Made by a program: the position numbers and the translations under genes
Part shown: positions 1 to 64,000 of the stretch, piece by piece
How the letters are laid out: every line of letters starts with the position of its first letter
Position numbering within the stretch: the stretch's first letter is position 1
The notes under the pieces: generated by a model
The model's input: the letters and a program-made list of their open reading frames with translations, nothing else
What the model was told of the DNA's origin: nothing
Database searches by the model: none
From: an uncultured Rikenellaceae bacterium
GTDB taxonomy: Bacteria > Bacteroidota > Bacteroidia > Bacteroidales > VadinHA17
NCBI GenBank assembly: GCA_964637415.1
Contig: CAZWUB010000001.1
Location: 566-64,565, forward strand
Direction: 5' to 3'
DNA: 64,000 bases

Positions 1-181
1 CGCAGAATGATGCAAATTCATCTTCAAAATTCTTAACAAGATCTGCACAATCGGGATTACCCCATTTCCCGCTGCGTACTACCTCCGCAACTGCATTTAT
101 ATCAGATTCATCATAAATTGGCCAGGGGAACTCCTTATTTATTGTTTTCGGGCCGCCGTTGATAGCTAAATCTTTTTGCAT
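1..181 (-). CDS. DegT/DnrJ/EryC1/StrS-family PLP-dependent sugar aminotransferase, N-terminal fragment (gene runs off the left edge)
   Basis: Not in the ORF track. My translation of the minus strand from the ATG at 181-179 gives MQKDLAINGGPKTINKEFPWPIYDESDINAVAEVVRSGKWGNPDCADLVKNFEDEFASFC, open to position 1. This N-terminal pattern is typical of the family. The start lies 5 nt after the stop of the upstream gene. Confidence 0.55.
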   Translation of the reverse strand, partial: MQKDLAINGGPKTINKEFPWPIYDESDINAVAEVVRSGKWGNPDCADLVKNFEDEFASFC

Positions 182-186
182 GATAA

Positions 187-1188
187 TTATTTTTTTAGAT
201 GTTCATAACATAATCTGACTGACAGGAGGGAAGATTCCGGAGTACATTCCGATGGTCCGGAATTATTCCTAAGACATCCGGCAAAATACTCAATCTCATT
301 GTAATAACCTGCGCCGATATCTCCGGCAGGAACCTCTTTCATCTTTATATTATCCGAGATCCCGATTACATCGCTTTTTAAAGTTGTATAGCTGATAGTT
401 GCATTTTCAAATCCTGCAATATATCCTGCCTGGAAAGGAAATGTTGAATGGAAAATATTTCCACCCTCGATCTTTACGAGGATGCCCTTGTCTTTGTAAG
501 TCCACATTGCCGAAACATAGTCATGATTGCTGAGCTTCCCCGGAAGGTATCCGGCAGTTATCTCATCCGGAATTCCAAGCACCCAGCCTGTAAAATCTAT
601 ATCATGGATCACCAGGTCGAAGAGCGCTCCCCCTGATTTGCAGGTAGTATTTTTATCATTCCAATCACCCCAGGCCGGGATCCCCGACATACGGGTGAGA
701 GACAGGAATTTTATCTCACCGAATTCCTTTGACTCAATCCATTGCCTGAGCTTCCTGTAGGGCTCCATGAACCTGACAACATGCCCCACCATCAGTATCA
801 GGCCCTTTTGCCTTGCAAGAAATATAAGTTCCTCACCCTGCTCCGGATCAAGACAAAATGGCTTCTCAACGAAAACATGTTTATTATGATTTAATGCCAG
901 CTTTGTCATTTCATAATGGAGATGCGTGTGGGTACAGATAATAACAGCATCTGCATCTTCAGAATGAAGGCAGGTATCAAGATCTGAATATTTCCTTATA
1001 CCTTCAATGTCTTTCCCCGAGATCTTTCCCGTTGAAATGTTTCCCGTTTCTGAGTTCAGCTTGCCTTCAATAAGATCGGGTCTGGCATCAACAACAGCAG
1101 CCAGTTCAAGATCTTTATTACCAAGAATGTTCAGAGTGTGAGTCATCCCCATGAATCCGAAACCTGCAACAACAACTTTTTTAACCAT
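187..1188 (-). CDS. Gfo/Idh/MocA-family NAD(P)-dependent oxidoreductase
   Basis: 333-aa ORF. The N-terminal Rossmann motif VVVAGFGFMGMTH and the EKP motif (VFVEKPF) are typical of the family. Confidence 0.8.
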   Translation of the reverse strand: MVKKVVVAGFGFMGMTHTLNILGNKDLELAAVVDARPDLIEGKLNSETGNISTGKISGKDIEGIRKYSDLDTCLHSEDADAVIICTHTHLHYEMTKLALNHNKHVFVEKPFCLDPEQGEELIFLARQKGLILMVGHVVRFMEPYRKLRQWIESKEFGEIKFLSLTRMSGIPAWGDWNDKNTTCKSGGALFDLVIHDIDFTGWVLGIPDEITAGYLPGKLSNHDYVSAMWTYKDKGILVKIEGGNIFHSTFPFQAGYIAGFENATISYTTLKSDVIGISDNIKMKEVPAGDIGAGYYNEIEYFAGCLRNNSGPSECTPESSLLSVRLCYEHLKK

Positions 1189-1223
1189 TCAAATAAATAT
1201 TTAGAATCATACAATTTATTCTA

Positions 1224-1342
1224 ATCCTTTGTGAATCCTTTGTGAAATCCTTAGAGCGCCTTTGTGGTTAAACAAAAATAGTTTTTTTAAACACAAAGAG
1301 CACTAAGGTTATCACAAAGGGACACGAAGGATTCACAAAGGA
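1224..1342. repeat. Inverted array of phased CCTTTGTG / CACAAAGG-type units around an A/T-rich centre, in a divergent intergenic region
   Basis: The left arm has 4 units (cctttgtg, cctttgtg, ccttagag, cctttgtg). The centre is aaaaatagttttttt. The right arm has 5 units (cacaaaga, cactaagg, cacaaagg, cacgaagg, cacaaagg) spaced 9-12 nt apart. Confidence 0.8.
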
Positions 1343-1410
1343 AAGGTAAAGATTACTAAAATTTCCGGGTTGATGAAGTTTTGTTTATTTTTATAACCAA
1401 TCATAATGTC

Positions 1411-2307
1411 ATGAGCAATAAAGAAAGTATCAGATCGAGGCGCAGTTTTGTAAAGAAACTGGCTGCAACAACCTTAGTCGCATTTACAACAAAGAATATG
1501 GAAACAAATGCTTTATTTTCAACAAGCTCTCCAGGTGCAGAGCTAAAGGGCAACATTAATCATTCGGCATGCCGCTGGTGTTATTCTTCGATCCCTTTTG
1601 AAGAGTTTTGTATGAAAGCAAAGGAGATAGGATTAAAAGCCGTGGATCTCGTAGGACCTGACGGATGGCCTGTTCTTAAGAAATACGGACTTGATTCATC
1701 GATGTGCAACGGTGCTGAAATTGATATTGCCAGAGGCTGGAATGACAAGCAGTACCATTCAACACTCGTAAAAAACTATTCCGGAATGATCCCTCTTGTT
1801 GCAAAGGCAGGATACAGGAATCTGATCCTTCTCAGCGGAAACCGTAACGGGATGGATGATGAAACGGGACTTAAAAATTGTGTTGAAGGCCTGAAACAGG
1901 TACTCGGGATTGCCGAAAAGCATAATGTGATGCTTGTTATGGAGCTTCTGAACAGCAAGGTTGATCATAAGGATTATATCTGTGATCATACATGCTGGGG
2001 AGTTGAGCTTGTTAAGAGGGCAGGTTCTGAAAATCTCAGGCTTCTTTATGATATTTACCACATGCAGTTGATGGAAGGCGATGTCATCAGGACAATCAGG
2101 GAGAATCATCAGTATATTGCCCACTATCACACAGGTGGTGTCCCCGGACGTAATGAACCGGATGAGAGCCAGGAGCTATATTATCCTGCTATAATGAAAG
2201 CAATTGTCGGAACTGGGTTTAAGGGATATGTAGCCCAGGAGTTTGTTCCGACCAGAACAGATAAGCTGGAATCACTTCGTCAGGCTGTAAGTATCTGTGA
2301 TGTATGA
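1411..2307 (+). CDS. Xylose-isomerase-like TIM-barrel protein (hydroxypyruvate isomerase / sugar phosphate isomerase-epimerase family) with a twin-arginine signal
   Basis: The track ORF is 1381..2307 and starts at TTG. I prefer the ATG at 1411 (MSNKESIRSRRSFVKKLAATTLVAF), which gives a Tat-type SRRxFVK signal. The body resembles the AP-endonuclease-2/TIM-barrel family (HYHTGG, AQEF). Confidence 0.65.
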   Translation: MSNKESIRSRRSFVKKLAATTLVAFTTKNMETNALFSTSSPGAELKGNINHSACRWCYSSIPFEEFCMKAKEIGLKAVDLVGPDGWPVLKKYGLDSSMCNGAEIDIARGWNDKQYHSTLVKNYSGMIPLVAKAGYRNLILLSGNRNGMDDETGLKNCVEGLKQVLGIAEKHNVMLVMELLNSKVDHKDYICDHTCWGVELVKRAGSENLRLLYDIYHMQLMEGDVIRTIRENHQYIAHYHTGGVPGRNEPDESQELYYPAIMKAIVGTGFKGYVAQEFVPTRTDKLESLRQAVSICDV

Positions 2308-3340
2308 TTTTTCTGAAATGAACGGATTTGAAAGAATTGATTCTGCCCTGAAAGGCAGAAAGCCCGACAGGGTGCCTGTGATGCTGCATAATTTCATGAT
2401 GGCTGCCAGGGAGCATGGTGTTACTATGGAACAGTACCGCAACAGCCCTGCAGTGATCGCTGATTGTTTTATTTCGGCTGTTGAGAAATATCAGTATGAC
2501 GGGATAGTAGTTGATATTGATACAGTGACACTAGCCGGCGCCGTGGGTGTCCCTGTTGATTTTCCGGTAAATGATCCGGCAAGAACTCATAGCGGAAATC
2601 TTATGAGCCTGGAAGATGTACAGCATCTGAAACCGGTAAGGGTTGAAGATTATAAGTATATTAATATCTGGCTTGAAGCAGTCAGGAAGTTAAGTGATAA
2701 GTTCGAAAACGAAATTTATATCAGGGGGAATTGTGATCAGGCACCATTTTCGCTTGCAAGCATGATGAGGGGTGTCCAGAACTGGATGGTCGATCTGATG
2801 ATGGGGAAGGAGGAACAAATATTTGAACTGCTTGATTACTGCACTGATGTTACATCTCAGTTCATTAAGCTGATGTCGCAGACCGGCTGCCATATGGTTT
2901 CAAATGGCGATAGTCCGGCAGGTCCTGAAATGATATCTGCTGCCTTGTACAGGAAATATGCCCTGCCTTCCGAAAAAATTATAGCTGAAAAGGCTCATGA
3001 AGGGGGAATGGCATATACCTTACATATCTGCGGAAAAACAGACGATATCCTTAAATCAATGCTGTTGACCGGAGCTGATGCAATTGAGCTTGATTATAAA
3101 ACGGATATTTCATCGATATTCAGGTATTTCAATGATAATACAACTTTTATCGGGAACATCGATCCGGCTAATGTTCTGGCATTGGGAACACCGGATCTTG
3201 TAAAGGAGAAAACTCTTGAATTGCTTGAGCTGTATAAGGATTCAAACCGTTTTATATTGAATGCAGGTTGTGCGATACCTCCGGAAACACCACCTGAAAA
3301 TTTAAGGATAATGATCGAAACAGCAAGAAAGTACAGATAA
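2300..3340 (+). CDS. Uroporphyrinogen decarboxylase (URO-D) family protein, MtaA/CmuA-like
   Basis: 347-aa ORF. It shows the N-terminal RPDRVPVM motif and the C-terminal NAGCAIPPETPPENL motif typical of the URO-D superfamily. The ATG at 2300 overlaps the upstream stop by 8 nt. Confidence 0.65.
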   Translation: MYDFSEMNGFERIDSALKGRKPDRVPVMLHNFMMAAREHGVTMEQYRNSPAVIADCFISAVEKYQYDGIVVDIDTVTLAGAVGVPVDFPVNDPARTHSGNLMSLEDVQHLKPVRVEDYKYINIWLEAVRKLSDKFENEIYIRGNCDQAPFSLASMMRGVQNWMVDLMMGKEEQIFELLDYCTDVTSQFIKLMSQTGCHMVSNGDSPAGPEMISAALYRKYALPSEKIIAEKAHEGGMAYTLHICGKTDDILKSMLLTGADAIELDYKTDISSIFRYFNDNTTFIGNIDPANVLALGTPDLVKEKTLELLELYKDSNRFILNAGCAIPPETPPENLRIMIETARKYR

Positions 3341-3417
3341 ATTCTCAGGCAAGCTTTTTATAAGGAAATTAAACTAATTATCCGAAATTGACGTTGTTAT
3401 TGATATTGTTCCCGTAG

Positions 3418-3425
3418 TAAATTTG
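3418..3425 (+). promoter_or_regulatory. Candidate Bacteroidota -7 promoter element (TAnnTTTG) for the seven-gene operon
   Basis: TAAATTTG at 3418-3425 matches the Bacteroides sigma-AB -7 consensus TAnnTTTG. It lies about 37 nt upstream of the ATG at 3462 and overlaps the TTG start proposed by the ORF track, which argues for the ATG start. Confidence 0.35.
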
Positions 3426-3461
3426 CCTGTGTTATTGATTATATTTAAAAATTCAGCTCTT

Positions 3462-4769
3462 ATGATACCGCGTGTCACTTCCTGTCTTATCTCAGTTCTT
3501 ATCGCCTTTTTAATAATTTCGGGATGTAACAGCCGCAGTGCCAGAAATCCTGCAGGTTCCGCAAAACCCGGAACTGTTCAGAAGGAGGCAGAAGTAGTTG
3601 ATAAAGAAGAAGCTCCGGCTCTTGAAAAAGTAATATTCTTCATAGAGAACTCAGGCAGTATGTTTGGTTATGTAAACAGGGCCAATGAGTTCAAGAATTC
3701 ACTTGTGGGCCTTGCCTACCTTCCCGAATTTGATAAAGCATCAAAGAGCTTCTACTTCATAAACGGGAAATCCGACCAGTCAAAAAAATCAGATATCAGA
3801 ATAAACTATGTTGGAAATGATCCGGAAACCCTTAAGAATAATCTTGACCCGGTCTCATTCAATAAAGGTGATGTGAGATACAGTGATCTGAATGAGATGT
3901 TCAGGATCTCTCTCGATTCTGCAAAGGGGAACCAGGTTTCTGTCCTTGTCTCAGACTGTATATATGATGTGGGAGCTGAAAAGGATCCGCTTACATCATT
4001 GAATATCGAGATACATAAAACCCAGCAGGCTTTCCGTAACAGACTTGATAAAGAAGATATACAGACCCTTATAATTAAGGCATTATCAAAATTTGATGGT
4101 GACTATTTTTATGCATCTAAACGTGGATCAGTCAAAATATCAGATGAATACAGGCCTTTCTATATAATATTCTTTGGCAGGACGGAGTTCCTGAATGAAC
4201 TGCTTACCGAAAATAGCATTGGAAGCAAGATTGAAACTGAATTCGAAATTGCCCGTTTCTTTGTTAATGAGGAAAGAAATATCCCTTATCAGGTAGCCCC
4301 TTCCGTAAAACGTATAGGAAGTTTTAAGCTTGATTTTAAAGACAATTTACATCTGAATGATGCTGTGCCTCTCAAAGGAAAATTCCAGTTCACAATAGCA
4401 GCTGATTTCAGCTCACTTCCATTTTCTGATAACTATTATGCATCAGTTAATAATTATGAGTGTCTTTCTTCAAACTTCAGTGTGAGTGAAGTTGAAAAAA
4501 TATCAAAAAAAATACCGGGTATTGAAGGAACTCATCTGATCACGCTTTCAACAGATAAAAATCCTCTTGGGGAACTGGAGCTTGTATTGAAAAATTCAAT
4601 ACCTGAATGGATTATGGAAACTGATACTGATACTGAAGATTTAATTGACAGCAATCATACGTATGGATTCAGTTCACTTACTGATGCGATAAGCGAAGCA
4701 TACGCGTTTGAGAATAATAAGCAGGCAGGCCGGTACCCTGCTGTGTTCAGGATAAGAATATCAAATTAA
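3462..4769 (+). CDS. Lipoprotein with a vWA-like domain carrying a variant MIDAS (operon gene 1)
   Basis: Lipobox LIISGC, with Cys at 3525-3527. The motifs FFIENSGSM (3645-3659, DxSxS with E replacing D), RYSDLNEMF about 80 aa later, and VSVLVSDCIYD about 100 aa later follow vWA beta1/MIDAS spacing. Confidence 0.55.
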   Translation: MIPRVTSCLISVLIAFLIISGCNSRSARNPAGSAKPGTVQKEAEVVDKEEAPALEKVIFFIENSGSMFGYVNRANEFKNSLVGLAYLPEFDKASKSFYFINGKSDQSKKSDIRINYVGNDPETLKNNLDPVSFNKGDVRYSDLNEMFRISLDSAKGNQVSVLVSDCIYDVGAEKDPLTSLNIEIHKTQQAFRNRLDKEDIQTLIIKALSKFDGDYFYASKRGSVKISDEYRPFYIIFFGRTEFLNELLTENSIGSKIETEFEIARFFVNEERNIPYQVAPSVKRIGSFKLDFKDNLHLNDAVPLKGKFQFTIAADFSSLPFSDNYYASVNNYECLSSNFSVSEVEKISKKIPGIEGTHLITLSTDKNPLGELELVLKNSIPEWIMETDTDTEDLIDSNHTYGFSSLTDAISEAYAFENNKQAGRYPAVFRIRISN

Positions 4770-4775
4770 AATAAT

Positions 4776-5225
4776 ATGGGCAAATTCTTTGGTTCAATCT
4801 ATGATGGTATATTTAACATATATCACGAGTCATACCACGAGATCTTTCAGCATCTTTATGATAACGGAGGTTATACAAGGATGGGACTGGCATTTCTGCT
4901 GATACCTCTGACCGGATGGATCCTTTTCTATTTTCTCTGGAAATATCCTTACAGTAAAATATGGCACTGGCTGATCTGGACAGCAGTGATGGTACTCATC
5001 GTGGCGCTTGTTACAAACGGAATAGCAAATTCTGAAATATTCGGTTCAGGCAATCAGACATTGAATGATTTACTTGCCGATACAAGTACCGGTTATGCAG
5101 AATATGCCGGATCGCTGCCTGTAAAATATGTACTTACAAACAGCCTGCTTGCACTTATCCTCAGTTGCATTTATAGCCTGCTGATGAAGCAGTTCAGTAA
5201 AATTCATGTCCATTTACCATTTTAA
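4776..5225 (+). CDS. Small multi-pass inner-membrane protein, no recognisable family (operon gene 2)
   Basis: 149-aa ORF with three hydrophobic helices (LAFLLIPLTGWILFYFLW, WLIWTAVMVLIVALV, LTNSLLALILSCIYSLL). It starts 6 nt after gene 1. Confidence 0.6.
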   Translation: MGKFFGSIYDGIFNIYHESYHEIFQHLYDNGGYTRMGLAFLLIPLTGWILFYFLWKYPYSKIWHWLIWTAVMVLIVALVTNGIANSEIFGSGNQTLNDLLADTSTGYAEYAGSLPVKYVLTNSLLALILSCIYSLLMKQFSKIHVHLPF

Positions 5226-5236
5226 TTCAGGGAATC

Positions 5237-6721
5237 ATGGCAAGAAAACTATATATTTTCGCTATCGGCGGGACAGGATCAAGAGTATTGAAAGCATTAA
5301 CGATGCTTTTTGCATCGGGTGTTAAGATCGGGAATAATTTTGATACTGTTATTCCGGTAATAATCGACCCGGATACAAGTAACGGCGATCTTAATCGTAC
5401 AAAGGATATATTGCGCTTGTACCAGGAGATAAGGAACCAGGTTGACCAGCCTGATGATTTTTTCTCACAGGAGATAAGAACAATAAATGAAATGACTGTA
5501 AGCTCAGCGCTGGTAAATCCGGAATATTTTCAGTTCAAGCTTAAGGATACAGATAACAATACTTTCAACCAGTATATCGGATTTGACAGTATGAGTGACA
5601 ATATTGAGGAAAAGGACGACAAGAACTTTATAAAATCACTCTTTTCTTCACAGAATCTGAAATCCAATCTTGATGTGGGGTTTAAAGGCAATCCTAATAT
5701 GGGGTCGATAATTCTGAATCAGTTCACAAATTCGGATGACTTTAAGAAATTTGGTCAGACTTTCGGGGATGATGATGCCATCTTCATAATTAATTCAATA
5801 TTTGGCGGAACAGGGGCAGCAGGTTTTCCTTTATTGCTTAAAAACCTCAGGGGAAATAAAAGCATGCCAAGGTATGCAAAGATCAGCGTGGCTCCTGTAG
5901 GCGGAATTACATTTCTTCCATATTTCTCGCTGAACAGAAATGATGAAGTGAATGCAGAATCTTTTGAGGAGAAGGCCAAAATTGCAATAGAATATTATAA
6001 CCGGACAATAATTTCACTCAACCAGATCAATACATTATATTTCATCGGGAACAGGGGAAATACAAACCAGGAGGAATATGCTGTAGGAGGGCAGGAGCAG
6101 AGGAATAAGGCTCATTTCCTTGAACTTGCCGGTGCCCTGGCGATCCTTGATTTCTGTAAGGATGTTGATTCTCATAAATCGGGAACTCAGGTGAAGGAGT
6201 TCGGTATTGAACATGATACTCAGAATATTACATTTACAGATCTTAACATAGGTAATGCCAAACTGCTTTCGCCGCCTCTGACAAAGTTCAGGCTTTATAC
6301 AGAGTATCTCGATAAAGGATTATCAAAATCGCTCAATGTGTCGCGCTGGACAAAAAGTAATATCAGGCTGGTGAGGGGTAATAAACAATCGCTTCTGAAC
6401 AGTAATTATTTCAACAGCGCTGAATATAATACACAGATCCTGCCTTTTAATAATCACTTTACAGAATGGATCAGGGAAATGAAGGAAAACAAGCCGGTTT
6501 TCAGTCCTTTTGAGGAGATTTCTTCCGATGATGCGCTTGAACTTGTAAAGGGACAAACTCCAAAAGGAAATAAAAGCTTTAAAGCTCTCGATATTCAGAA
6601 CTGTTTGCTCACTGACAATATCTCAATCCGGAACAGGGAAAAGAAGCATACAATGCTCATCAAGATGTTTGGAAGATCAACAGAAAAGGTATTATTGAAA
6701 CGAAACCTTGTAATTCGCTGA
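5237..6721 (+). CDS. Divergent tubulin/FtsZ-superfamily GTPase-like protein (operon gene 3)
   Basis: T1-like loop IFAIGGTGSRV (5261-5281). T3-like loop GFKGNPNMGS (5678-5707; compare FtsZ GAGANPEVG). T4 tubulin-signature-like loop SIFGGTGAAGFPLL (5804-5824; compare FtsZ GGGTGTGAAPV). The three occur in the canonical order. Confidence 0.65.
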   Translation: MARKLYIFAIGGTGSRVLKALTMLFASGVKIGNNFDTVIPVIIDPDTSNGDLNRTKDILRLYQEIRNQVDQPDDFFSQEIRTINEMTVSSALVNPEYFQFKLKDTDNNTFNQYIGFDSMSDNIEEKDDKNFIKSLFSSQNLKSNLDVGFKGNPNMGSIILNQFTNSDDFKKFGQTFGDDDAIFIINSIFGGTGAAGFPLLLKNLRGNKSMPRYAKISVAPVGGITFLPYFSLNRNDEVNAESFEEKAKIAIEYYNRTIISLNQINTLYFIGNRGNTNQEEYAVGGQEQRNKAHFLELAGALAILDFCKDVDSHKSGTQVKEFGIEHDTQNITFTDLNIGNAKLLSPPLTKFRLYTEYLDKGLSKSLNVSRWTKSNIRLVRGNKQSLLNSNYFNSAEYNTQILPFNNHFTEWIREMKENKPVFSPFEEISSDDALELVKGQTPKGNKSFKALDIQNCLLTDNISIRNREKKHTMLIKMFGRSTEKVLLKRNLVIR

Positions 6722-6724
6722 ACT

Positions 6725-9700
6725 ATGTCTAAAGTATTCAGAATACATGAGGGACAGGATGGAACCGGTTGGTTCATCAGTAATCCCATTTCAAAAAATC
6801 AGCTCCGGACTGTCAAAACAGAAGGGAAGGATGTTGCTACCTCTATCCCCAGTCCGTTTGCAAGGATCGATCTGGTAAAATCAGCGTTTCGTTGGGTGGC
6901 AGATAATGGTATAAAAGGGACGACTGCCCAGCATAAGCTGGTATCGGATGCACTTGATGTGGCTCAGCTGTTTTTCCTTTACCCGAAGTATAAAGATAAA
7001 TACAGGATCATTTCATGGAAACCGGCTGACCGGTTCTTATCACTTGCCGCTGACTCAAACTCAAAGCATTCCAAGCTTTCTGAAACACTTCAGGTCTATT
7101 GGTCCCAGGATGCGGGCGTATATAATTTCGATAAGGTTAAAAGACTTTATTTTATCCTGAATAATTCAAATCAGATCATAGGAGGGACCTCTCCGGCGAC
7201 ATTGTTCTTTTCCGCACCCGATGCAAAAGAAGCAGCATCAGGCCTTAATATAACATGCGGACATGATGTCCTGTTCGATAATGTGTACACCGGTCTGTCG
7301 GAACGCGATGATAAGTCATTTATCGAATACTTATTCCTTTTATCCAGGCAGCCACATTTTCCCGATCTCTTCCCGGAAGTCTATTCATATATGGCTGAGG
7401 TATTTAATTGTCTGGATACTGAATTGCAGTCAAAGATAGCCTCCCTTGATCCATCTGAACTTGATAGTTATTCTCCCTGTCCGGTGCTTGATAATGAGAT
7501 GAATACATGTGAAGTGCTTGGTATAAAACTTGGTGTCAGGCTTGGTAATCCTGCAGAAATTCAAAAGGAAAGCGATTTTATTCTTAAACCCGGATTGCCT
7601 GTCAAGGGATTTGTGCCGCTGGTCCTGCCAAATGACAGATTTACACATAATTGGGCATACACGTCCGGAAATGTTCTGTGGGATCCGAATAATAAGGTCC
7701 CTTACAGGAATGAGAAATTTTACGGTGCATCGAAACTGCCTGTCCAGGGTGATAATTATCCCTGGCTGACTGCCGGTAATTTCTTTGAAGACAAAATAAT
7801 TGAATTACCCTATACTATCGACGGCAAGAAATTTTCCACCTGCGGGTCGACGAGACATTTTCTTCCTCTTACACCCTTATTCTTTGAGTATTTCAGGTCG
7901 GAAGATGTATCGCAGTACCTGCAGCTTACAACTCTGGCCGGGGGAGGAGTGGAGGCTAAGCTTGTTATCCCTGTGAAAGGAGGAGATGTGGTTCTCAAAA
8001 AATCCTGGCACCGCGAAGATATTATTCCAATGGAAATGCATCTGTCAATATTGCCGTTTATTCATGCCCCGGCTGCTGATCTGGATTATACAATAGGGAT
8101 ACAGGATAAGAGATTCAGCAGGGAAAGGGAATTGTCTGTTGAGTGTTATGAATCGGGGAAGCGCATCATTACAGGTAATCCGGTAATCAGGAAACAGGGG
8201 GATGGCAAAACAATTAAAAGTATCTGTTATAAAACAAAATCTTTTGATGCGATAAGGATAGGAAGCGATCCGGTAAACGGATTTATTGTTCCCATGATGT
8301 ACAGGAGTCAGCCTAACCAGCAGGTTTCATTTGCAATTGATTTTGGTACCACAAACACCCATATAGAGTATAAATATGGTGTAAATGCCGAAAACACACT
8401 CGACGTTTCATCTGACAAACCAATGTGGCAATCCCTTATAGACAGAACGAGGGGTGAAACAAAAGAAATAGCCGATGATAATAACTATGAACGGGAGCTG
8501 TTCCCCTATGAGTTCAGTCCATTTTCGAAGTATAAATTCCCTTTCAGGACTGCCCTGACATATAATCAGGACATCAGCTTCATAGAACCTGTCGATGTCT
8601 TTTCCCATACAAATAATTTCTTCCTTTTTGAAAAAATACTGAACCCGACATATCTTCAGTTGCAGACGAAGCTTAAATGGAGCAATTATTCAATGCCTGA
8701 GGATAAGATACTGGTGGAAAGTTTTATAGAGGGCTTAATATACATGGTCCTGTATAAGACATTGCTTCTTAACGGCGATCCACGGAAAACAAGAATAACC
8801 TGGTTTTATCCGGTCAGCATGGATGCATTCGAACAGGGTATATTCTTTGAGGTTTGGCAAAAAGCCTATAAGAAAATTTTCAGGGCAGACGGGACAAATA
8901 ATGTAAGGGCAGTGCCTGAAAGTACAGCCCCATATCTTTTTTACCGGACGGAATATCCCGGATTAAGTCTTTCAATAGATATAGGAGGCGGCTCCTCAGA
9001 TATTGCAGTGTTTAAAAATGCCAGCAATTCGCCGGAGTTCATTTCTTCTGTCAAATTTGCCGGAAATGCCATTTTCGGTGACGGCTTTCCGTACGGGGCC
9101 TTTGCCAATTCTTCGGATAATAATGGTTTCGTTAAAGTATACAGGAACAGAATAGAAAATGCAATAAATCAGAGTACACAGAGGTGGGAAATACTTACTG
9201 ATATTCTCAATAAAAGAAAGGACTCGGCTGATTTCAGCAGTTTCTTATTTTCACTCGAGAATGAGAAAGATCTTATATTCAGTTATACCGATTACCTTAA
9301 GCAGGACAGGAAGCTGAAGCTTCCTATACTCTTGTTTTATGGTGCAATAATTTATTATTCCGCAAATCTTCTAATGAAACAGGGGATGAAGGAAGTACCT
9401 CAGAATATACTTTTCAGCGGAACAGCTTCAAAAACTATCAGGATAATTGATACCAAGCCCGGGAATCCAAATATAACCGATCTTTTCAGGTATTTCTTTA
9501 AGAGGATAAATGGTATTGATAAATCACAGATAAGGATAGCCTTGTCGGAAAATCCAAAGGAAATTACATGCAGAGGGGCCCTGAAAGCTGATATGAACGA
9601 AGATCTGGTCAACTGTCCCATTGTGTTCTGGATCGGAGGAAATGATAATTCAGTATGGAGCAAAGCACTGGATAAGAATTCTGATATAGCTATAACGCCT

Positions 9701-10006
9701 TATTACAGGGATCTGGATCGCGATGGGAATAAATCTCTCATAGAAGGTTCAGTGAATCATTTCTTCAATCTGATGGATGAATACTTCATGTCAGTCAATC
9801 TTGAAGCAAATTTCGGGATCGACAATTCGGCCTGGCTGAAATTTAAGGAGATGCGGTCATTAAACATAACTGATTTCCTTGAACAGGGTCTGCAGGCATT
9901 TTATAAATCAGAATCAAAACATATCGAGGAAGCTTTATTCTTTTATCCCCTGATAGGTATTCTGAATAAGCTTGCTTTTGAACTGGCAAATACTCCTGAT
10001 AAATGA
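6725..10006 (+). CDS. 1093-aa protein with an uncharacterised N-terminal half and a C-terminal Hsp70/actin-fold (ASKHA) ATPase-like domain (operon gene 4)
   Basis: Phosphate-1 motif AIDFGTTNTH (8333-8362). Phosphate-2 motif SIDIGGGSSDIAV (8972-9010). Adenosine-like motif ILFSGTASKT (9407-9436), followed by EITCRGALKA. The spacings of about 213 and 145 aa are close to those in DnaK. The ATG lies 3 nt after the gene 3 stop. Confidence 0.6.
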   Translation: MSKVFRIHEGQDGTGWFISNPISKNQLRTVKTEGKDVATSIPSPFARIDLVKSAFRWVADNGIKGTTAQHKLVSDALDVAQLFFLYPKYKDKYRIISWKPADRFLSLAADSNSKHSKLSETLQVYWSQDAGVYNFDKVKRLYFILNNSNQIIGGTSPATLFFSAPDAKEAASGLNITCGHDVLFDNVYTGLSERDDKSFIEYLFLLSRQPHFPDLFPEVYSYMAEVFNCLDTELQSKIASLDPSELDSYSPCPVLDNEMNTCEVLGIKLGVRLGNPAEIQKESDFILKPGLPVKGFVPLVLPNDRFTHNWAYTSGNVLWDPNNKVPYRNEKFYGASKLPVQGDNYPWLTAGNFFEDKIIELPYTIDGKKFSTCGSTRHFLPLTPLFFEYFRSEDVSQYLQLTTLAGGGVEAKLVIPVKGGDVVLKKSWHREDIIPMEMHLSILPFIHAPAADLDYTIGIQDKRFSRERELSVECYESGKRIITGNPVIRKQGDGKTIKSICYKTKSFDAIRIGSDPVNGFIVPMMYRSQPNQQVSFAIDFGTTNTHIEYKYGVNAENTLDVSSDKPMWQSLIDRTRGETKEIADDNNYERELFPYEFSPFSKYKFPFRTALTYNQDISFIEPVDVFSHTNNFFLFEKILNPTYLQLQTKLKWSNYSMPEDKILVESFIEGLIYMVLYKTLLLNGDPRKTRITWFYPVSMDAFEQGIFFEVWQKAYKKIFRADGTNNVRAVPESTAPYLFYRTEYPGLSLSIDIGGGSSDIAVFKNASNSPEFISSVKFAGNAIFGDGFPYGAFANSSDNNGFVKVYRNRIENAINQSTQRWEILTDILNKRKDSADFSSFLFSLENEKDLIFSYTDYLKQDRKLKLPILLFYGAIIYYSANLLMKQGMKEVPQNILFSGTASKTIRIIDTKPGNPNITDLFRYFFKRINGIDKSQIRIALSENPKEITCRGALKADMNEDLVNCPIVFWIGGNDNSVWSKALDKNSDIAITPYYRDLDRDGNKSLIEGSVNHFFNLMDEYFMSVNLEANFGIDNSAWLKFKEMRSLNITDFLEQGLQAFYKSESKHIEEALFFYPLIGILNKLAFELANTPDK

Positions 10007-10779
10007 GAATACCAGTGTTTTTTGGCTTTAATGCCCTGATCCTTCTGACATGGATCTGGGGCTTATCGGGTTTCCTGATGGGTCTTCTTGTGGGTTGCCT
10101 TGCAGTTTTTCTGTATTCCCGGTATAGCATTTATAGTATACTTGATACTGAAAAGAAGAAATACCTGAAGGATCTGGAGAAAGATACAAGGAATAACCCT
10201 TTTCACAGAGAAGTATTTAAATATATAGGTATAGTGGAGATTTTAAAGAAAAGGAAAAATCTTAAACAGGACCAGCTTATTGCCAAGAATAATACAATAG
10301 CCGAATTAATGGTGCAGAATGAGGAATTATTCGATGATATTGAACAATTAAGGAAAAGACTGATCAACCTGAAGATGAACAAGGAGAATCAGGCTTCGGC
10401 CAGTGAAGGATCTTATGTCAGGTCTCATGAACCGGCAGTAAAAGCTGAAAATCCGGCGGATATCTTTTTTACTATTCCGGAAAGCGATGGTAGTTTCAGG
10501 ATAATTAATGCACAGCATACAAAAGGTGTTGACTGTTTTTATAAAATTATCCCTGACAGGAGTGAGCAGAAAGGCGTCCTTCAGTATTTATCGGGCGATT
10601 ATGATTTACGGGCCCTGGAAAATATTGATTATTATTTAAATCCTGTTTGTGAGATACAGAATATTTCAGGCAGGACATTCGCGAAAAGAATAGTAATGAC
10701 TGAATCCGGAAGTGTGATCAGGAGAAATGATACCTGGCAGATTGAAGAAAATGGAAAAGTAAAAGTAAAACTTGTTTGA
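10003..10779 (+). CDS. Membrane-anchored coiled-coil protein with a small C-terminal beta-rich domain (operon gene 5)
   Basis: N-terminal hydrophobic hairpin (VFFGFNALILLTWIWGLSGFLMGLLVGCLAVFLY), then a heptad-like stretch (IAELMVQNEELFDDIEQLRKRLINLKM). The start overlaps the gene 4 stop as ATGA. Confidence 0.55.
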   Translation: MRIPVFFGFNALILLTWIWGLSGFLMGLLVGCLAVFLYSRYSIYSILDTEKKKYLKDLEKDTRNNPFHREVFKYIGIVEILKKRKNLKQDQLIAKNNTIAELMVQNEELFDDIEQLRKRLINLKMNKENQASASEGSYVRSHEPAVKAENPADIFFTIPESDGSFRIINAQHTKGVDCFYKIIPDRSEQKGVLQYLSGDYDLRALENIDYYLNPVCEIQNISGRTFAKRIVMTESGSVIRRNDTWQIEENGKVKVKLV

Positions 10780-12440
10780 TAATGGTCCTTCTTCAGATAG
10801 TCACTGACACATTAAACACTTCTCAGACAGCTGTTCAGTCTGTTAATCCGTGGTTTGTGGCTGAAATTATCCTTATTATCAGCGTCATAATCTGGCAGCT
10901 CTTACTTTCAGGGAAAATCTATCTGAAAATAAAACAGTTGAAGGAAATATTCACATATCCTTTAAAGGTCAGAAGCGGATATATTAAAAAGAAATACCTT
11001 AACAGGAAAGATACTGCAGTAGATGATATTGTATTTATCAGCGATGAGGAAAGCGTAAAAGAGCAAAGCAGTCAGAACGATGATGATTCTGTCAAAATAG
11101 CAATAACTGAAGCCTATGGCTCAGAAACAATTCTGAGGATAAGAGATTATATAAATACCTATCTTCTTAATAATTACGGAGCTGCGGTCAATTTCAGCAT
11201 AATAAAAGATTTCATCGACCGTGAAGCGGACCTTAAAGATGAAGAAATTTCCAATTCATTGCCCACTCCCTTATATTTAGGTCTTGCTTCCACAATGATC
11301 GGTATTATCTGCGGGTTGTTTGCAATGCCTGCCCTGGGCGGAGGACAGTTTTCACAAGGCATAGATGCCCTGATAAATGGTGTCAAGCTGGCAATGCTGG
11401 GAAGCTTAACAGGTCTCTTATGTACCACAATCCTGACTTCATTTCTTTATAAGAAGGCAAGAAAGTCGTTGCTTGAAGATAAGAATAAACAGATATCCTA
11501 TCTGCAGGCCTGGTTGCTTCCCGAACTTATAAAAGCTGAAGATACAGGAGTGTCGGGACTAAAAGCAAGTCTCGACAGGTTTGCAAGGCTTGCCGGCGGT
11601 ATTTCTGACAATATCCTCAAAGCCTCAGATCAGACGGGCCATAATATCCTGTTGCAACAGGATGTGATCAGACAGGTGGGAGATCTGGATATCCTGAAAA
11701 TCTCAGAAGCAAACCTTGACCTGTTCAGGAGGCTTGAGGAGAATATGGCTTCATTCGGGAAATTCTCTGAATATATTTCACTGATGAGTCAGATCTCAGA
11801 CAACCTTAAGGAATTTGCAGGCCGGACCAGGAATATAGATCAGATAGTTAATCAGATAGACCTCTCGCTTAAAGATAATGCCCGTTTATTACAGTTCCTT
11901 ACATCCCATTTTGAAAAGATTGAACAGGCAGGACTGAATTCCCTGAAGGCTGTGGATATGGCCGACCTTAGTTTCGCTGATGCGATTGATAAGCTTGAAA
12001 AGGAAATAAGTAACAGGCAGAAGGTTCTGAATAATGCTGCTGCAGATGCTGACGGACATGCCAGAGAGGCAATCGGAACTTTACACGAAGAAGTGGATAA
12101 AAGGATTGCCTTGTTGAATAAAAGTGTGGATGATGCCTTTCCAAGGTTTAACCACCTTGATCAGCTTGAACGTCTTCAGGGTATACAGGAGGCCATTTCA
12201 TCAGGCAATGAAGGCATAAATACCCTGATAATGGCTGTTAATAATCTTAATAGTTCTCTTTCAAACAACAGTATTCTGCACAAGCTCGATTCGATTGAAG
12301 ATCATTTGAGTAAAAGAAGGACCAGACCGGAACAGTCTTCGGTTAAGCCGGAACCCGATGTAAAGAACCGGATAATAAGGATCTGGACCAGAGTCCAGAA
12401 ACAGGTAAAGCCTTACTTCAGGATAAGAAAGCGGAAATAA
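10776..12440 (+). CDS. MotA/TolQ/ExbB-family channel-like protein with a long helical cytoplasmic tail, ZorA-like architecture (operon gene 6)
   Basis: One N-terminal TM helix. The TM pair at 11262-11450 (PLYLGLASTMIGIICGLF ... GIDALINGVKLAMLGSLTGLLCTTILTSFLY) resembles the conserved MotA/ExbB helices. A charged helical tail of about 330 aa follows and ends in the basic stretch RIIRIWTRVQKQVKPYFRIRKRK. The start is either TTG at 10776 (overlap TTGA) or ATG at 10782. Confidence 0.6.
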   Translation: MIMVLLQIVTDTLNTSQTAVQSVNPWFVAEIILIISVIIWQLLLSGKIYLKIKQLKEIFTYPLKVRSGYIKKKYLNRKDTAVDDIVFISDEESVKEQSSQNDDDSVKIAITEAYGSETILRIRDYINTYLLNNYGAAVNFSIIKDFIDREADLKDEEISNSLPTPLYLGLASTMIGIICGLFAMPALGGGQFSQGIDALINGVKLAMLGSLTGLLCTTILTSFLYKKARKSLLEDKNKQISYLQAWLLPELIKAEDTGVSGLKASLDRFARLAGGISDNILKASDQTGHNILLQQDVIRQVGDLDILKISEANLDLFRRLEENMASFGKFSEYISLMSQISDNLKEFAGRTRNIDQIVNQIDLSLKDNARLLQFLTSHFEKIEQAGLNSLKAVDMADLSFADAIDKLEKEISNRQKVLNNAAADADGHAREAIGTLHEEVDKRIALLNKSVDDAFPRFNHLDQLERLQGIQEAISSGNEGINTLIMAVNNLNSSLSNNSILHKLDSIEDHLSKRRTRPEQSSVKPEPDVKNRIIRIWTRVQKQVKPYFRIRKRK

Positions 12441-12442
12441 TC

Positions 12443-13111
12443 ATGAAGAAGAATAATATTTTCTGGATTGGTTATTCTGATTTAATGACAAGCATGTTCT
12501 TCATAATGCTTGTTCTTTTTGTGGTGGCTATCGGATACCTGCTTGTAAAAAATGATGAGAACAGTGAGCTGATCGGTGAGCTGACTGTAAGGGAACAGGG
12601 TCTTATTCAGGAAACCGAAAGGCTCCAGAAGCTTCTGAATCTTGAAGAACAATTTGAGCCACTGATCAGCGACAGCAGCTTTTATTACCTTCCTGACTGT
12701 AAGAAATTCATTGTAAAAGACCTTATGGGGATAGAGATATTTGATCCCAACCAGGTGAAGATCAAGAGAGAGTATATTCAGCGTACGATAGCGGTGGGGA
12801 AGAAAATAGACCGCTTTCTTGCTGATTTAAGCCGCAGTAATAAGGGTTTTTCATATCTGCTTGTCATTGAAGGTAATATGGCCAATGATTATCGTCATTC
12901 AAAACCGCCCGACAGGCCGGATTTTTATATCAGAAGCTATTCAAGAGCTCTTGCTGTATATAACCTCTGGCTAAGTGAAGGAATCAATTTCAGGAAATAT
13001 GATGTTGAAGTGATGATCTGTGGCAGCGGTCTTAACGGTCTGTGCCGCGATCCTGTCGAAGAGAACAATAAACGGTTCTCAATTCAGATAATTCCTAAAG
13101 TTTCGAAATAA
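12443..13111 (+). CDS. MotB/ZorB-like protein with a single TM helix carrying the conserved Asp and a C-terminal OmpA-like domain (operon gene 7)
   Basis: N-terminus IFWIGYSDLMTSMFFIMLVLFVV matches the MotB W..YADxMT pattern, with Asp13 at 12479-12481. The C-terminus has an OmpA_C-like pattern (LLVIEGNMAND ... RSYSRALAVYNLWL ... ICGSGLNG ... NNKRFSIQI). It starts 2 nt after gene 6. Confidence 0.7.
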   Translation: MKKNNIFWIGYSDLMTSMFFIMLVLFVVAIGYLLVKNDENSELIGELTVREQGLIQETERLQKLLNLEEQFEPLISDSSFYYLPDCKKFIVKDLMGIEIFDPNQVKIKREYIQRTIAVGKKIDRFLADLSRSNKGFSYLLVIEGNMANDYRHSKPPDRPDFYIRSYSRALAVYNLWLSEGINFRKYDVEVMICGSGLNGLCRDPVEENNKRFSIQIIPKVSK

Positions 13112-13129
13112 CTTTCAATTACACAACTC

Positions 13130-14383
13130 TTATTTTGCTTTGATATTGTAAGCCATCAGAGCATTTGAGTGCCGGAGGTAGAGAATCCCGTTTTTGATCA
13201 CCGGGTGAGCCCAGTATGGTCCCGGAGAACCCTGAGTGACCTTAAAGGTACTGACCAGATCGAATTTCGCACTGCCGGGTTTCAGTAATCCGACATTCCC
13301 GGTCTTTTCTTCATAGATATACAGCATTCCGTCGGCATATATTATTGAGCCTTTATTGTGCCAGTGCTCTTCCCACATCTTTTTACCAGTGTTCCATTCG
13401 ATGCAGCACCAGTTACCGTTCCCGTTATTCAGCCAGTTGGCGCCATAAATATATCCGTTAACAAGTACAACACCTCCGTGATGAACATCGAGGACCTTAT
13501 CAGTCCAGACTGCCTTTGCACTTTTTCCATCTTTTGCTATTTCAATCATCATTCCGCCGGTATCATAGCCTCCTGTTACATAGACCCTGCCATTATTGAA
13601 TAAAGGAGTAACGCATTTTATCAGATCCCTTCCGCCGGCTCGTGCTTCATGTACGACCTTCCAGAGAATATCGCCGTTTGAAGCATCAACACCGAAGGCA
13701 TGTCCCAGGGAAACATTTATTATCATTTTCTTTCCTCCGTAATTCACAAGTATAGGAGAGACATAACCGGGTTTATCATTAAGGCTTGCTGATTTCCACA
13801 GGAGAGTGCCTTTTGTTTTATCGAGAGCTATTGTCATTGTTTCGGGCCCTCCGGGAGAATAGTACACTTTATTCCCGTCTAAAAGCAGTGATTCCGCTAT
13901 ACCCCAGCTGCCGTATGTTCCTTTGTGAAGTTCGCTTGCTTTATATGTCCAGACGATCTTCCCTGTGTTCCCGTCGATGCAGGCGAGGTCTCCGAAGCCG
14001 CTCGTACAGTAAACCCTGTTGCCTTCGACAGTGGGAGTAGCCCGGCTTTCAGGATTGGAGGCTTTCCAGGCCCTTCCGTAAACAGTCTGCCAGAGTATCT
14101 TGCCGTTCATATCAAGGGCATACAGGATATCGTCATTACCGCTGTTACCTGTTGTATAGATCTTATTATTTCCGAATGTTACCGATGAATGTCCTTTGGC
14201 AAGGTCGAGGTTCTCCCAGATCAGTTGCGGTCCGTTTGCCGGCCATGATTTCAACAGACCGGTCTCCGCTGAATTACCGGTTCGGTTCTCTTCACGCCAT
14301 TCGCTGATTTCCTGGGCTGAAAGGAAGCCTGAAAAAATTGATAGAAGGATTATAGTCAGTGTGGTGGTTCTGAATTTCATCAT
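13130..14383 (-). CDS. Secreted PQQ-like/BamB-like beta-propeller repeat protein
   Basis: 417-aa ORF with a signal peptide (LLSIFSGFLSAQE). Repeated G.ILW / G.IVW / GDILWK blades are typical of PQQ-like propellers. Confidence 0.7.
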   Translation of the reverse strand: MMKFRTTTLTIILLSIFSGFLSAQEISEWREENRTGNSAETGLLKSWPANGPQLIWENLDLAKGHSSVTFGNNKIYTTGNSGNDDILYALDMNGKILWQTVYGRAWKASNPESRATPTVEGNRVYCTSGFGDLACIDGNTGKIVWTYKASELHKGTYGSWGIAESLLLDGNKVYYSPGGPETMTIALDKTKGTLLWKSASLNDKPGYVSPILVNYGGKKMIINVSLGHAFGVDASNGDILWKVVHEARAGGRDLIKCVTPLFNNGRVYVTGGYDTGGMMIEIAKDGKSAKAVWTDKVLDVHHGGVVLVNGYIYGANWLNNGNGNWCCIEWNTGKKMWEEHWHNKGSIIYADGMLYIYEEKTGNVGLLKPGSAKFDLVSTFKVTQGSPGPYWAHPVIKNGILYLRHSNALMAYNIKAK

Positions 14384-14640
14384 CTGTTATTACTTATATT
14401 TTGTAATTTTTAAACACAATTATTTTATGTCAAATCCGGCGCAATATTATTCATTTCATGTTATCTTACAGCAGGATATGACAAAGATCAGCTATGATTT
14501 ATGTTTTATTAACATGTCAATTGCCGGAACGAAAGGGTAGGTTCCTGGTGATTGACAGAATGTGAAAACAGGGATAATAAAAAAGTTTCCAGGTACAAAA
14601 TAATTTTAAAAAATGATCCATAGCATTATAAGTACCTGGT

Positions 14641-15153
14641 TTATGTTTCTATAAAAAATTCATCAAGTGTATTATATGGGAGGATACTGCCTTTCGATTT
14701 TACTTTATAAATAAAAAAATCACATTCCTCTTTGCTGAGTAATCCCTGTCTGTAACCTTCTGCAAGGAAATCCATTGTTGTATAATATTTTATGTTGTAT
14801 TTTTTACAATATTCCAAAATATCATGAATATTACTGCTCCCGATAATGTCTTTATGATACCTGCAGTAGGCGAGACATGCACTTTCTCCTTTTCCGAATT
14901 GTTTTACAAGCCTGGCAAATTCCTTAATAACTTCATTGTCATCGTCAAAGGTAATTTCTTTGAAAAGTCTGAAATTAATCAGATTTTCATAGTATTGCCT
15001 GAGACTTTTTCTTTTTTCAAGCTCATCAAGTACTACATCCAGAATTACTTTCTCTTCTTTGAAGATTTTTGGGAGCAAAAATATTGAATCACCTTTGCAA
15101 AAGTGAATTATAACATCAGCATCAAGCAGTATTTTGCAGTCACTTTTCCTCAT
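14641..15153 (-). CDS. PIN-like (DUF4411-type?) putative nuclease; third gene of the XRE/ImmA module
   Basis: 170 aa. N-terminal ILLDADVIIHF, then LDELE, GESACLAYC and SSNIHD give an acidic-residue pattern like a PIN fold. It overlaps the ImmA gene by 14 nt. Low GC. Confidence 0.4.
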   Translation of the reverse strand: MRKSDCKILLDADVIIHFCKGDSIFLLPKIFKEEKVILDVVLDELEKRKSLRQYYENLINFRLFKEITFDDDNEVIKEFARLVKQFGKGESACLAYCRYHKDIIGSSNIHDILEYCKKYNIKYYTTMDFLAEGYRQGLLSKEECDFFIYKVKSKGSILPYNTLDEFFIET

Positions 15154-15847
15154 ATGAAAAAGCGTCCATTAATTCTGCAAAATGTGCTTCGGATATTTTA
15201 CCTTTTTCGTAAAGATTATTTGCCAGTATTCCGTAATCGCTGATCATGAATCCATAATTGGCAGGAAGATACAAGGATGTATCGAATCCAAGGCGTTTGG
15301 CAGTAGAAGTTACATCACTTATGCCGGACTCAATGAAATCAGTATTGATAAGACCAAAATCCCTTAATCTGAAAAGCATTGCCTGATGTGAAACCCTGAA
15401 TAACTGTTCTGCCTTAAGGATTGTTCCAAAGGATACTTTATTGATCCCAACCTCTTCAGGTGGGATTATTTCGAGTATTCCTGTCTCCGGCATTAGCAGA
15501 TTTGCAGAAAAAAGATCTGCATGATATTCAGCTGTGGCCTTTTTATTAAAAGCACCGGTATTGCAGATATGGGTTTCAAAATTATCCTGTATAAACAGAT
15601 GATATAGTTCATGACCAATTGTGAAGTTCTGTCTCCCGAGGGAGTGATTGCTGTTAATCAGTATAAATTTCTCACGGCCCGTTTTAATTGCCATGCCTGA
15701 AAAGAATTCTGATAATGGTCTGAAAAGCGTAAGAATATTTAGTTTAAGCAACAGACTATGAGTGTTTATAGGTTCAGATTGTGTTAGTCCCGCTTTATCT
15801 CTGAATCCTGCAACAGCTTTTTTGATGATTATTTCGCTTCTATTCAC
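15140..15847 (-). CDS. ImmA/IrrE-family (COG2856) zinc metallopeptidase
   Basis: 235 aa with the HExxH motif IGHELYHLF (15599-15613). It overlaps the XRE gene by 8 nt, which is the classic XRE plus ImmA arrangement. Confidence 0.75.
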   Translation of the reverse strand: MNRSEIIIKKAVAGFRDKAGLTQSEPINTHSLLLKLNILTLFRPLSEFFSGMAIKTGREKFILINSNHSLGRQNFTIGHELYHLFIQDNFETHICNTGAFNKKATAEYHADLFSANLLMPETGILEIIPPEEVGINKVSFGTILKAEQLFRVSHQAMLFRLRDFGLINTDFIESGISDVTSTAKRLGFDTSLYLPANYGFMISDYGILANNLYEKGKISEAHFAELMDAFSYEEK

Positions 15848-16166
15848 CCGACAGAGCTTTTAATTTAAGATAATTCCTTATTATTTGTTTGAATGCAGCC
15901 ACCTGGATAAGGTCTTCATCGGAAGAATTAATCGATCTGAAAGAGGTAAACAATCTCATCTCTTCGGGATTTTCTTCCAGAAGCTGTTCGATTTCAACAT
16001 TAAAAAGATTTGCGAACAGCTCAAGGAATTTTACCGGAACTGGTCTGGTTCCGTTTTCGTAGTAGCTTATAGATTCCCTAGAGATACCGGTAACCAGAGA
16101 AACCTGTTCTTGTGTCAATTCTTGTTTTTCCCTTAAAGATTTGATATTCTTGCCTATAACTAACAT
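15840..16166 (-). CDS. XRE-family helix-turn-helix transcriptional regulator
   Basis: 108 aa. IKSLREKQELTQEQVSLVTGISRESISYYENG is a canonical Cro/C1-type HTH. Confidence 0.85.
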   Translation of the reverse strand: MLVIGKNIKSLREKQELTQEQVSLVTGISRESISYYENGTRPVPVKFLELFANLFNVEIEQLLEENPEEMRLFTSFRSINSSDEDLIQVAAFKQIIRNYLKLKALSGE

Positions 16167-16180
16167 AAAAGATGTAATAT

Positions 16181-16233
16181 TAATGTTACAAATATAAGAA
16201 TATATTAAAAATAATCAATAATGTAACAAATAT
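16181..16233. promoter_or_regulatory. Two direct 15-nt repeats (TAATGTnACAAATAT) upstream of the XRE gene; candidate operators
   Basis: taatgttacaaatat at 16181-16195 and taatgtaacaaatat at 16219-16233 match at 14 of 15 positions. They lie 15-70 nt upstream of the XRE start at 16166. Confidence 0.4.
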
Positions 16234-16357
16234 TTTCAATATTTATGAAAGAAAATTTGGACCTGGGCAGTAGATTAATGCTACAATTATTATCAAGTGT
16301 TAAACTGGTAGTGTTTAAGTATATTTGCAATTATTTAATTTCTTAATTGTTTTATCA

Positions 16358-18631
16358 ATGGGAATCCGTGTTTTTAAATGCAAAAGAATCATTTCAATAT
16401 TTCTGTTATCCCTGTTATTTACTGCTTTTACAGATACTAATGCACAAACCGTTGGGCTCGGTAAACCCGGATTTCGTGTCCGTTCCGGCTTTGATGCAAC
16501 ACTAAACAGTGACGAAGGATGGGCTGGCGATCTGAATGAGAACGTTACCGTTTATGCTGACCGGCCTTTCCGCATCCGGTTTGAACTGGAGCAATCTTCC
16601 GGTCAGGCTGCCGGATTGCAGTTCCGGCTTCAATACCGGCGAAATAAAGGTGCCTGGACCTATGCCGAAACGCATGATTTTCCTCATCCTGAACGTGATA
16701 TCAGCATAGATTTTATTGAACTTGAAGCAGGAAAGAGACCTGAGGGATGGAATGTCGTTAAGGGCAATCCCTCCGGACTTGTCATTGCGACAAATAGCAA
16801 CCAGAATGTGTTGCGGGTCAAATCGGATCAGGAACCACTTGCCGGACTCTTTACACCGCCCTGGGAGGCTACAGAAATTGAATCTCAATTCCAGCTGGCT
16901 CCTGACAATCAGAACGGGATAGCCTTCGTTGTGGGCTATAAAGACATCAGGAACTACTGTCTGGTACAACTTGATCCCACACCGGGTACTATACGTGTGA
17001 TCCGGATTATTGACGGGATAGAAAAAGTTGTAGCAGAGAGGAACACAGTGATCCCTTCCGGTCAATGGCTCGAAATCGCAATTCAGACAGAAAACCGGAC
17101 AATAGAAATAAATTTTCAGGATGATATGCTCGAAATGGAAACTGAGCTTGAAACTGTTATCCCCAACTCAAAGTCGGGATTTCAGGTACCGCCGAACAGT
17201 GTAGTCGATTTCCGTGAGTTCTCATTCCAGGGCGAAGCCAGAACTCCGCGGGTCAGCATAGTCAGCTGCCCGGCTTACCCGAACGGTATGCCTGCCAACA
17301 ACCTGTTGAAAGGTTCAACCAAACCTTTTCAGCCAGGTATGGGGATAAATTTCGCTGAAGCTACACCTGTGCTTAGTGGCACGAATGTTCACAGCGAGTT
17401 CGAATGGCCGGTTGTAATTCGCAGGTTTGCTGATGAGGCTGTTACAAATAATGAAGGTGACATATTCGAGTTCAGGATGACCGACGATAAAGGAACACTT
17501 AAGTCAAATGAAAACAATCCGGCACTCCGCCTGTCCGTTCCCCCCGGACATGTTGGCGGGACATTCATAGAAAACCCGGGGCGGATAGGACCCTGGCAGG
17601 CCTCCAACGGAGATCTTTACTTCATGATGGAACCGGCTGAAACGGAAAATGTGTTCATGATGATAAAATCGACCGACAACGGGCGAACATGGAACGAAGT
17701 GGATGGAGAAAACCGACCAGAGACAAACGATCTTGAATCGGTAGACTCCCGGCTGACCGGTAACACAATTCATATTATACACCAGGTAACCCGATCGACT
17801 GTTTATCATACTTTCCGGACCTCTGATCATCCAACCCACCCCGATACCTGGGCAATACGGGATGAATTAGCCGGAGCCGTAAATGCCGTTGCACAGACAG
17901 CGTCGTTTGCAATACGATCAGACGGCAGTATCGTCGCGTTTTATCTTGGAACTGAAAAAATACATTACAGTATACGATCACCTGAAGGTATCTGGAGCCA
18001 GGTGAAGACAATTGATCCCGGTCTTCCGCCCAATCAGGCCGGGCCACAGGCAGTAGTCGGTGAAAACGACATTATCCATCTGGCTTATTACGGAACGGAT
18101 GGAACAATCTGGTATCGACGGCTTCTTCCTGACGGGTCTCTTACTGAAAGGCAGTTGCTGGCATCAGGTGCCGGGACATCACGGGCTGAATATGGAGCAG
18201 TACTTCCGCTTCTCTTTAATCCCCAGAGGAATGAGCTTGTAATTATTTACCGGCTCTCAACAGGAAACCTGTGGGAACGAAGGATCGTAAATAACGGACC
18301 TCCTTCAGAACCGGTCATGATAACAAATTCAAAGGTGATCACCGACGCTGTCGACTCACAGCAGGCCGGTGCTGATGCTTTCATCGACGGGGAGACCGTA
18401 CATGTGCTTTTCATCGATGAATCTTCACGTAGCATCTTCAGCACTGATGATGATGGCGGCTGGAAACCTGCGAAGCTCCGGGTCAATAATATAAACGGAT
18501 CGTGGGTCCGCGGAAGCATTTACACCCGCAAAGATGGTAAAAGAGTATATGGATACATTTATGATGCCGGCTCCGATGGTGGTTCAGGTATGAACCGGTG
18601 CGGTGAGATGGTTCTGAACAGCAAGCGTTAA
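16358..18631 (+). CDS. Secreted protein with a BNR/Asp-box (sialidase-like beta-propeller) region and an N-terminal lectin/LamG-like domain
   Basis: The track ORF starts at TTG 16325. I prefer the ATG at 16358 (MGIRVFKCKRIISIFLLSLLFTAFTDTNAQ, a signal peptide). There is one canonical Asp-box, STDNGRTW. GC is visibly higher than the flanks. Confidence 0.45.
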   Translation: MGIRVFKCKRIISIFLLSLLFTAFTDTNAQTVGLGKPGFRVRSGFDATLNSDEGWAGDLNENVTVYADRPFRIRFELEQSSGQAAGLQFRLQYRRNKGAWTYAETHDFPHPERDISIDFIELEAGKRPEGWNVVKGNPSGLVIATNSNQNVLRVKSDQEPLAGLFTPPWEATEIESQFQLAPDNQNGIAFVVGYKDIRNYCLVQLDPTPGTIRVIRIIDGIEKVVAERNTVIPSGQWLEIAIQTENRTIEINFQDDMLEMETELETVIPNSKSGFQVPPNSVVDFREFSFQGEARTPRVSIVSCPAYPNGMPANNLLKGSTKPFQPGMGINFAEATPVLSGTNVHSEFEWPVVIRRFADEAVTNNEGDIFEFRMTDDKGTLKSNENNPALRLSVPPGHVGGTFIENPGRIGPWQASNGDLYFMMEPAETENVFMMIKSTDNGRTWNEVDGENRPETNDLESVDSRLTGNTIHIIHQVTRSTVYHTFRTSDHPTHPDTWAIRDELAGAVNAVAQTASFAIRSDGSIVAFYLGTEKIHYSIRSPEGIWSQVKTIDPGLPPNQAGPQAVVGENDIIHLAYYGTDGTIWYRRLLPDGSLTERQLLASGAGTSRAEYGAVLPLLFNPQRNELVIIYRLSTGNLWERRIVNNGPPSEPVMITNSKVITDAVDSQQAGADAFIDGETVHVLFIDESSRSIFSTDDDGGWKPAKLRVNNINGSWVRGSIYTRKDGKRVYGYIYDAGSDGGSGMNRCGEMVLNSKR

Positions 18632-18925
18632 GACACGACTTAGACGTCTCATTTCCTGTATATCTTTAAGGTCATCTGTATTTCCATACATTTTAATATC
18701 CCTTTCCGCATAAAAATCCCGGATTTCGAATTTACTGCCGTTATGATGGATTTTGCACTTAAAGATCAGATACCCCGTTTGTGATCCGAAGAAATATAAC
18801 CAGTTGTCTTCATAGTATATGAACCACCCGTCATCCGGTTCATTCTGAATTTTCAAGGATTTCATCTTATCAAACTGTACCTGATCAAGCCTGATAGATG
18901 CTTTTATACAATGAGGAATATTCAT
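18584..18925 (-). CDS. Hypothetical 113-aa protein
   Basis: An ORF in a low-GC segment. Its 3' end overlaps the convergent BNR gene by 48 nt. I see no recognisable motifs. Confidence 0.35.
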   Translation of the reverse strand: MNIPHCIKASIRLDQVQFDKMKSLKIQNEPDDGWFIYYEDNWLYFFGSQTGYLIFKCKIHHNGSKFEIRDFYAERDIKMYGNTDDLKDIQEMRRLSRVLTLAVQNHLTAPVHT

Positions 18926-18977
18926 GGATTTGTTTTTAAATTATTTTCTGTCATTGTTTTTTCAAATTTCCTAAGTC

Positions 18978-19007
18978 TGTAACAAAAAATCCACCTCATT
19001 TGTTACA
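18978..19007. promoter_or_regulatory. Perfect 9-nt inverted repeat TGTAACAAA-N12-TTTGTTACA upstream of the 113-aa ORF
   Basis: tgtaacaaa at 18978-18986 and tttgttaca at 18999-19007. It shares the TGTAACAAA core with the repeats upstream of the XRE gene. Confidence 0.35.
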
Positions 19008-19247
19008 TTTTCTGTTCATATTGTTGCATTTTGAGCAATACCTGAGATTTTAGTTACAGAGGATACAAGCATGCCCCCCTCTTTGCGGAGCCTGACGAAT
19101 GAAATGAGGAAGTCCCGCAATACGGGAAGAGAGGGGGCAAGGGGGTGAGTTCGTGTAGATTAAGAGAGGGATTACCGCCGGGTCGTATCCGATTTATCTG
19201 AAGTTTCAGCTGATGCAGCCCGGCCGTGATCCCTGAGGGAGATCCCT

Positions 19248-19388
19248 GCATTCCGGATTACGCCTTTATTCGCTGTGCTCATAAGGATTTTTCATTTTCA
19301 TAATTCCTCTCTCAGGTAAACCTGGTTCGGAATTCTGAAAATGAAAAATCCCGTCAGCCTGCCGGCTGACGGGCGTAATCCGGAATGC
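19248..19388. repeat. Nested imperfect palindrome of about 140 nt abutting the 3' end of tRNA-Ser
   Basis: The outer 17-nt inverted repeat is perfect: gcattccggattacgcc (19248-19264) against ggcgtaatccggaatgc (19372-19388). The inner 23-nt inverted repeat matches at 22 of 23 positions: 19285-19307 against 19329-19351. Confidence 0.8.
19341..19374 (-). terminator. Rho-independent terminator of tRNA-Ser
   Basis: On the minus strand the sequence is GCCCGTCAGCC-GGCA-GGCTGACGGG followed by ATTTTTCATTTTC. Confidence 0.6.
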
Positions 19389-19476
19389 GGAGAGAGGGGG
19401 ATTCGAACCCCCGGTCCCGCGGATGCAGGACAACGGTTTTCGAGACCGCCGCATTCGACCACTCTGCCATCTCTCC
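19388..19476 (-). tRNA. tRNA-Ser (anticodon CGA), class II with a long variable arm
   Basis: The minus strand reads GGAGAGATGGCAGAGTGGTCGAATGCGGCGGTCTCGAAAACCGTTGTCCTGCATCCGCGGGACCGGGGGTTCGAATCCCCCTCTCTCCG. The acceptor stem is GGAGAGA/TCTCTCC, the anticodon loop is CT-CGA-AA, and the T-loop is GGTTCGAATCC. No CCA is encoded. Confidence 0.9.
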
Positions 19477-19605
19477 TATATATTATAAGCCGCATTCACC
19501 GCGGCGTCTATCCCGCTCCAGCGGGACCATCTCTCCGATCCGCAAATTTGGATAAATTATTTCAATAATTACAGATTAAGGCAAAAAAGTAGCCGAATAA
19601 CCTCT

Positions 19606-20385
19606 TTACCTGCCTTTATCTATTATTAACTTCGACGTGTAAATAATTCTTCCGGATGTAAATCGTATTATATAAATTCCTGATGAAAATCCCTCAAGCG
19701 ATATCTCTTCTATATTTCTCCCTGAAGATTCAATATGCTTTACAACTCTTCCTGACATATCAGTTATCTCTATCCTTCCTGATAAGCCGTCATTTTCAAT
19801 CCTTATAAGCTCAGATGCGGGATTGGGCCAGATCATCAGCTTACGGGATGCCTGACCCGGAAGACTGATATCTGAAAGATTCCCTTTCTCAACAGTTATA
19901 TTGTCAAGAAAAAACCTCTTTGTGAGCCCTTCAAATTTGAATTTTCCCGAAGCCGTTCCTCCCGGAACAGCAATTGTCATTCTCTGAAAATTATCTGTGG
20001 GTGAGATGACATTCCCCATGGCAGTCCCGTTCAGATAAACCTGAACCGTCGAGGCATCTCCCGGCCAGCATGATATGTCAAATTTTAGCATCAGATCACT
20101 CTGGGACAAATTGATTGAAGGTGTTTCAATCCACCCTGTGAGTGATGATGTACCCATTTTAATCTCTCCTCCGGCAGAATAAACTTTTAATCCTGTCCAG
20201 CCGGGGATCCCTGTCCTGGAATCGAGCGACCCCGAAATGTCACTTGTCGACGGGGTTGTGTGCGTACCTGTGGTAAATCCCGAAAAATCCTCGGAAAATA
20301 CAACCTGCTGTCCATTCAGGATAAATCCTGAGGTTACTAAAAAGAAGATGACAGCTGACCTTCTGATTAGCAGCGATCTTTTCAT
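19606..20385 (-). CDS. Secreted protein with a T9SS C-terminal sorting domain
   Basis: Signal peptide, plus the C-terminal MIWPNPASELIRIEN ... GIYIIRFTSGRIIYTSKLII pattern of the Por secretion CTD. Confidence 0.7.
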   Translation of the reverse strand: MKRSLLIRRSAVIFFLVTSGFILNGQQVVFSEDFSGFTTGTHTTPSTSDISGSLDSRTGIPGWTGLKVYSAGGEIKMGTSSLTGWIETPSINLSQSDLMLKFDISCWPGDASTVQVYLNGTAMGNVISPTDNFQRMTIAVPGGTASGKFKFEGLTKRFFLDNITVEKGNLSDISLPGQASRKLMIWPNPASELIRIENDGLSGRIEITDMSGRVVKHIESSGRNIEEISLEGFSSGIYIIRFTSGRIIYTSKLIIDKGR

Positions 20386-20522
20386 AACAATAAATATTTA
20401 TTCCCAAAAACTTTTAGCACTTGCTAAATTACTAAAATCCTGTTTTTAACGGGAAAGATTTTAAAGAAAATTCTAACTTCGCTGTAATATTTTCCCAATC
20501 ATTTCTAAAATAAATAATTGCC

Positions 20523-22625
20523 GTGGAAAAAATAGTTAAATTACTAATTATGAGTGCTTTGATAGCCACAATCCTTACTTCGTGCAGGAATAAAGAGGTA
20601 GCCGAAAGTTCAAATCCCTTCCTCAATGCTTACAATACTCATTTCAATGTTCCGCCTTTCGATAAAATACAACCCGGGCATTTTATTCCGGCCTTTGAAA
20701 AAGGAATGAACGACGCACGGGCAGAACTTGAAAAAATCGTAAATAACAGGAAGAGTCCCACATTTGAGAATACAATTGAAGCTTATGATAATATGGGTAA
20801 GCTCCTCAGGGATGTAACAGCCGTATTTATTGAATTATCCAGTTCAAACACAAACGATTCCCTGCAAAAGATTGAGGTTGAAATCACACCAAAACTGGCG
20901 GGTTTCAAAGATGAAATAAGACTGAATCCTGCTCTGTTTGCCAGAGTTAAGTCGGTATACGAAAACAAGGATAAATTTAAACTTGATCCCGATCAGGATT
21001 TTCTGCTTGAGAATCTTTATAAGGAATTTGTAAGGTCTGGTGCAAATCTCTCTCCTGAAGATCAGGAAAAGCTGAAGAAGATTAACCAGGAACTCTCACT
21101 TCAATCAGTTAAATTCAATCAGAATGTTCTGGCAGAGAATAATGATTATAAAATGTTTGTCGGGGAGAAAGATGTTGCAGGATTGCCACAATCGCTTGTG
21201 GCATCGGCTGCCCAGACTGCAAAGGATGCAGGTGAGGAAGGAAAATATGCATTTACAACCCAGAGACCAAGTGTTTTTCCGTTTATCCAGTATTCTCCCG
21301 ACAGGGATCTGCGCAGGAAATTGTTCAATGCTTATTGTAACAGGGGAAATAACGGTAATGAGTATGATAATAATAAGATACTGGCACAGATTATTGCACT
21401 GAGGGCAGAGAGGGCAAAACTTCTCGGATATGGTACTCATGCACATATTGTTCTTGAACCACGTATGGCAAAAGAGCCTGAAAACGTGTTCAGTCTGCTT
21501 AACAGTTTGTGGGATAAGGCAATTCCTGTTGCAAAGAATGAGATAAAGGAAATGCAGGCGATCATTGACAGGGAAGGAGGAAGATTTAAGCTTGAAGCAT
21601 CCGACTGGTGGTATTATGCCGAAAAGCTGAGAAAAGAGAAATATGATCTTGATGACAATGAGCTACTCCCGTATTTCCGGCTTGAAAATGTACGGGACGG
21701 TGTTTTTGAACTTGCAAACAGACTTTTCGGGGTGAAATTCATTCCACGTACGGATATCCCCCTGCCTCATCCGGATGCATTGTCTTTTGAGGTTGTTGAA
21801 GAGAATGGATCTCATCTCGGGGTTCTGTTCATGGATTTTTATGCGCGTGAAAGCAAAAGACAGGGTGCTTGGTGCGTCACATACCAGAGCCATCATCTTG
21901 AAAATGGCAAAGTCGTTCATCCTGTAGTTGTATTGAACTGCAATTTCAGTCGTCCTGCAGGAGATACTCCGGCTTTGTTAACTCTTGATGAAGTCAGTAC
22001 GATATTCCACGAATTTGGTCATGCCCTCGATTTCATGATGAATAAAAGCAGATCTAATATTATCTACCAGGCATGGGATTTTGTGGAACTTCCTTCACAG
22101 ATAATGGAACACTGGGTGACCGAACCTGAGGTTCTTAAATTTTATGCCAGGCATTACAGGACAGGTGAAGTGATACCTCAAGCACTTGTTGAGAAAATAA
22201 ATAAGAGCGGATTATTCAATCAGGGTTTCTCGAATGTCGAGATACTTGCCGCATCTCTTCTCGATATGGCTTATCATACTCTTGAAGCTCCGGTTGATGT
22301 TGATATCCAGAAGTTCGAAAAAGACTATCTGAATAGTATCGGATTGCTTCCTGAAATAGTTTCACGTTACCGGAGCACATACTTTATGCATATAATAAGT
22401 GAGTATGATGCCGGTTATTACAGCTATACCTGGGCGGCTGTTCTTGATAACGATGCTTTTGAAGCATTTAAGGAGAAGGGTATATTCGATAAGGCTACTG
22501 CCAGTTCATTCAGGAAGAATATTCTCGAAAAGAACGGTAACATGGATGCAATGCAGATGTATGTCAGTTTCCGGGGCCGGGAGCCCGGTATCGAACCATT
22601 ATTAAAGAACCGAGGATTATTGTAA
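20523..22625 (+). CDS. M3-family zinc metallopeptidase (peptidyl-dipeptidase Dcp / oligopeptidase A-like), lipoprotein
   Basis: 700 aa. HEFGH motif (IFHEFGHALD), lipobox ILTSC, GTG start. Confidence 0.8.
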   Translation: MEKIVKLLIMSALIATILTSCRNKEVAESSNPFLNAYNTHFNVPPFDKIQPGHFIPAFEKGMNDARAELEKIVNNRKSPTFENTIEAYDNMGKLLRDVTAVFIELSSSNTNDSLQKIEVEITPKLAGFKDEIRLNPALFARVKSVYENKDKFKLDPDQDFLLENLYKEFVRSGANLSPEDQEKLKKINQELSLQSVKFNQNVLAENNDYKMFVGEKDVAGLPQSLVASAAQTAKDAGEEGKYAFTTQRPSVFPFIQYSPDRDLRRKLFNAYCNRGNNGNEYDNNKILAQIIALRAERAKLLGYGTHAHIVLEPRMAKEPENVFSLLNSLWDKAIPVAKNEIKEMQAIIDREGGRFKLEASDWWYYAEKLRKEKYDLDDNELLPYFRLENVRDGVFELANRLFGVKFIPRTDIPLPHPDALSFEVVEENGSHLGVLFMDFYARESKRQGAWCVTYQSHHLENGKVVHPVVVLNCNFSRPAGDTPALLTLDEVSTIFHEFGHALDFMMNKSRSNIIYQAWDFVELPSQIMEHWVTEPEVLKFYARHYRTGEVIPQALVEKINKSGLFNQGFSNVEILAASLLDMAYHTLEAPVDVDIQKFEKDYLNSIGLLPEIVSRYRSTYFMHIISEYDAGYYSYTWAAVLDNDAFEAFKEKGIFDKATASSFRKNILEKNGNMDAMQMYVSFRGREPGIEPLLKNRGLL

Positions 22626-22720
22626 TGCCACAAAATCCCGCCTTTGAGGGGGTAGCCGTCAACTTAAGTCCCAATACAATTTTTTTTTGCACAGCTCTGT
22701 AGGGGGTGAGGCGTTAAATA

Positions 22721-23959
22721 TCACCTGAATGAATTTTCTATCTCCTGGAGTGATACCCCTAACATATTGGCTGATACCTTATCCAGAAGATTCCTGTCGC
22801 CGGTAATGTGAACTGTATACTGCACATGCGAAAGCTTCTCCCCCGGCTTCAGCGCGGCGGCAGGAGAGGAGGTCTCCAGCTCATAGAATGGTCCCATCTG
22901 CGAACCATCTTCAAGAGGCCCGTCGTTGTAGGAGTTTAATGCATCACCTGAATACGGATCTTCCTGAAGCTGCCATGCTGAATTTACATAATCAGTAATT
23001 CCCTGCGGTTGTTTGCAGATAAGCAGAGTGAGAATATTATTTGCTGAATCATAACTTCCCATGATTCCTTTTGCCCTGAGCGGCGGAAGACCTAACTTTC
23101 CGCGGCTCTTTCCATCACACCTGAAGAAAATATGATCTCCTTCCACTTTAAGCCTGTCGGGAGCGATCTTCCCGAAGTAATTATCGTTAACGGGAGGACC
23201 CATTACCTTTTCATCACCCTGGTTAAAGGGAATTACAACAACAACGGAAGGTGAAGGTATGAACATTCCAAGCATCCATACCGATAACTGACCGGTCTCT
23301 CTTAACCATTCATTTGTTCCATTATTTGTAATTGTATTATCTGATTTGTATGCAACTATGTTAACTCCTTCAGGATCAATACCGGTCTGTTTTCTTATTG
23401 ATTCCCCGGTGAGGAGTATTACCTCCCTTTCGAGCCTGAATTTCAAAGGCGTACCACTGTAATTTGCTGTTTCAACATCACAGGCGAAGAGCGCTGAAGA
23501 GTCAGTCTGATTAATGATTTCAAACGGGTCAGTATCAAGAAATGATGGTACCTGCCAGTTATCATAAACAAACTCATCTCCTTTCTTAAAATAAATTGAG
23601 AACTGTCCGCCTTCGGGACCCAGCCAGAGCCTCTCTTCGCCTCCGAATGCATTAATATGAGGCTGAATAACCCCTGATTCAATAAGCTTGTGATTGATCC
23701 ACCCGAAGCTGAATCCTTTGTCGCCTTCTGCCGTGCTTGTCATTACCCTGCCCTGCCACCCTGGGATCAGGGCAATGGCGGAATTATTCTTTTTGAGCTC
23801 AATAACTCTAACATACTTTTTCAGGAAGTCGCGGTTATAGCCATACTGACTTGTTATGTCTGTTGTCATATCATTTGATTTTTGATTTTCACTCTTTTTT
23901 CTGCCACCACATGATGACAGGATGAAGGGGATCATCAGGAAAATAATTATGCGATTCAT
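22721..23959 (-). CDS. Hypothetical lipoprotein
   Basis: 412 aa with lipobox FILSSCGG. I do not recognise a family. Confidence 0.5.
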   Translation of the reverse strand: MNRIIIFLMIPFILSSCGGRKKSENQKSNDMTTDITSQYGYNRDFLKKYVRVIELKKNNSAIALIPGWQGRVMTSTAEGDKGFSFGWINHKLIESGVIQPHINAFGGEERLWLGPEGGQFSIYFKKGDEFVYDNWQVPSFLDTDPFEIINQTDSSALFACDVETANYSGTPLKFRLEREVILLTGESIRKQTGIDPEGVNIVAYKSDNTITNNGTNEWLRETGQLSVWMLGMFIPSPSVVVVIPFNQGDEKVMGPPVNDNYFGKIAPDRLKVEGDHIFFRCDGKSRGKLGLPPLRAKGIMGSYDSANNILTLLICKQPQGITDYVNSAWQLQEDPYSGDALNSYNDGPLEDGSQMGPFYELETSSPAAALKPGEKLSHVQYTVHITGDRNLLDKVSANMLGVSLQEIENSFR

Positions 23960-23989
23960 TTCATTAAATATATATTTTTAAACATATTG

Positions 23990-24063
23990 ATCTTTAGTGC
24001 CTTAGTGTCTTAGTGGCATTTTTTTCAGCCACGAAGGCACAAAGACACTAAGGTACACAAAGA
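23990..24063. repeat. Inverted array of CTTAGTG / CACNAAG-type units, in a divergent intergenic region
   Basis: ctttagtg, ccttagtg and tcttagtg, then ggcatttttttcagc, then cacgaagg, cacaaaga, cactaagg and cacaaaga. Confidence 0.75.
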
Positions 24064-24104
24064 ATAAATTAACTTCAGCATTAAATTTGTATTAAATTTT
24101 AAAA

Positions 24105-25121
24105 ATGGATAACATATATCTCTGCGGTATGGATGCCGATGAAATTGCTGACCTGATAAGGCCGGGGGGCTTTACTCATAGTTATGCGGTAATTGTTGCC
24201 GGCCTCCTGTATAAAAAGGGGAGTGCCGCGTTGGAAAAAAGCACCAGGATACCACAGAGGCTTAAAAAATATCTTTCGGAGGTCTCAAATCCCGGAATAA
24301 ACTTACCTGTCAGGTATGAAAAATCGGCTGACGGGACAATTAAATATTTGTTTGAATCGACTGACGGGAAGCTTTTTGAATCTGTTTTCCTTCCTGATGA
24401 AAAGCGTAAAACAGTCTGTGTATCGACACAGTCGGGTTGCAGGATGGGTTGTCCGTTTTGTGTCACCGGCAGATATGGTTTTCATGGAAGTCTGTCGGCA
24501 GGAGAAATTGTCAGCCAGGTTATCAGCCTTCAGAACAACGGAAAAATCACTCATGTCGTCTTTATGGGAATGGGTGAACCAATGGACAATCTTGAAAATG
24601 TATTGAAAGCATGCAGGATACTTACGGCAGAATGGGGTATGGCGATCAGTACAGGGAATATAACAGTTTCTTCGGTTGGTATAACTCCGGCAATTAAAGA
24701 ATTTCTGGAAAAATCGGATTGTAATCTGGCGCTGAGCCTTTATTCTCCTTTTCATGAAGAGCGGATGAAGGTTGTCCCTGCAGAGAATGCTTATCCGGTA
24801 AAAGAAATAATAAATATGATGTCAGACTATCCGCTGAAAAAGAAGAGAAGAATGACAATAGCTTATGTCATGATCAGCGGGATCAATGATACTGACATTC
24901 ATCTTGAAGGGCTTATAAGGATAGCAGGAGGAACACAGATAAGAATTAATCTGCTTCCGTTTCATGCGATTCCGGGCGATGACAGGAGATCATCATCTGA
25001 CGAAAGACTTCAATTCTTCAAACATAATCTTGTGATTTCGGGAATTTCTGCTTCAGTCAGGAAATCAAGGGGTGCTGACATATCCGCTGCCTGCGGGTTA
25101 CTGGCATCGGGATTGATGTAG
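24105..25121 (+). CDS. rlmN: RlmN/Cfr-family radical SAM rRNA/tRNA methyltransferase
   Basis: CVSTQSGCRMGCPFCVTG (the CxxxCxxC cluster), FMGMGEPMDN, and C-terminal ADISAACGLL. It is somewhat divergent, so it could be a paralogue. Confidence 0.65.
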   Translation: MDNIYLCGMDADEIADLIRPGGFTHSYAVIVAGLLYKKGSAALEKSTRIPQRLKKYLSEVSNPGINLPVRYEKSADGTIKYLFESTDGKLFESVFLPDEKRKTVCVSTQSGCRMGCPFCVTGRYGFHGSLSAGEIVSQVISLQNNGKITHVVFMGMGEPMDNLENVLKACRILTAEWGMAISTGNITVSSVGITPAIKEFLEKSDCNLALSLYSPFHEERMKVVPAENAYPVKEIINMMSDYPLKKKRRMTIAYVMISGINDTDIHLEGLIRIAGGTQIRINLLPFHAIPGDDRRSSSDERLQFFKHNLVISGISASVRKSRGADISAACGLLASGLM

Positions 25122-25148
25122 AAACGTCATGCATGACGTTTCTACATC
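25115..25148. terminator. Perfect 34-bp palindrome between convergent genes; candidate bidirectional terminator
   Basis: gatgtagaaacgtcatgcatgacgtttctacatc. It overlaps the rlmN-like stop codon at 25119-25121. A T-run follows at about 25159. Confidence 0.45.
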
Positions 25149-25162
25149 AGACCATGCCTTTT

Positions 25163-25690
25163 TTACGTTAAATCATGATTTACCAATTGGAACATATGTT
25201 CATCGAGGTACCCGTCTGCGGTTTTCACCCATTCCTTTTTGACACCTATCTGTACAAAGCCGAGCTTTAGGAAGAGTTCGATACTTTCGTGGTTATTGGC
25301 AAGGATGTTGCACCATAGCTGGTGAAGCTGGAGTGTCCTGAAGCAATAATCTGTAAGGCATTTCAGGGCCATAGAAGCATATCCTTTTCTTCTTTGTTCC
25401 TCCCTGGCGATCAGTATACCGATCCCTGCCCTGCTATGGAAGGGATCGAAGTCAAAGATATCGATTGTGCCTATTGTCTCGTTTCCTGCGATCAGATCGA
25501 TCATAAGCCTCAGCTGCCCCGTCTCATAGATACTCTTATGTGAATTCCTTATGTATCTTTTCAGAGTATATTTTGAAAACGGGGCAACGGTATTGCTTAT
25601 GATCCAGTGGGAGTTGTTATTCTCCCAGTTGTAGAGCAATTCAAGATCTTCCGGCTCAATAGCCCGCAGTCGTATATCCTGGTATTTCAT
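25163..25690 (-). CDS. GNAT-family N-acetyltransferase (RimJ/RimL-like)
   Basis: 175 aa. The segment GILIAREEQRRKGYASMAL resembles the acetyl-CoA-binding motif A. Confidence 0.75.
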   Translation of the reverse strand: MKYQDIRLRAIEPEDLELLYNWENNNSHWIISNTVAPFSKYTLKRYIRNSHKSIYETGQLRLMIDLIAGNETIGTIDIFDFDPFHSRAGIGILIAREEQRRKGYASMALKCLTDYCFRTLQLHQLWCNILANNHESIELFLKLGFVQIGVKKEWVKTADGYLDEHMFQLVNHDLT

Positions 25691-25722
25691 AAAACTGCTT
25701 TACAGATACTGATTTAACTTAT

Positions 25723-27954
25723 CTAATTGGCTTCAGTTACGTATGCATCGGCAAATCCTTTTTCTTTCACATAATTCAGATACTTTTCGGCATCTGCCTT
25801 ATCATAGAATACACCTATAATATATGTTGTTCCTGCGGTATCCTCACTTGTCCTTATGATCAGTTTACCGCTAAGGTCAAGGTTGCTGAAATAGCCTGCA
25901 CCAAGCTTGCCGGGAGACTTTTTAAGGACAATAGAATATTTACTTGTTGAAGGATTAACCAGTTCTTCCGGTGTTTCCGTATCAAGTCTTATAACAACTC
26001 CTGTTCCCGGTTCTATAACACCGAAGGTAGCCCGTCTGTTGTATTTTCTTCCTTCAGGATTATCTGTACCGTTACGGTTAGTGTTTATTGCTGCAAAATT
26101 GGATTCTCCGAAAGCTTTCTTGACAAACCTGGCGGCAGGTATCCCCGATGCAGTAACATAATCAATAACTGTCTGGGCTCTCTTGTCGGCAAGCTTCCTG
26201 TTATATATTATACTTCCGAGTGCATCTGTATATCCTGCTACCTCCACTTTCAGGTCGGGATAATTAGTGAGGATCGTCTTAAGAGTTTCAAGGCTTTCTT
26301 TTGCATCAGCTGTAAGCTTATAGCTGTCGAAAGCAAACAATATATTCCTGATCACAAGAAATTCACCTGTAACTGCTTTTTCAGGTATAAGTGTCGGATT
26401 TATCTTCATATACTGGCTCAGGAAGTAAAGCGGCAGGCTCAGGTTTGTTGTATCGGTCCTGTAGCCGGAATGACTTACAATAAGATGATAATCCCCGGGT
26501 TTCAGGTCAAAATTGAATGATCCGTCATTGTTAACAGGTATTGTCTGAAGAACGGTACCCTTTTTAAGTTCCTTAAGGATCATTTGTGCCTGTGCCGGAA
26601 TTACATTCATCCCGTCGGCGAGTTTAAGAACGCCTTCAGTCCTTGTTATTTCATCTGCAGGATCTACTCCCACAATAGCATAGATATTCCTTGCTCCCGT
26701 TTTTTCATCGTAAAGGCTTGTAATAAAGCCTGGAGCATTATTATTCAGGTGGAAGAAGATATTTTCGGCTGTTGTATTGAACGCAAACGGCATTCCCACG
26801 GGCTGGTCAAAGTTCCCATATCTGTTTACGGCAGAACGGAAGAGATCATATTTGCCCATGCTCATGTGGCCTACCGAGCTGAAAAGAAGGGCATTATTGT
26901 CAGTATCAAAGAAAGGAGCATCCTCATCCCAGGGAGTATTGATCACTTCTCCGAGGTTGACAGGTTCACCCCATGTTCCTGCAGGTGTTTTTTCGGAAAC
27001 CCAGATATCAAGTTTTCCGAAGGTGCCAGGCCTGTTGCTTGAAATATATAATTTACTGCCATCAGGTGTAATAAAACCATGTGATTCCCAATATATTGTA
27101 TTGACCGGTTTGCCGAAGTTCTTTATTTTACTCCAGGTTGCTCCGCTTCTTTCGCTGAAATAAAGGTTTCCGTCGTCGCCATCATTTATATAAAGCACCA
27201 GAAAGCGGCCATTGCCGGAAACGGAGTTGGTATATAACCTGTCGAGGCCACCCAGCTGCTGGGTAATATCGACCGGCTCTTCCCATTTGCCGTTTTTGTA
27301 TGAACACATTATCTTGTTTTTACCATCAACTCTCTGAGTGAAAATAAAAACAGAATCATTCTTCGATACCACAGGGTTCATTGCTCCGGGGAAATCAGTC
27401 ATCCATGATGTGAAGAGTTCGGGTAATACTCTGACCGGTTTCTTTTTTGCTTCAATGGCATACCTGCAGTTCCTTATCTGGAGGTCATAATATTCAGCCA
27501 TCTCAACATCTTCTTCACTTGTTCCCAGTTTACTCTTCAGATCTGTGAATATTGATTCTGCTTTTTCCGGATTGTCATTAAGATGATAGGCTTCTGCAAG
27601 ATACCTGTAAGTGTCGATATTTGCTTTCTGACCTGTCTCGGTATATTCTTTCTTGTCTGCCGCAACATTCTTTGAGGCAGATTCGAGAAGCTTCAGGGCT
27701 TCAGCTTTCTTCCCGTCCAGTTTAAGATAGCAGACTCCAAGCTTGGCCTGGATATTTGCATTGTCGGGGAATGCTTTATGTATCGGCTCATAAAGCGATG
27801 CAGCTTTTTCAAAATCATTGTCATAGTAGAAAACCACATCGGCGGTTTGTACAGATCTGTTAAAATCCCTGACGGCTGTATCCTGCGATTTCAGCGGACT
27901 GAAGAGGCTGATAAGCAGGAAAATACCTGTAATTTTTTTTGTTAAATTGTTCAT
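25723..27954 (-). CDS. Envelope protein with TPR, a TolB/PD40-like beta-propeller, an OmpA_C domain and a SPOR-like tail (paralogue 1 of 4)
   Basis: OmpA motif VAGYTDALGSIIYNRKLADKRAQTVIDYV ... NRRATFGVI. The N-terminal two-thirds are paralogous to the next three genes. Confidence 0.75.
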   Translation of the reverse strand: MNNLTKKITGIFLLISLFSPLKSQDTAVRDFNRSVQTADVVFYYDNDFEKAASLYEPIHKAFPDNANIQAKLGVCYLKLDGKKAEALKLLESASKNVAADKKEYTETGQKANIDTYRYLAEAYHLNDNPEKAESIFTDLKSKLGTSEEDVEMAEYYDLQIRNCRYAIEAKKKPVRVLPELFTSWMTDFPGAMNPVVSKNDSVFIFTQRVDGKNKIMCSYKNGKWEEPVDITQQLGGLDRLYTNSVSGNGRFLVLYINDGDDGNLYFSERSGATWSKIKNFGKPVNTIYWESHGFITPDGSKLYISSNRPGTFGKLDIWVSEKTPAGTWGEPVNLGEVINTPWDEDAPFFDTDNNALLFSSVGHMSMGKYDLFRSAVNRYGNFDQPVGMPFAFNTTAENIFFHLNNNAPGFITSLYDEKTGARNIYAIVGVDPADEITRTEGVLKLADGMNVIPAQAQMILKELKKGTVLQTIPVNNDGSFNFDLKPGDYHLIVSHSGYRTDTTNLSLPLYFLSQYMKINPTLIPEKAVTGEFLVIRNILFAFDSYKLTADAKESLETLKTILTNYPDLKVEVAGYTDALGSIIYNRKLADKRAQTVIDYVTASGIPAARFVKKAFGESNFAAINTNRNGTDNPEGRKYNRRATFGVIEPGTGVVIRLDTETPEELVNPSTSKYSIVLKKSPGKLGAGYFSNLDLSGKLIIRTSEDTAGTTYIIGVFYDKADAEKYLNYVKEKGFADAYVTEAN

Positions 27955-29891
27955 TATTGTAATACTTTTTTAATGAATATCTCATCGGGATACCCTCTTT
28001 TTATAAGTTCCAGCCTCCATGCCCTGGCTTCATCCTTTGTCCTGAACTGGCCTGTCATATACCTGTAGAATTTATCCTTCTCATTAAACATCACCTTCAT
28101 ATCGGCAATATACCGGAAGAAGCTTATATCAACCGGATTATAAAGGGCCATTACCTGCACTGTATAATAGAGTACCCCCGGTTCGTCTGCGGCATCTGTT
28201 ATATTCATGACGTTAAGGTTCCGTATAAGGATGCTGGAGTCAACAGTTGCAACAGAGGGTATTCCGGCAAGGTTTATTCTTTCATATTCACGTTGAAGGA
28301 GTGAGGAATCCCTCATGAGCGTAACATCATCAAGTGTTATTATAAGGTCGGGGCTGTCGCTTACTATTGTTGTATCGACTGTAGCCGGCAGATATCCGTC
28401 GCCCGAATAAATTATTTTGAAATCTCCCGGGGCAACGGTGAGGGTATACGAGCCAGATGATTTATCAGGAATGGTTCTGTAAAGTGTTTCTCCCGATTCC
28501 TTGCTGAGAACAACAATATAGTAGTTCTTATCAGCGGTAAGGATTGTGTCATTAAGCCTCAGGTTCCCTGTAAGTTCATATATCTGGTTAACATCGGGTC
28601 CGCCAATACCGATATAAAAGATATCTCTTTTCTTATAATCGGTTTTCATCGAATAATAGGCATTCATTCCGTTATTAACAGGCTGAAAGAACTTATCATC
28701 ATCAGTTGAATTTAAAGGTGATCCCAGGTTTTCAGGTGTTCCCCAGCCGGAACCCTGAAGCTTCGACCTGTAATTATCAAATCCACCTATAGAATTGTGA
28801 CCTTCTGAACAGAAATAGAGAAGGGAATCGTTGAGGGTTATAAAAGGATTATCTTCATTATAAGATGTATTCACTGCAGTACCCAGGTTGACGGGAATTC
28901 CCCAGTCGCCGGCAGCATCAATTTCCGAAACATAAATATCCAGTCCGCCCTGGCCTCCTTCCCTGTTACTTGTAAAATAAAGCTTTTTGCCATCGGCAGA
29001 AACGGCAGCATGGGATTCATAATACTTTGTATTGATATTCTTGTTAAGCTTTACTATCGGAGTCCAGGCTTCATTCACATATTTCGAACTGTAAATGTTC
29101 CCGTCGAAATTGTCGTTCTTATACAGGAAGAGCTCTGTCCCGTCGGAGTTGAGGGAGCTTGTTGAACAATCTTCTCCTGCAGCCAGCTGTGTGGTTATTT
29201 CAACCGGTGGCTGCCATCTTCCTCTTATTTTCTTCGAAAAGTATATGACGTTTGCTAGGCCCCGCCGTTCAGTATATGCCAGTGTGTTGCCGTCAAAGCT
29301 TACTGCAGGATTTTCATTCATGGATCCCTGGCTGAAATCTCCGCCGAGCATACGTTTGCTTATTGCAACAGGATTTCCTGCAAGCCTGATAGCATTTTCA
29401 CATGCCTGGATCTGCTGATCGACAAAATCCAGATTCTTTATCCCGCCCTTTCCTTCAGTTTCAAGCGCAAGGGATTTAAAATTCCTGAATGTTGTAAGAC
29501 CTTTGTCAAGTTCATTATTTATCATATATGCTTTTGCAAGATAGAACCAGGCATCAAGCGGAGCTCTCTTTTCTTTGAGCGATTTGGTCCTTGAATCATA
29601 ACTTGCATTTTTCACCGCATCTTCAAGAAAAGGAATAGCTTTTTCCTTTTCATCCGGGATGTTGAGATAACTTGTTCCTATTTTATATTTCAGATTGAGA
29701 TTTTCCGGATTTTCAAGGAGCAGATAAAGCTGGTTGGCAAGATCGTATTCCTCGTACAGATAGTGAGCTTCTGCCTGCTTATAAATTTCCTTCATCTCTT
29801 TTGCCGACTGTGATGATGCGCCGGCAGGGAAAATTATCAGAGCCAACAACTGAAACATTAGTATCTGGTATTTTACTCTGAAATTGTTCAT
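27954..29891 (-). CDS. TPR plus PD40-like beta-propeller protein with a C-terminal SPOR-like domain (paralogue 2 of 4)
   Basis: Shared blocks NINTKYYESHAAVSADGKKLYFTSNREGGQGGLDIYVS and GDWGIPVNLG. C-terminus YYTVQVMALYNP ... KDEARAWRLELIKRGYPDEIFIKKV. Confidence 0.7.
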   Translation of the reverse strand: MNNFRVKYQILMFQLLALIIFPAGASSQSAKEMKEIYKQAEAHYLYEEYDLANQLYLLLENPENLNLKYKIGTSYLNIPDEKEKAIPFLEDAVKNASYDSRTKSLKEKRAPLDAWFYLAKAYMINNELDKGLTTFRNFKSLALETEGKGGIKNLDFVDQQIQACENAIRLAGNPVAISKRMLGGDFSQGSMNENPAVSFDGNTLAYTERRGLANVIYFSKKIRGRWQPPVEITTQLAAGEDCSTSSLNSDGTELFLYKNDNFDGNIYSSKYVNEAWTPIVKLNKNINTKYYESHAAVSADGKKLYFTSNREGGQGGLDIYVSEIDAAGDWGIPVNLGTAVNTSYNEDNPFITLNDSLLYFCSEGHNSIGGFDNYRSKLQGSGWGTPENLGSPLNSTDDDKFFQPVNNGMNAYYSMKTDYKKRDIFYIGIGGPDVNQIYELTGNLRLNDTILTADKNYYIVVLSKESGETLYRTIPDKSSGSYTLTVAPGDFKIIYSGDGYLPATVDTTIVSDSPDLIITLDDVTLMRDSSLLQREYERINLAGIPSVATVDSSILIRNLNVMNITDAADEPGVLYYTVQVMALYNPVDISFFRYIADMKVMFNEKDKFYRYMTGQFRTKDEARAWRLELIKRGYPDEIFIKKVLQ

Positions 29892-29945
29892 AATAACAAA
29901 TGTAGTGTTTATTAACTAGTGATCCTGCAGAATACCGGGCAAAAT

Positions 29946-31259
29946 TTATTTAAATGTTATTTTGTAAATGTCATAGTTCCCTGAGCCTTCAGCTTCCTTG
30001 TAAATTGAGTAATAGCCTGATTTCCCGTTTGCCGACGGCATAAAGAAAATGTTATCGTCAGGGTTATTGAGCGGATAACCAAGGTTCATTGGTTTGCTCC
30101 AGATATTATTTGACTGAAGCTCTGATCTGAACAGGTCATATCCGCCCATAGTGACATGACCCTGTGAGCTGAAAAACAATGTTTTCCCGCTGTTGATCAG
30201 GAAGGGGCGGTCCTCATTCAGGGCTGTGTTTATTTCAGGGCCAAGGTTTACTGCCGGTCCCCAGTCACCGCCTGTCTTTTTCGAGATATAAAGATCAAGT
30301 CCGCCGTATCCTCCCGGCCTGTCGGATGCGAAAATCAGCTTTTCCCCGTCGTCGGATATAAAACCATGGGATTCCCAGTATTTCGTATTAATATTCCTGT
30401 TCATCCTTTTACAGGCGCTCCATGAGGCACCGTTGAAGGTACTGTAATAAAGGTCACTGTTGAAGTTATCGTCGCGAGAAAGCACAAGTAATTTTCCATC
30501 AGTGGAAAGGCATGAGATATACATGTCACCATCCGACATCAGTTCAGGTGTTATATTGACCGGAGGGGTCCATTTCCCGCTTACCAGCCTTGACAACATT
30601 ACGGCATCGTAAAATTTCAGGGAGACCATGAATGCGAAAGTTTTTCCATCAGCTGAGATAACCGGATTGAAGTTAGCCTTTTCGTCATTAAAGATGAGTC
30701 CCATGTTTTCTTCGGAATAGGCTACCGGTTTTGAAATCATTTCTTTTGCAGTGTCGCACGATCTTATCTGCTGTTCAACAATAGCGCGGTTTTCAAGATC
30801 GTCTTCAAGAAGTGTGCCTGCGAACTTTGTAAAGGCATCTTTTGCCTTGTCGAACTGGTAATTGACTAGATAGGCACAGCCGAGCTCAAATAATGCATCG
30901 TATGGGGCGGAAAGCTCACTTATCGTACCCTCTTCGGGTTTGGCAGACAGTTTCTCAGTTGCTGCCCTGAGATAGTCGATTGCAAGATTTTTTTTACCGG
31001 TTATATTCAGATAACATGCTCCGATCCGGTATGCAACATTTGAATTGTCAGGCATCTTTTCATAAAGCTCAAGATAGAAGGGGAGGGCATCCTGATAATC
31101 CTCACTCATAAAAAAATATTCCGCTTCGATAAATGTATCCTGAAGTGAACTTACTTCCTGGGAGTATAATGCAAGCGAAAGGAGTAGTGAAATTAATACA
31201 ATTGATATTCTAAGGCGCATAACTATTGGTTTTTGTAACAAATTTAAATAAAATGCCAA
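29946..31259 (-). CDS. TPR plus PD40-like beta-propeller protein with no extra C-terminal domain (paralogue 3 of 4)
   Basis: Shared blocks NINTKYWESHGFISDDGEKLIFASDRPGGYGGLDLYIS and GDWGPAVNLGPEINT. Confidence 0.7.
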   Translation of the reverse strand: MAFYLNLLQKPIVMRLRISIVLISLLLSLALYSQEVSSLQDTFIEAEYFFMSEDYQDALPFYLELYEKMPDNSNVAYRIGACYLNITGKKNLAIDYLRAATEKLSAKPEEGTISELSAPYDALFELGCAYLVNYQFDKAKDAFTKFAGTLLEDDLENRAIVEQQIRSCDTAKEMISKPVAYSEENMGLIFNDEKANFNPVISADGKTFAFMVSLKFYDAVMLSRLVSGKWTPPVNITPELMSDGDMYISCLSTDGKLLVLSRDDNFNSDLYYSTFNGASWSACKRMNRNINTKYWESHGFISDDGEKLIFASDRPGGYGGLDLYISKKTGGDWGPAVNLGPEINTALNEDRPFLINSGKTLFFSSQGHVTMGGYDLFRSELQSNNIWSKPMNLGYPLNNPDDNIFFMPSANGKSGYYSIYKEAEGSGNYDIYKITFK

Positions 31260-31321
31260 AAAATAACAATTTAAAGCTCATTTTAAAGGCATAGTGTACC
31301 TGAATGCCGTACCAAATAAAT

Positions 31322-33442
31322 TTACTCCTTGTCCTTATCTCTGTTTCTTCTTCTTAACAGAATAATCAAAAGGAAGAACAATCCGGCACCTGCAATAAGC
31401 CACAAATACCAGAGACTGCCGTTCTTTCCGCTCTTTTCATCCGCAGGGCTTGTTGTAGTCTTTGCATCCTCTGATGCAGTTTCTTCCCGGTCAGCTTCTT
31501 TCTTTGCTGCTTTTTCAAGTTCTGAAATTGCTTCTGCCCTTTTCTCTGCAATAATTTCAGGACGTTCCGGCCTTACAATCAGTGGTCTGGCTTTTACTTT
31601 TCCACGCGAGACCGTTATCTCTTCACTCGAAGTGTTGTTATACTTATCAGTTAAGATGAATTTAATCCTTCTGTCTCCATGTTCCGGTTCAACCTTATAT
31701 TTAAAAGTCGAATCAGCTATGTTGAACTGTTCAGAAAATAGCAATGAATCGCCCTGCCAGTGCTCAACTGTCAGTAATGAATTTGGCTCAACAATGAGAG
31801 GAATAGTAAGCGTATCCCTTCCTGATAAAATAAAATTCTTTTCATCACCGGCATCAAGATGTGCCTTAAAATCAGTTTTTGGCAGTACCGTTGGCGGAAT
31901 AATGAATGAATCAGCCTTACTTGTAAGAGGAAGGTGAATATCTCTTTTGAATCTCTCAACACCATTGACATCATAAGTGACAGTATGGTCTCCGTGGCTT
32001 ACAAGTAATTCATATTCACCGGTCTCGGGATCTGCATAATCTTCAGAGGTCTGACCGGGATCTCTTGTATTCACAGAGCTGACCCTTATCCTGTCGCCAG
32101 ATTTAAGATTAAGATCAGCAACTTTTGCCACGCCCTTCACCATGAATTTCCTGGGGTGGTTATTTGAAAATATTTCAATTCTGTAAATATCCTGTCTGCC
32201 GAAACCGGAAGGGCTGAATTTAGAAAAATAGCCTTCATACCCCTGGTTAAGAGGGACAAAAAACACATCATCGTCGGTTGTGTTCAGGGGATAGCCGGCA
32301 TTAAGCGGTACCGACCATTCACCGTTGTCAAGGAGGCTTGAATAGAAAATATCATGACCACCCATATTCAGATGACCTCTTGAGCTGAAGAACAGTGTCT
32401 TGTCATCCCTGCTCAGGAATGGAGTCTCCTCATTGTAGATTGTATTAATTACCGGTCCCAGGTTGACTGCAGGTCCCCAGTCTCCTGTACTGTCTCTTCG
32501 CGAGACAAATATATCGAGTCCTCCGAGGGTACCCTTCCTGTTACTTGTAAAATAGAGCTTTCTGTTGTCATGAGATACCACGGCATGAGATTCCCAGAAT
32601 TTTGTGTTAATATTATCATTCAGCCTGGTTAACGGACTCCATATCCCGTTGCTGTAAGTTGTTGTGAAAATATTGCCGTCGTAGTTTTCGGAGTTGTAAA
32701 GATAGAGCACCTTACCGTCGCCTGAAAGGGAAGCAGGATATATGTTCCGGTCAATTTTGAGCATTTCATTCATGTTACGTGCTTCTGTCCACACACCATT
32801 GACCCTGGTTGAATACAATATAGCATCATAGAACGGAAGGCTTTTTGAAAAAACAATCATAGTTTCGTCATCAGATACAACAGCATTGTATTCCGATGAG
32901 TTGCCGTTGACATTGCTGCCCAGATTATCTTCCCTGATATAGACAGGGGAGGACATAAGGTCTTTTGCATTAAGGCAGGACTGTATCTGAAAGGCAACAA
33001 CAGAGGTATCATATACTTCAGGGTCGAGTTTTTCCAGAAAAAGCTTATATGTTGAAACGGCCTTATCGAGCTGGTTGTTTATCCTGTAAGCGTTTGCCAG
33101 GTAATAAAGTGCATCGTAGGGAGCACCCGTTTCCCTGAATCTGCCTTCCCTGTACTCCGGATTAATATTTTTTGCTGCATCCTCGAGGAAGCTGATTGCT
33201 TTTTCCTTTTCCCCGGGCATATTCAGAAAACACTGACCGATCCTGTACTTGAAGTTGGAATTTTCGGGATAGGTCCCTATCAGTTCCTGGTAAAGAGGAA
33301 GAGCTTCCCTGTAATCTTCGAAGAGTATCCAGCTTTCGGCATCATGGAAATTCATTTTATTTTCTGCTCTCGACTGGGGAAAGATATCAGTACTGATCAC
33401 TAAAATCAGGAACGATGCAATCAGTATAACCTTTTTAATCAT
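31322..33442 (-). CDS. TPR plus PD40-like beta-propeller protein with an Ig-like/charged region and a C-terminal TM anchor (paralogue 4 of 4)
   Basis: Shared blocks NINTKFWESHAVVSHDNRKLYFTSNRKGTLGGLDIFVS and GDWGPAVNLGPVINT. The C-terminus is WYLWLIAGAGLFFLLIILLRRRNRDKDKE. Confidence 0.7.
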   Translation of the reverse strand: MIKKVILIASFLILVISTDIFPQSRAENKMNFHDAESWILFEDYREALPLYQELIGTYPENSNFKYRIGQCFLNMPGEKEKAISFLEDAAKNINPEYREGRFRETGAPYDALYYLANAYRINNQLDKAVSTYKLFLEKLDPEVYDTSVVAFQIQSCLNAKDLMSSPVYIREDNLGSNVNGNSSEYNAVVSDDETMIVFSKSLPFYDAILYSTRVNGVWTEARNMNEMLKIDRNIYPASLSGDGKVLYLYNSENYDGNIFTTTYSNGIWSPLTRLNDNINTKFWESHAVVSHDNRKLYFTSNRKGTLGGLDIFVSRRDSTGDWGPAVNLGPVINTIYNEETPFLSRDDKTLFFSSRGHLNMGGHDIFYSSLLDNGEWSVPLNAGYPLNTTDDDVFFVPLNQGYEGYFSKFSPSGFGRQDIYRIEIFSNNHPRKFMVKGVAKVADLNLKSGDRIRVSSVNTRDPGQTSEDYADPETGEYELLVSHGDHTVTYDVNGVERFKRDIHLPLTSKADSFIIPPTVLPKTDFKAHLDAGDEKNFILSGRDTLTIPLIVEPNSLLTVEHWQGDSLLFSEQFNIADSTFKYKVEPEHGDRRIKFILTDKYNNTSSEEITVSRGKVKARPLIVRPERPEIIAEKRAEAISELEKAAKKEADREETASEDAKTTTSPADEKSGKNGSLWYLWLIAGAGLFFLLIILLRRRNRDKDKE

Positions 33443-33673
33443 ATTTAAGATATAAATTGGTATAATAAAACCTGATAATTATGTAGTTATGAGCCGGATT
33501 GCGGCGGTACACCTGTTTGCAGATTTATAATTGTCAATTGTATTGAAGCCAATCAGTTTTAGCCGCAATATAGTAAAAAAGGACAATAGGGAGCTTTCCT
33601 TTTTATCAACCGTTGTTAATATCTTGTCAACAGTAACTTATATGATCCGGAAGTCTGAAATTTGGGTTTTTGT

Positions 33674-34984
33674 TCATGGCAGGATAATGTCGGGGGAATA
33701 GTTTTCGAGTATTGACTTTATCTTTTGAAGGAATTTACCGGCAAGGGCTCCGTCTATCACCCTGTGGTCATAACTTAATGATAGTATCATAATCTGGCGA
33801 ATACCGATTACATCTCCGTCAGGTGTTTCTATTACGGCGGGAGTTTTTCTTACGGCACCGGTCCCCAGAATTGCAACCTGCGGCTGGTTGATTATCGGTG
33901 TTCCGGCAAGATTATTATAGGACCCGAAATTTGTAATTGTGAAGGTCCCTCCTGTGATCTCATCAGGTTTTAGTTTATTCTTCCTTGCACGATCAGCCAG
34001 ATCACTAACACTTCTTGCCAGACCATTAAGGTTCTTCTCATCCGCATTCTTTATAACGGGAACAATAAGATTTCCGTCGGGAAGAGCTGTGGCTATCCCT
34101 ATGTTTATATTTTTTTTCCTGATTATGTTACTGCCATCAACTGAGATATTGATCATCGGGAATTCCGACAGTGCTCTTGCGGCAGCATCGGTAAATATCG
34201 GGGTGAGTGTAAGCTTGTATCCCTCCGATGCAAGAAACTTGTCCTTTATCGAATTTCTCCAGTTTACCAGTTTAGTTACATCGGCATCGATGAATGAAGT
34301 TACATGAGGTGATGTTTTTTTGGAAAGTACCATATGATCGGCAATCAGCTTGCGTACCCTGTCCATTTCAATTATTTCAACTCCTTCCTCTGAAGCTGTT
34401 TCAGCAGGTTTTGTCTTTGGTTTCACTTCAGCAGGCTCTGCCTTTTCACTTATGGGTTTCACTTCAGCTTTCCGTGATTCTGAAAATCTGAATATATCAT
34501 CTTTTGTTATCCTGCCATCCATTCCTGTTCCTTCTATCTGATCAAGATCTGCATAGCTTATATTTTCTGCTGAAGCGATGCTTCTTACAAGCGGTGACAG
34601 GAATTTTCCTGATGGTGTTCTGCTCTTCAGATCGTGCGAAATTGTTTCGGTTTCCTTTATAGCTTTTTTCTCTGCAGAGATAGTTTCCCTTATCCTTTCG
34701 ACTTCTTTCTCAATCTTTGCAGGTTCATCAGCCGGCCTGACAACGTTATGTTCCATTACTGCAATAACATCGCCGACCTTTACAACAGAACCTTCGGGAG
34801 CCATAACCGAAACAATCCTGCCGTCGGCCGGTGCAGGGATCTCTGAATCTACCTTGTCTGTGGCAACTTCAACAAGGGGATCATCCTCCTTTACAAAGGC
34901 TCCTTCAGTAACAAGCCATTTATTTATTGTTGCTTCTATAACACCTTCACCCATTGCAGGAAGTAAAATATTCACAGTTGCCAT
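33674..34984 (-). CDS. 2-oxoacid dehydrogenase E2 component (dihydrolipoamide acyltransferase)
   Basis: Lipoyl domain VEVATDKVDSEIPAP, a central E3-binding-like segment, and the catalytic SYDHRVIDGA motif. Confidence 0.85.
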   Translation of the reverse strand: MATVNILLPAMGEGVIEATINKWLVTEGAFVKEDDPLVEVATDKVDSEIPAPADGRIVSVMAPEGSVVKVGDVIAVMEHNVVRPADEPAKIEKEVERIRETISAEKKAIKETETISHDLKSRTPSGKFLSPLVRSIASAENISYADLDQIEGTGMDGRITKDDIFRFSESRKAEVKPISEKAEPAEVKPKTKPAETASEEGVEIIEMDRVRKLIADHMVLSKKTSPHVTSFIDADVTKLVNWRNSIKDKFLASEGYKLTLTPIFTDAAARALSEFPMINISVDGSNIIRKKNINIGIATALPDGNLIVPVIKNADEKNLNGLARSVSDLADRARKNKLKPDEITGGTFTITNFGSYNNLAGTPIINQPQVAILGTGAVRKTPAVIETPDGDVIGIRQIMILSLSYDHRVIDGALAGKFLQKIKSILENYSPDIILP

Positions 34985-35045
34985 AATTCATAATTTTTTT
35001 TGTATCAGGATAACAGACTGAACAGAAAATTGTTCGGAGTTATTA

Positions 35046-36302
35046 TCAAACATTTTTAGTAACTGATCCGCTGCCGATCAGAAATTTCTCATCAGCGGAT
35101 GCTATCTTGATCGTGACTCTTTGATCTGAAATATTAATCATTGAATCAATTATTGCCGAGGCTCTCATTCTACCGGCAGTAAAGATGACCTGGCCGATCC
35201 TGTTCTTCTTCAGTATCTCATTGATATTATAAATATCTCCGGTATTATTTTTAACCGGATCGTTAATGCCGGCGCTTATCCTTACAGTTTTAGCCGGAAT
35301 GCCGACTGATAATAAAAATTCTGTAACCTTAATGTAACCATCATTATCTGAAACAATTGCAGTTTTAACAGGCCGTGCATTTCCGGATACTGCCTTGCGG
35401 GGATGAAAAATTGAAGAAATGCCTTTTGCAGCAGGAGTGAATATCCTTTTAAAGAACCTGTGGGTCACGGATAATCCTGCCCGGAAAAATATAGCTGTAC
35501 GGATCGCAAATGACAATTTTTTAAAATTGCCGTCATTGAAATGTTTCCGTACGAAAATAAGCATTGCCCTGTAGAAGTTGATAACAAAATCAATGTTTTC
35601 CTTTTTAGTACTTTCTCCCTTGAAATGGAGGACCTTTACTTCCGGATAATAGTAGTTTTTAAATCCTTCTTTAATTATCCTGTAGCTGTAATCGATATCT
35701 TCACCGTACATGAAAAAGCTTTCATCAGGCAGACCGGCCTTCAGGACAGCTTCCCTTCGCAGGAACATAAAGGCCCCGGCAATTACGTCAACCGAATGGG
35801 TTTCAGTACGATCAAGATCTCCCAGATAGTACCGGTTTAACCTGCCTGAACGGGGGAAGAGATATGACAATCCCGATATCCTGTAAAATGCTGTTTCAGG
35901 ATCAGGAAGTCCGCGTTTCGACTCAGGAAGAAATTTCCCTTTCCCGTTGATCATCATAACTCCCATGGCGCCGGCATCGGCATGCTTCTCCATGAAAGTG
36001 ATACATTTCCTGAATGTATCTTCACCGATAAAGGTATCGGGATTAAGCAGAAGCAGATATTTCCCTGAAGCCTGCTTAATAGCCTGGTTGTTTGCAGCAG
36101 CAAAGCCTTTATTATCCTTATTTGCAATCAGCTTAACTTCAGGATAGTCCCTCGTGACCAATGAACAGGACCCGTCAGGGGAATTATTGTCAACAACAAA
36201 TACCTCGCAGTTTATCCCTTCAGCAGCTTTTCTGACAGAAGAGAGGCACAGGTCGAGAAAATACCTGACATTATAGCTGACAATAATTACTGATAGTTCC
36301 AT
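35046..36302 (-). CDS. Family 2 glycosyltransferase
   Basis: LSVIIVSYNVRYFLDLCL ... VVDNNSPDGS ... NKGFAAANN. Confidence 0.8.
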   Translation of the reverse strand: MELSVIIVSYNVRYFLDLCLSSVRKAAEGINCEVFVVDNNSPDGSCSLVTRDYPEVKLIANKDNKGFAAANNQAIKQASGKYLLLLNPDTFIGEDTFRKCITFMEKHADAGAMGVMMINGKGKFLPESKRGLPDPETAFYRISGLSYLFPRSGRLNRYYLGDLDRTETHSVDVIAGAFMFLRREAVLKAGLPDESFFMYGEDIDYSYRIIKEGFKNYYYPEVKVLHFKGESTKKENIDFVINFYRAMLIFVRKHFNDGNFKKLSFAIRTAIFFRAGLSVTHRFFKRIFTPAAKGISSIFHPRKAVSGNARPVKTAIVSDNDGYIKVTEFLLSVGIPAKTVRISAGINDPVKNNTGDIYNINEILKKNRIGQVIFTAGRMRASAIIDSMINISDQRVTIKIASADEKFLIGSGSVTKNV

Positions 36303-36316
36303 AAAGTTAAGACTTA

Positions 36317-36396
36317 ACCACAGAGCACTAAGGTAAACACAAAGAACAATAAAGTAACCACAAAGAGCACGAAGGTAAGCACAAAGAGCACTAAGG
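36317..36396. repeat. One-armed direct array of CACAGAG/CACTAAG/CACAAAG/CACGAAG units
   Basis: The segment ccacagagcactaaggtaaacacaaagaacaataaagtaaccacaaagagcacgaaggtaagcacaaagagcactaaggg lies between two minus-strand genes. Confidence 0.75.
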
Positions 36397-36410
36397 GTGA
36401 TAAACGGTTC

Positions 36411-37025
36411 TTATTGCTGGTAGGGATTTCTGTTATTAAGCGCCCTGCCCAGTGTTATTTCGTCAGTATATTCAAGTTCATCACCCATTGCAACACCTCT
36501 TGCCAGAGTTGTGATGAAGGGATCATATTTATTTAGTCTTTTATAAAGATAGAAATTTGTTGTATCTCCTTCCATTGTGGTACTGAGGGCAAGAATGATC
36601 TCACTGATTCCTCCTCCTTTAACTTTTTCCTCAAGGGAATCTATTTTCAGATCTGCCGGACCAATACCGTCTATAGGTGAGATGATTCCTCCCAGAACAT
36701 GATAGAGTCCTCTGTATTGTCTTGTATTTTCTATTGCCATAACATCCTGGATGTTTTCGACCACGCAAATAAGTGATCTGTCCCTTTTCGGATCGTTGCA
36801 TATATTACAGATCTCAGTATCGGAAATATTATTGCAGACAGTGCAGTAATGGATTTCAGACCGGAGCTTTATTATACTTTCCCCGAACCGGATCACCTCT
36901 GCCGGGTTTCTTCGTAAAAGGTTCATCACAAGTCTGAAAGCAGTTTTTCTTCCTATCCCGGGAAGTGAAGCAAATTCATTTACAGCATCTTCCAGTAATC
37001 TTGAAGGAAATTCGGTGAAACTCAT
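36411..37025 (-). CDS. recR: Recombination protein RecR
   Basis: HhH motif [12 protein letters not shown], Cys4 zinc finger [16 protein letters not shown], and a Toprim region. I prefer the ATG at 37025 (MSFTEF) over the track's TTG at 37043. Confidence 0.9.
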
Positions 37026-37143
37026 AGTCCGGTTTTTCAACAAAAGTAATTCATTTCTTTAATCTTGAATTGTTTTTAATTCCAACTGAGAATTTTCGAA
37101 CATGCATTCTTTTTAGTATCCTTGCAGATTAAAAATTTTTACT

Positions 37144-38607
37144 ATGTCACCCTACCTGATATTAGGAATATTCCTGGCTTATACGGTATTACTTTTTGGT
37201 GTAACATGGATCACTTCACGGAAAGCCGACAACCAGTCGTTTTTTATCGGAAACAGGGTATCTCCATGGTTTGTGGTGGCCTATGGTATGATCGGGGCCT
37301 CCCTCTCCGGTGTGACTTTCATGTCGGTCCCGGGCTGGGTCTCGGAAACACAGTTCAGCTACATGGCTGTTATCTTCGGATACCTGGTAGGCTATTTTGT
37401 GATCGCACTGGTGCTTATGCCCTTATATTACAGACTGAAGCTGACTTCAATTTATACTTATCTCGAAAGACGTTTCGGCTTCTGGTCATACAAGACCGGC
37501 GCCGGATTTTTTATTCTTTCAAGAACTCTCGGGGCTTCGCTGAGAATGTTCCTTGTAATAAATGTTCTTCAACTTTTTGTTTTTGATGCCTGGAACATTC
37601 CTTTCTGGGTTAACGCGCTTGTTTTTATTATCCTAATAATCATTTATACCTTAAAGGGAGGAATACGGACCATTATCTGGACCGACACACTTCAGACGAC
37701 TTTTATGCTTCTGGCAGTGATAATTTCGATATTTTATATAAGCAGAGACTTGCATGAGCCTGTGGGAAAGCTTATTTCAAATATCTGGGAGAGCGATATG
37801 TCGAGAATATTCATCACCGACTGGCATCATGAAAGGTATTTTCTCAAACAGTTTTTCTCGGGTATCTTTATTACGATAACAATGACAGGTCTCGACCAGG
37901 AGATGATGCAGAAAAACCTGAGCTGTAGGAACATAAAGGAAGCGCAGAAGAATATGTTCACCTTCAGCGGCATACTTGTTTTCGTTAACTTTCTCTTTCT
38001 GATGCTGGGCGCATTTCTTGTAATTTATTCACAGAGAAAAGGTATACAGGTTGCAATGACTGATGAGCTTTTCCCTACAGTTGCTCTTAAGTATATGAGT
38101 CCGGTTGCCGGAATAGTCTTTTTAATAGGTCTTATCTCAGCTGCCTTCCCGAGTGCAGACGGGGCTCTCACATCTCTTACTACCTCTGTCAGCATCGACT
38201 TTCTGGGTATTGATAAAAGAAAAGATCTTTCAGAAAAGCAGGCAAGAAGGATGAGGTATATTGTTCATCTGACAATAGCCTCGCTTTTCTTTATCAGTGT
38301 GCTTATTTTCAGTCTGGTGAATGATGAAGCTGTTATTGACAAGATTTTTACAATTGCCGGCTACACTTATGGTCCGTTGTTGGGATTATACACATTCGGA
38401 CTATTTACAAGGAGGAAAGTGAACGATCGCGTTACTCCTTTCATTGCAGTCCTGTCGCCTGTTATCTGTTTGATACTTAACGGATTCTCCGAGGAGTGGT
38501 TTAATGGTTACAAATTCGGATTTGAGATGATCCTGTTGAACGGCTTCCTTACATTTATGGGACTGCTCGCTTTCAGCAGGAATGATGCTGATCACCAGGC
38601 ACTCTGA
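37144..38607 (+). CDS. Sodium:solute symporter (SSF) family transporter
   Basis: 487 aa, about 13 hydrophobic helices, and an SSF-like N-terminus (FFIGNRVSPWFVVAYGMIGASLSGVTFMSVPG). Confidence 0.8.
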   Translation: MSPYLILGIFLAYTVLLFGVTWITSRKADNQSFFIGNRVSPWFVVAYGMIGASLSGVTFMSVPGWVSETQFSYMAVIFGYLVGYFVIALVLMPLYYRLKLTSIYTYLERRFGFWSYKTGAGFFILSRTLGASLRMFLVINVLQLFVFDAWNIPFWVNALVFIILIIIYTLKGGIRTIIWTDTLQTTFMLLAVIISIFYISRDLHEPVGKLISNIWESDMSRIFITDWHHERYFLKQFFSGIFITITMTGLDQEMMQKNLSCRNIKEAQKNMFTFSGILVFVNFLFLMLGAFLVIYSQRKGIQVAMTDELFPTVALKYMSPVAGIVFLIGLISAAFPSADGALTSLTTSVSIDFLGIDKRKDLSEKQARRMRYIVHLTIASLFFISVLIFSLVNDEAVIDKIFTIAGYTYGPLLGLYTFGLFTRRKVNDRVTPFIAVLSPVICLILNGFSEEWFNGYKFGFEMILLNGFLTFMGLLAFSRNDADHQAL

Positions 38608-38609
38608 GA

Positions 38610-39422
38610 TTATCTTATTCTGTTCACAGGCCGGTTGCCACCGAGGCTCTGGCTTCTTGTATTTACTTCCTGTTCAAGAAGTTCATCTTCATCTAGAGGT
38701 TCCTCAGGTTCCTCCAGTTTTATAGGTACCCTTATCTTTTTGAACGGGATATTCCACGAAATGAAATAGCCTATTCCGGCGCTGACTGATTCTCCTCCCG
38801 ATCCGTATCCCGGAATGTAAAGCGGTCTGATATCCTTTTTACTCAACGGATAAAGAAGCTTCCTCAGGCTTATCGACCAGCCTATACTGAAGTTATTGAA
38901 CAGCTCAGCCCTGAAACCGGGAGATATTTCAATAAAATGCCCCCAGCTTTTTCCTGGTTCTATCGATGAATTGATAGTTCCCCAATAGTCCTGGTGAACA
39001 AAAAGAGGTGTTTCGGATGTGAATTTGCTGATACCGTACCGGATACCTACTCCGGCCCAGTACCTGCCTGTTGCAACTTCAGGCTTTAAGAGGTTCAGGT
39101 CAATTCCCGCTTTAAAGAATAGTCCTTTACTTAAAAAATCATAATTATACTGTGAATACTTATAGTCGGAATATCCTGCACCCGCGAAAAGAGCCATTTT
39201 TTCATTTATATCGGCTGAAATGTATCCTTCAGTATTTAAAATATTCTTACCTGCAAAATAGATTATGGGACCCGTAATATCGATACCCGCCCTTATCTTA
39301 AGCTGAATATCAACAGAATCCTGCACTTTCTCACTTTCCTCCTCCTGGGCGCTTATTTCCCCTGTGAAAATAAAAATTAAAACCAGCAGATTAATAAAAT
39401 ATTGAAATGTTCGTCCCATCAA
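38610..39422 (-). CDS. Hypothetical outer-membrane beta-barrel-like protein
   Basis: Signal peptide, alternating aromatic and glycine beta-strand pattern, and an acidic C-terminal tail. Confidence 0.5.
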   Translation of the reverse strand: MMGRTFQYFINLLVLIFIFTGEISAQEEESEKVQDSVDIQLKIRAGIDITGPIIYFAGKNILNTEGYISADINEKMALFAGAGYSDYKYSQYNYDFLSKGLFFKAGIDLNLLKPEVATGRYWAGVGIRYGISKFTSETPLFVHQDYWGTINSSIEPGKSWGHFIEISPGFRAELFNNFSIGWSISLRKLLYPLSKKDIRPLYIPGYGSGGESVSAGIGYFISWNIPFKKIRVPIKLEEPEEPLDEDELLEQEVNTRSQSLGGNRPVNRIR

Positions 39423-39888
39423 GTGTTGTAATGTTCCTCAGATTTAAAGAGATTGAATCAATATTATGAAGTGTCGAATATACGGAATCTAAATTATGAT
39501 AATAAGTATAACCGCATTCTTTCGATATCAGGTGGACAAAAGTCGAATAGTTGAAAGATATTGTATCATTTATCCCGTTGATCCTGATCACAAAACTGCA
39601 ATTATCTTCAGAGGCATTAAGAGGGATAAGCGCCGGCTGGATATTTGGTGCTTTTTTATACCTGATAGAATCACTCCCTATCCCGTACAGTGTCAGGCTG
39701 TCCGGGGCAGTCATTTTTTTGCCGGAGTACAGGTAGAAAGAAGCTTTAACGTAAGCATTTGTTTCTTCGAAGCACGATCCCGTGGTACAGGAAACAGCCA
39801 GGAGCATGGCATATCCCATCAAAGCTCCCAAAATTATTTTAACATTGTTCTTCACTTCTTTCTTCTTACTTCTTACTTTAATGCTCAC
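39391..39888 (-). CDS. Hypothetical lipoprotein
   Basis: 165 aa with lipobox LLAVSCTTGSC. The only long start is the GTG at 39888, which sits inside the heptamer repeat tract. It overlaps the downstream gene by 32 nt. Confidence 0.5.
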   Translation of the reverse strand: MSIKVRSKKKEVKNNVKIILGALMGYAMLLAVSCTTGSCFEETNAYVKASFYLYSGKKMTAPDSLTLYGIGSDSIRYKKAPNIQPALIPLNASEDNCSFVIRINGINDTISFNYSTFVHLISKECGYTYYHNLDSVYSTLHNIDSISLNLRNITTLDGTNISIFY

Positions 39889-40096
39889 AACTCACAACTC
39901 ACAACTCACAACTCACTCTTTATTCCTTTACCCACCCCCAACCCCTCCTCTGCTCATCTTCCACTCTCATCTCTCGTTTATTCTTAAGTATTCGGTATTC
40001 AGTATTCAGTATTCAGTATTCGGTATTCGGTATTCGGTATTCAGTAACCGATTACCGATTACCGATTACCGATTACCGTTCACCTCTCACCTCTCA
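39884..40096. repeat. Compound heptanucleotide microsatellite (four different 7-mer arrays)
   Basis: CTCACAA x4.7 (39884-39916), GTATTC[AG] x8.4 (39988-40046), ACCGATT x4 plus a partial unit (40047-40080), and CACCTCT x2.3 (40081-40096). Confidence 0.9.
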
Positions 40097-40120
40097 ACGC
40101 TCATAACTCACAACTTTCTT

Positions 40121-42757
40121 TCAGCCAACAATCTTCCTTACAAACTCCTCTGCCTTAAGTATCGCCTTCATGATACCGTCGGGATTTTTTCCTCCTGCCG
40201 TTGCAAGGAAGGGTTGGCCTCCACCGCCACCATCGATTTCAGGGGCTATTTCCTTTATTATACCAGCGGCGCTGATCTTCCTGATATTTACAAGATTGTC
40301 ACTTACAACTACAACAAGGCTTGCCTTTCCTGCAATCGGGGAACCTAGAACTGCAATAATGTCGCCGGGATTTTTCCTCAGCTCGATTGCAATTGTTTTT
40401 AGAGTATCCGCCGAATCTGCATCCACCTGTCCGGAAATAAAACTGATATCGTTTATCTTTATTGCTTTGGCCAGAAGTTGCTGCAGGGATCCTTTTGCAG
40501 ATTGTGATTTGAATTTTTCGATAGTTTTACGGAGGCCTGAATTTTCGGTTATAAGCTTTTCAACACTTTCTTTAATATTAACCGGGCTTTTGAGCAAAAC
40601 AGCAATCTCTTCAAGAGCAGCAATTTTTTCATTAATATATTCGTCGGCACGCGGACCGGTTACAGCTTCAATCCTTCTTACCCCTGCAGCGATAGCTCCC
40701 TCGGATACTATTTTGATCAGTCCTATACTGGCAGTTGAATCAACGTGAGTCCCTCCGCAGAGTTCAACAGAATCGCCGAACTGGACGACCCTGACAGTCT
40801 CGCCGTATTTTTCACCGAACAGTGCCATAGCACCCATTGAAAGGGCATTCTTTAATTGTATATTTTCGGTGACCTTTCTGGAATGGTTATTTCTTACAAG
40901 CTGGTTTGCAATTTCTTCAACCTTTAAAATCTCTTCCCTTGTCATCCGGCTGAAGTGACTGAAGTCGAAACGGAGCCTGTCGGGTGTGACAAGAGATCCT
41001 TTTTGTTCGACATGAGTGCCCAGTACATTACGGAGTGCATAATGAAGAAGGTGAGTGGCAGTGTGATTATTTGCTGCCATCTGTCTTTTCTCAGTATTTA
41101 CCTGTGCTGTGAACGATCCGTCGGGATGTGTGGGGATCTTCTTTGCAATATGAATAATAAGGTCGTTCTCCTTTATTGTATCTGTTATATCGATTTTTTC
41201 ATGTTCCGAAGAAATATATCCCGTATCTCCTGACTGGCCTCCGGATTCGGCATAGAAGGGTGTTTTGTCAAAGACCAGCTGACAGATCTCCTTTCCTTTC
41301 GATTTAACGATCCGGTATTTCCTAATAAGGATATTATCAACAGTTTTTTCATAGCCTGTAAAGATTGTATCATCACCTTCTCTTACTATTTGCCAATCGC
41401 CTGCATCATGTGCGCCATCTTCACGTGAACGGTTTTTCTGGTTTTTCATTTCTTTCTCAAAGCCCTCAGTATCAAGTGACATTCCGTTTTCTCTGAGGAT
41501 CAGCTGGGTGAGATCGACTGGGAATCCGAATGTGTCATAAAGTTCGAAGGCAACCCTTCCGGGCAGAATAGATTTTTTCTCCTTTTTAAGGTCCGGGATA
41601 ATCTTCCCGATCATTTTAAGTCCTTTTCCGAGAGTTTTCAGAAATGCAGTCTCTTCTTCATGGATGATCTTCGATATCTGTTCCTCCGAAGCTCTTAGTT
41701 CGGGATACTGGTCACCCATAACAGATGCAAGTACAGGTACAAGCCTGTAAATGAAAGGATCTTCTGTTCCAAGGTAATTATATGCATACCTGACAGCCCT
41801 TCTTAATATCCTGCGGATCACATAACCGGCTTTATTGTTTGAAGGAAGCTGTCCGTCGGCTATCGAAAATGATACAGCTCTCAGGTGGTCGGCAATAACA
41901 CGCATGGCAATGTCCTGGTCTTCTCTTTCACCGTATTTCTTTCCTGTTACCGAAGCGATCTCATTAATTATTGACTGGAAGATGTCGGTATCGTAATTTG
42001 ATTTTTTACCCTGGACAACCATGCAAAGTCTTTCGAATCCCATTCCAGTGTCAACATGTTTGTCGGGAAGCAATTCCAGCGATCCGTCCGCTTTCCTGTT
42101 AAATTGAATAAATACAAGGTTCCATATTTCTATTACAAGCGGGTGGCCCGTATTAACAAGAGTACTGCCGGGTATTTTTTCCCGTTCGCTGTTTTCGCGG
42201 AGATCGACATGGATCTCAGAGCATGGTCCGCATGGCCCCGTTTCACCCATTTCCCAGAAATTATCTTTTTTTGATCCTTCAAGGATCTTTCCCGGCATTG
42301 ATGGAAAACATTTCTGCCAGTAGCTGAAGGCTTCGTCATCACGGGGAACATTTTCTTCAGGACTGCCGCTGAAGATAGTGGCATAGATCCTGTCCTGAGG
42401 GATCTTCAGGCTGACAGTGAGGAACTCCCATGCCCATTCTATAGCTTCCTTCTTGAAATAATCCCCGAAAGACCAGTTCCCAAGCATCTCAAACATAGTA
42501 TGGTGATATGTATCATGGCCTACCTCTTCGAGATCGTTATGCTTGCCCGATACTCTCAGACATTTCTGTGAATCGGCCACCCTTTTATTTTTTGGCCGGG
42601 TATTGCCGAGAAAAATATCCTTGAACTGATTCATCCCGGCATTTGTGAACATAAGAGTCGGATCATTTTTTACAACCATTGGTGCCGAACTTACTATCTC
42701 ATGCTCCTTTGACCGGAAAAAATCAAAAAATATCTGTCTCAGCTGCTGTGAATTCAT
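40121..42757 (-). CDS. alaS: Alanine--tRNA ligase
   Basis: 878 aa. FTNAGMNQFK, the HTATHLL editing-domain motif, and a C-terminal DHHA1-like GGGGGQP segment. Confidence 0.95.
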   Translation of the reverse strand: MNSQQLRQIFFDFFRSKEHEIVSSAPMVVKNDPTLMFTNAGMNQFKDIFLGNTRPKNKRVADSQKCLRVSGKHNDLEEVGHDTYHHTMFEMLGNWSFGDYFKKEAIEWAWEFLTVSLKIPQDRIYATIFSGSPEENVPRDDEAFSYWQKCFPSMPGKILEGSKKDNFWEMGETGPCGPCSEIHVDLRENSEREKIPGSTLVNTGHPLVIEIWNLVFIQFNRKADGSLELLPDKHVDTGMGFERLCMVVQGKKSNYDTDIFQSIINEIASVTGKKYGEREDQDIAMRVIADHLRAVSFSIADGQLPSNNKAGYVIRRILRRAVRYAYNYLGTEDPFIYRLVPVLASVMGDQYPELRASEEQISKIIHEEETAFLKTLGKGLKMIGKIIPDLKKEKKSILPGRVAFELYDTFGFPVDLTQLILRENGMSLDTEGFEKEMKNQKNRSREDGAHDAGDWQIVREGDDTIFTGYEKTVDNILIRKYRIVKSKGKEICQLVFDKTPFYAESGGQSGDTGYISSEHEKIDITDTIKENDLIIHIAKKIPTHPDGSFTAQVNTEKRQMAANNHTATHLLHYALRNVLGTHVEQKGSLVTPDRLRFDFSHFSRMTREEILKVEEIANQLVRNNHSRKVTENIQLKNALSMGAMALFGEKYGETVRVVQFGDSVELCGGTHVDSTASIGLIKIVSEGAIAAGVRRIEAVTGPRADEYINEKIAALEEIAVLLKSPVNIKESVEKLITENSGLRKTIEKFKSQSAKGSLQQLLAKAIKINDISFISGQVDADSADTLKTIAIELRKNPGDIIAVLGSPIAGKASLVVVVSDNLVNIRKISAAGIIKEIAPEIDGGGGGQPFLATAGGKNPDGIMKAILKAEEFVRKIVG

Positions 42758-42881
42758 CTTTTTTTTATGTATCCGTGTAACATTTTGAAATAATAGCCGT
42801 AAATTGGTTTGTAAAATTAAATTATTTGATTAGATTTGAACTCTTCGGCTATAAAATATTCCAATTCCATAAGTGTGGAGT

Positions 42882-43844
42882 ATGATAAAAAAGAATTACT
42901 ATCTTGATCTTAATGATTTGCAGTATAAGCAAGTAAAGCTTCCGTGGAAAGAAAAGCTTTTAAAGGCGCTGCTGTGGTTTGGAGTTACTGTTGTTATTAC
43001 AATAATATATTCCGCAATCTTCCATTATTATTTCGGTTCGCCTAAAGAAAAGATTCTGAACCAGCAGGTCTCAGATCTGAAGTTCAGTTATTCAATTGCG
43101 AACAAGGAACTTGATAACACGATGGCGATGATCAGCGATCTCAGGATGTCTGATGAAGTCAGATACCGTCCCATCCTTGCAATGGAAGGTGTGCCTGAAT
43201 CATTCAGGAATCCCGGGTTCGGAGGTGTTGACAGGTTCAGGGATCTTAACGGATTCCCGACATCTGAACTTATGAGATCGACCAGGACGAGGCTTGAAGA
43301 GATGAAGAATATGGTTGAAGTTCAGCAGACATCATTTAAGGAAATTGTTGAAAAAGAAGCGGAATGGTCAAGAATGTATAATTATCTTCCTCTTATCTGT
43401 CCGGTATCAGTAACAATAAGGAGAGGTGACGGACTTAAGTTCAGGGAGGTACATCCGGTATTGGGTACATCACAATGGCACCATGGACAGGATTTCAGTG
43501 CGCCATACGGAACAGAAGTATATGCTACAGGTAACGGTAAGGTGATTGAATCAGGCTGGAATAATGGCGGCTTCGGAAATTATGTAGTTATCGATCACGG
43601 ATACGGATACCAGACAACTTACGGCCATCTGAGTGAAATAAAAGTTGCCCGGGGAACAGAGGTAAAACGCGGAGACCTTATAGCACTTACAGGAAGCACA
43701 GGCATATCATCAGGGCCCCACCTGCATTATCAGATCGATTTCTACGGAAGGCACCAGAATCCGCTTCATTTTTTCAACGACGACCTGAGCTCGGAGGAAT
43801 ATTACGAGATGATCAGCCTGCTTACTTCAAGCAAGAAATTCTGA
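42882..43844 (+). CDS. M23-family metallopeptidase with an N-terminal TM anchor
   Basis: HHGQDFSAPYGTEVYA ... GPHLHYQI. I prefer the ATG at 42882 over the track's GTG at 42873. Confidence 0.85.
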   Translation: MIKKNYYLDLNDLQYKQVKLPWKEKLLKALLWFGVTVVITIIYSAIFHYYFGSPKEKILNQQVSDLKFSYSIANKELDNTMAMISDLRMSDEVRYRPILAMEGVPESFRNPGFGGVDRFRDLNGFPTSELMRSTRTRLEEMKNMVEVQQTSFKEIVEKEAEWSRMYNYLPLICPVSVTIRRGDGLKFREVHPVLGTSQWHHGQDFSAPYGTEVYATGNGKVIESGWNNGGFGNYVVIDHGYGYQTTYGHLSEIKVARGTEVKRGDLIALTGSTGISSGPHLHYQIDFYGRHQNPLHFFNDDLSSEEYYEMISLLTSSKKF

Positions 43845-43935
43845 TCCCTATCGCCATAAGGCTGACAAGCAAATCATAAGTGTGTTAAAAAAATGCAGTT
43901 TTGTATTTTCATTTATTGATTATCTTTGTATTGTT

Positions 43936-44907
43936 ATGCCGAAATCCAAATATAAATTTAATCCCGAATCCCTTAGTTTCGACAAGGTTCGACTTGGCGC
44001 TAAGGAAATGTTACTCAGGCTTCTGGCATTCTTTGTCGGATCCCTCCTGGTAGCTGTTGTTTATTACGTGGTGTTTGCCATTTTTTTCGATTCACCCAAG
44101 GAGAAAGCCCTGTTAAGGGAAATCGACCAGCTATCACTTCAGTATGAACTTATTCAGAGAGATATGGGGAATCTTGAAAAGGTTATAGTTCAGCTCCAGG
44201 AAACTGATGATAACCTTTACAGGACCATTTTCGAAGCTGAACCGATACCGGTTACTTTACGTGAAGGAGGTGTCGGTGGAGTGAACAGATATAAAGAGCT
44301 TGAAGGATTCAGCAATTCTGATATCATTGTTGAAACAACAAAAAAGCTCGACAGACTGCGGAAACAAATTTATATGCAGTCGAAATCATTCGACGAACTT
44401 ATAGCTCTGTCAAAAAATAAGGAAGAGATGCTGGGAGCAATACCCGCAATACTTCCGATAAGCAATAAAGACCTTACCCGGACAGCCTCAGGCTTCGGTA
44501 ACAGGGTTCACCCGATTTATAAAATTATTAAGTTCCACGCCGGAATGGATTTTACAGCTCCTACCGGTACCGAAATATATGCAACCGGCAACGGAGTTAT
44601 CGCATCAGTCAATTCATCCAAAAGAGGCCTCGGGAATCATATAATTATTAATCACGGTTACGGCTATTCAACGATCTATGCTCATCTCGACAGCTTCAAT
44701 GTCCGCTCCGGTCAGAAAGTAGAAAGGGGAGATGTGATAGGTTTTGTAGGAAGTACCGGTCTGTCAATTGCGCCCCATCTTCATTATGAAGTAAAACTCA
44801 ACGGAGTAAATGTTGATCCGGTTAATTATTATTTCAACGATCTTTCCGCTGAGGAATATGAACGTATGATCGAAATAGCCTCTAAAACCGGCCAGTCCTT
44901 TGATTAA
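43936..44907 (+). CDS. M23-family metallopeptidase, tandem paralogue
   Basis: HAGMDFTAPTGTEIYA ... APHLHYEV. I prefer the ATG at 43936 (MPKSKYKF) over the track's GTG at 43882. Confidence 0.85.
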   Translation: MPKSKYKFNPESLSFDKVRLGAKEMLLRLLAFFVGSLLVAVVYYVVFAIFFDSPKEKALLREIDQLSLQYELIQRDMGNLEKVIVQLQETDDNLYRTIFEAEPIPVTLREGGVGGVNRYKELEGFSNSDIIVETTKKLDRLRKQIYMQSKSFDELIALSKNKEEMLGAIPAILPISNKDLTRTASGFGNRVHPIYKIIKFHAGMDFTAPTGTEIYATGNGVIASVNSSKRGLGNHIIINHGYGYSTIYAHLDSFNVRSGQKVERGDVIGFVGSTGLSIAPHLHYEVKLNGVNVDPVNYYFNDLSAEEYERMIEIASKTGQSFD

Positions 44908-46033
44908 CCGGGCATTAAATTCTTTGAAGCGGTACCTGCGCTTAATCGCGGTTTGTTTCGTGTTGCTTGCCGGTATTTATATAAATGCTTTTTCACAGAT
45001 CCGCGATTATCTTCACGTCCCTGTTAATCACCCTGCTTTTTCAATGTTTCTCCAGGAAAAGAATATTACAATAACAGGTGTGGGAGATATTATGTTCGGA
45101 ACAGCTTTCCCTTCAAAACGGCTTCTTCCGCGCCATGATAATCCACTTATTTTACTGGGTGATCTGGCAGATACTCTTGCCTCCTCAGATATTACTTTCG
45201 GAAACCTCGAAGGATCATTTCTGAATGAGGGTGAACCTGCAAAAAGATGCAGGGATACTACAATCTGCTATCTTTTCAGAATGCCGGAAAAATATGCAGG
45301 TGCCCTTTCTGTTGCAGGATTTGATATTTTAAGCATCGCCAATAACCATTTCGGCGATTTCGGAATGCCGGCCCGCAGAAGAACAATGCAACTGCTCGAC
45401 TCCCTGGGAATAGAATATGCCGGACTGATAGAAAAACCATATTCAATATTTTCCAGAGGATCCCTTGTTTATGGCTTTTGCGCTTTCGCTCCGAATGCCG
45501 GTACTGTAAGTATAATCAATATCCCTGAAGCGGAATCCCTTGTGAGATTCCTCGCTGATACCTGTGATATTGTTATTGTATCTTTTCATGGCGGCGCTGA
45601 AGGCGCTGAATACCAGCATGTGACGCGAACAGATGAGCTGTCCTTCGGCGAAAATCGCGGAAATGTTTATAATTTTTCCCACAGGATGATTGATGCCGGA
45701 GCCGATGTTGTTTTCGGTCATGGCCCCCATGTTACAAGAGCAATTGAAGTTTATAAGGGACGATTTATCGGATACAGCCTGGGTAACTTCTGTACTTACG
45801 GGAAATTTAACCTGTCGGGACCGAACGGGATTGCACCGGTAATTAAACTGAATGTTGATCCCCGGGGGAAATTCCTTACCGGAAGGATCATTCCCGTATA
45901 TCAGATCTATTACGGAGGAGTGAAGACAGATCCCGAAAAACGGGTAATTAAAAAGATAAGGGAACTCACAGAACAGGATTTCCCCGAATCAATAATTGAT
46001 ATTTCTGAAAATGGTGAAATTTCATACAAATAA
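44900..46033 (+). CDS. CapA/PGA_cap-family metallophosphatase-like protein
   Basis: GDIMFG ... FGNLE ... SIANNHFGDFG ... VSFHGGAEG ... GHGPHV. TTG start overlapping the upstream gene by 8 nt. Confidence 0.75.
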   Translation: MINRALNSLKRYLRLIAVCFVLLAGIYINAFSQIRDYLHVPVNHPAFSMFLQEKNITITGVGDIMFGTAFPSKRLLPRHDNPLILLGDLADTLASSDITFGNLEGSFLNEGEPAKRCRDTTICYLFRMPEKYAGALSVAGFDILSIANNHFGDFGMPARRRTMQLLDSLGIEYAGLIEKPYSIFSRGSLVYGFCAFAPNAGTVSIINIPEAESLVRFLADTCDIVIVSFHGGAEGAEYQHVTRTDELSFGENRGNVYNFSHRMIDAGADVVFGHGPHVTRAIEVYKGRFIGYSLGNFCTYGKFNLSGPNGIAPVIKLNVDPRGKFLTGRIIPVYQIYYGGVKTDPEKRVIKKIRELTEQDFPESIIDISENGEISYK

Positions 46034-46038
46034 CAGCC

Positions 46039-46374
46039 ATGCCATATAAGGAACAAAGTGTTGAGAAGCTCTATTTTTCAATAGGCGAAGTATCTGAAAT
46101 GCTTAATGTGCCGGTATCTACTGTCAGATTCTGGGAAAATGAGTTCGATGTGCTTAAACCGATGAAGAATAAGAAAGGTAACAGGATGTTCACATCGGGT
46201 GATATAAAAAATCTGAAGATCATTCACAGACTCCTGAAAGAGGAAGGTATGACCCTTCAGGGTGCAAAGAAAAAGCTGACAGGCCGCTGGGATGAGGCTG
46301 AATATAAGTATGAGATAACCGAATCGCTTCAGAAAATAAAAGAGCTGCTGATCGATCTGAGAAATAATATCTGA
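46039..46374 (+). CDS. MerR-family transcriptional regulator
   Basis: YFSIGEVSEMLNVPVSTVRFWENEFD is a typical MerR HTH. Confidence 0.85.
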   Translation: MPYKEQSVEKLYFSIGEVSEMLNVPVSTVRFWENEFDVLKPMKNKKGNRMFTSGDIKNLKIIHRLLKEEGMTLQGAKKKLTGRWDEAEYKYEITESLQKIKELLIDLRNNI

Positions 46375-46380
46375 AACAAT

Positions 46381-46483
46381 CTCTGTGAACCTCTGTGTAT
46401 CCTCTGTGGAACTCTGTGTAATAAAAAGAATTATAAGAACTTTCACAGAGTTACACAGAGGTTTCACAGAGTTACACAGAGGG
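46381..46483. repeat. Palindromic 4+4 array of CTCTGTG / CACAGAG units with 10-11 nt phasing
   Basis: ctctgtg at 46381, 46391, 46402 and 46412. cacagag at 46444, 46454, 46465 and 46475. The centre is A/T-rich. It lies directly after the MerR gene stop. Confidence 0.9.
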
Positions 46484-46490
46484 GAATAAT

Positions 46491-47585
46491 ATGAAGCTAA
46501 GAGAACTTACTGACTTTCTGGATTCTGCGATACCATTATCGTTCCAGGAAAACTATGACAATTCGGGTATTCAGTATGGACAGCCGGATATGGACATCAG
46601 TTCGGCCCTGCTTACCCTCGATGTGACGGAAGAAGTGATCAATGAAGCAACATGTACCGGCTGCGACATAATTGTTTCTCATCACCCTGTAATCTTCAAA
46701 CCGCTGTCAAAATTAACAGGGAGAACGCCTTCCGAAAGGATCATTCTCAAGGCAGTAAAGCAGAACATTGCAATCTATTCCGCTCACACAAATCTCGATG
46801 TGATTGAGAGCGGAGTAAGCCGCAGGATGGCCGGGAAGCTCAGCCTGGATGATATTAAGGTTCTTTCTCCTCTCAGGAACAGGCTTCTGAAGCTTGTAAC
46901 ATTTGTTCCCGGTGATCATCTTGATAAAGTGAGGCAGGCAGTTTTCGATGCCGGGGCAGGGGTAACCGGTAATTATGATAAATGTGGATTTACAACAGAC
47001 GGTACAGGCAGCTTCAGGGGAAATGAAAGCTCAAGCCCCTTTGTGGGAGAGAAAGGGAAGATACATTATGAAAGGGAGATCAGGTTTGAGACTGTTCTTT
47101 ATTCTCATCTTAAATCAGAGGTCATCAGGGCTCTGCTTGGTTCACATCCATATGAAGAGGTGGCCTATGATCTCTATCCCCTCGAAAATAAAAATATAGG
47201 AGCAGGAACCGGCTGTACAGGCGTGCTCAGAGAACCTTTGAAAGAGAAAGATTTCCTTGATCTGTTATCATCAGTTTTCGGTTGCAGGGGGATCAGACAT
47301 TCCGTGCTCACCGGGCGTATTATAAAAAAAGTGGCACTCTGCGGAGGTTCCGGCGGATCACTTACTGACGATGCAATAGCCCTGGGTGCAGATGCCTATG
47401 TAACAGCTGATATAAAATATCATACATTTCTCGATGCGGGAAACAGGATACTTCTGGCAGATATCGGACATTATGAGAGTGAAAAATTTTCTGCAGAGAT
47501 ATTGTACGATCTAATTATCAAAAAATTCCCTAAATTTGCACTCCGGTTTTCAGAGATAAATACGAATCCGATAAATTACTTATAA
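46491..47585 (+). CDS. Nif3-like dinuclear metal centre protein (GTP cyclohydrolase 1 type 2 family)
   Basis: 364 aa. SHHPVIF, AIYSAHTNLD and the C-terminal GHYESE motif. Confidence 0.85.
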   Translation: MKLRELTDFLDSAIPLSFQENYDNSGIQYGQPDMDISSALLTLDVTEEVINEATCTGCDIIVSHHPVIFKPLSKLTGRTPSERIILKAVKQNIAIYSAHTNLDVIESGVSRRMAGKLSLDDIKVLSPLRNRLLKLVTFVPGDHLDKVRQAVFDAGAGVTGNYDKCGFTTDGTGSFRGNESSSPFVGEKGKIHYEREIRFETVLYSHLKSEVIRALLGSHPYEEVAYDLYPLENKNIGAGTGCTGVLREPLKEKDFLDLLSSVFGCRGIRHSVLTGRIIKKVALCGGSGGSLTDDAIALGADAYVTADIKYHTFLDAGNRILLADIGHYESEKFSAEILYDLIIKKFPKFALRFSEINTNPINYL

Positions 47586-47589
47586 TAAT

Positions 47590-48354
47590 ATGGAAAAAGC
47601 AAAAACACATGAAACAGAGGTTTCCGTGGAGGAGAGATTACGTGCTTTATACAGCCTGCAGCTGGTTGATTCAGAGATTGATAAAATCAGAACTCTAAGA
47701 GGTGAGCTGCCTCTCGAAGTCCAGGATCTGGAGGATGAAATAGCCGGTCTGGAAACAAGACTTGGCAATCTGAGGGAAGAGGTTGTAGCCCTTGATAAAT
47801 CGGTGAGTAAAAAGAATCTTGAGATAAGTGAAGCTGAAGCTCTGATAAAAAAATATGAAGAACAGCAAAAAAACGTCAGAAACAACCGTGAGTTCGATTC
47901 ACTGTCAAAGGAAATTGAATTTCAGAATCTCGAAATAGAACTTTTCAATAAAAAGATAAGGGAGTTCAATGTCCAGATTGAGGATAAGAAACTTGTGATA
48001 GCTGATTCCGAAGCTATTCTGGCAGAAAGGAAAACTGATCTGGAAAACAAACGTGCTGAACTCGACGAGATCATCTCGGATACCCAGAAGGAAGAGGAAG
48101 GTCTTTTTAAAAAACTCGAAGAAGTGCAGGATGTTATCGAGGAGCGTTTGCTGACTGCTTATAAGCGTATCCGTTCAAACGCAAGGAACGGACTTGCTGT
48201 GGTCCCGGTACAGCGTGATGCCTGCGGAGGTTGTTTTAACCAGATCCCGCCACAGAGACAGCTCGATATCAAATCGAGAAAGAAAATTATTGTCTGCGAA
48301 TATTGTGGTCGCATCCTTGTGGATGATGAAATTATAAACGAGGGTAAAATATAA
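47590..48354 (+). CDS. Coiled-coil protein with a C4 zinc ribbon (COG1579/DUF164-like)
   Basis: Long coiled coil followed by CGGCFNQIPPQ ... CEYCGRIL. It is typically found next to Nif3. Confidence 0.75.
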   Translation: MEKAKTHETEVSVEERLRALYSLQLVDSEIDKIRTLRGELPLEVQDLEDEIAGLETRLGNLREEVVALDKSVSKKNLEISEAEALIKKYEEQQKNVRNNREFDSLSKEIEFQNLEIELFNKKIREFNVQIEDKKLVIADSEAILAERKTDLENKRAELDEIISDTQKEEEGLFKKLEEVQDVIEERLLTAYKRIRSNARNGLAVVPVQRDACGGCFNQIPPQRQLDIKSRKKIIVCEYCGRILVDDEIINEGKI

Positions 48355-48374
48355 AAATCACCCTGACATTATAC

Positions 48375-48411
48375 AGCCGCCACAGCAAATCCTGTGACGG
48401 CTTTCTTTTTT
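48375..48411 (+). terminator. Rho-independent terminator
   Basis: agccgccacag-caaatc-ctgtgacggct (one mismatch) followed by ttctttttt. Confidence 0.6.
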
Positions 48412-48425
48412 ATATTATGTCTTTG

Positions 48426-48473
48426 ATCTACGTATTATAATACGTATTAAAAAACGTATTATAATACGTAGAT
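48426..48473. promoter_or_regulatory. Twin 16-bp palindromes ACGTATTATAATACGT upstream of hutU; candidate operator
   Basis: Identical self-complementary 16-mers at 48430-48445 and 48454-48469. The whole 48-nt segment is also one perfect inverted repeat (atctacgtattataatacgt / acgtattataatacgtagat). Confidence 0.5.
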
Positions 48474-48522
48474 GTTGTTTAGAATGAATTCGTTAAATTT
48501 ACAACACTAAAAATCAGTTGTC

Positions 48523-50532
48523 ATGAACGATGATATATTCATAAAATCTGTTTCGGAAGGCATCCCCCGGGAATTGCCTCCGGTCAGGCAATATGATAAT
48601 AATGTAAATCATGCCCCGAAAAGGAAGGATATTCTTACACAGGAAGAAAAAAAGCTTGCTTTACGGAACGCCCTGAGATATTTTCCTGAAAAGTACCATT
48701 CAGTTCTGGCACGTGAATTTGCAGATGAATTATCAGATTACGGAAGGATCTATATGTACAGGTTCCGACCCGGTTACGAAATAAAAGCCCGCCCCATCAG
48801 TGACATTCCCCACAGATCGACAGGTGCTGCTGCAATAATGATGATGATACTTAATAATCTTGATCCCGCTGTTGCCCAGCATCCACATGAGCTGATAACA
48901 TACGGAGGGAACGGCGCCGTATTCCAGAACTGGGCCCAATACCTTCTGACAATGAAATACCTGTCGGAGATGACAGATGACCAGACACTTGTAATGTATT
49001 CCGGTCATCCCCTCGGATTATTTCCATCGCATGCCGGTGCTCCGAGGGTAGTAGTCACAAACGGAATGGTGATCCCGAATTATTCTTCTCACGATCACTG
49101 GGAGAAATTCAATGCACTGGGGGTTTCGCAATATGGCCAGATGACGGCTGGTTCATATATGTATATCGGGCCTCAGGGAATTGTTCACGGCACTACCATC
49201 ACAATTCTCAATGCAGGCAGGATGATCGCCAGGAAAGGGGAGAATCTGAATGGAAAGCTATTTGTTTCTTCAGGGCTGGGGGGAATGTCGGGCGCTCAGA
49301 CAAAAGCGGCATCAATAGCCGGAGTAATTTCTGTGATCGCTGAAATAAATCCTAAAGCTATTGCAAAACGCCATGAACAGGGATGGGTCGATGAAGTAAT
49401 TACAGATATTGAAGAACTTGTAAAAAGGGTCAGGGATCTGAAGAAAAGCGGGAAAGTTGTATCGGTCGGATATGAGGGTAATATAGTTGATGTATGGGAA
49501 CGGTTTGCTGATGAAGGTCTTAAGATAGATATCGGGTCAGATCAGACTTCGCTTCATAATCCCTGGTCAGGCGGATATTATCCTGCCGGTCTTACTTTCG
49601 GGGAATCGAAAATTATGATGGTCTCCGATCCTGACGAATTCAGGCACAGGGTACAGATGTCACTGATCAGACAGGTCAGGGCTATTAACAGGCATACTGC
49701 CGCAGGTACATATTTCTTCGATTATGGAAATGCTTTTCTGCTTGAAGCATCCCGCGCAGGTGCCGATATTCTCAAACCTGACGGCAGCTTCAGATATCCG
49801 TCATATGTCCAGGATATAATGGGACCGCTCTGCTTCGACTATGGATTCGGTCCGTTCCGGTGGGTGTGCTGTTCGAATGATCCCCGCGATCTTCAGCTCA
49901 CTGACTCTATTGCTGTTGAGATACTTATAGGCCTTATGAAGGATTCTCCGGCCGGGATACGTCAGCAGATGGCCGATAATATTCACTGGATAAGGGAAGC
50001 GGGAAAGAACCGGCTGGTAGTTGGTTCGCAGGCGCGGATACTTTATGCGGATGCTGCCGGACGGGTGGCTCTTGCAGATGCTTTCAACAAAGCTGTAGGC
50101 AAAGGAAAGATATCTGCCCCGGTTGTTATTGGCAGGGACCATCATGATGTGTCCGGTACCGACTCACCATTCAGGGAAACATCGGATATTTACGACGGCT
50201 CGCGATTTACGGCCGATATGGCGGTACAGAATGTGATAGGAGATTCATTCAGGGGTGCAACATGGGTTTCTATCCATAATGGTGGCGGGGTAGGATGGGG
50301 TGAAGTTATTAACGGCGGATTCGGTATGGTACTGGATGGTTCAGAGGATATATCCAGTAAGCTCAAAATGATGCTTCACTGGGATGTCAATAATGGTATT
50401 GCACGAAGAAGCTGGGCAAGGAACAAAGGGGCAATGGTTACTCTTAAAAGAGAAATGGAACGGACTCCTGGGCTTAAGGTTACAATTCCGCATATCGCTG
50501 ATGACAGCATAATTGATCAGGCATTCAGTTAA
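48523..50532 (+). CDS. hutU: Urocanate hydratase
   Basis: 669 aa. TYGGNGAVFQNW, GLGGMSGAQ and GRDHHDVSGTDSPFRETS are conserved urocanase blocks. Confidence 0.9.
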   Translation: MNDDIFIKSVSEGIPRELPPVRQYDNNVNHAPKRKDILTQEEKKLALRNALRYFPEKYHSVLAREFADELSDYGRIYMYRFRPGYEIKARPISDIPHRSTGAAAIMMMILNNLDPAVAQHPHELITYGGNGAVFQNWAQYLLTMKYLSEMTDDQTLVMYSGHPLGLFPSHAGAPRVVVTNGMVIPNYSSHDHWEKFNALGVSQYGQMTAGSYMYIGPQGIVHGTTITILNAGRMIARKGENLNGKLFVSSGLGGMSGAQTKAASIAGVISVIAEINPKAIAKRHEQGWVDEVITDIEELVKRVRDLKKSGKVVSVGYEGNIVDVWERFADEGLKIDIGSDQTSLHNPWSGGYYPAGLTFGESKIMMVSDPDEFRHRVQMSLIRQVRAINRHTAAGTYFFDYGNAFLLEASRAGADILKPDGSFRYPSYVQDIMGPLCFDYGFGPFRWVCCSNDPRDLQLTDSIAVEILIGLMKDSPAGIRQQMADNIHWIREAGKNRLVVGSQARILYADAAGRVALADAFNKAVGKGKISAPVVIGRDHHDVSGTDSPFRETSDIYDGSRFTADMAVQNVIGDSFRGATWVSIHNGGGVGWGEVINGGFGMVLDGSEDISSKLKMMLHWDVNNGIARRSWARNKGAMVTLKREMERTPGLKVTIPHIADDSIIDQAFS

Positions 50533-50557
50533 TGGAACAATCTGATTTTGATGGTTC

Positions 50558-51037
50558 TTAAAATTTTTCCAGTAATACAGAAGCCATCGCCACCGCTCCT
50601 TCTTCACGTCCGACAAAGCCCATCTTCTCTGTAGTTGTAGCTTTTACCGAAACATCTTCGGGCTTAATTCCCAGTATGGATGAGATAGTTGATCTCATTT
50701 CGGGTATATAAGGAGCTATTTTTGGTTTTTCGAGGCAAACGGTACTGTCGACATTGACAACAGAAAATCCTTTTTCCTTTATGATTTCGAGGGTTCTTTT
50801 AAGGAGAATTTTACTGTCGATATTTTTAAATTCCTGACTTGTATCGGGGAAGTGGTGTCCGATATCTCCGAGAGCTGCTGCACCGAGCATTGCATCGCAT
50901 ATTGCATGAAGCAGAACATCGCCGTCGGAATGTGCAACACAACCTTTAGCTGATGGAATGAGAATGCCCCCGAGCCATAAATTTAATCCTGTTTCGAGCC
51001 GGTGAAAATCAATACCCTGACCAATTCTCAGGTTCAT
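50558..51037 (-). CDS. ispF: 2-C-methyl-D-erythritol 2,4-cyclodiphosphate synthase
   Basis: RIGQGIDFHRL ... HSDGDVLLHAICDA ... DIGHHFPDT. Confidence 0.92.
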   Translation of the reverse strand: MNLRIGQGIDFHRLETGLNLWLGGILIPSAKGCVAHSDGDVLLHAICDAMLGAAALGDIGHHFPDTSQEFKNIDSKILLKRTLEIIKEKGFSVVNVDSTVCLEKPKIAPYIPEMRSTISSILGIKPEDVSVKATTTEKMGFVGREEGAVAMASVLLEKF

Positions 51038-52227
51038 AAGGGAGTGCTGCCCGTTTTTTTCACGGAATTGATATCAAAGGCAAGTGAAAAACGCAGTGTT
51101 CTTGCCAGAGGATGATTCTGTACAGTCGGCATAAGGTATGAAAAATCGACCGTGAATCCGCTCAGCCTGAATCCTGCTCCTGCTGTAAAATATTTACGGT
51201 TCCCTTTGGTCTCGTTCTCATGGAAATATCCTGCTCTTAATGCAAACTGGTTGTTGTACCAGTATTCAGTACCCACTGAAAGGGTAAATTCACGAAGTTC
51301 TTCCTTAAATCCCTCAGGTGCATCATAGAACGACTGGAATATAGCAAGCGGTACCGAAACGTTAGGATCTTTTCCGGCAATTATGCTGTCGGGGGTGCTG
51401 ATATCATAATATGGAGGTGTAGGGACCAGCAGCTTGTTTACATCGGCTGTGAGAGTTATCTTATTATATAAATCAAGGTTTATTGTTAGTGCCGTACCAA
51501 GCCGCATATTCATCGGGATGAAGTCGGAAGTCTGAGCATCCGAATAGCTCATCTTTGATCCTATATTTGAGAAATTCAGGCCAAAAGCCAGTTCGCTGTC
51601 TTTCGTGAAAAGTGTAATGTCATTAGAATGATAGAGGGAAATGTCGGCTGCTACCGAAAACCCCGGTTTCGTTGCCACACCTCCGGAATATGATCCTCCG
51701 GTCAGGTTGGAATATATCATTCTGAATGCTATGCCGCCCGAAAGGTTATCAGTGAATAATCTTGAATAACCCAGATCAAATGACCATTCATTCGGAGTGA
51801 ATGTTCTTTCGAGGTTGCCATAGATATCTGTAAAATCAACATCGCCAAGGGAAGAATACAGAAGGCTGCCGCTGAGGACCTGTTCTTCGTCGATCCTGTA
51901 ATAGCCCGACAGGTATGCAATATTTATATCAGGTACCAGGTTTCTAAGCCAGGGGGAATAGGATATTCCTACTCCGGCATTTCCATCGATAAATGCGAAT
52001 TTTGCCGGGTTCCAGTGCATGCTGTAAACATCGGGAGATGTTGCCACACCTGCATCACCCATAGCACCGGCCCTTGAGTCGGGAGCTATTGTGAGGAAGG
52101 GGACAACAGTCTGGATGGCGTTAAGCTCACCACTGCTATCCTGTCCATAAATTTTACCGGTGCCTGCAAGGGCAACCGTCATTAGAATCACTGCAATTAG
52201 TCTGTTTTTCATTCCGATACGTCTCAT
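51034..52227 (-). CDS. porV: T9SS outer-membrane shuttle/channel protein PorV (LptO)
   Basis: 397 aa. VVPFLTIAPDSRAGAMGDAGVA is the characteristic PorV/PorQ N-terminus, and the body looks like a beta-barrel. It lies directly downstream of porU. Confidence 0.8.
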   Translation of the reverse strand: MRRIGMKNRLIAVILMTVALAGTGKIYGQDSSGELNAIQTVVPFLTIAPDSRAGAMGDAGVATSPDVYSMHWNPAKFAFIDGNAGVGISYSPWLRNLVPDINIAYLSGYYRIDEEQVLSGSLLYSSLGDVDFTDIYGNLERTFTPNEWSFDLGYSRLFTDNLSGGIAFRMIYSNLTGGSYSGGVATKPGFSVAADISLYHSNDITLFTKDSELAFGLNFSNIGSKMSYSDAQTSDFIPMNMRLGTALTINLDLYNKITLTADVNKLLVPTPPYYDISTPDSIIAGKDPNVSVPLAIFQSFYDAPEGFKEELREFTLSVGTEYWYNNQFALRAGYFHENETKGNRKYFTAGAGFRLSGFTVDFSYLMPTVQNHPLARTLRFSLAFDINSVKKTGSTPL

Positions 52228-52279
52228 TCAAGAAAGTGTAAATATAAAACTAATTTTATTGCGAGATATTATCTCATTG

Positions 52280-55200
52280 TTATAAAATGATTATTCTGCC
52301 TGTCCCCTTAGCCTCTTCGCCATCTCTGGTTCTGACACTTATGGAGTATATATAAATGCCTCTTCCGGCTCTGCTGCCTCCCTCGGTTTTACAATCCCAG
52401 GTTATAGGAGTAAGCTGGTAACCTGCACTATATGTTTCTTCCTTAATTACCCTTACTATCCTTCCGCTCATATCGAGAATTGTGAGGATTATTTCAAACT
52501 CTTCATCCGGTCTGTTATGTCCGGCACTTATTCTCGTATCGCTTATAACGGGATTGGGATAGTTCATTACATTCTTCAGAATAAATTCTCCTTCCGGTTC
52601 AACAATGAACATTATTGACTGTTGGGAAGAATTATTGAAATTATCCCATGCCTTCAGTGTCAGTGAATGATTTCCTTCAGGAAGATCAGAAAGATCATAG
52701 GCTACTTTTCCGCTTGTGTAGCTGTTATGATCATTCACGAAATAATTGTTAAGTATAATTGAAGACCTGGGATCGTTATCAATATATGCAATCATATCGT
52801 GCCCGATACCGGCACCGGTTGTGTTTATTCCTCCCTCATCTGCAATAAGAGCCAGTATCCTTGGATTTGAATCAGTTATACCTCCGCTCCTGAAGAGGGT
52901 ATCATTAATGAAGAGCCGTATTTCAGGTCCTTTTTTGTCCGTTCCGGTGATGCTGGCGAATCCGCCGATAACTATTTCAGAATAATAACCGTTCATATCC
53001 TGATCGCTGCTGCTTGCATAGTAGCTTATCTTTCCCTGACCGAATGAGTAGTTGATATCTCTGGGAACAATGAATGTGAAGCTGAACCTGCCATTTGATG
53101 TATTTGTCTTTCCGCTGAAAAGAATATTACTTCTCAGCTCAAAGCTCATAGACAATCCGCCGTCGTTGGCCAGGGTTTTCACAGTTGATGCCTTATCGTA
53201 AACAACCGGGAATATTGTACCATCGAAATTGTTCATCAATGATCCGTTCCTGTCTTCGATATGTCCTGAGATCGTTATTGTTGACAGTGCTTTAAGGCTG
53301 TCGGTTTTACTTGAAACTGAAACATGGTTAACTGAATCGGTAACTATTTTCCCGTGCCAGGGATATGCAAGTCTTACAGCGGGATCGCCCAGAAGTGAGA
53401 AGTTTCTTTTGTTCGGGCCGTTTCCGGAGTTGTTTTTTGCTATTCTTATTATATCACCGAACGTCAGCGGATCTCCTGATTCATCGGTATCAAATGTCAC
53501 ATCAAAAATATTCCTGTTGAGATAATAATTAGGTGCAGAATATACAACGCGGGTGGTTGACATAAGTGCTATTCCTCCGCCGTTCTCATTCAGAAGTACC
53601 ATTTCGCCCGCCGAAGTTCTGGGGGTCATTGTCTTTGAGACTATATTCATATCTATATCGTCGAACCTGCTGAATTCACATGTTGCCGTTATGAAAAGGG
53701 GAAGTTTGTTCCCGTTCTTCCATCCGTTAATATCCTCGGTTTTTATGACTCTTTCGTGTGCAAGCCCGTTCTCATTGCCGTGGCCAACATAATTGAAAAT
53801 CAGACATCCCGAATTTATACGGCTGTTGACAGCTATTGTTGCATCGGGATATGTCTGGCCGTTGACCGATGTTTCCTGTCTGAATGCATCGAGATATATT
53901 TTATCAATATTATATTCGGGGACGCTATCCTGAAGAAGCAAAGACAGGCCTTCGGCATCAGCCATATGTGCGTTCCCGTCCTCGTCGTCGGCAAGTATGC
54001 TGATTGTATTTTTCCAGTCACCTGTATTGGAGGGTTCCATATAACCTTTGATCTTCCTTACAATTATTCCCGCCTGCGTGGTGTCGGATACAGGAAGACG
54101 GCCTATTCCGAGGTCTTCTGTCCCTTCGGCTTCTCCTTCTCCGTCTTCGAGCAGTCCATAGAAATCGTCAGATGTGAAGGATGAAACAATAATATTTGAA
54201 TTCTGTGACTGATATGTGGGTATGAAATTGGGATTGTCAGGCGGGAGTGTTTTGTTCTCATAAGATCCATCCCCGAACAGAAGCAGGTATTTCAGGGGTG
54301 TAGCTGTCCCCTTCTGTTTAAAATATTTCATTCTGAGGAAATTTCTGAGGGCTGCCACATCGGGTATTCCTCCCGAAAATTCATTGTAAATTTGCCGGGG
54401 AGTGACGATCTGGGTAACTAATCCGCTGTTGCTGAGATGAAGATCCGCGAGCTGTTCAGCATATTTAATGAACAGCGGATGAGTGATTATTACCATTTCT
54501 GCAGGAAGCGATGCATGGAGATCCTGGTTTCCGACTGAACCGGATTGCAGCAGGGGTTGCAGTGTATTTGATGAACTGAAAACAACGAAATTCCTCAGAG
54601 TATCGGTATGCGCCATGAAAACGAGATCTTCTCCGTTCCTCGAATATCGTATGTTCTCCGGATTTTCCGGATTGGTTATATCCCATATCGTGGGATCCTT
54701 ACCGGGGCTCTTGATCCTGAATTCGGTAATTTTTCCCGGGCCGGTGCTCCTGTAATCCGATATAAATTCAGTACTCCCGTTGTATGAACTGTGTTTTCGT
54801 GCATGCAGCTTCACATAATCGAGCCATCCCTTGGCACCGGCATCTGTCTGGTTTTTGAAGCCTGTCTTATAAACAGGTGCGGATGAAAGTGGTAAGATAG
54901 TTCCGGATGAATCGGTTATCTGGGCATATGTTCCGGTGTAATTATACATGTTAACATCCTGTACCTTAATTGTTTTCCGGAGAGTGGAAGCCTCATGGAA
55001 GTAAAAATCCGACACTGACGGTGCCCTGGCAAGCACTCTTATCCTGTATCTGACCGGCTCACCGGTAACAAGGTCACTGAAACCGGGATTTATCTGTATA
55101 TCAGCTATTGATGAGACGGGCTGGTACCATTCCCGGCCTGATTTAATAATATTTTCACTTTCAACTTCATGAATAAACAGGGCATCCGATTCTGATGAGT

Positions 55201-55714
55201 TGTAATCCGCTACACCTGAAGGAATGATTGCATCTGTTATATTCTTGGCCGGAATTGAACCGGAAGTCAGGAAGTAAAATGCCGTATCGGAATAATTATG
55301 TCTTATGAAATCATATTCACCGGTCTGATTATTGAATTTCCATCTGTTCGTAGCCTGACCATAGAACAAAAGATAATCGCCCTCGTTGAATATGCCGTCC
55401 TGTCCGCTAACAAGTGAAATTGAAATTTCTTTGAGGTCATCCGGAGCAGGATCACTTGCATAATATGATAACTGCCCGAAGTTATTTGCAAAGATCCTGG
55501 GGTTAGACGGATTAAGAACTCCCGCCTGTTTTAGCTGTGAATAGTCGATCCTGTATATTCCGTCCTTCAGAACTGATAATTTAAACCATTGACCAGATGA
55601 GAGTACCGATGACGAAGAATAATTATCTTTGGCCGTCTGGGAGCAGAGAATGCCGGGTATAAAAATGAGAATAAGTAATAATTTATGTAACAATCTGATC
55701 ATCATTACGTACAA
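52280..55714 (-). CDS. porU: T9SS C-terminal signal peptidase/sortase PorU (peptidase C25-like)
   Basis: 1144 aa. Gingipain-like caspase-fold block (LLFGDGSYE ... FNYVGHGNENG), its own T9SS CTD at the C-terminus, and adjacency to porV. Confidence 0.8.
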   Translation of the reverse strand: MYVMMIRLLHKLLLILIFIPGILCSQTAKDNYSSSSVLSSGQWFKLSVLKDGIYRIDYSQLKQAGVLNPSNPRIFANNFGQLSYYASDPAPDDLKEISISLVSGQDGIFNEGDYLLFYGQATNRWKFNNQTGEYDFIRHNYSDTAFYFLTSGSIPAKNITDAIIPSGVADYNSSESDALFIHEVESENIIKSGREWYQPVSSIADIQINPGFSDLVTGEPVRYRIRVLARAPSVSDFYFHEASTLRKTIKVQDVNMYNYTGTYAQITDSSGTILPLSSAPVYKTGFKNQTDAGAKGWLDYVKLHARKHSSYNGSTEFISDYRSTGPGKITEFRIKSPGKDPTIWDITNPENPENIRYSRNGEDLVFMAHTDTLRNFVVFSSSNTLQPLLQSGSVGNQDLHASLPAEMVIITHPLFIKYAEQLADLHLSNSGLVTQIVTPRQIYNEFSGGIPDVAALRNFLRMKYFKQKGTATPLKYLLLFGDGSYENKTLPPDNPNFIPTYQSQNSNIIVSSFTSDDFYGLLEDGEGEAEGTEDLGIGRLPVSDTTQAGIIVRKIKGYMEPSNTGDWKNTISILADDEDGNAHMADAEGLSLLLQDSVPEYNIDKIYLDAFRQETSVNGQTYPDATIAVNSRINSGCLIFNYVGHGNENGLAHERVIKTEDINGWKNGNKLPLFITATCEFSRFDDIDMNIVSKTMTPRTSAGEMVLLNENGGGIALMSTTRVVYSAPNYYLNRNIFDVTFDTDESGDPLTFGDIIRIAKNNSGNGPNKRNFSLLGDPAVRLAYPWHGKIVTDSVNHVSVSSKTDSLKALSTITISGHIEDRNGSLMNNFDGTIFPVVYDKASTVKTLANDGGLSMSFELRSNILFSGKTNTSNGRFSFTFIVPRDINYSFGQGKISYYASSSDQDMNGYYSEIVIGGFASITGTDKKGPEIRLFINDTLFRSGGITDSNPRILALIADEGGINTTGAGIGHDMIAYIDNDPRSSIILNNYFVNDHNSYTSGKVAYDLSDLPEGNHSLTLKAWDNFNNSSQQSIMFIVEPEGEFILKNVMNYPNPVISDTRISAGHNRPDEEFEIILTILDMSGRIVRVIKEETYSAGYQLTPITWDCKTEGGSRAGRGIYIYSISVRTRDGEEAKGTGRIIIL

Positions 55715-55820
55715 AGACAGAAATTTATTAATGTTCTTTGACTTGTTTTTTTGTTATGGTAGCCAGGCAAAATTAAAATAATAACGCTTTTAGTACGTTG
55801 ATATTGCAGCACGCAAAAAT

Positions 55821-56789
55821 ATGATAAATCACATAAAAGGGATCATTTTTCTGATTTTTATCATTCCCGGTATCATAAGCGGGCAATATCCCGATCCTGG
55901 TCCTGATTATCAGAAGACAATGCTTAGTAATCCCGGCCTTACCGGTTCAGAAGGGGATAGTAAAATACGTATTTCATACATTAATTATTATCCCGGTTAC
56001 GGTTATAATCTTTTTTCGGGAGTATTGTCGTGGGACGGATATATTCCTTCGCTGCATGGAGGTGTGGGATTTTTTCTTTCCAATGATTATATGGGTGGAA
56101 TAGTAAATGATCTTCAGGGTGGTTTCTCTTATGCATATTATTTCCAGGCAGGGGAAGGGTTGTATATCAGCGCAGGTCTTTCGGCATCACTGTATCACAG
56201 AGGTTATAATTTCAATGGTTCAGTGCTGCCTGATCAGATAGATCCGGCAGGAGGTGTTATCTTCCCATCGGGTGAAACACTTAATTCGGAAGGGAAAAGT
56301 GTTCTTGATCTGGCTACGGGTTTCCTTTTTATATCTGGAAGGTTTTTCTGGGGGATATCAGTCAGTCATCTTACGGAACCCGACCTTGATGATCCGGAAA
56401 ACTCCGGAGGAAAGCTCGGAAGGAAGATACTGCTTCATGGTGCCGGTGATATAGATATAAATAAGGAGAAGGAAATGAAGATAAGGCCGGTGGGGAATTG
56501 TGAAATAATGAAAGGATATTTCTCGGCCGGAGCAGGGGCGGTAATTGAAAGCAGGTTTTTGTCTGTCAGTGCAATGATTCTCGGTGACAGGGAAAAGAAC
56601 TTCGATTTGCAGACAGGATTTGCTTTAGGAACCGGAAGCCTTGATATCTTCTATAAATACCGTTTTAATCTTGCATCGGGGAGCAACCTTTTACCATTCT
56701 CTCTGCTGCATCAGACCGGTATTACGATTGGTTTAAACAATGTTGAAAAAAGGAGGATCATTAAAACAATAAATTACCCCGATTTGTAG
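55821..56789 (+). CDS. porP: T9SS membrane protein of the PorP/SprF family
   Basis: 322 aa. The N-terminus GQYPDPGPDYQKTMLSNPGLTG resembles the PorP/SprF signature, and the body has a beta-barrel pattern. Confidence 0.65.
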   Translation: MINHIKGIIFLIFIIPGIISGQYPDPGPDYQKTMLSNPGLTGSEGDSKIRISYINYYPGYGYNLFSGVLSWDGYIPSLHGGVGFFLSNDYMGGIVNDLQGGFSYAYYFQAGEGLYISAGLSASLYHRGYNFNGSVLPDQIDPAGGVIFPSGETLNSEGKSVLDLATGFLFISGRFFWGISVSHLTEPDLDDPENSGGKLGRKILLHGAGDIDINKEKEMKIRPVGNCEIMKGYFSAGAGAVIESRFLSVSAMILGDREKNFDLQTGFALGTGSLDIFYKYRFNLASGSNLLPFSLLHQTGITIGLNNVEKRRIIKTINYPDL

Positions 56790-56866
56790 TTATCTTTGAA
56801 ATTTGAATAATTTTTTGAAAAATTATTATCTTTGTAAACTGATAAAAGTCGAAAAACCAAAGTAGT

Positions 56867-58357
56867 ATGTGCAAAATGAAAGTCTTGCCAGTCTTTTTAA
56901 TAACTGGATTAATACTCATTTCATGTAAAGGCGGTAAAGATGCCGGAGTATCTTCCACCACAGGCTGGGAATATAATAATCCTGATAATGGTGGGTTTGA
57001 GGTTGTAATGGGAGCCGAGCAGAAAACCGGGCCAGGTCTTGTACTTATTGAAGGAGGCCGCTTTACAATGGGACAGGTACAGCAGGATGTACTGTATGAC
57101 TGGAACAATAAACCACGTACAGTCACTGTATCATCATTTTATATGGATGAAAGCGAAGTCAGGAACGTCGATTACAGGGAATATCTTTACTGGCTGAGAC
57201 GTGTATATGTTGATTATCCGGAGGTTTACAGGAGGGCTCTTCCCGATACACTTGTATGGAGAAGTCCGATGGGCTTTAACGATCCCTATGTACAGTATTA
57301 TTTCCGGCATCCCGCATATAATACTTATCCGGTTGTAGGTGTCAGCTGGCTTCAGGCTAATGACTACTGTCTCTGGAGAAGCGACAGAGTCAATGAACAG
57401 CTTCTTATTGATGAGGGTGAGCTCAATCCCGATCCGGAGCAGAAAAACCAGAACAACTTCAATACAGAAGCTTACCTTGTAGGCCAGTATGAGGGAGTGG
57501 TTAATCAGCTCAGGGAGAGTCTGAACCCTAATCAGACTGAAAGAAGAACAACGTTTGAGGATGGATTACTTCTTCCCAATTACCGCCTTCCTACAGAAGC
57601 TGAATGGGAATTTGCAGCTTATGCCCTCAGGGGAAATACCTATGAGGAAAGGATATATGAAAGACGTATCTTCCCGTGGGACGGACATAATGTAAGGAAT
57701 TCCGAAAAGAGAAGCCGTGGTGAAATGATGGCTAACTTTGTCCGTGGCAGAGGTGATATGATGGGTGTTGCAGGAAGTCTCAATGATAATGCAAGTATAA
57801 CAAGTGATGTAAAATCATACTGGCCTAATGATTATGGCCTTTATTGCATGGCAGGGAATGTAAATGAATGGGTACAGGATGTGTATCGTCCTCTTACTTC
57901 TGACGATGTTGACGGATTCAATCCGTTCAGAGGTAATGTTTATACCGACCTGCGAAGGGATGCAAACGGAAATGTTGTAACAAAAAATAACCTCGGGAAG
58001 CTGTTTATCGATACTGTTAAGGATATTGATGTGGCAAACAGGTATAATTATCAGAAAGGCGATTACCGTAATTACAGGGATGGAGACCTTCAGTCTTCAA
58101 TAACAACTGACTGGCGGATTGATGACGGCATGGAGGCTTCGACTAGAATGTATTCCCAGGGTATGGCAACAGAGGGACAAAGCGATTATGTAACTCTTAT
58201 AAATGATAATGCAAGGGTTTATAAGGGCGGATCATGGAAGGATAAAGCTTACTGGCTGAATCCCTCCACAAGGAGGTTCCTCGATCAGGAAAGCTGCCGC
58301 GATGATATAGGATTCAGATGTGCAATGATCAGAGTCGGCAGTCCGGCAGGATTCTGA
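56867..58357 (+). CDS. gldJ: GldJ-like gliding/T9SS lipoprotein (FGE-sulfatase/SUMF1 fold)
   Basis: Lipobox LILISCKGG, then TTGWEYNNPDNGGFE ... LIEGGRFTMGQVQQDVLYDWNN ... SFYMDESEV. It stands alone (no gldLMN) next to porU and porV, as in Flavobacterium. Confidence 0.6.
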   Translation: MCKMKVLPVFLITGLILISCKGGKDAGVSSTTGWEYNNPDNGGFEVVMGAEQKTGPGLVLIEGGRFTMGQVQQDVLYDWNNKPRTVTVSSFYMDESEVRNVDYREYLYWLRRVYVDYPEVYRRALPDTLVWRSPMGFNDPYVQYYFRHPAYNTYPVVGVSWLQANDYCLWRSDRVNEQLLIDEGELNPDPEQKNQNNFNTEAYLVGQYEGVVNQLRESLNPNQTERRTTFEDGLLLPNYRLPTEAEWEFAAYALRGNTYEERIYERRIFPWDGHNVRNSEKRSRGEMMANFVRGRGDMMGVAGSLNDNASITSDVKSYWPNDYGLYCMAGNVNEWVQDVYRPLTSDDVDGFNPFRGNVYTDLRRDANGNVVTKNNLGKLFIDTVKDIDVANRYNYQKGDYRNYRDGDLQSSITTDWRIDDGMEASTRMYSQGMATEGQSDYVTLINDNARVYKGGSWKDKAYWLNPSTRRFLDQESCRDDIGFRCAMIRVGSPAGF

Positions 58358-58381
58358 TTACAAAAAATAAAATTATCTTTA

Positions 58382-58415
58382 GCCTCATTATGGATTCATA
58401 ATGGGGCTTTTTTTT
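58382..58415 (+). terminator. Rho-independent terminator after gldJ
   Basis: gcctcattat-ggattc-ataatggggc followed by T8. Confidence 0.7.
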
Positions 58416-58424
58416 GAAAAGAAT

Positions 58425-59714
58425 ATGACAGAACAACTTTACCAGCTATTCCGGGAATCAAAAGGTTTATCGACAGATTCAAGAACTGTGACCGAAGGTC
58501 AGATGTTCTTTGCCCTCTGGGGTGATAATTTCAACGGCAATAAATATGCTGAGGCAGCCCTTGCCAAAGGAGCATCATGTGCAGTTATAGATGATCCTTC
58601 TTTCGAGACGGAAAAAACGATACTTGTGGATGATACTCTGATGGAGCTGCAAAAGCTGGCAAATCATCACAGGAAGGAACTTAACTGCCCGGTGGTAGCT
58701 ATTACCGGCTCAAACGGCAAAACCACAACCAAAGAGCTTGTCGCTGCCGTTTTGTCAAAGAAATTCAGAGTACATTTTACCAGGAAAAATTTCAATAACC
58801 AGATCGGGGTTCCACTTACAATTTTGTCAGCACCCGAGGGAACTGAAATGATGGTTATCGAAATGGGAGCAAGCCATGTGGGAGAGATCCGTAATTTATG
58901 CCTTATTGCCAGGCCTGATTATGGAATAATAACAAATATAGGCACTGCACATTTTGAAGGATTCGGATCATTCGACGGAGTGGTGAAAGCAAAAACAGAA
59001 CTGTACGAACACCTCCGTAAAGTGAATGGCATTGCTTTTTATAACGACAAAGACAGACTGATCAGTGAAAAGATTTTCAGTATGGTGAACAGGGCGGTCC
59101 CCTTTTCCAATCCTACAGGTGCTGAACTTAAAGTCATTCCTGAATTATCTGATATGAATCTTTCACTGTCGGTAAAATACCTTCAGAAAAAATTCAAGAT
59201 CAAAACAAACCTTTTTGGAAGTTATAATTCGGATAACGTTAAGGCTGCAATAGCAATAGGATTATTTTTCGGAGTTGATATTGAAGATATTGCAGATGCA
59301 ATTGAAAAGTATGTACCGGGTGATAACCGCTCTCAGGTAATGGTAACTGAAAATAATACTCTGATATGCGATTCTTATAATGCAAATCCCGTGAGCATGA
59401 AGATGGCAATTGAATCATTTGCAGCAATAGATGCTGAGAAGAAAATGTGTATCCTTGGAGATATGCTTGAACTGGGAGACAGGAGCGAAGAAGAGCATAA
59501 AAAGATCCACAGGGTGCTTACTGATCATAATCTTCAGAATGTGATGCTGGCCGGACCGGTTTTCAGGAAAGTATCGGCAGGTTTCAGGTTTAAGACATTC
59601 TCAGATGTAAGCAGGCTTAAGGAATTTCTGAAGATAAAACCGGTGAAGGGATATCATATCCTCATAAAAGGATCGAGGGGAATGGCTCTCGAACAGCTAT
59701 ATGACCTGCTATAG
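58425..59714 (+). CDS. murF: UDP-N-acetylmuramoyl-tripeptide--D-alanyl-D-alanine ligase
   Basis: ITGSNGKTTTKE P-loop and Mur ligase blocks. I prefer the ATG at 58425 (MTEQLYQLF) because the track start at 58401 lies inside the upstream terminator hairpin. Confidence 0.9.
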   Translation: MTEQLYQLFRESKGLSTDSRTVTEGQMFFALWGDNFNGNKYAEAALAKGASCAVIDDPSFETEKTILVDDTLMELQKLANHHRKELNCPVVAITGSNGKTTTKELVAAVLSKKFRVHFTRKNFNNQIGVPLTILSAPEGTEMMVIEMGASHVGEIRNLCLIARPDYGIITNIGTAHFEGFGSFDGVVKAKTELYEHLRKVNGIAFYNDKDRLISEKIFSMVNRAVPFSNPTGAELKVIPELSDMNLSLSVKYLQKKFKIKTNLFGSYNSDNVKAAIAIGLFFGVDIEDIADAIEKYVPGDNRSQVMVTENNTLICDSYNANPVSMKMAIESFAAIDAEKKMCILGDMLELGDRSEEEHKKIHRVLTDHNLQNVMLAGPVFRKVSAGFRFKTFSDVSRLKEFLKIKPVKGYHILIKGSRGMALEQLYDLL

Positions 59715-59725
59715 GCTGGCCGGAT

Positions 59726-60877
59726 CTAATTATTTCCGGTAAATTCAATATTGATCTGTAACACTTCCGGCCTGCTTTTGGTCCTTACCCGAGGCCCCCA
59801 TAATCCATAGCCTGATGATACAATGATCTGGGTATTGCCTTTTTTACCGTATCCGTATCCGATTTCGAAAACCTTACCAATAATATGATTGAGAGGCCAG
59901 AGCTGGCCGTTATGAGTATGCCCCGACAGCTGAAGGTCGGCGCCATGCTTTTCTGCTTCTCCAAGCTCCATGGGCTGATGGTCGAGAAGAATGACCGGAC
60001 GCGTATGATCAATATCCTTCATCAGTTCTTCAAGCTTCTTCCTCGCTTTGCCGGTATGTCTGAAGGAATCCCTGTCAAGCCTTCCGATAACCTGTATTCC
60101 TCCCGGAAGGACAATAACTTCATCCTTCAGCACTCTGATGCCCTTACTTTCAATGTATGGTATCGTCTTCCCGGCGCCGCCTATATACTCGTGATTCCCG
60201 GTTATTGCATATAGTCCGTCTTTTGTATGCGGACCCGTGAAGTATTGCAGCAGATCGCCTCTCAGCACCGGACCAAGTTCCCCGTCAATAATATCACCCA
60301 ACAGGAAAACCGCATCGGGTTTCATGTCTTCAAGCATTTCCGAAAGCTTAATAATACTTCTTTTACGGATTATACTCCCCAGGTGAATATCAGAAACGGC
60401 TGCTATCCTGAGACTTCCGACATCATCTGTCTGTTTGTTTATTTTTATGTCGTATTTTCTTACAACCGGAATTACGGCATTGATGAATCCGCCCGTAATA
60501 AGCAATACAGACAGGGAAGCAGTAATCAGAAATGCCCATTTTCTGTAAAGGGGTATATTTTCCGTTCCCAGCTGTCCGGCAATCCTTAAGATGATGAATA
60601 ATATATCTGAGAGGAGGAAGAAAATAAATCCATATACGAGGAAGGCGAGCCAGAATCCTCCCGCGATATTCAGGATATCGGAAAAAACAGTCGAGTGACG
60701 TGATTCAAGTATCTTTGCAATAATGAAAGTCGCTGCCAGAGCGGCAAAGATTATTGAATAAAGCAACCTGTTATTGCGGGGTATGATGTTGTAACCCTTT
60801 AGAAAAATATACAGGTTTCCGAGGGAATATATTGTAAATACAACTGCGAAGAAGATGACGAACTGTGATGTCTTCAT
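59726..60877 (-). CDS. Membrane-anchored calcineurin-like metallophosphoesterase
   Basis: About 4 N-terminal TM helices, then SDIHLG ... GDIIDG ... GNHE ... GHTH. Confidence 0.8.
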   Translation of the reverse strand: MKTSQFVIFFAVVFTIYSLGNLYIFLKGYNIIPRNNRLLYSIIFAALAATFIIAKILESRHSTVFSDILNIAGGFWLAFLVYGFIFFLLSDILFIILRIAGQLGTENIPLYRKWAFLITASLSVLLITGGFINAVIPVVRKYDIKINKQTDDVGSLRIAAVSDIHLGSIIRKRSIIKLSEMLEDMKPDAVFLLGDIIDGELGPVLRGDLLQYFTGPHTKDGLYAITGNHEYIGGAGKTIPYIESKGIRVLKDEVIVLPGGIQVIGRLDRDSFRHTGKARKKLEELMKDIDHTRPVILLDHQPMELGEAEKHGADLQLSGHTHNGQLWPLNHIIGKVFEIGYGYGKKGNTQIIVSSGYGLWGPRVRTKSRPEVLQINIEFTGNN

Positions 60878-60882
60878 AAAGA

Positions 60883-61911
60883 TCAGCGATGTATAATAAT
60901 GCTGTTAAAAGTTTTTCGTTTCCTTATATAAAACTCAAAAACGACGCACTTGTTCAAAATCAATCCTTCGGGAAGCCTGTCGCCAATTCCTTTGACACTG
61001 GTCCTTTTCTTTTTCAGCCTGTCAATGTTTTTATAATAATCAATATGAGCTTTCAGGACGGCCCATGAGCTGCTGAACTGTCCCTTTACAAGGAAGAAAA
61101 GTGCTGCTATCCCGTCGAGGAATTTCCTTTTGATAAGGATGTTCTTAAAATCCCTGTCGGGAATGTTTTTATATATCAGAAATAGGCTGTTCCGGAAATT
61201 AAGATAAGTTTTAAAGGGTGAATTATATGGAAGTGCACCGCCTCCGACATGGTATACCGATGATCCGGGGACAAATGAAACCCTGTATCCGGCTTTATGA
61301 AAGCGCCAGCAGAGATCAATCTCCTCCATATGGGCAAAAAAGTCGGGATCAAAGCCCCCGCATCTCTTCCATGCGTCTGATCGTACTATCATACAGGCAC
61401 CTGTTGACCAGAAGATATCTGATGACGAATTGTACTGTCCGCTATCCTTTTCTACATGAGAAAGTACTCTTCCCCGGCAAAGCGGATAACAGTACTTATC
61501 CATAAAACCTCCGGCTGCACCGGCATATTCAAAATGGTCTTTTTTGTGATATGAAAGGATCTTTGGCTGGCAGGAAGCCACATCGGGATTACTGTCCATG
61601 AAACTGACAAGAGGCTTTAACCATCCGTCAGTTACTTCTATATCCGAGTTTAGAAGAACGAAATAGTGAGCGTTGATTTGTTCCAGTGCAAGATTATAGC
61701 CCTCAGCAAACCCGTGGTTCTTATCAAGCCTGATGAGTCTTATATTTTTAAATTCAGCCGCTAGCCATTCCGGCGATCCGTCAGTGGAACCATTATCAGC
61801 CACACAGATCTCAGTGTCGGCATCAGCTGTATGCCTGATGACATCTGACAGGAACATCCTGAGAAATTTCAGACCATTCCAGTTCAATATGACTACAGCT
61901 GTTTTAGTCAT
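60883..61911 (-). CDS. Family 2 glycosyltransferase
   Basis: AVVILNWNG ... VADNGSTDGS ... NHGFAEGYN. I prefer the ATG at 61911 (8-nt overlap with the upstream gene) over the track's TTG at 61974. Confidence 0.8.
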   Translation of the reverse strand: MTKTAVVILNWNGLKFLRMFLSDVIRHTADADTEICVADNGSTDGSPEWLAAEFKNIRLIRLDKNHGFAEGYNLALEQINAHYFVLLNSDIEVTDGWLKPLVSFMDSNPDVASCQPKILSYHKKDHFEYAGAAGGFMDKYCYPLCRGRVLSHVEKDSGQYNSSSDIFWSTGACMIVRSDAWKRCGGFDPDFFAHMEEIDLCWRFHKAGYRVSFVPGSSVYHVGGGALPYNSPFKTYLNFRNSLFLIYKNIPDRDFKNILIKRKFLDGIAALFFLVKGQFSSSWAVLKAHIDYYKNIDRLKKKRTSVKGIGDRLPEGLILNKCVVFEFYIRKRKTFNSIIIHR

Positions 61912-62788
61912 TTGCTTCCTCCCGTTTATATTTCCAGCGACGGTGAGTCCAGAGCCAGTATTCCGGTTTTTCAAGGATTATCTCTTCAAGCCTCTTTACA
62001 TGTGTTTCAGTGATAAAATGCTCAGGAAGCCCTGCAGTATGTTCAAAAAGAAGCTCTGAAGTCATTGTATAGTATCCCCTCCTTAACTTCTGAATATTTA
62101 CAAAGACTACAGCCATATCATATTTCAGAGCAATTTTTTCAGGACCGGTGAAAACCGGAGTGTCCTGGTTCAAAAAAAGAGTCCGGAACCTTATCTCTGC
62201 ACGGGCTGGGGTCTGGTCGGATATTAATCCGTATAAGGACGGTCTTCTTTCCTGTTTGTTCTTTAGTATTTTCCTGATAATGCCTGTCATGGGAGTCGGA
62301 TCACAGCTGTTCTTATTTCTCAGGGAAAACATGAATGAATCGAAATATTTGTTTTGTAAAGGTTTATAAATTGGGACATTCCATAGTTTTGTATAAACTG
62401 GAAAGATCCTTGTCCATTCCCAGTTCCCGTAATGGGAATATATTGCCACCACGTCACGGCCTTCATTATAAAGTCTTTCAAATAATTCCGGATTTGTCAG
62501 GGGAATACGCTTTGCGAGTTGTGCGTTATTCAAATGTACAAGCTTAAGTATCTCAACTATCAGGTCGCAGAAGTGCCTGTAGAATTTTTTTGAGATTTCC
62601 TTCAGTTCTTTTTCGGTTTTTTCAGGAAAAGAATTCCTGAGATTTTCCTCGACGACTTTTTTACGGTAGCCGGGGAAATAATATGCAAAGGGGAACATAA
62701 GGTCGGAAAATATATATAATACTCTCAGGGGTAAAAGTGTTATTACCCAGGTAATACCGTAAAATATATAATAACCTGCCGCTGCCAT
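61904..62788 (-). CDS. Lysophospholipid/lipid A late acyltransferase (LpxL/HtrB-like) family protein
   Basis: 294 aa with an N-terminal TM helix and an HYGNWEW motif (the HX4D-type acyltransferase family region). Confidence 0.65.
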   Translation of the reverse strand: MAAAGYYIFYGITWVITLLPLRVLYIFSDLMFPFAYYFPGYRKKVVEENLRNSFPEKTEKELKEISKKFYRHFCDLIVEILKLVHLNNAQLAKRIPLTNPELFERLYNEGRDVVAIYSHYGNWEWTRIFPVYTKLWNVPIYKPLQNKYFDSFMFSLRNKNSCDPTPMTGIIRKILKNKQERRPSLYGLISDQTPARAEIRFRTLFLNQDTPVFTGPEKIALKYDMAVVFVNIQKLRRGYYTMTSELLFEHTAGLPEHFITETHVKRLEEIILEKPEYWLWTHRRWKYKREEAND

Positions 62789-62800
62789 TAAGTTAAATAA

Positions 62801-63598
62801 CTATTTGTGCATAAATTTACTTACAATTTCAAGAAATTCAGGATAAAGGAAATTATTGGCGGCGATTACCTCATCGCCTGACAAATTTTTATGATCTCCC
62901 GAGAAATCGCTTACCTGTCCTCCGGCTTCTCTTACTATTATTGTAGCTGCTGCAATATCCCATGGATGAAGTCCGTATTCGTAGAATGTCTCGAATCGGC
63001 CGCAGGCAACATATGCCATGTCGATTGCAGCCGATCCCAGTCTCCTTATTCCATGGGTGGTTTTGCAGAAATAACTGAGGCATTCCATGAAATCATCAAG
63101 TCTTCCGAAATCACTATATGGAAATCCTGTGGCGACAAGGCTTTCAGAGAGTTTCTTTGTGCCTGAAACATGTATTGGTTTTTCATTCAGCCAGGCTCCG
63201 CCGTTTTTCCATGCAGTGAATATTTCGTCACCCTTAACCTCATAAACGACTCCTGCAACCGGTTCGTCGTCTTCCAGGAGTCCGATGCTTATTGCATAGG
63301 GATGAAGGCTGTGAACGAAATTTGTTGTGCCGTCAAGCGGATCGATAACCCAGCAGTATTTTGTACCCTTTTTGGAAGATGTACCCTCTTCAGCCAGGAA
63401 GCCTGCTTCAGGGAGGATGATCCCGAGCTTTTTTACAAGCATCTCTTCGGCGCCTTTATCAACATAACTCACAAGGTCGTGTAAACCTTTTACCTCGGTA
63501 CGGCTGATATCAAATCCCTCAGACTCCTTCAGAATGAATGCACCGGTTTCGCGGGCTGCAATTACTGCTTCACTTACAATATTTTTATAATCTGTCAT
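62801..63598 (-). CDS. Inositol monophosphatase (SuhB-like) family protein
   Basis: WVIDPLDGTTNFVH and the WDIAAA motif. Confidence 0.85.
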   Translation of the reverse strand: MTDYKNIVSEAVIAARETGAFILKESEGFDISRTEVKGLHDLVSYVDKGAEEMLVKKLGIILPEAGFLAEEGTSSKKGTKYCWVIDPLDGTTNFVHSLHPYAISIGLLEDDEPVAGVVYEVKGDEIFTAWKNGGAWLNEKPIHVSGTKKLSESLVATGFPYSDFGRLDDFMECLSYFCKTTHGIRRLGSAAIDMAYVACGRFETFYEYGLHPWDIAAATIIVREAGGQVSDFSGDHKNLSGDEVIAANNFLYPEFLEIVSKFMHK

Positions 63599-64000
63599 TA
63601 TTTTCTGTTAATTCAACGTTCATATTTCCTGATTGTGAGATACCTGTAAGCCTCACTGTACTTATCTTTGCTGCAAGCTTTGCATTCCAGGGATATTCAG
63701 CCCTGATATAATTCTCAGTGAATCCCGATATCATTCCGTTATGTCTGACATTCTCAAAGAGGACTCTGGTTATCAGGCCGGTATTAAGTTGCCGGAATCC
63801 TTTGGCTTTATCCTCAGATAATGATATCAGCTGCCTGCTTCTTCTTTCTTTTTCCTGATGAGATACTTTCCCGGGGAGGGTAATTGCAATTGTTCCGGGC
63901 CTCTCTGAGAAAGGGAAAACGTGAAGGTAGGAGAGAGGCATATCTTTCAGAAAAAGATAAGTGTCATTAAAGTCCTCTTCGGTTTCTCCGGGGAAGCCAA
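63585..64000 (-). CDS. mtaB: MiaB/MtaB-family radical SAM methylthiotransferase, C-terminal part (gene runs off the right edge)
   Basis: The frame stays open upstream of the track Met to position 64000 (GFPGETEEDFNDTYLFLKDMPLSYLHVFPFSERPGT). The HVFPFSERPGT motif and the TRAM-like tail fit MtaB best. Confidence 0.55.
   Translation of the reverse strand, partial: GFPGETEEDFNDTYLFLKDMPLSYLHVFPFSERPGTIAITLPGKVSHQEKERRSRQLISLSEDKAKGFRQLNTGLITRVLFENVRHNGMISGFTENYIRAEYPWNAKLAAKISTVRLTGISQSGNMNVELTENNDRL

What the first reader, a model, noticed from the sequence alone, without database searches (positions are those of the whole stretch)
10776..13111. ZorA/ZorB-like stator pair: a MotA-family channel with a long helical tail plus a MotB/OmpA protein that keeps the proton-relay Asp
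**Gene 6.** It has one N-terminal TM helix and a TM hairpin whose sequence (GLASTMIGIICGLF ... ALINGVKLAMLGSLTGLL) resembles the conserved MotA/ExbB/TolQ helices. A helical tail of about 330 aa, rich in heptad-like repeats, follows and ends in a strongly basic segment.

**Gene 7.** It begins IFWIGYSDLMTSMFF, which matches the MotB plug/TM pattern W..YADxMT with the invariant Asp at 12479-12481. It ends in an OmpA-like peptidoglycan-binding fold whose binding residues look degenerate (IEGNMAND in place of GHTD).

**Interpretation.** As I recall, a long cytoplasmic tail on the MotA-like subunit is the hallmark that distinguishes the Zorya ZorA protein from flagellar MotA. Here, however, the partner genes are entirely different from known Zorya types.
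Basis: partly seen in the sequence, partly recalled or inferred. Interest (0 to 1): 0.8.

Follow-up and report, generated by a model that had tools for sequence, protein, structure and literature searches.

The report
Zorya-like motor pair with tubulin/actin partners
Two adjacent genes encode a distant relative of the ZorA/ZorB ion-driven membrane motor of the Zorya anti-phage system, and in Bacteroidota this pair almost always sits in one seven-gene operon with a tubulin-like GTPase and a giant actin/Hsp70-fold protein, a combination I found described nowhere.

Summary

- **Gene 6** (probable start ATG 10782, to 12440) has three transmembrane (TM) helices, a MotA/ExbB/ZorA-type TM2-TM3 hairpin, and a ~330-residue all-helical tail ending in a basic tip.
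- **Gene 7** (12443-13111) has the FWxxYxDLMT motif. Asp13 (12479-12481) aligns with E. coli ZorB Asp26. It ends in an OmpA-like domain.
- **Closest relatives.** Among solved structures and defence-system models these are ZorA and ZorB. All scores fall far below curated Zorya thresholds. No ZorC, D, E, F or G is present.
- **Linkage.** The pair is almost always linked to five upstream genes: a lipoprotein, a small membrane protein, a tubulin/FtsZ-like GTPase, a 1093-residue protein with an actin/Hsp70 fold, and a TM/coiled-coil protein. All 32 genome loci with all seven genes detected keep this order. Of 52 metagenome loci seeded from gene 4, 49 carry both genes 6 and 7.
- **Other signs.** The tubulin-like and actin-fold genes are fused in some lineages. 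Secreted-type nucleases and an Asp protease are occasional add-ons. A sister clade pairs the motor with a P-loop NTPase instead.

Best reading: a new Zorya-like variant, a peptidoglycan-anchored ion-driven 5:2 motor signalling through its tail to a cytoskeletal-type NTPase module. It is probably a defence system, but an envelope-remodelling role is not excluded. I found no literature on it.

The parts
3423..4769 (+). Gene 1: lipoprotein-like envelope protein (ORF opens at TTG 3423; ATG at 3462 would give the 435 aa seen in orthologues). Signal peptide plus Cys; conserved ENSGS motif.
   Evidence: Conserved as the first gene of the cassette. No Pfam, PDB or PADLOC family hit, and vWA is not detected.
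4776..5225 (+). Gene 2: small (149 aa) multi-pass membrane protein.
   Evidence: Conserved in position. No significant family hit.
5237..6721 (+). Gene 3: divergent tubulin/FtsZ-superfamily GTPase with invariant GIGGTGS and SIFGGTGAAG loops.
   Evidence: 26 of 26 orthologues hit Pfam Tubulin (best 1.6e-7) and 23 of 26 hit Tubulin_2 (best 6.4e-6). It is the most conserved gene of the cassette, median 67% identity.
6725..10006 (+). Gene 4: 1093-aa protein. The N-terminal half is of unknown fold. The C-terminal half (about residues 530-1090) is an actin/Hsp70 (ASKHA) ATPase fold with invariant DFGTTNTH and DIGGGSSD motifs.
   Evidence: AlphaFold2 model pLDDT 84, pTM 0.73. Foldseek gives 309 PDB hits at E<=1e-3, led by Hsp70 nucleotide-binding domains, MreB, BeeR and actin. 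Fused to gene 3 in several lineages.
10003..10779 (+). Gene 5: N-terminal TM segments, a coiled coil and a small C-terminal beta-rich domain. It is the most variable gene in length and sequence.
   Evidence: Absent in the remote variant L149-L151.
10782..12440 (+). Gene 6: ZorA-like A subunit (552 aa; ORF opens at TTG 10776).
   Evidence: PADLOC ZorA hits. Weak Pfam MotA_ExbB hits in 20 of 29 orthologues. Foldseek top hits are ZorA, then TolQ and ExbB.
10848..10904 (+). Gene 6 TM1 (residues 23-41).
   Evidence: Hydropathy; helix 23-54 in the model.
11271..11444 (+). Gene 6 TM2-TM3 hairpin (residues 164-221), with invariant Thr171 (11292-11294) and Thr215; Thr216 is invariant among close relatives and nearly so in the wider set.
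   Evidence: Aligns to the TM2-TM3 hairpin of ZorA in 8vvi_F and 8qyh_A.
11451..12437 (+). Gene 6 cytoplasmic helical tail (residues 224-552). The basic tip is residues 514-552 (12321-12437).
   Evidence: Secondary structure of the model; hydrophobic periodicity and charge count.
12443..13111 (+). Gene 7: ZorB-like B subunit (222 aa). FWIGYSDLMT motif with Asp13 at 12479-12481; TM about residues 14-35; helical linker; OmpA-like domain about residues 75-222 with invariant Arg168 (12944-12946).
   Evidence: PDB profile hits to ZorB. Pfam MotB_plug in 21 of 28 and OmpA in 13 of 28 orthologues. PADLOC ZorB1 at 4.1e-7. Motif table.

Best explanation
Genes 6 and 7 encode a ZorAB-type stator unit.

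**The motor.** By homology, five copies of the three-TM gene-6 protein surround two copies of the single-TM gene-7 protein in the inner membrane.
- Asp13 of gene 7 is the ion-accepting residue.
- It faces the conserved Thr171 and Thr215/216 of the gene-6 hairpin.
- The OmpA-like domain of gene 7 holds the complex to the cell wall.
- Ion flow turns the gene-6 ring.
- The ~330-residue helical tail projects roughly 40-45 nm into the cytoplasm if it forms one continuous bundle.

**The system.** The pair is not a free-standing motor. It is the membrane module of a conserved seven-gene Bacteroidota system.
- The cytoplasmic module is a tubulin/FtsZ-like GTPase (gene 3) physically partnered with a giant actin/Hsp70-fold ATPase (gene 4).
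- A TM/coiled-coil protein (gene 5) may act as an adaptor.
- The envelope side holds a lipoprotein (gene 1) and a small membrane protein (gene 2).

**Most likely mode of action, by analogy with Zorya.** An envelope perturbation such as phage entry lets the B subunit engage peptidoglycan and starts ion-driven rotation. The tail and its basic tip pass that signal to the NTPase module, which assembles or is activated locally.

**What is shown:** homology, architecture, invariant residues, obligate gene linkage, and gene 3-4 fusions.

**What is inferred:** the 5:2 stoichiometry, rotation, coupling through the tail, and the biological output.

**My estimates:**

| Claim | Probability |
|---|---|
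| ZorAB-like homologue acting as an ion-conducting stator-type complex | about 0.8 |
| Functionally coupled to genes 3-5 | about 0.75 |
| The system is anti-phage or anti-MGE immunity | about 0.4-0.45 |
For: **Homology of gene 6**
- PADLOC ZorA2 at E=2.4e-8 over residues 118-373. 15 of 23 close relatives hit the ZorA1 model PDLC00602 (other ZorA1/2/3 models are hit too), best 3.5e-13.
- 60 remote representatives give their main PADLOC hits to ZorA models, best 1.7e-12.
- 20 of 29 hit Pfam MotA_ExbB weakly.
- The sister clade carries precomputed PF01618 hits.
- The top sequence-profile PDB hits on the hairpin are ZorA type II and E. coli ZorA.
- Foldseek ranks 1-4 are E. coli ZorA, followed by TolQ and ExbB.

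**Homology of gene 7**
- Profile against PDB: Shewanella ZorB 2.7e-12 (full length), E. coli ZorB 3.9e-7, S. kujiense ZorB 0.014, C. jejuni MotB 0.017.
- Pfam OmpA is hit by 13 of 28 orthologues and MotB_plug by 21 of 28.

**Residues**
- Asp13 is present in 28 of 28 orthologues and aligns with ZorB Asp26. The D26N mutant abolishes Zorya motor function (PMC11946911).
- Arg168 aligns with ZorB Arg159.

**Architecture**
- Three TM helices plus a helical tail, as in ZorA.

**Linkage**
- Genes 1-7 occur in the same order in the 32 genome loci where all seven were detected.
- Seeding from gene 4 instead, 49 of 52 metagenome loci carry genes 6 and 7, and the other 3 carry gene 6. This holds down to 26-31% gene-4 identity.
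- Genes 3 and 4 are fused into one ORF in several lineages.

**Modularity, as in the Zorya types**
- The same ZorAB-like family is paired with a P-loop NTPase module in L055 and L140.

**Defence flavour**
- SNase or Endonuclease_NS and a retropepsin-like protease lie directly after gene 7 in many loci.
- Type I R-M and Fic genes are adjacent in L059/L060.
- A CapP/HTH cassette and a variable slot lie next to the window's operon.
- Flanks differ between genomes and distribution is patchy: 54 loci from a pattern-limited scan of 185,579 species genomes.
- Genes are fragmented in some copies.
Against: - All hits to curated models are far below trusted cut-offs. The window proteins have no Pfam MotA_ExbB or OmpA hit. 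NCBIfam gives 17.6 and 19.8 bits against cut-offs of 250 and 400.
- The gene-6 model is of low confidence (pLDDT 62.9), and no Foldseek hit has E<1e-3.
- Stoichiometry and rotation could not be modelled.
- In the window's clade the peptidoglycan motif is degenerate (FxxRSxxRA), so wall anchoring is uncertain here.
- The seven core genes contain no recognisable nuclease or other classical effector.
- The accessory nucleases and protease carry lipoprotein signal peptides. They would act in the periplasm, not on cytoplasmic phage DNA.
- Defence-island association was seen in single cases and was not tested statistically.
- Genes 1-5 occur without genes 6/7 in Prevotella sp. oral taxon 299, so the NTPase module can exist without the motor.
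Confidence: 0.6

Rival explanations
1. The operon is an envelope- or membrane-remodelling machine rather than an immune system. A tubulin-like/actin-fold pair (as FtsZ-FtsA in the divisome) works with a proton-driven 5:2 motor and a wall-binding OmpA-like domain (as TolQR-Pal) plus a lipoprotein. It would shape, constrict or vesiculate the envelope, or build a surface or periplasmic structure. This would be a Bacteroidota counterpart of the vWA/FtsZl1 'membrane remodelling' operons predicted by Makarova and Koonin (2010).
For: - Gene 3 is the most conserved component and keeps the tubulin GTP-binding loops.
- Gene 4 keeps all the ASKHA ATPase motifs.
- Genes 3 and 4 are fused in places.
- FtsZl1/Tubulin_2 operons with OmpA-domain and membrane proteins are described in PMC2875224.
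- The core has no classical effector.
- The accessory proteins are periplasmic lipoproteins.
- The gene order is stable across classes of Bacteroidota.
Against: - The motor pair is closest to the defence motor ZorAB, not to TolQR or ExbBD.
- The system is rare and patchy, its flanks differ, and some copies are decaying.
- Nucleases of two unrelated families recur next to it, and R-M, Fic, CapP and STAND genes are neighbours.
- The vWA domain that defines the FtsZl1 operons was not detected in gene 1.
Confidence: 0.3
2. Genes 6/7 are an ordinary energy transducer of the Ton/Tol, gliding/T9SS or flagellar kind that merely happens to lie next to unrelated genes.
For: Gene 6 has the three-TM ExbB/TolQ topology, and TolQ and ExbB appear among the Foldseek hits. 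Bacteroidota rely heavily on TonB-dependent uptake and on GldLM motors (general knowledge).
Against: - The B subunit has a MotB/ZorB-type OmpA domain. No ExbD or TolR chain was matched.
- The 330-residue tail has no counterpart in ExbB, TolQ or MotA.
- No TonB, TolA, Pal, Gld/Por or flagellar gene was detected in the loci whose genes carried Pfam annotation (window, L001, L057-L060, L140-L142).
- Linkage to genes 1-5 is nearly obligate in both directions.
- A phmmer search of 1.84 billion representatives finds a closed family of 894 and does not run into ExbB, TolQ or MotA.
Confidence: 0.03
3. The pair is a degenerate stator relic. It would be a static membrane anchor or scaffold for the gene 3/4 module that no longer conducts ions or binds peptidoglycan.
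For: The peptidoglycan motif NxxLSxxRA is lost in the window's clade and GHTD is replaced. Scores against the MotA/MotB families are weak.
Against: - Asp13 is invariant in 28 of 28 orthologues. Thr171 and Thr215 (with Thr216 nearly so) and the Gly-rich hairpin are conserved down to about 30% identity. That is not expected for a relic.
- Arg168 and Ser165 of the peptidoglycan-binding helix are invariant.
- 11 of 28 orthologues keep the full motif.
Confidence: 0.07

Closest known systems
Zorya ZorA/ZorB (types I-III; E. coli, Shewanella ANA-3 and S. kujiense structures 8QYD, 8VVN, 8VVI)
   Same: - Three-TM A subunit of the MotA/ExbB/TolQ superfamily with a long helical cytoplasmic tail.
- B subunit with FWxSYxDLMT, the conserved Asp (Asp13 aligns with Asp26) and an OmpA-like wall-binding domain.
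- Best sequence and fold matches for both proteins.
- The motor pair combines with swappable partner modules.
   Different: - Similarity is weak (E from 1e-7 to 1e-13, far below curated cut-offs).
- The family is separate: 894 representatives.
- The tail is shorter than in type I (about 330 residues against 507).
- The partners are a tubulin-like GTPase, an actin/Hsp70-fold giant, a lipoprotein and membrane proteins instead of ZorC/D, ZorE or ZorF/G.
- The peptidoglycan motif is degenerate in this clade.
- No function has been tested.
Flagellar stator MotA/MotB (PomA/PomB)
   Same: The same superfamily. The B subunit has a conserved TM Asp and an OmpA-like domain. Weak hits to MotB_plug and to C. 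jejuni MotB.
   Different: MotA has four TM helices and no long tail. There are no flagellar genes nearby, and Bacteroidota are non-flagellated (general knowledge). The match to MotB is much weaker than the match to ZorB (0.017 against 2.7e-12).
ExbB/ExbD and TolQ/TolR
   Same: Three-TM topology of the A subunit. The conserved Thr in TM2 and the Thr pair in TM3 resemble ExbB/TolQ (own knowledge of TolQ T145/T178 and ExbB T148/T181). Both appear among the Foldseek hits.
   Different: ExbD and TolR lack the OmpA-type domain. There is no TonB, TolA or Pal partner. ExbB and TolQ have no long tail.
vWA/FtsZl1 (Tubulin_2) operons of Makarova and Koonin 2010 (PMC2875224)
   Same: A divergent tubulin/FtsZ-like GTPase sits in an operon with membrane proteins and, in some genomes, OmpA-domain proteins. 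Gene 3 hits Tubulin_2 weakly.
   Different: No vWA domain was detected in gene 1. That paper does not mention a MotA-like partner, an actin-fold partner or Bacteroidetes. Membership of gene 3 in FtsZl1 is not established.
FtsZ-FtsA with Tol-Pal (divisome)
   Same: A tubulin-fold GTPase paired with an actin-fold ATPase, together with a 5:2 proton motor and an OmpA-like wall binder.
   Different: This is an analogy only. There is no orthology, and gene 4 is three times the size of FtsA with an unknown N-terminal half. The genomes carrying this cassette are presumed to have their own divisome as well (not checked).

Membership tests
Zorya ZorAB (as a motor type) | A subunit belongs to the MotA/ExbB/TolQ superfamily. 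| tested here: met
   PADLOC ZorA models at 2.4e-8 (window) and 3.5e-13 (family). Weak MotA_ExbB hits in 20 of 29 orthologues. Foldseek top hits are ZorA, TolQ and ExbB. Strength is moderate, not strong.
Zorya ZorAB (as a motor type) | A subunit has three TM helices followed by a long alpha-helical cytoplasmic tail. | tested here: met
   TM segments at 23-41, 164-182 and 203-221. Helical from 190 to 551. Hydrophobic period 3.4-3.7. Compared with PMC11946911.
Zorya ZorAB (as a motor type) | B subunit has an N-terminal TM helix carrying the conserved ion-binding Asp. | tested here: met
   Asp13 is invariant in 28 of 28 orthologues and aligns with ZorB Asp26.
Zorya ZorAB (as a motor type) | B subunit has a C-terminal OmpA-like peptidoglycan-binding domain with the binding residues (ZorB Y151, N152, L155, R159). 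| tested here: inconclusive
   The fold and family are met: ZorB full-length match at 2.7e-12, and 13 of 28 orthologues hit Pfam OmpA. Arg168 is kept, but the Asn and Leu equivalents are lost in the window's clade. 11 of 28 orthologues keep NxxLSxxRA.
Zorya ZorAB (as a motor type) | A5B2 stoichiometry, a pentameric tail bundle and ion-driven rotation. | not testable with these tools
   Only monomer prediction was available. It needs AlphaFold-Multimer or AlphaFold3, or cryo-EM.
Zorya defence system types I, II, III | Presence of the type-specific partners (ZorC+ZorD, ZorE, or ZorF+ZorG). | tested here: not met
   Genes 1-5 give no Zor hit in PADLOC or NCBIfam. The partners are tubulin-like and actin-fold proteins.
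Zorya defence system types I, II, III | Scores above the curated ZorA and ZorB model cut-offs. | tested here: not met
   NCBIfam ZorA_3 gives 17.6 bits against a cut-off of 250. ZorB1 gives 19.8 bits against 400.
Zorya defence system types I, II, III | Protection against phage. | not testable with these tools
   The only support is context: nucleases, R-M/Fic, CapP and STAND neighbours, and patchy distribution.
Flagellar MotAB | Four-TM MotA and a flagellar gene context. | tested here: not met
   Three TM helices. No flagellar genes appear in any locus.
ExbBD / TolQR | B subunit of the ExbD/TolR type and a TonB or TolA partner. | tested here: not met
   The B subunit is MotB/ZorB-type with an OmpA domain. 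No TonB or TolA is in the neighbourhoods.
vWA/FtsZl1 operons (PMC2875224) | An FtsZl1 (Tubulin_2) GTPase together with a vWA-domain protein. | tested here: inconclusive
   23 of 26 gene-3 orthologues hit Tubulin_2, but weakly (best 6.4e-6). The window protein scores 14.8 bits against a cut-off of 27. No vWA hit for gene 1 by Pfam or PDB profile. The fold of gene 1 was not predicted.

The most novel reading that the evidence does not exclude
This is a previously undescribed class of envelope-spanning machine. An ion-driven ZorAB-type rotary motor is hard-wired through its long tail to a tubulin-like GTPase and an actin/Hsp70-fold ATPase that work as one unit and are fused in some lineages. It would be the first case of a 5:2 motor controlling, or being controlled by, a prokaryotic cytoskeletal-type polymer system. 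Its use could be a new form of immunity or a new kind of envelope remodelling.
Probability: 0.3. Interest if true: 0.9.

Novelty: new variant of a known kind. Interest (0 to 1): 0.78.

Why it matters
- **Extends a principle.** Zorya showed that a flagellar-stator-like motor can act as an immune sensor whose tail recruits effectors. This pair suggests the principle reaches further. A separate ZorAB-like family of about 900 representative clusters, most of those placed taxonomically being in Bacteroidota, is coupled to NTPase modules. The commonest module is a tubulin-like GTPase plus a giant actin-fold ATPase, rather than nucleases or helicases.
- **If it is a defence system,** its effector logic is new.
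- **If it is not,** it is a proton-motive-force-driven cytoskeleton-linked envelope machine in a phylum whose cell biology is poorly known.
- **It also gives a concrete lead on the function of divergent FtsZ/tubulin families,** which have lacked a function since 2010.
- **It is testable.** The system occurs in cultured strains (Algoriphagus faecimaris DSM 23095, Polaribacter spp., Geofilum, Thermophagus, and a motor-less version in Prevotella sp. oral taxon 299). The point mutants to make are obvious: D13N, T171A, tail-tip deletion, and the GTPase and ATPase loops.

Tried and rejected
- **Single-protein Pfam and NCBIfam scans** gave nothing above threshold for any of the seven genes. Family-wide scans were needed.
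- **PDB phmmer with gene 6, and a profile search with the full-length gene-6 alignment,** returned only coiled-coil noise. Restricting to the N-terminal 280 residues brought ZorA to the top, but only at E=0.064.
- **Exact look-up of the 554-aa gene-6 product** failed because the start codon was wrong.
- **The idea that gene 1 is a vWA protein** (ENSGS resembling a MIDAS motif), which would place the operon among the vWA/FtsZl1 systems, found no support from Pfam or the PDB profile.
- **The PADLOC hit of gene 3 to PDC-M02B** (E=0.0011, 40 residues) was treated as noise.
- **The promoter and terminator scan** found no more sites than in shuffled sequence, and Bacteroidota promoters are not covered by it.
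- **Phage records** hold no gene-6 relative. The nine IMG/VR contigs with gene 4 look like host DNA next to prophage; in L143 phage-like genes begin about 100 nt after gene 5.
- **Literature searches** for Zorya, ZorAB, tubulin, actin-like, stator and Bacteroidota found no description of this system.
- **Ton/Tol, gliding and flagellar readings** were rejected on context and on the type of B subunit.

Full report
**1. What is in the sequence**

The region 3423-13111 carries seven tightly packed genes on the + strand.
- Gaps between genes run from 2 to 11 nt, and genes 4/5 overlap by 4 nt (genes 5/6 too, if gene 6 is read from its TTG at 10776).
- The gene-6 ORF opens at TTG 10776. Orthologues are 552 aa and start MV(L)LQ, and the 554-aa product is not on record. 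The likely start is ATG 10782, 2 nt after the gene-5 stop.
- Gene 7 starts at 12443.
- A promoter/terminator scan found no more sites than in shuffled sequence.
- There is only one copy of the system in the window.

**2. Gene 6**

- Family-averaged hydropathy gives three TM segments: residues 23-41, 164-182 and 203-221.
- Lys/Arg-rich stretches follow TM1 and TM3. This puts the ~115-residue loop and the C-terminal region in the cytoplasm.
- An AlphaFold2 monomer model is of low confidence (mean pLDDT 62.9). It agrees on the layout and shows TM3 continuing into an almost wholly helical region up to residue 551.
- Tail hydrophobicity has a period of 3.4-3.7 residues. The last 39 residues carry 13 K/R against 3 D/E.
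- The window protein has no Pfam MotA_ExbB hit. It does hit the PADLOC ZorA2 model at E=2.4e-8 over residues 118-373, and ZorA1 and NCBIfam ZorA_3 models on the hairpin.
- Among 23 close relatives, 15 hit the ZorA1 model PDLC00602 and others hit further ZorA1/2/3 models, best 3.5e-13.
- 20 of 29 N-terminal regions hit MotA_ExbB weakly.
- A profile of the N-terminal 280 residues puts ZorA type II (8vvi_F, E=0.064) and E. coli ZorA first among PDB sequences, aligned on the TM2-TM3 hairpin.
- Foldseek with the model ranks E. coli ZorA chains 1-4 (E=2.7e-3). TolQ, Shewanella ZorA and ExbB follow.
- No single result is strong. All point the same way.
- Scanning 1.84 billion representatives with residues 117-278 gives 894 hits at E<=1e-3 and 694 at E<=1e-10. 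The family is closed and does not run into the large ExbB, TolQ or MotA families.
- 60 of its remote members hit mainly ZorA models in PADLOC, best 1.7e-12; a few also gave weak hits to coiled-coil or other models such as LmuB, JetC and DruC.
- Thr171 in TM2 and Thr215 in TM3 are invariant across the family, and Thr216 nearly so.

**3. Gene 7**

- A profile of 28 orthologues hits the following chains (entries identified through PMC11890865):

| PDB chain | Protein | E-value |
|---|---|---|
| 8vvn_B | Shewanella ANA-3 type I ZorB (full length) | 2.7e-12 |
| 8qyd_F | E. coli ZorB | 3.9e-7 |
| 8vvi_A | S. kujiense type II ZorB | 0.014 |
| 6ykp_F | C. jejuni MotB | 0.017 |

- 21 of 28 orthologues hit Pfam MotB_plug and 13 of 28 hit OmpA, best 4e-7.
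- Asp13 is invariant and aligns with ZorB Asp26. The D26N mutant abolishes motor-dependent effector recruitment (PMC11946911).
- In the OmpA-like domain, Ser165 and Arg168 are invariant, and Arg168 aligns with ZorB Arg159.
- The NxxLSxxRA motif is intact in only 11 of 28 orthologues. In the window's clade it reads FxxRSxxRA, and EGNMAN replaces GHTD.
Wall binding here is uncertain.

**4. The partners**

- **Gene 3** is a divergent tubulin/FtsZ-superfamily GTPase. All 26 orthologues hit Pfam Tubulin (best 1.6e-7) and 23 hit Tubulin_2. The GIGGTGS and SIFGGTGAAG loops are invariant.
- **Gene 4** gave a confident model (pLDDT 84, pTM 0.73).
  - Its C-terminal half matches Hsp70 nucleotide-binding domains, MreB, BeeR and actin, with 309 PDB hits at E<=1e-3.
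  - The DFGTTNTH and DIGGGSSD phosphate loops are invariant.
  - The N-terminal ~530 residues remain unassigned.
- **Genes 3 and 4 are fused** into one ORF in several lineages. This argues for a physical partnership.
- **Gene 1** is lipoprotein-like. A suspected vWA domain was not detected.
- **Gene 2** is a small membrane protein.
- **Gene 5** has TM segments, a coiled coil and a small C-terminal domain, and it is the most variable gene.
- None of genes 1-5 hits a Zorya partner model.

**5. Linkage**

- A genome scan seeded with gene 6 found 54 loci. Almost all are Bacteroidota: Bacteroidales, Prolixibacteraceae, Flavobacteriales, Cytophagales and Saprospiraceae.
- All seven genes are detected, in the same order, in 32 of these loci. 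Most of the rest are truncated by contig ends or have a diverged gene 2 or 5. One clear exception, L055, is described in section 6.
- Seeding from gene 4 in metagenomes gave 52 loci with at least 4.5 kb downstream. 49 have genes 6 and 7, 3 have gene 6 only, and none lacks both. All 52 loci with enough upstream DNA have genes 1-3.
- The link persists at 26-31% gene-4 identity, including human-gut contigs and a variant without gene 5.
- Median identity to the window proteins, from the 32 loci with all seven genes:

| Gene | 3 | 7 | 2 | 4 | 6 | 1 | 5 |
|---|---|---|---|---|---|---|---|
| Median % identity | 67 | 58 | 51 | 49 | 45 | 41 | 33 |

- Two cases lack the motor.
  - Prevotella sp. oral taxon 299 has genes 1-5 only.
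  - In L143, phage-like genes begin about 100 nt after gene 5.

**6. Modularity and context**

- In L055 and L140 the same ZorAB-like family sits behind a different set of genes: a membrane/coiled-coil protein, a P-loop NTPase, a 405-417-aa TM protein and a small protein. This sister clade carries precomputed MotA_ExbB hits.
- A retropepsin-like Asp protease, an SNase and an Endonuclease_NS recur directly after gene 7. The protease and SNase carry lipoprotein signal peptides.
- Some clades add a ~160-aa membrane protein between genes 6 and 7. Some carry two tandem ZorB-like genes.
- Flanks differ between genomes.
- L059/L060 lie next to Fic and type I R-M genes.
- In the window the operon sits between metabolic genes and a PQQ/BamB-like gene. 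Beyond that is a slot holding a CapP-like peptidase/HTH cassette. The syntenic L057 has MerR plus an nSTAND1-WD40 protein in the same slot.
- Some copies show fragmented genes.

**7. Interpretation**

- The architecture matches the ZorAB hallmark described in PMC11946911 and PMC11890865: a three-TM A subunit, a long helical tail, and a MotB-type B subunit with the Asp and an OmpA-like domain. Both proteins are nearer to ZorA and ZorB than to any other solved relative.
- Membership in Zorya types I-III fails on two tested features: curated score cut-offs and partner genes. I therefore file it as a Zorya-like variant and not as Zorya.
- The most likely mechanism is a peptidoglycan-referenced, ion-driven A5B2 motor whose tail couples to the gene 3/4/5 module.
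- Whether the output is immunity (my estimate 0.4-0.45) or envelope remodelling (about 0.3) cannot be settled by computation.
- Nuclease and protease add-ons, the neighbours, patchiness and modular partner swapping favour defence. The cytoskeletal nature of the best-conserved genes and the periplasmic address of the add-ons favour remodelling.
- Ton/Tol, gliding and flagellar roles are excluded by context and by the type of B subunit.

**8. Novelty**

- All database names for these proteins are 'hypothetical protein' or an evidently automatic generic label.
- Full-text searches found no description of the system.
- The nearest published idea is the vWA/FtsZl1 operon of Makarova and Koonin (PMC2875224). 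It does not mention a MotA-like subunit, an actin-fold partner or Bacteroidetes.

Noticed in passing
window 14641-16166 (- strand) and 16325-18631 (+): A CapH/CapP-like regulatory pair: an M78 peptidase (PADLOC capP, E=5.8e-25) and an HTH_3 repressor. Next to them is a 170-aa ORF with a weak PDC-S70 hit. A 768-aa ORF nearby has no Pfam or PADLOC hit. In the syntenic locus L057 the same slot holds MerR plus an nSTAND1-WD40 protein, so this looks like a variable, defence-type hotspot beside the operon.
   Followed up: partly
L018 3185-7873; L019 3965-8656; proteins P0172, P0174, P0178, P0199, P0203; six metagenome loci: The tubulin-like gene 3 and the actin/Hsp70-fold gene 4 are fused into one 1550-1660-aa ORF with no internal stop. 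A natural tubulin-fold/actin-fold fusion protein is unusual in itself.
   Followed up: partly
L055 5395-12296; L140 4266-11229: A sister system uses the same ZorAB-like family with different partners: a membrane/coiled-coil protein, a P-loop NTPase (GPPxCGKT), a 405-417-aa TM protein and a 189-222-aa protein. An Asp protease (L055) or an Endonuclease_NS (L140) is added.
   Followed up: partly
L059 11393-12498; L058 12391-13413; L142 10820-11818; also L011, L018, L019, L028, L032, L047, L048: Accessory genes lie directly after gene 7: a retropepsin-like Asp protease and an SNase, which are separate or fused, or an Endonuclease_NS. The protease and SNase have lipoprotein signal peptides, which implies periplasmic action. 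The window's copy lacks them.
   Followed up: partly
L061 (Prevotella sp. oral taxon 299 F0039, NC_022111.1 616284-637727): A cultured human oral isolate carries genes 1-4 and a short gene-5-like protein without TM segments (gene 4 about 30% identical). It has no ZorA/ZorB-like genes. Downstream are a Zn-ribbon/TM protein and, judged by eye from their translations, MATE-efflux- and RmuC-like genes. The region is unannotated in the PLSDB record.
   Followed up: partly
L143 8210-15251: In this IMG/VR contig, phage-like genes on the minus strand (judged by eye: a methyltransferase-like protein and several large unassigned ORFs) begin about 100 nt after gene 5, where genes 6/7 would be expected. 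This could be a prophage inserted into or next to the operon, or an assembly join.
   Followed up: no
L054 11557-13020; L132; L145, L146, L148: Two tandem ZorB-like genes follow the ZorA-like gene in some lineages. Prolixibacteraceae-type loci instead insert a ~160-aa four-TM protein between genes 6 and 7. L049 inserts a trypsin-like serine protease lipoprotein (judged by eye from its GSSGGP motif).
   Followed up: partly
window 6725-6860 (gene 4 residues 1-44): The N-terminal ~45 residues of gene 4 are highly conserved (SIPSPFARIDLVKSAF is nearly invariant) but are predicted to be disordered in the monomer (pLDDT below 50). This looks like a docking peptide for a partner.
   Followed up: no
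L057 2683-9225; L013; L014: Genes 1, 3 and 4 are split into fragments in some otherwise syntenic copies. This is either pseudogenisation or long-read sequencing errors.
   Followed up: no
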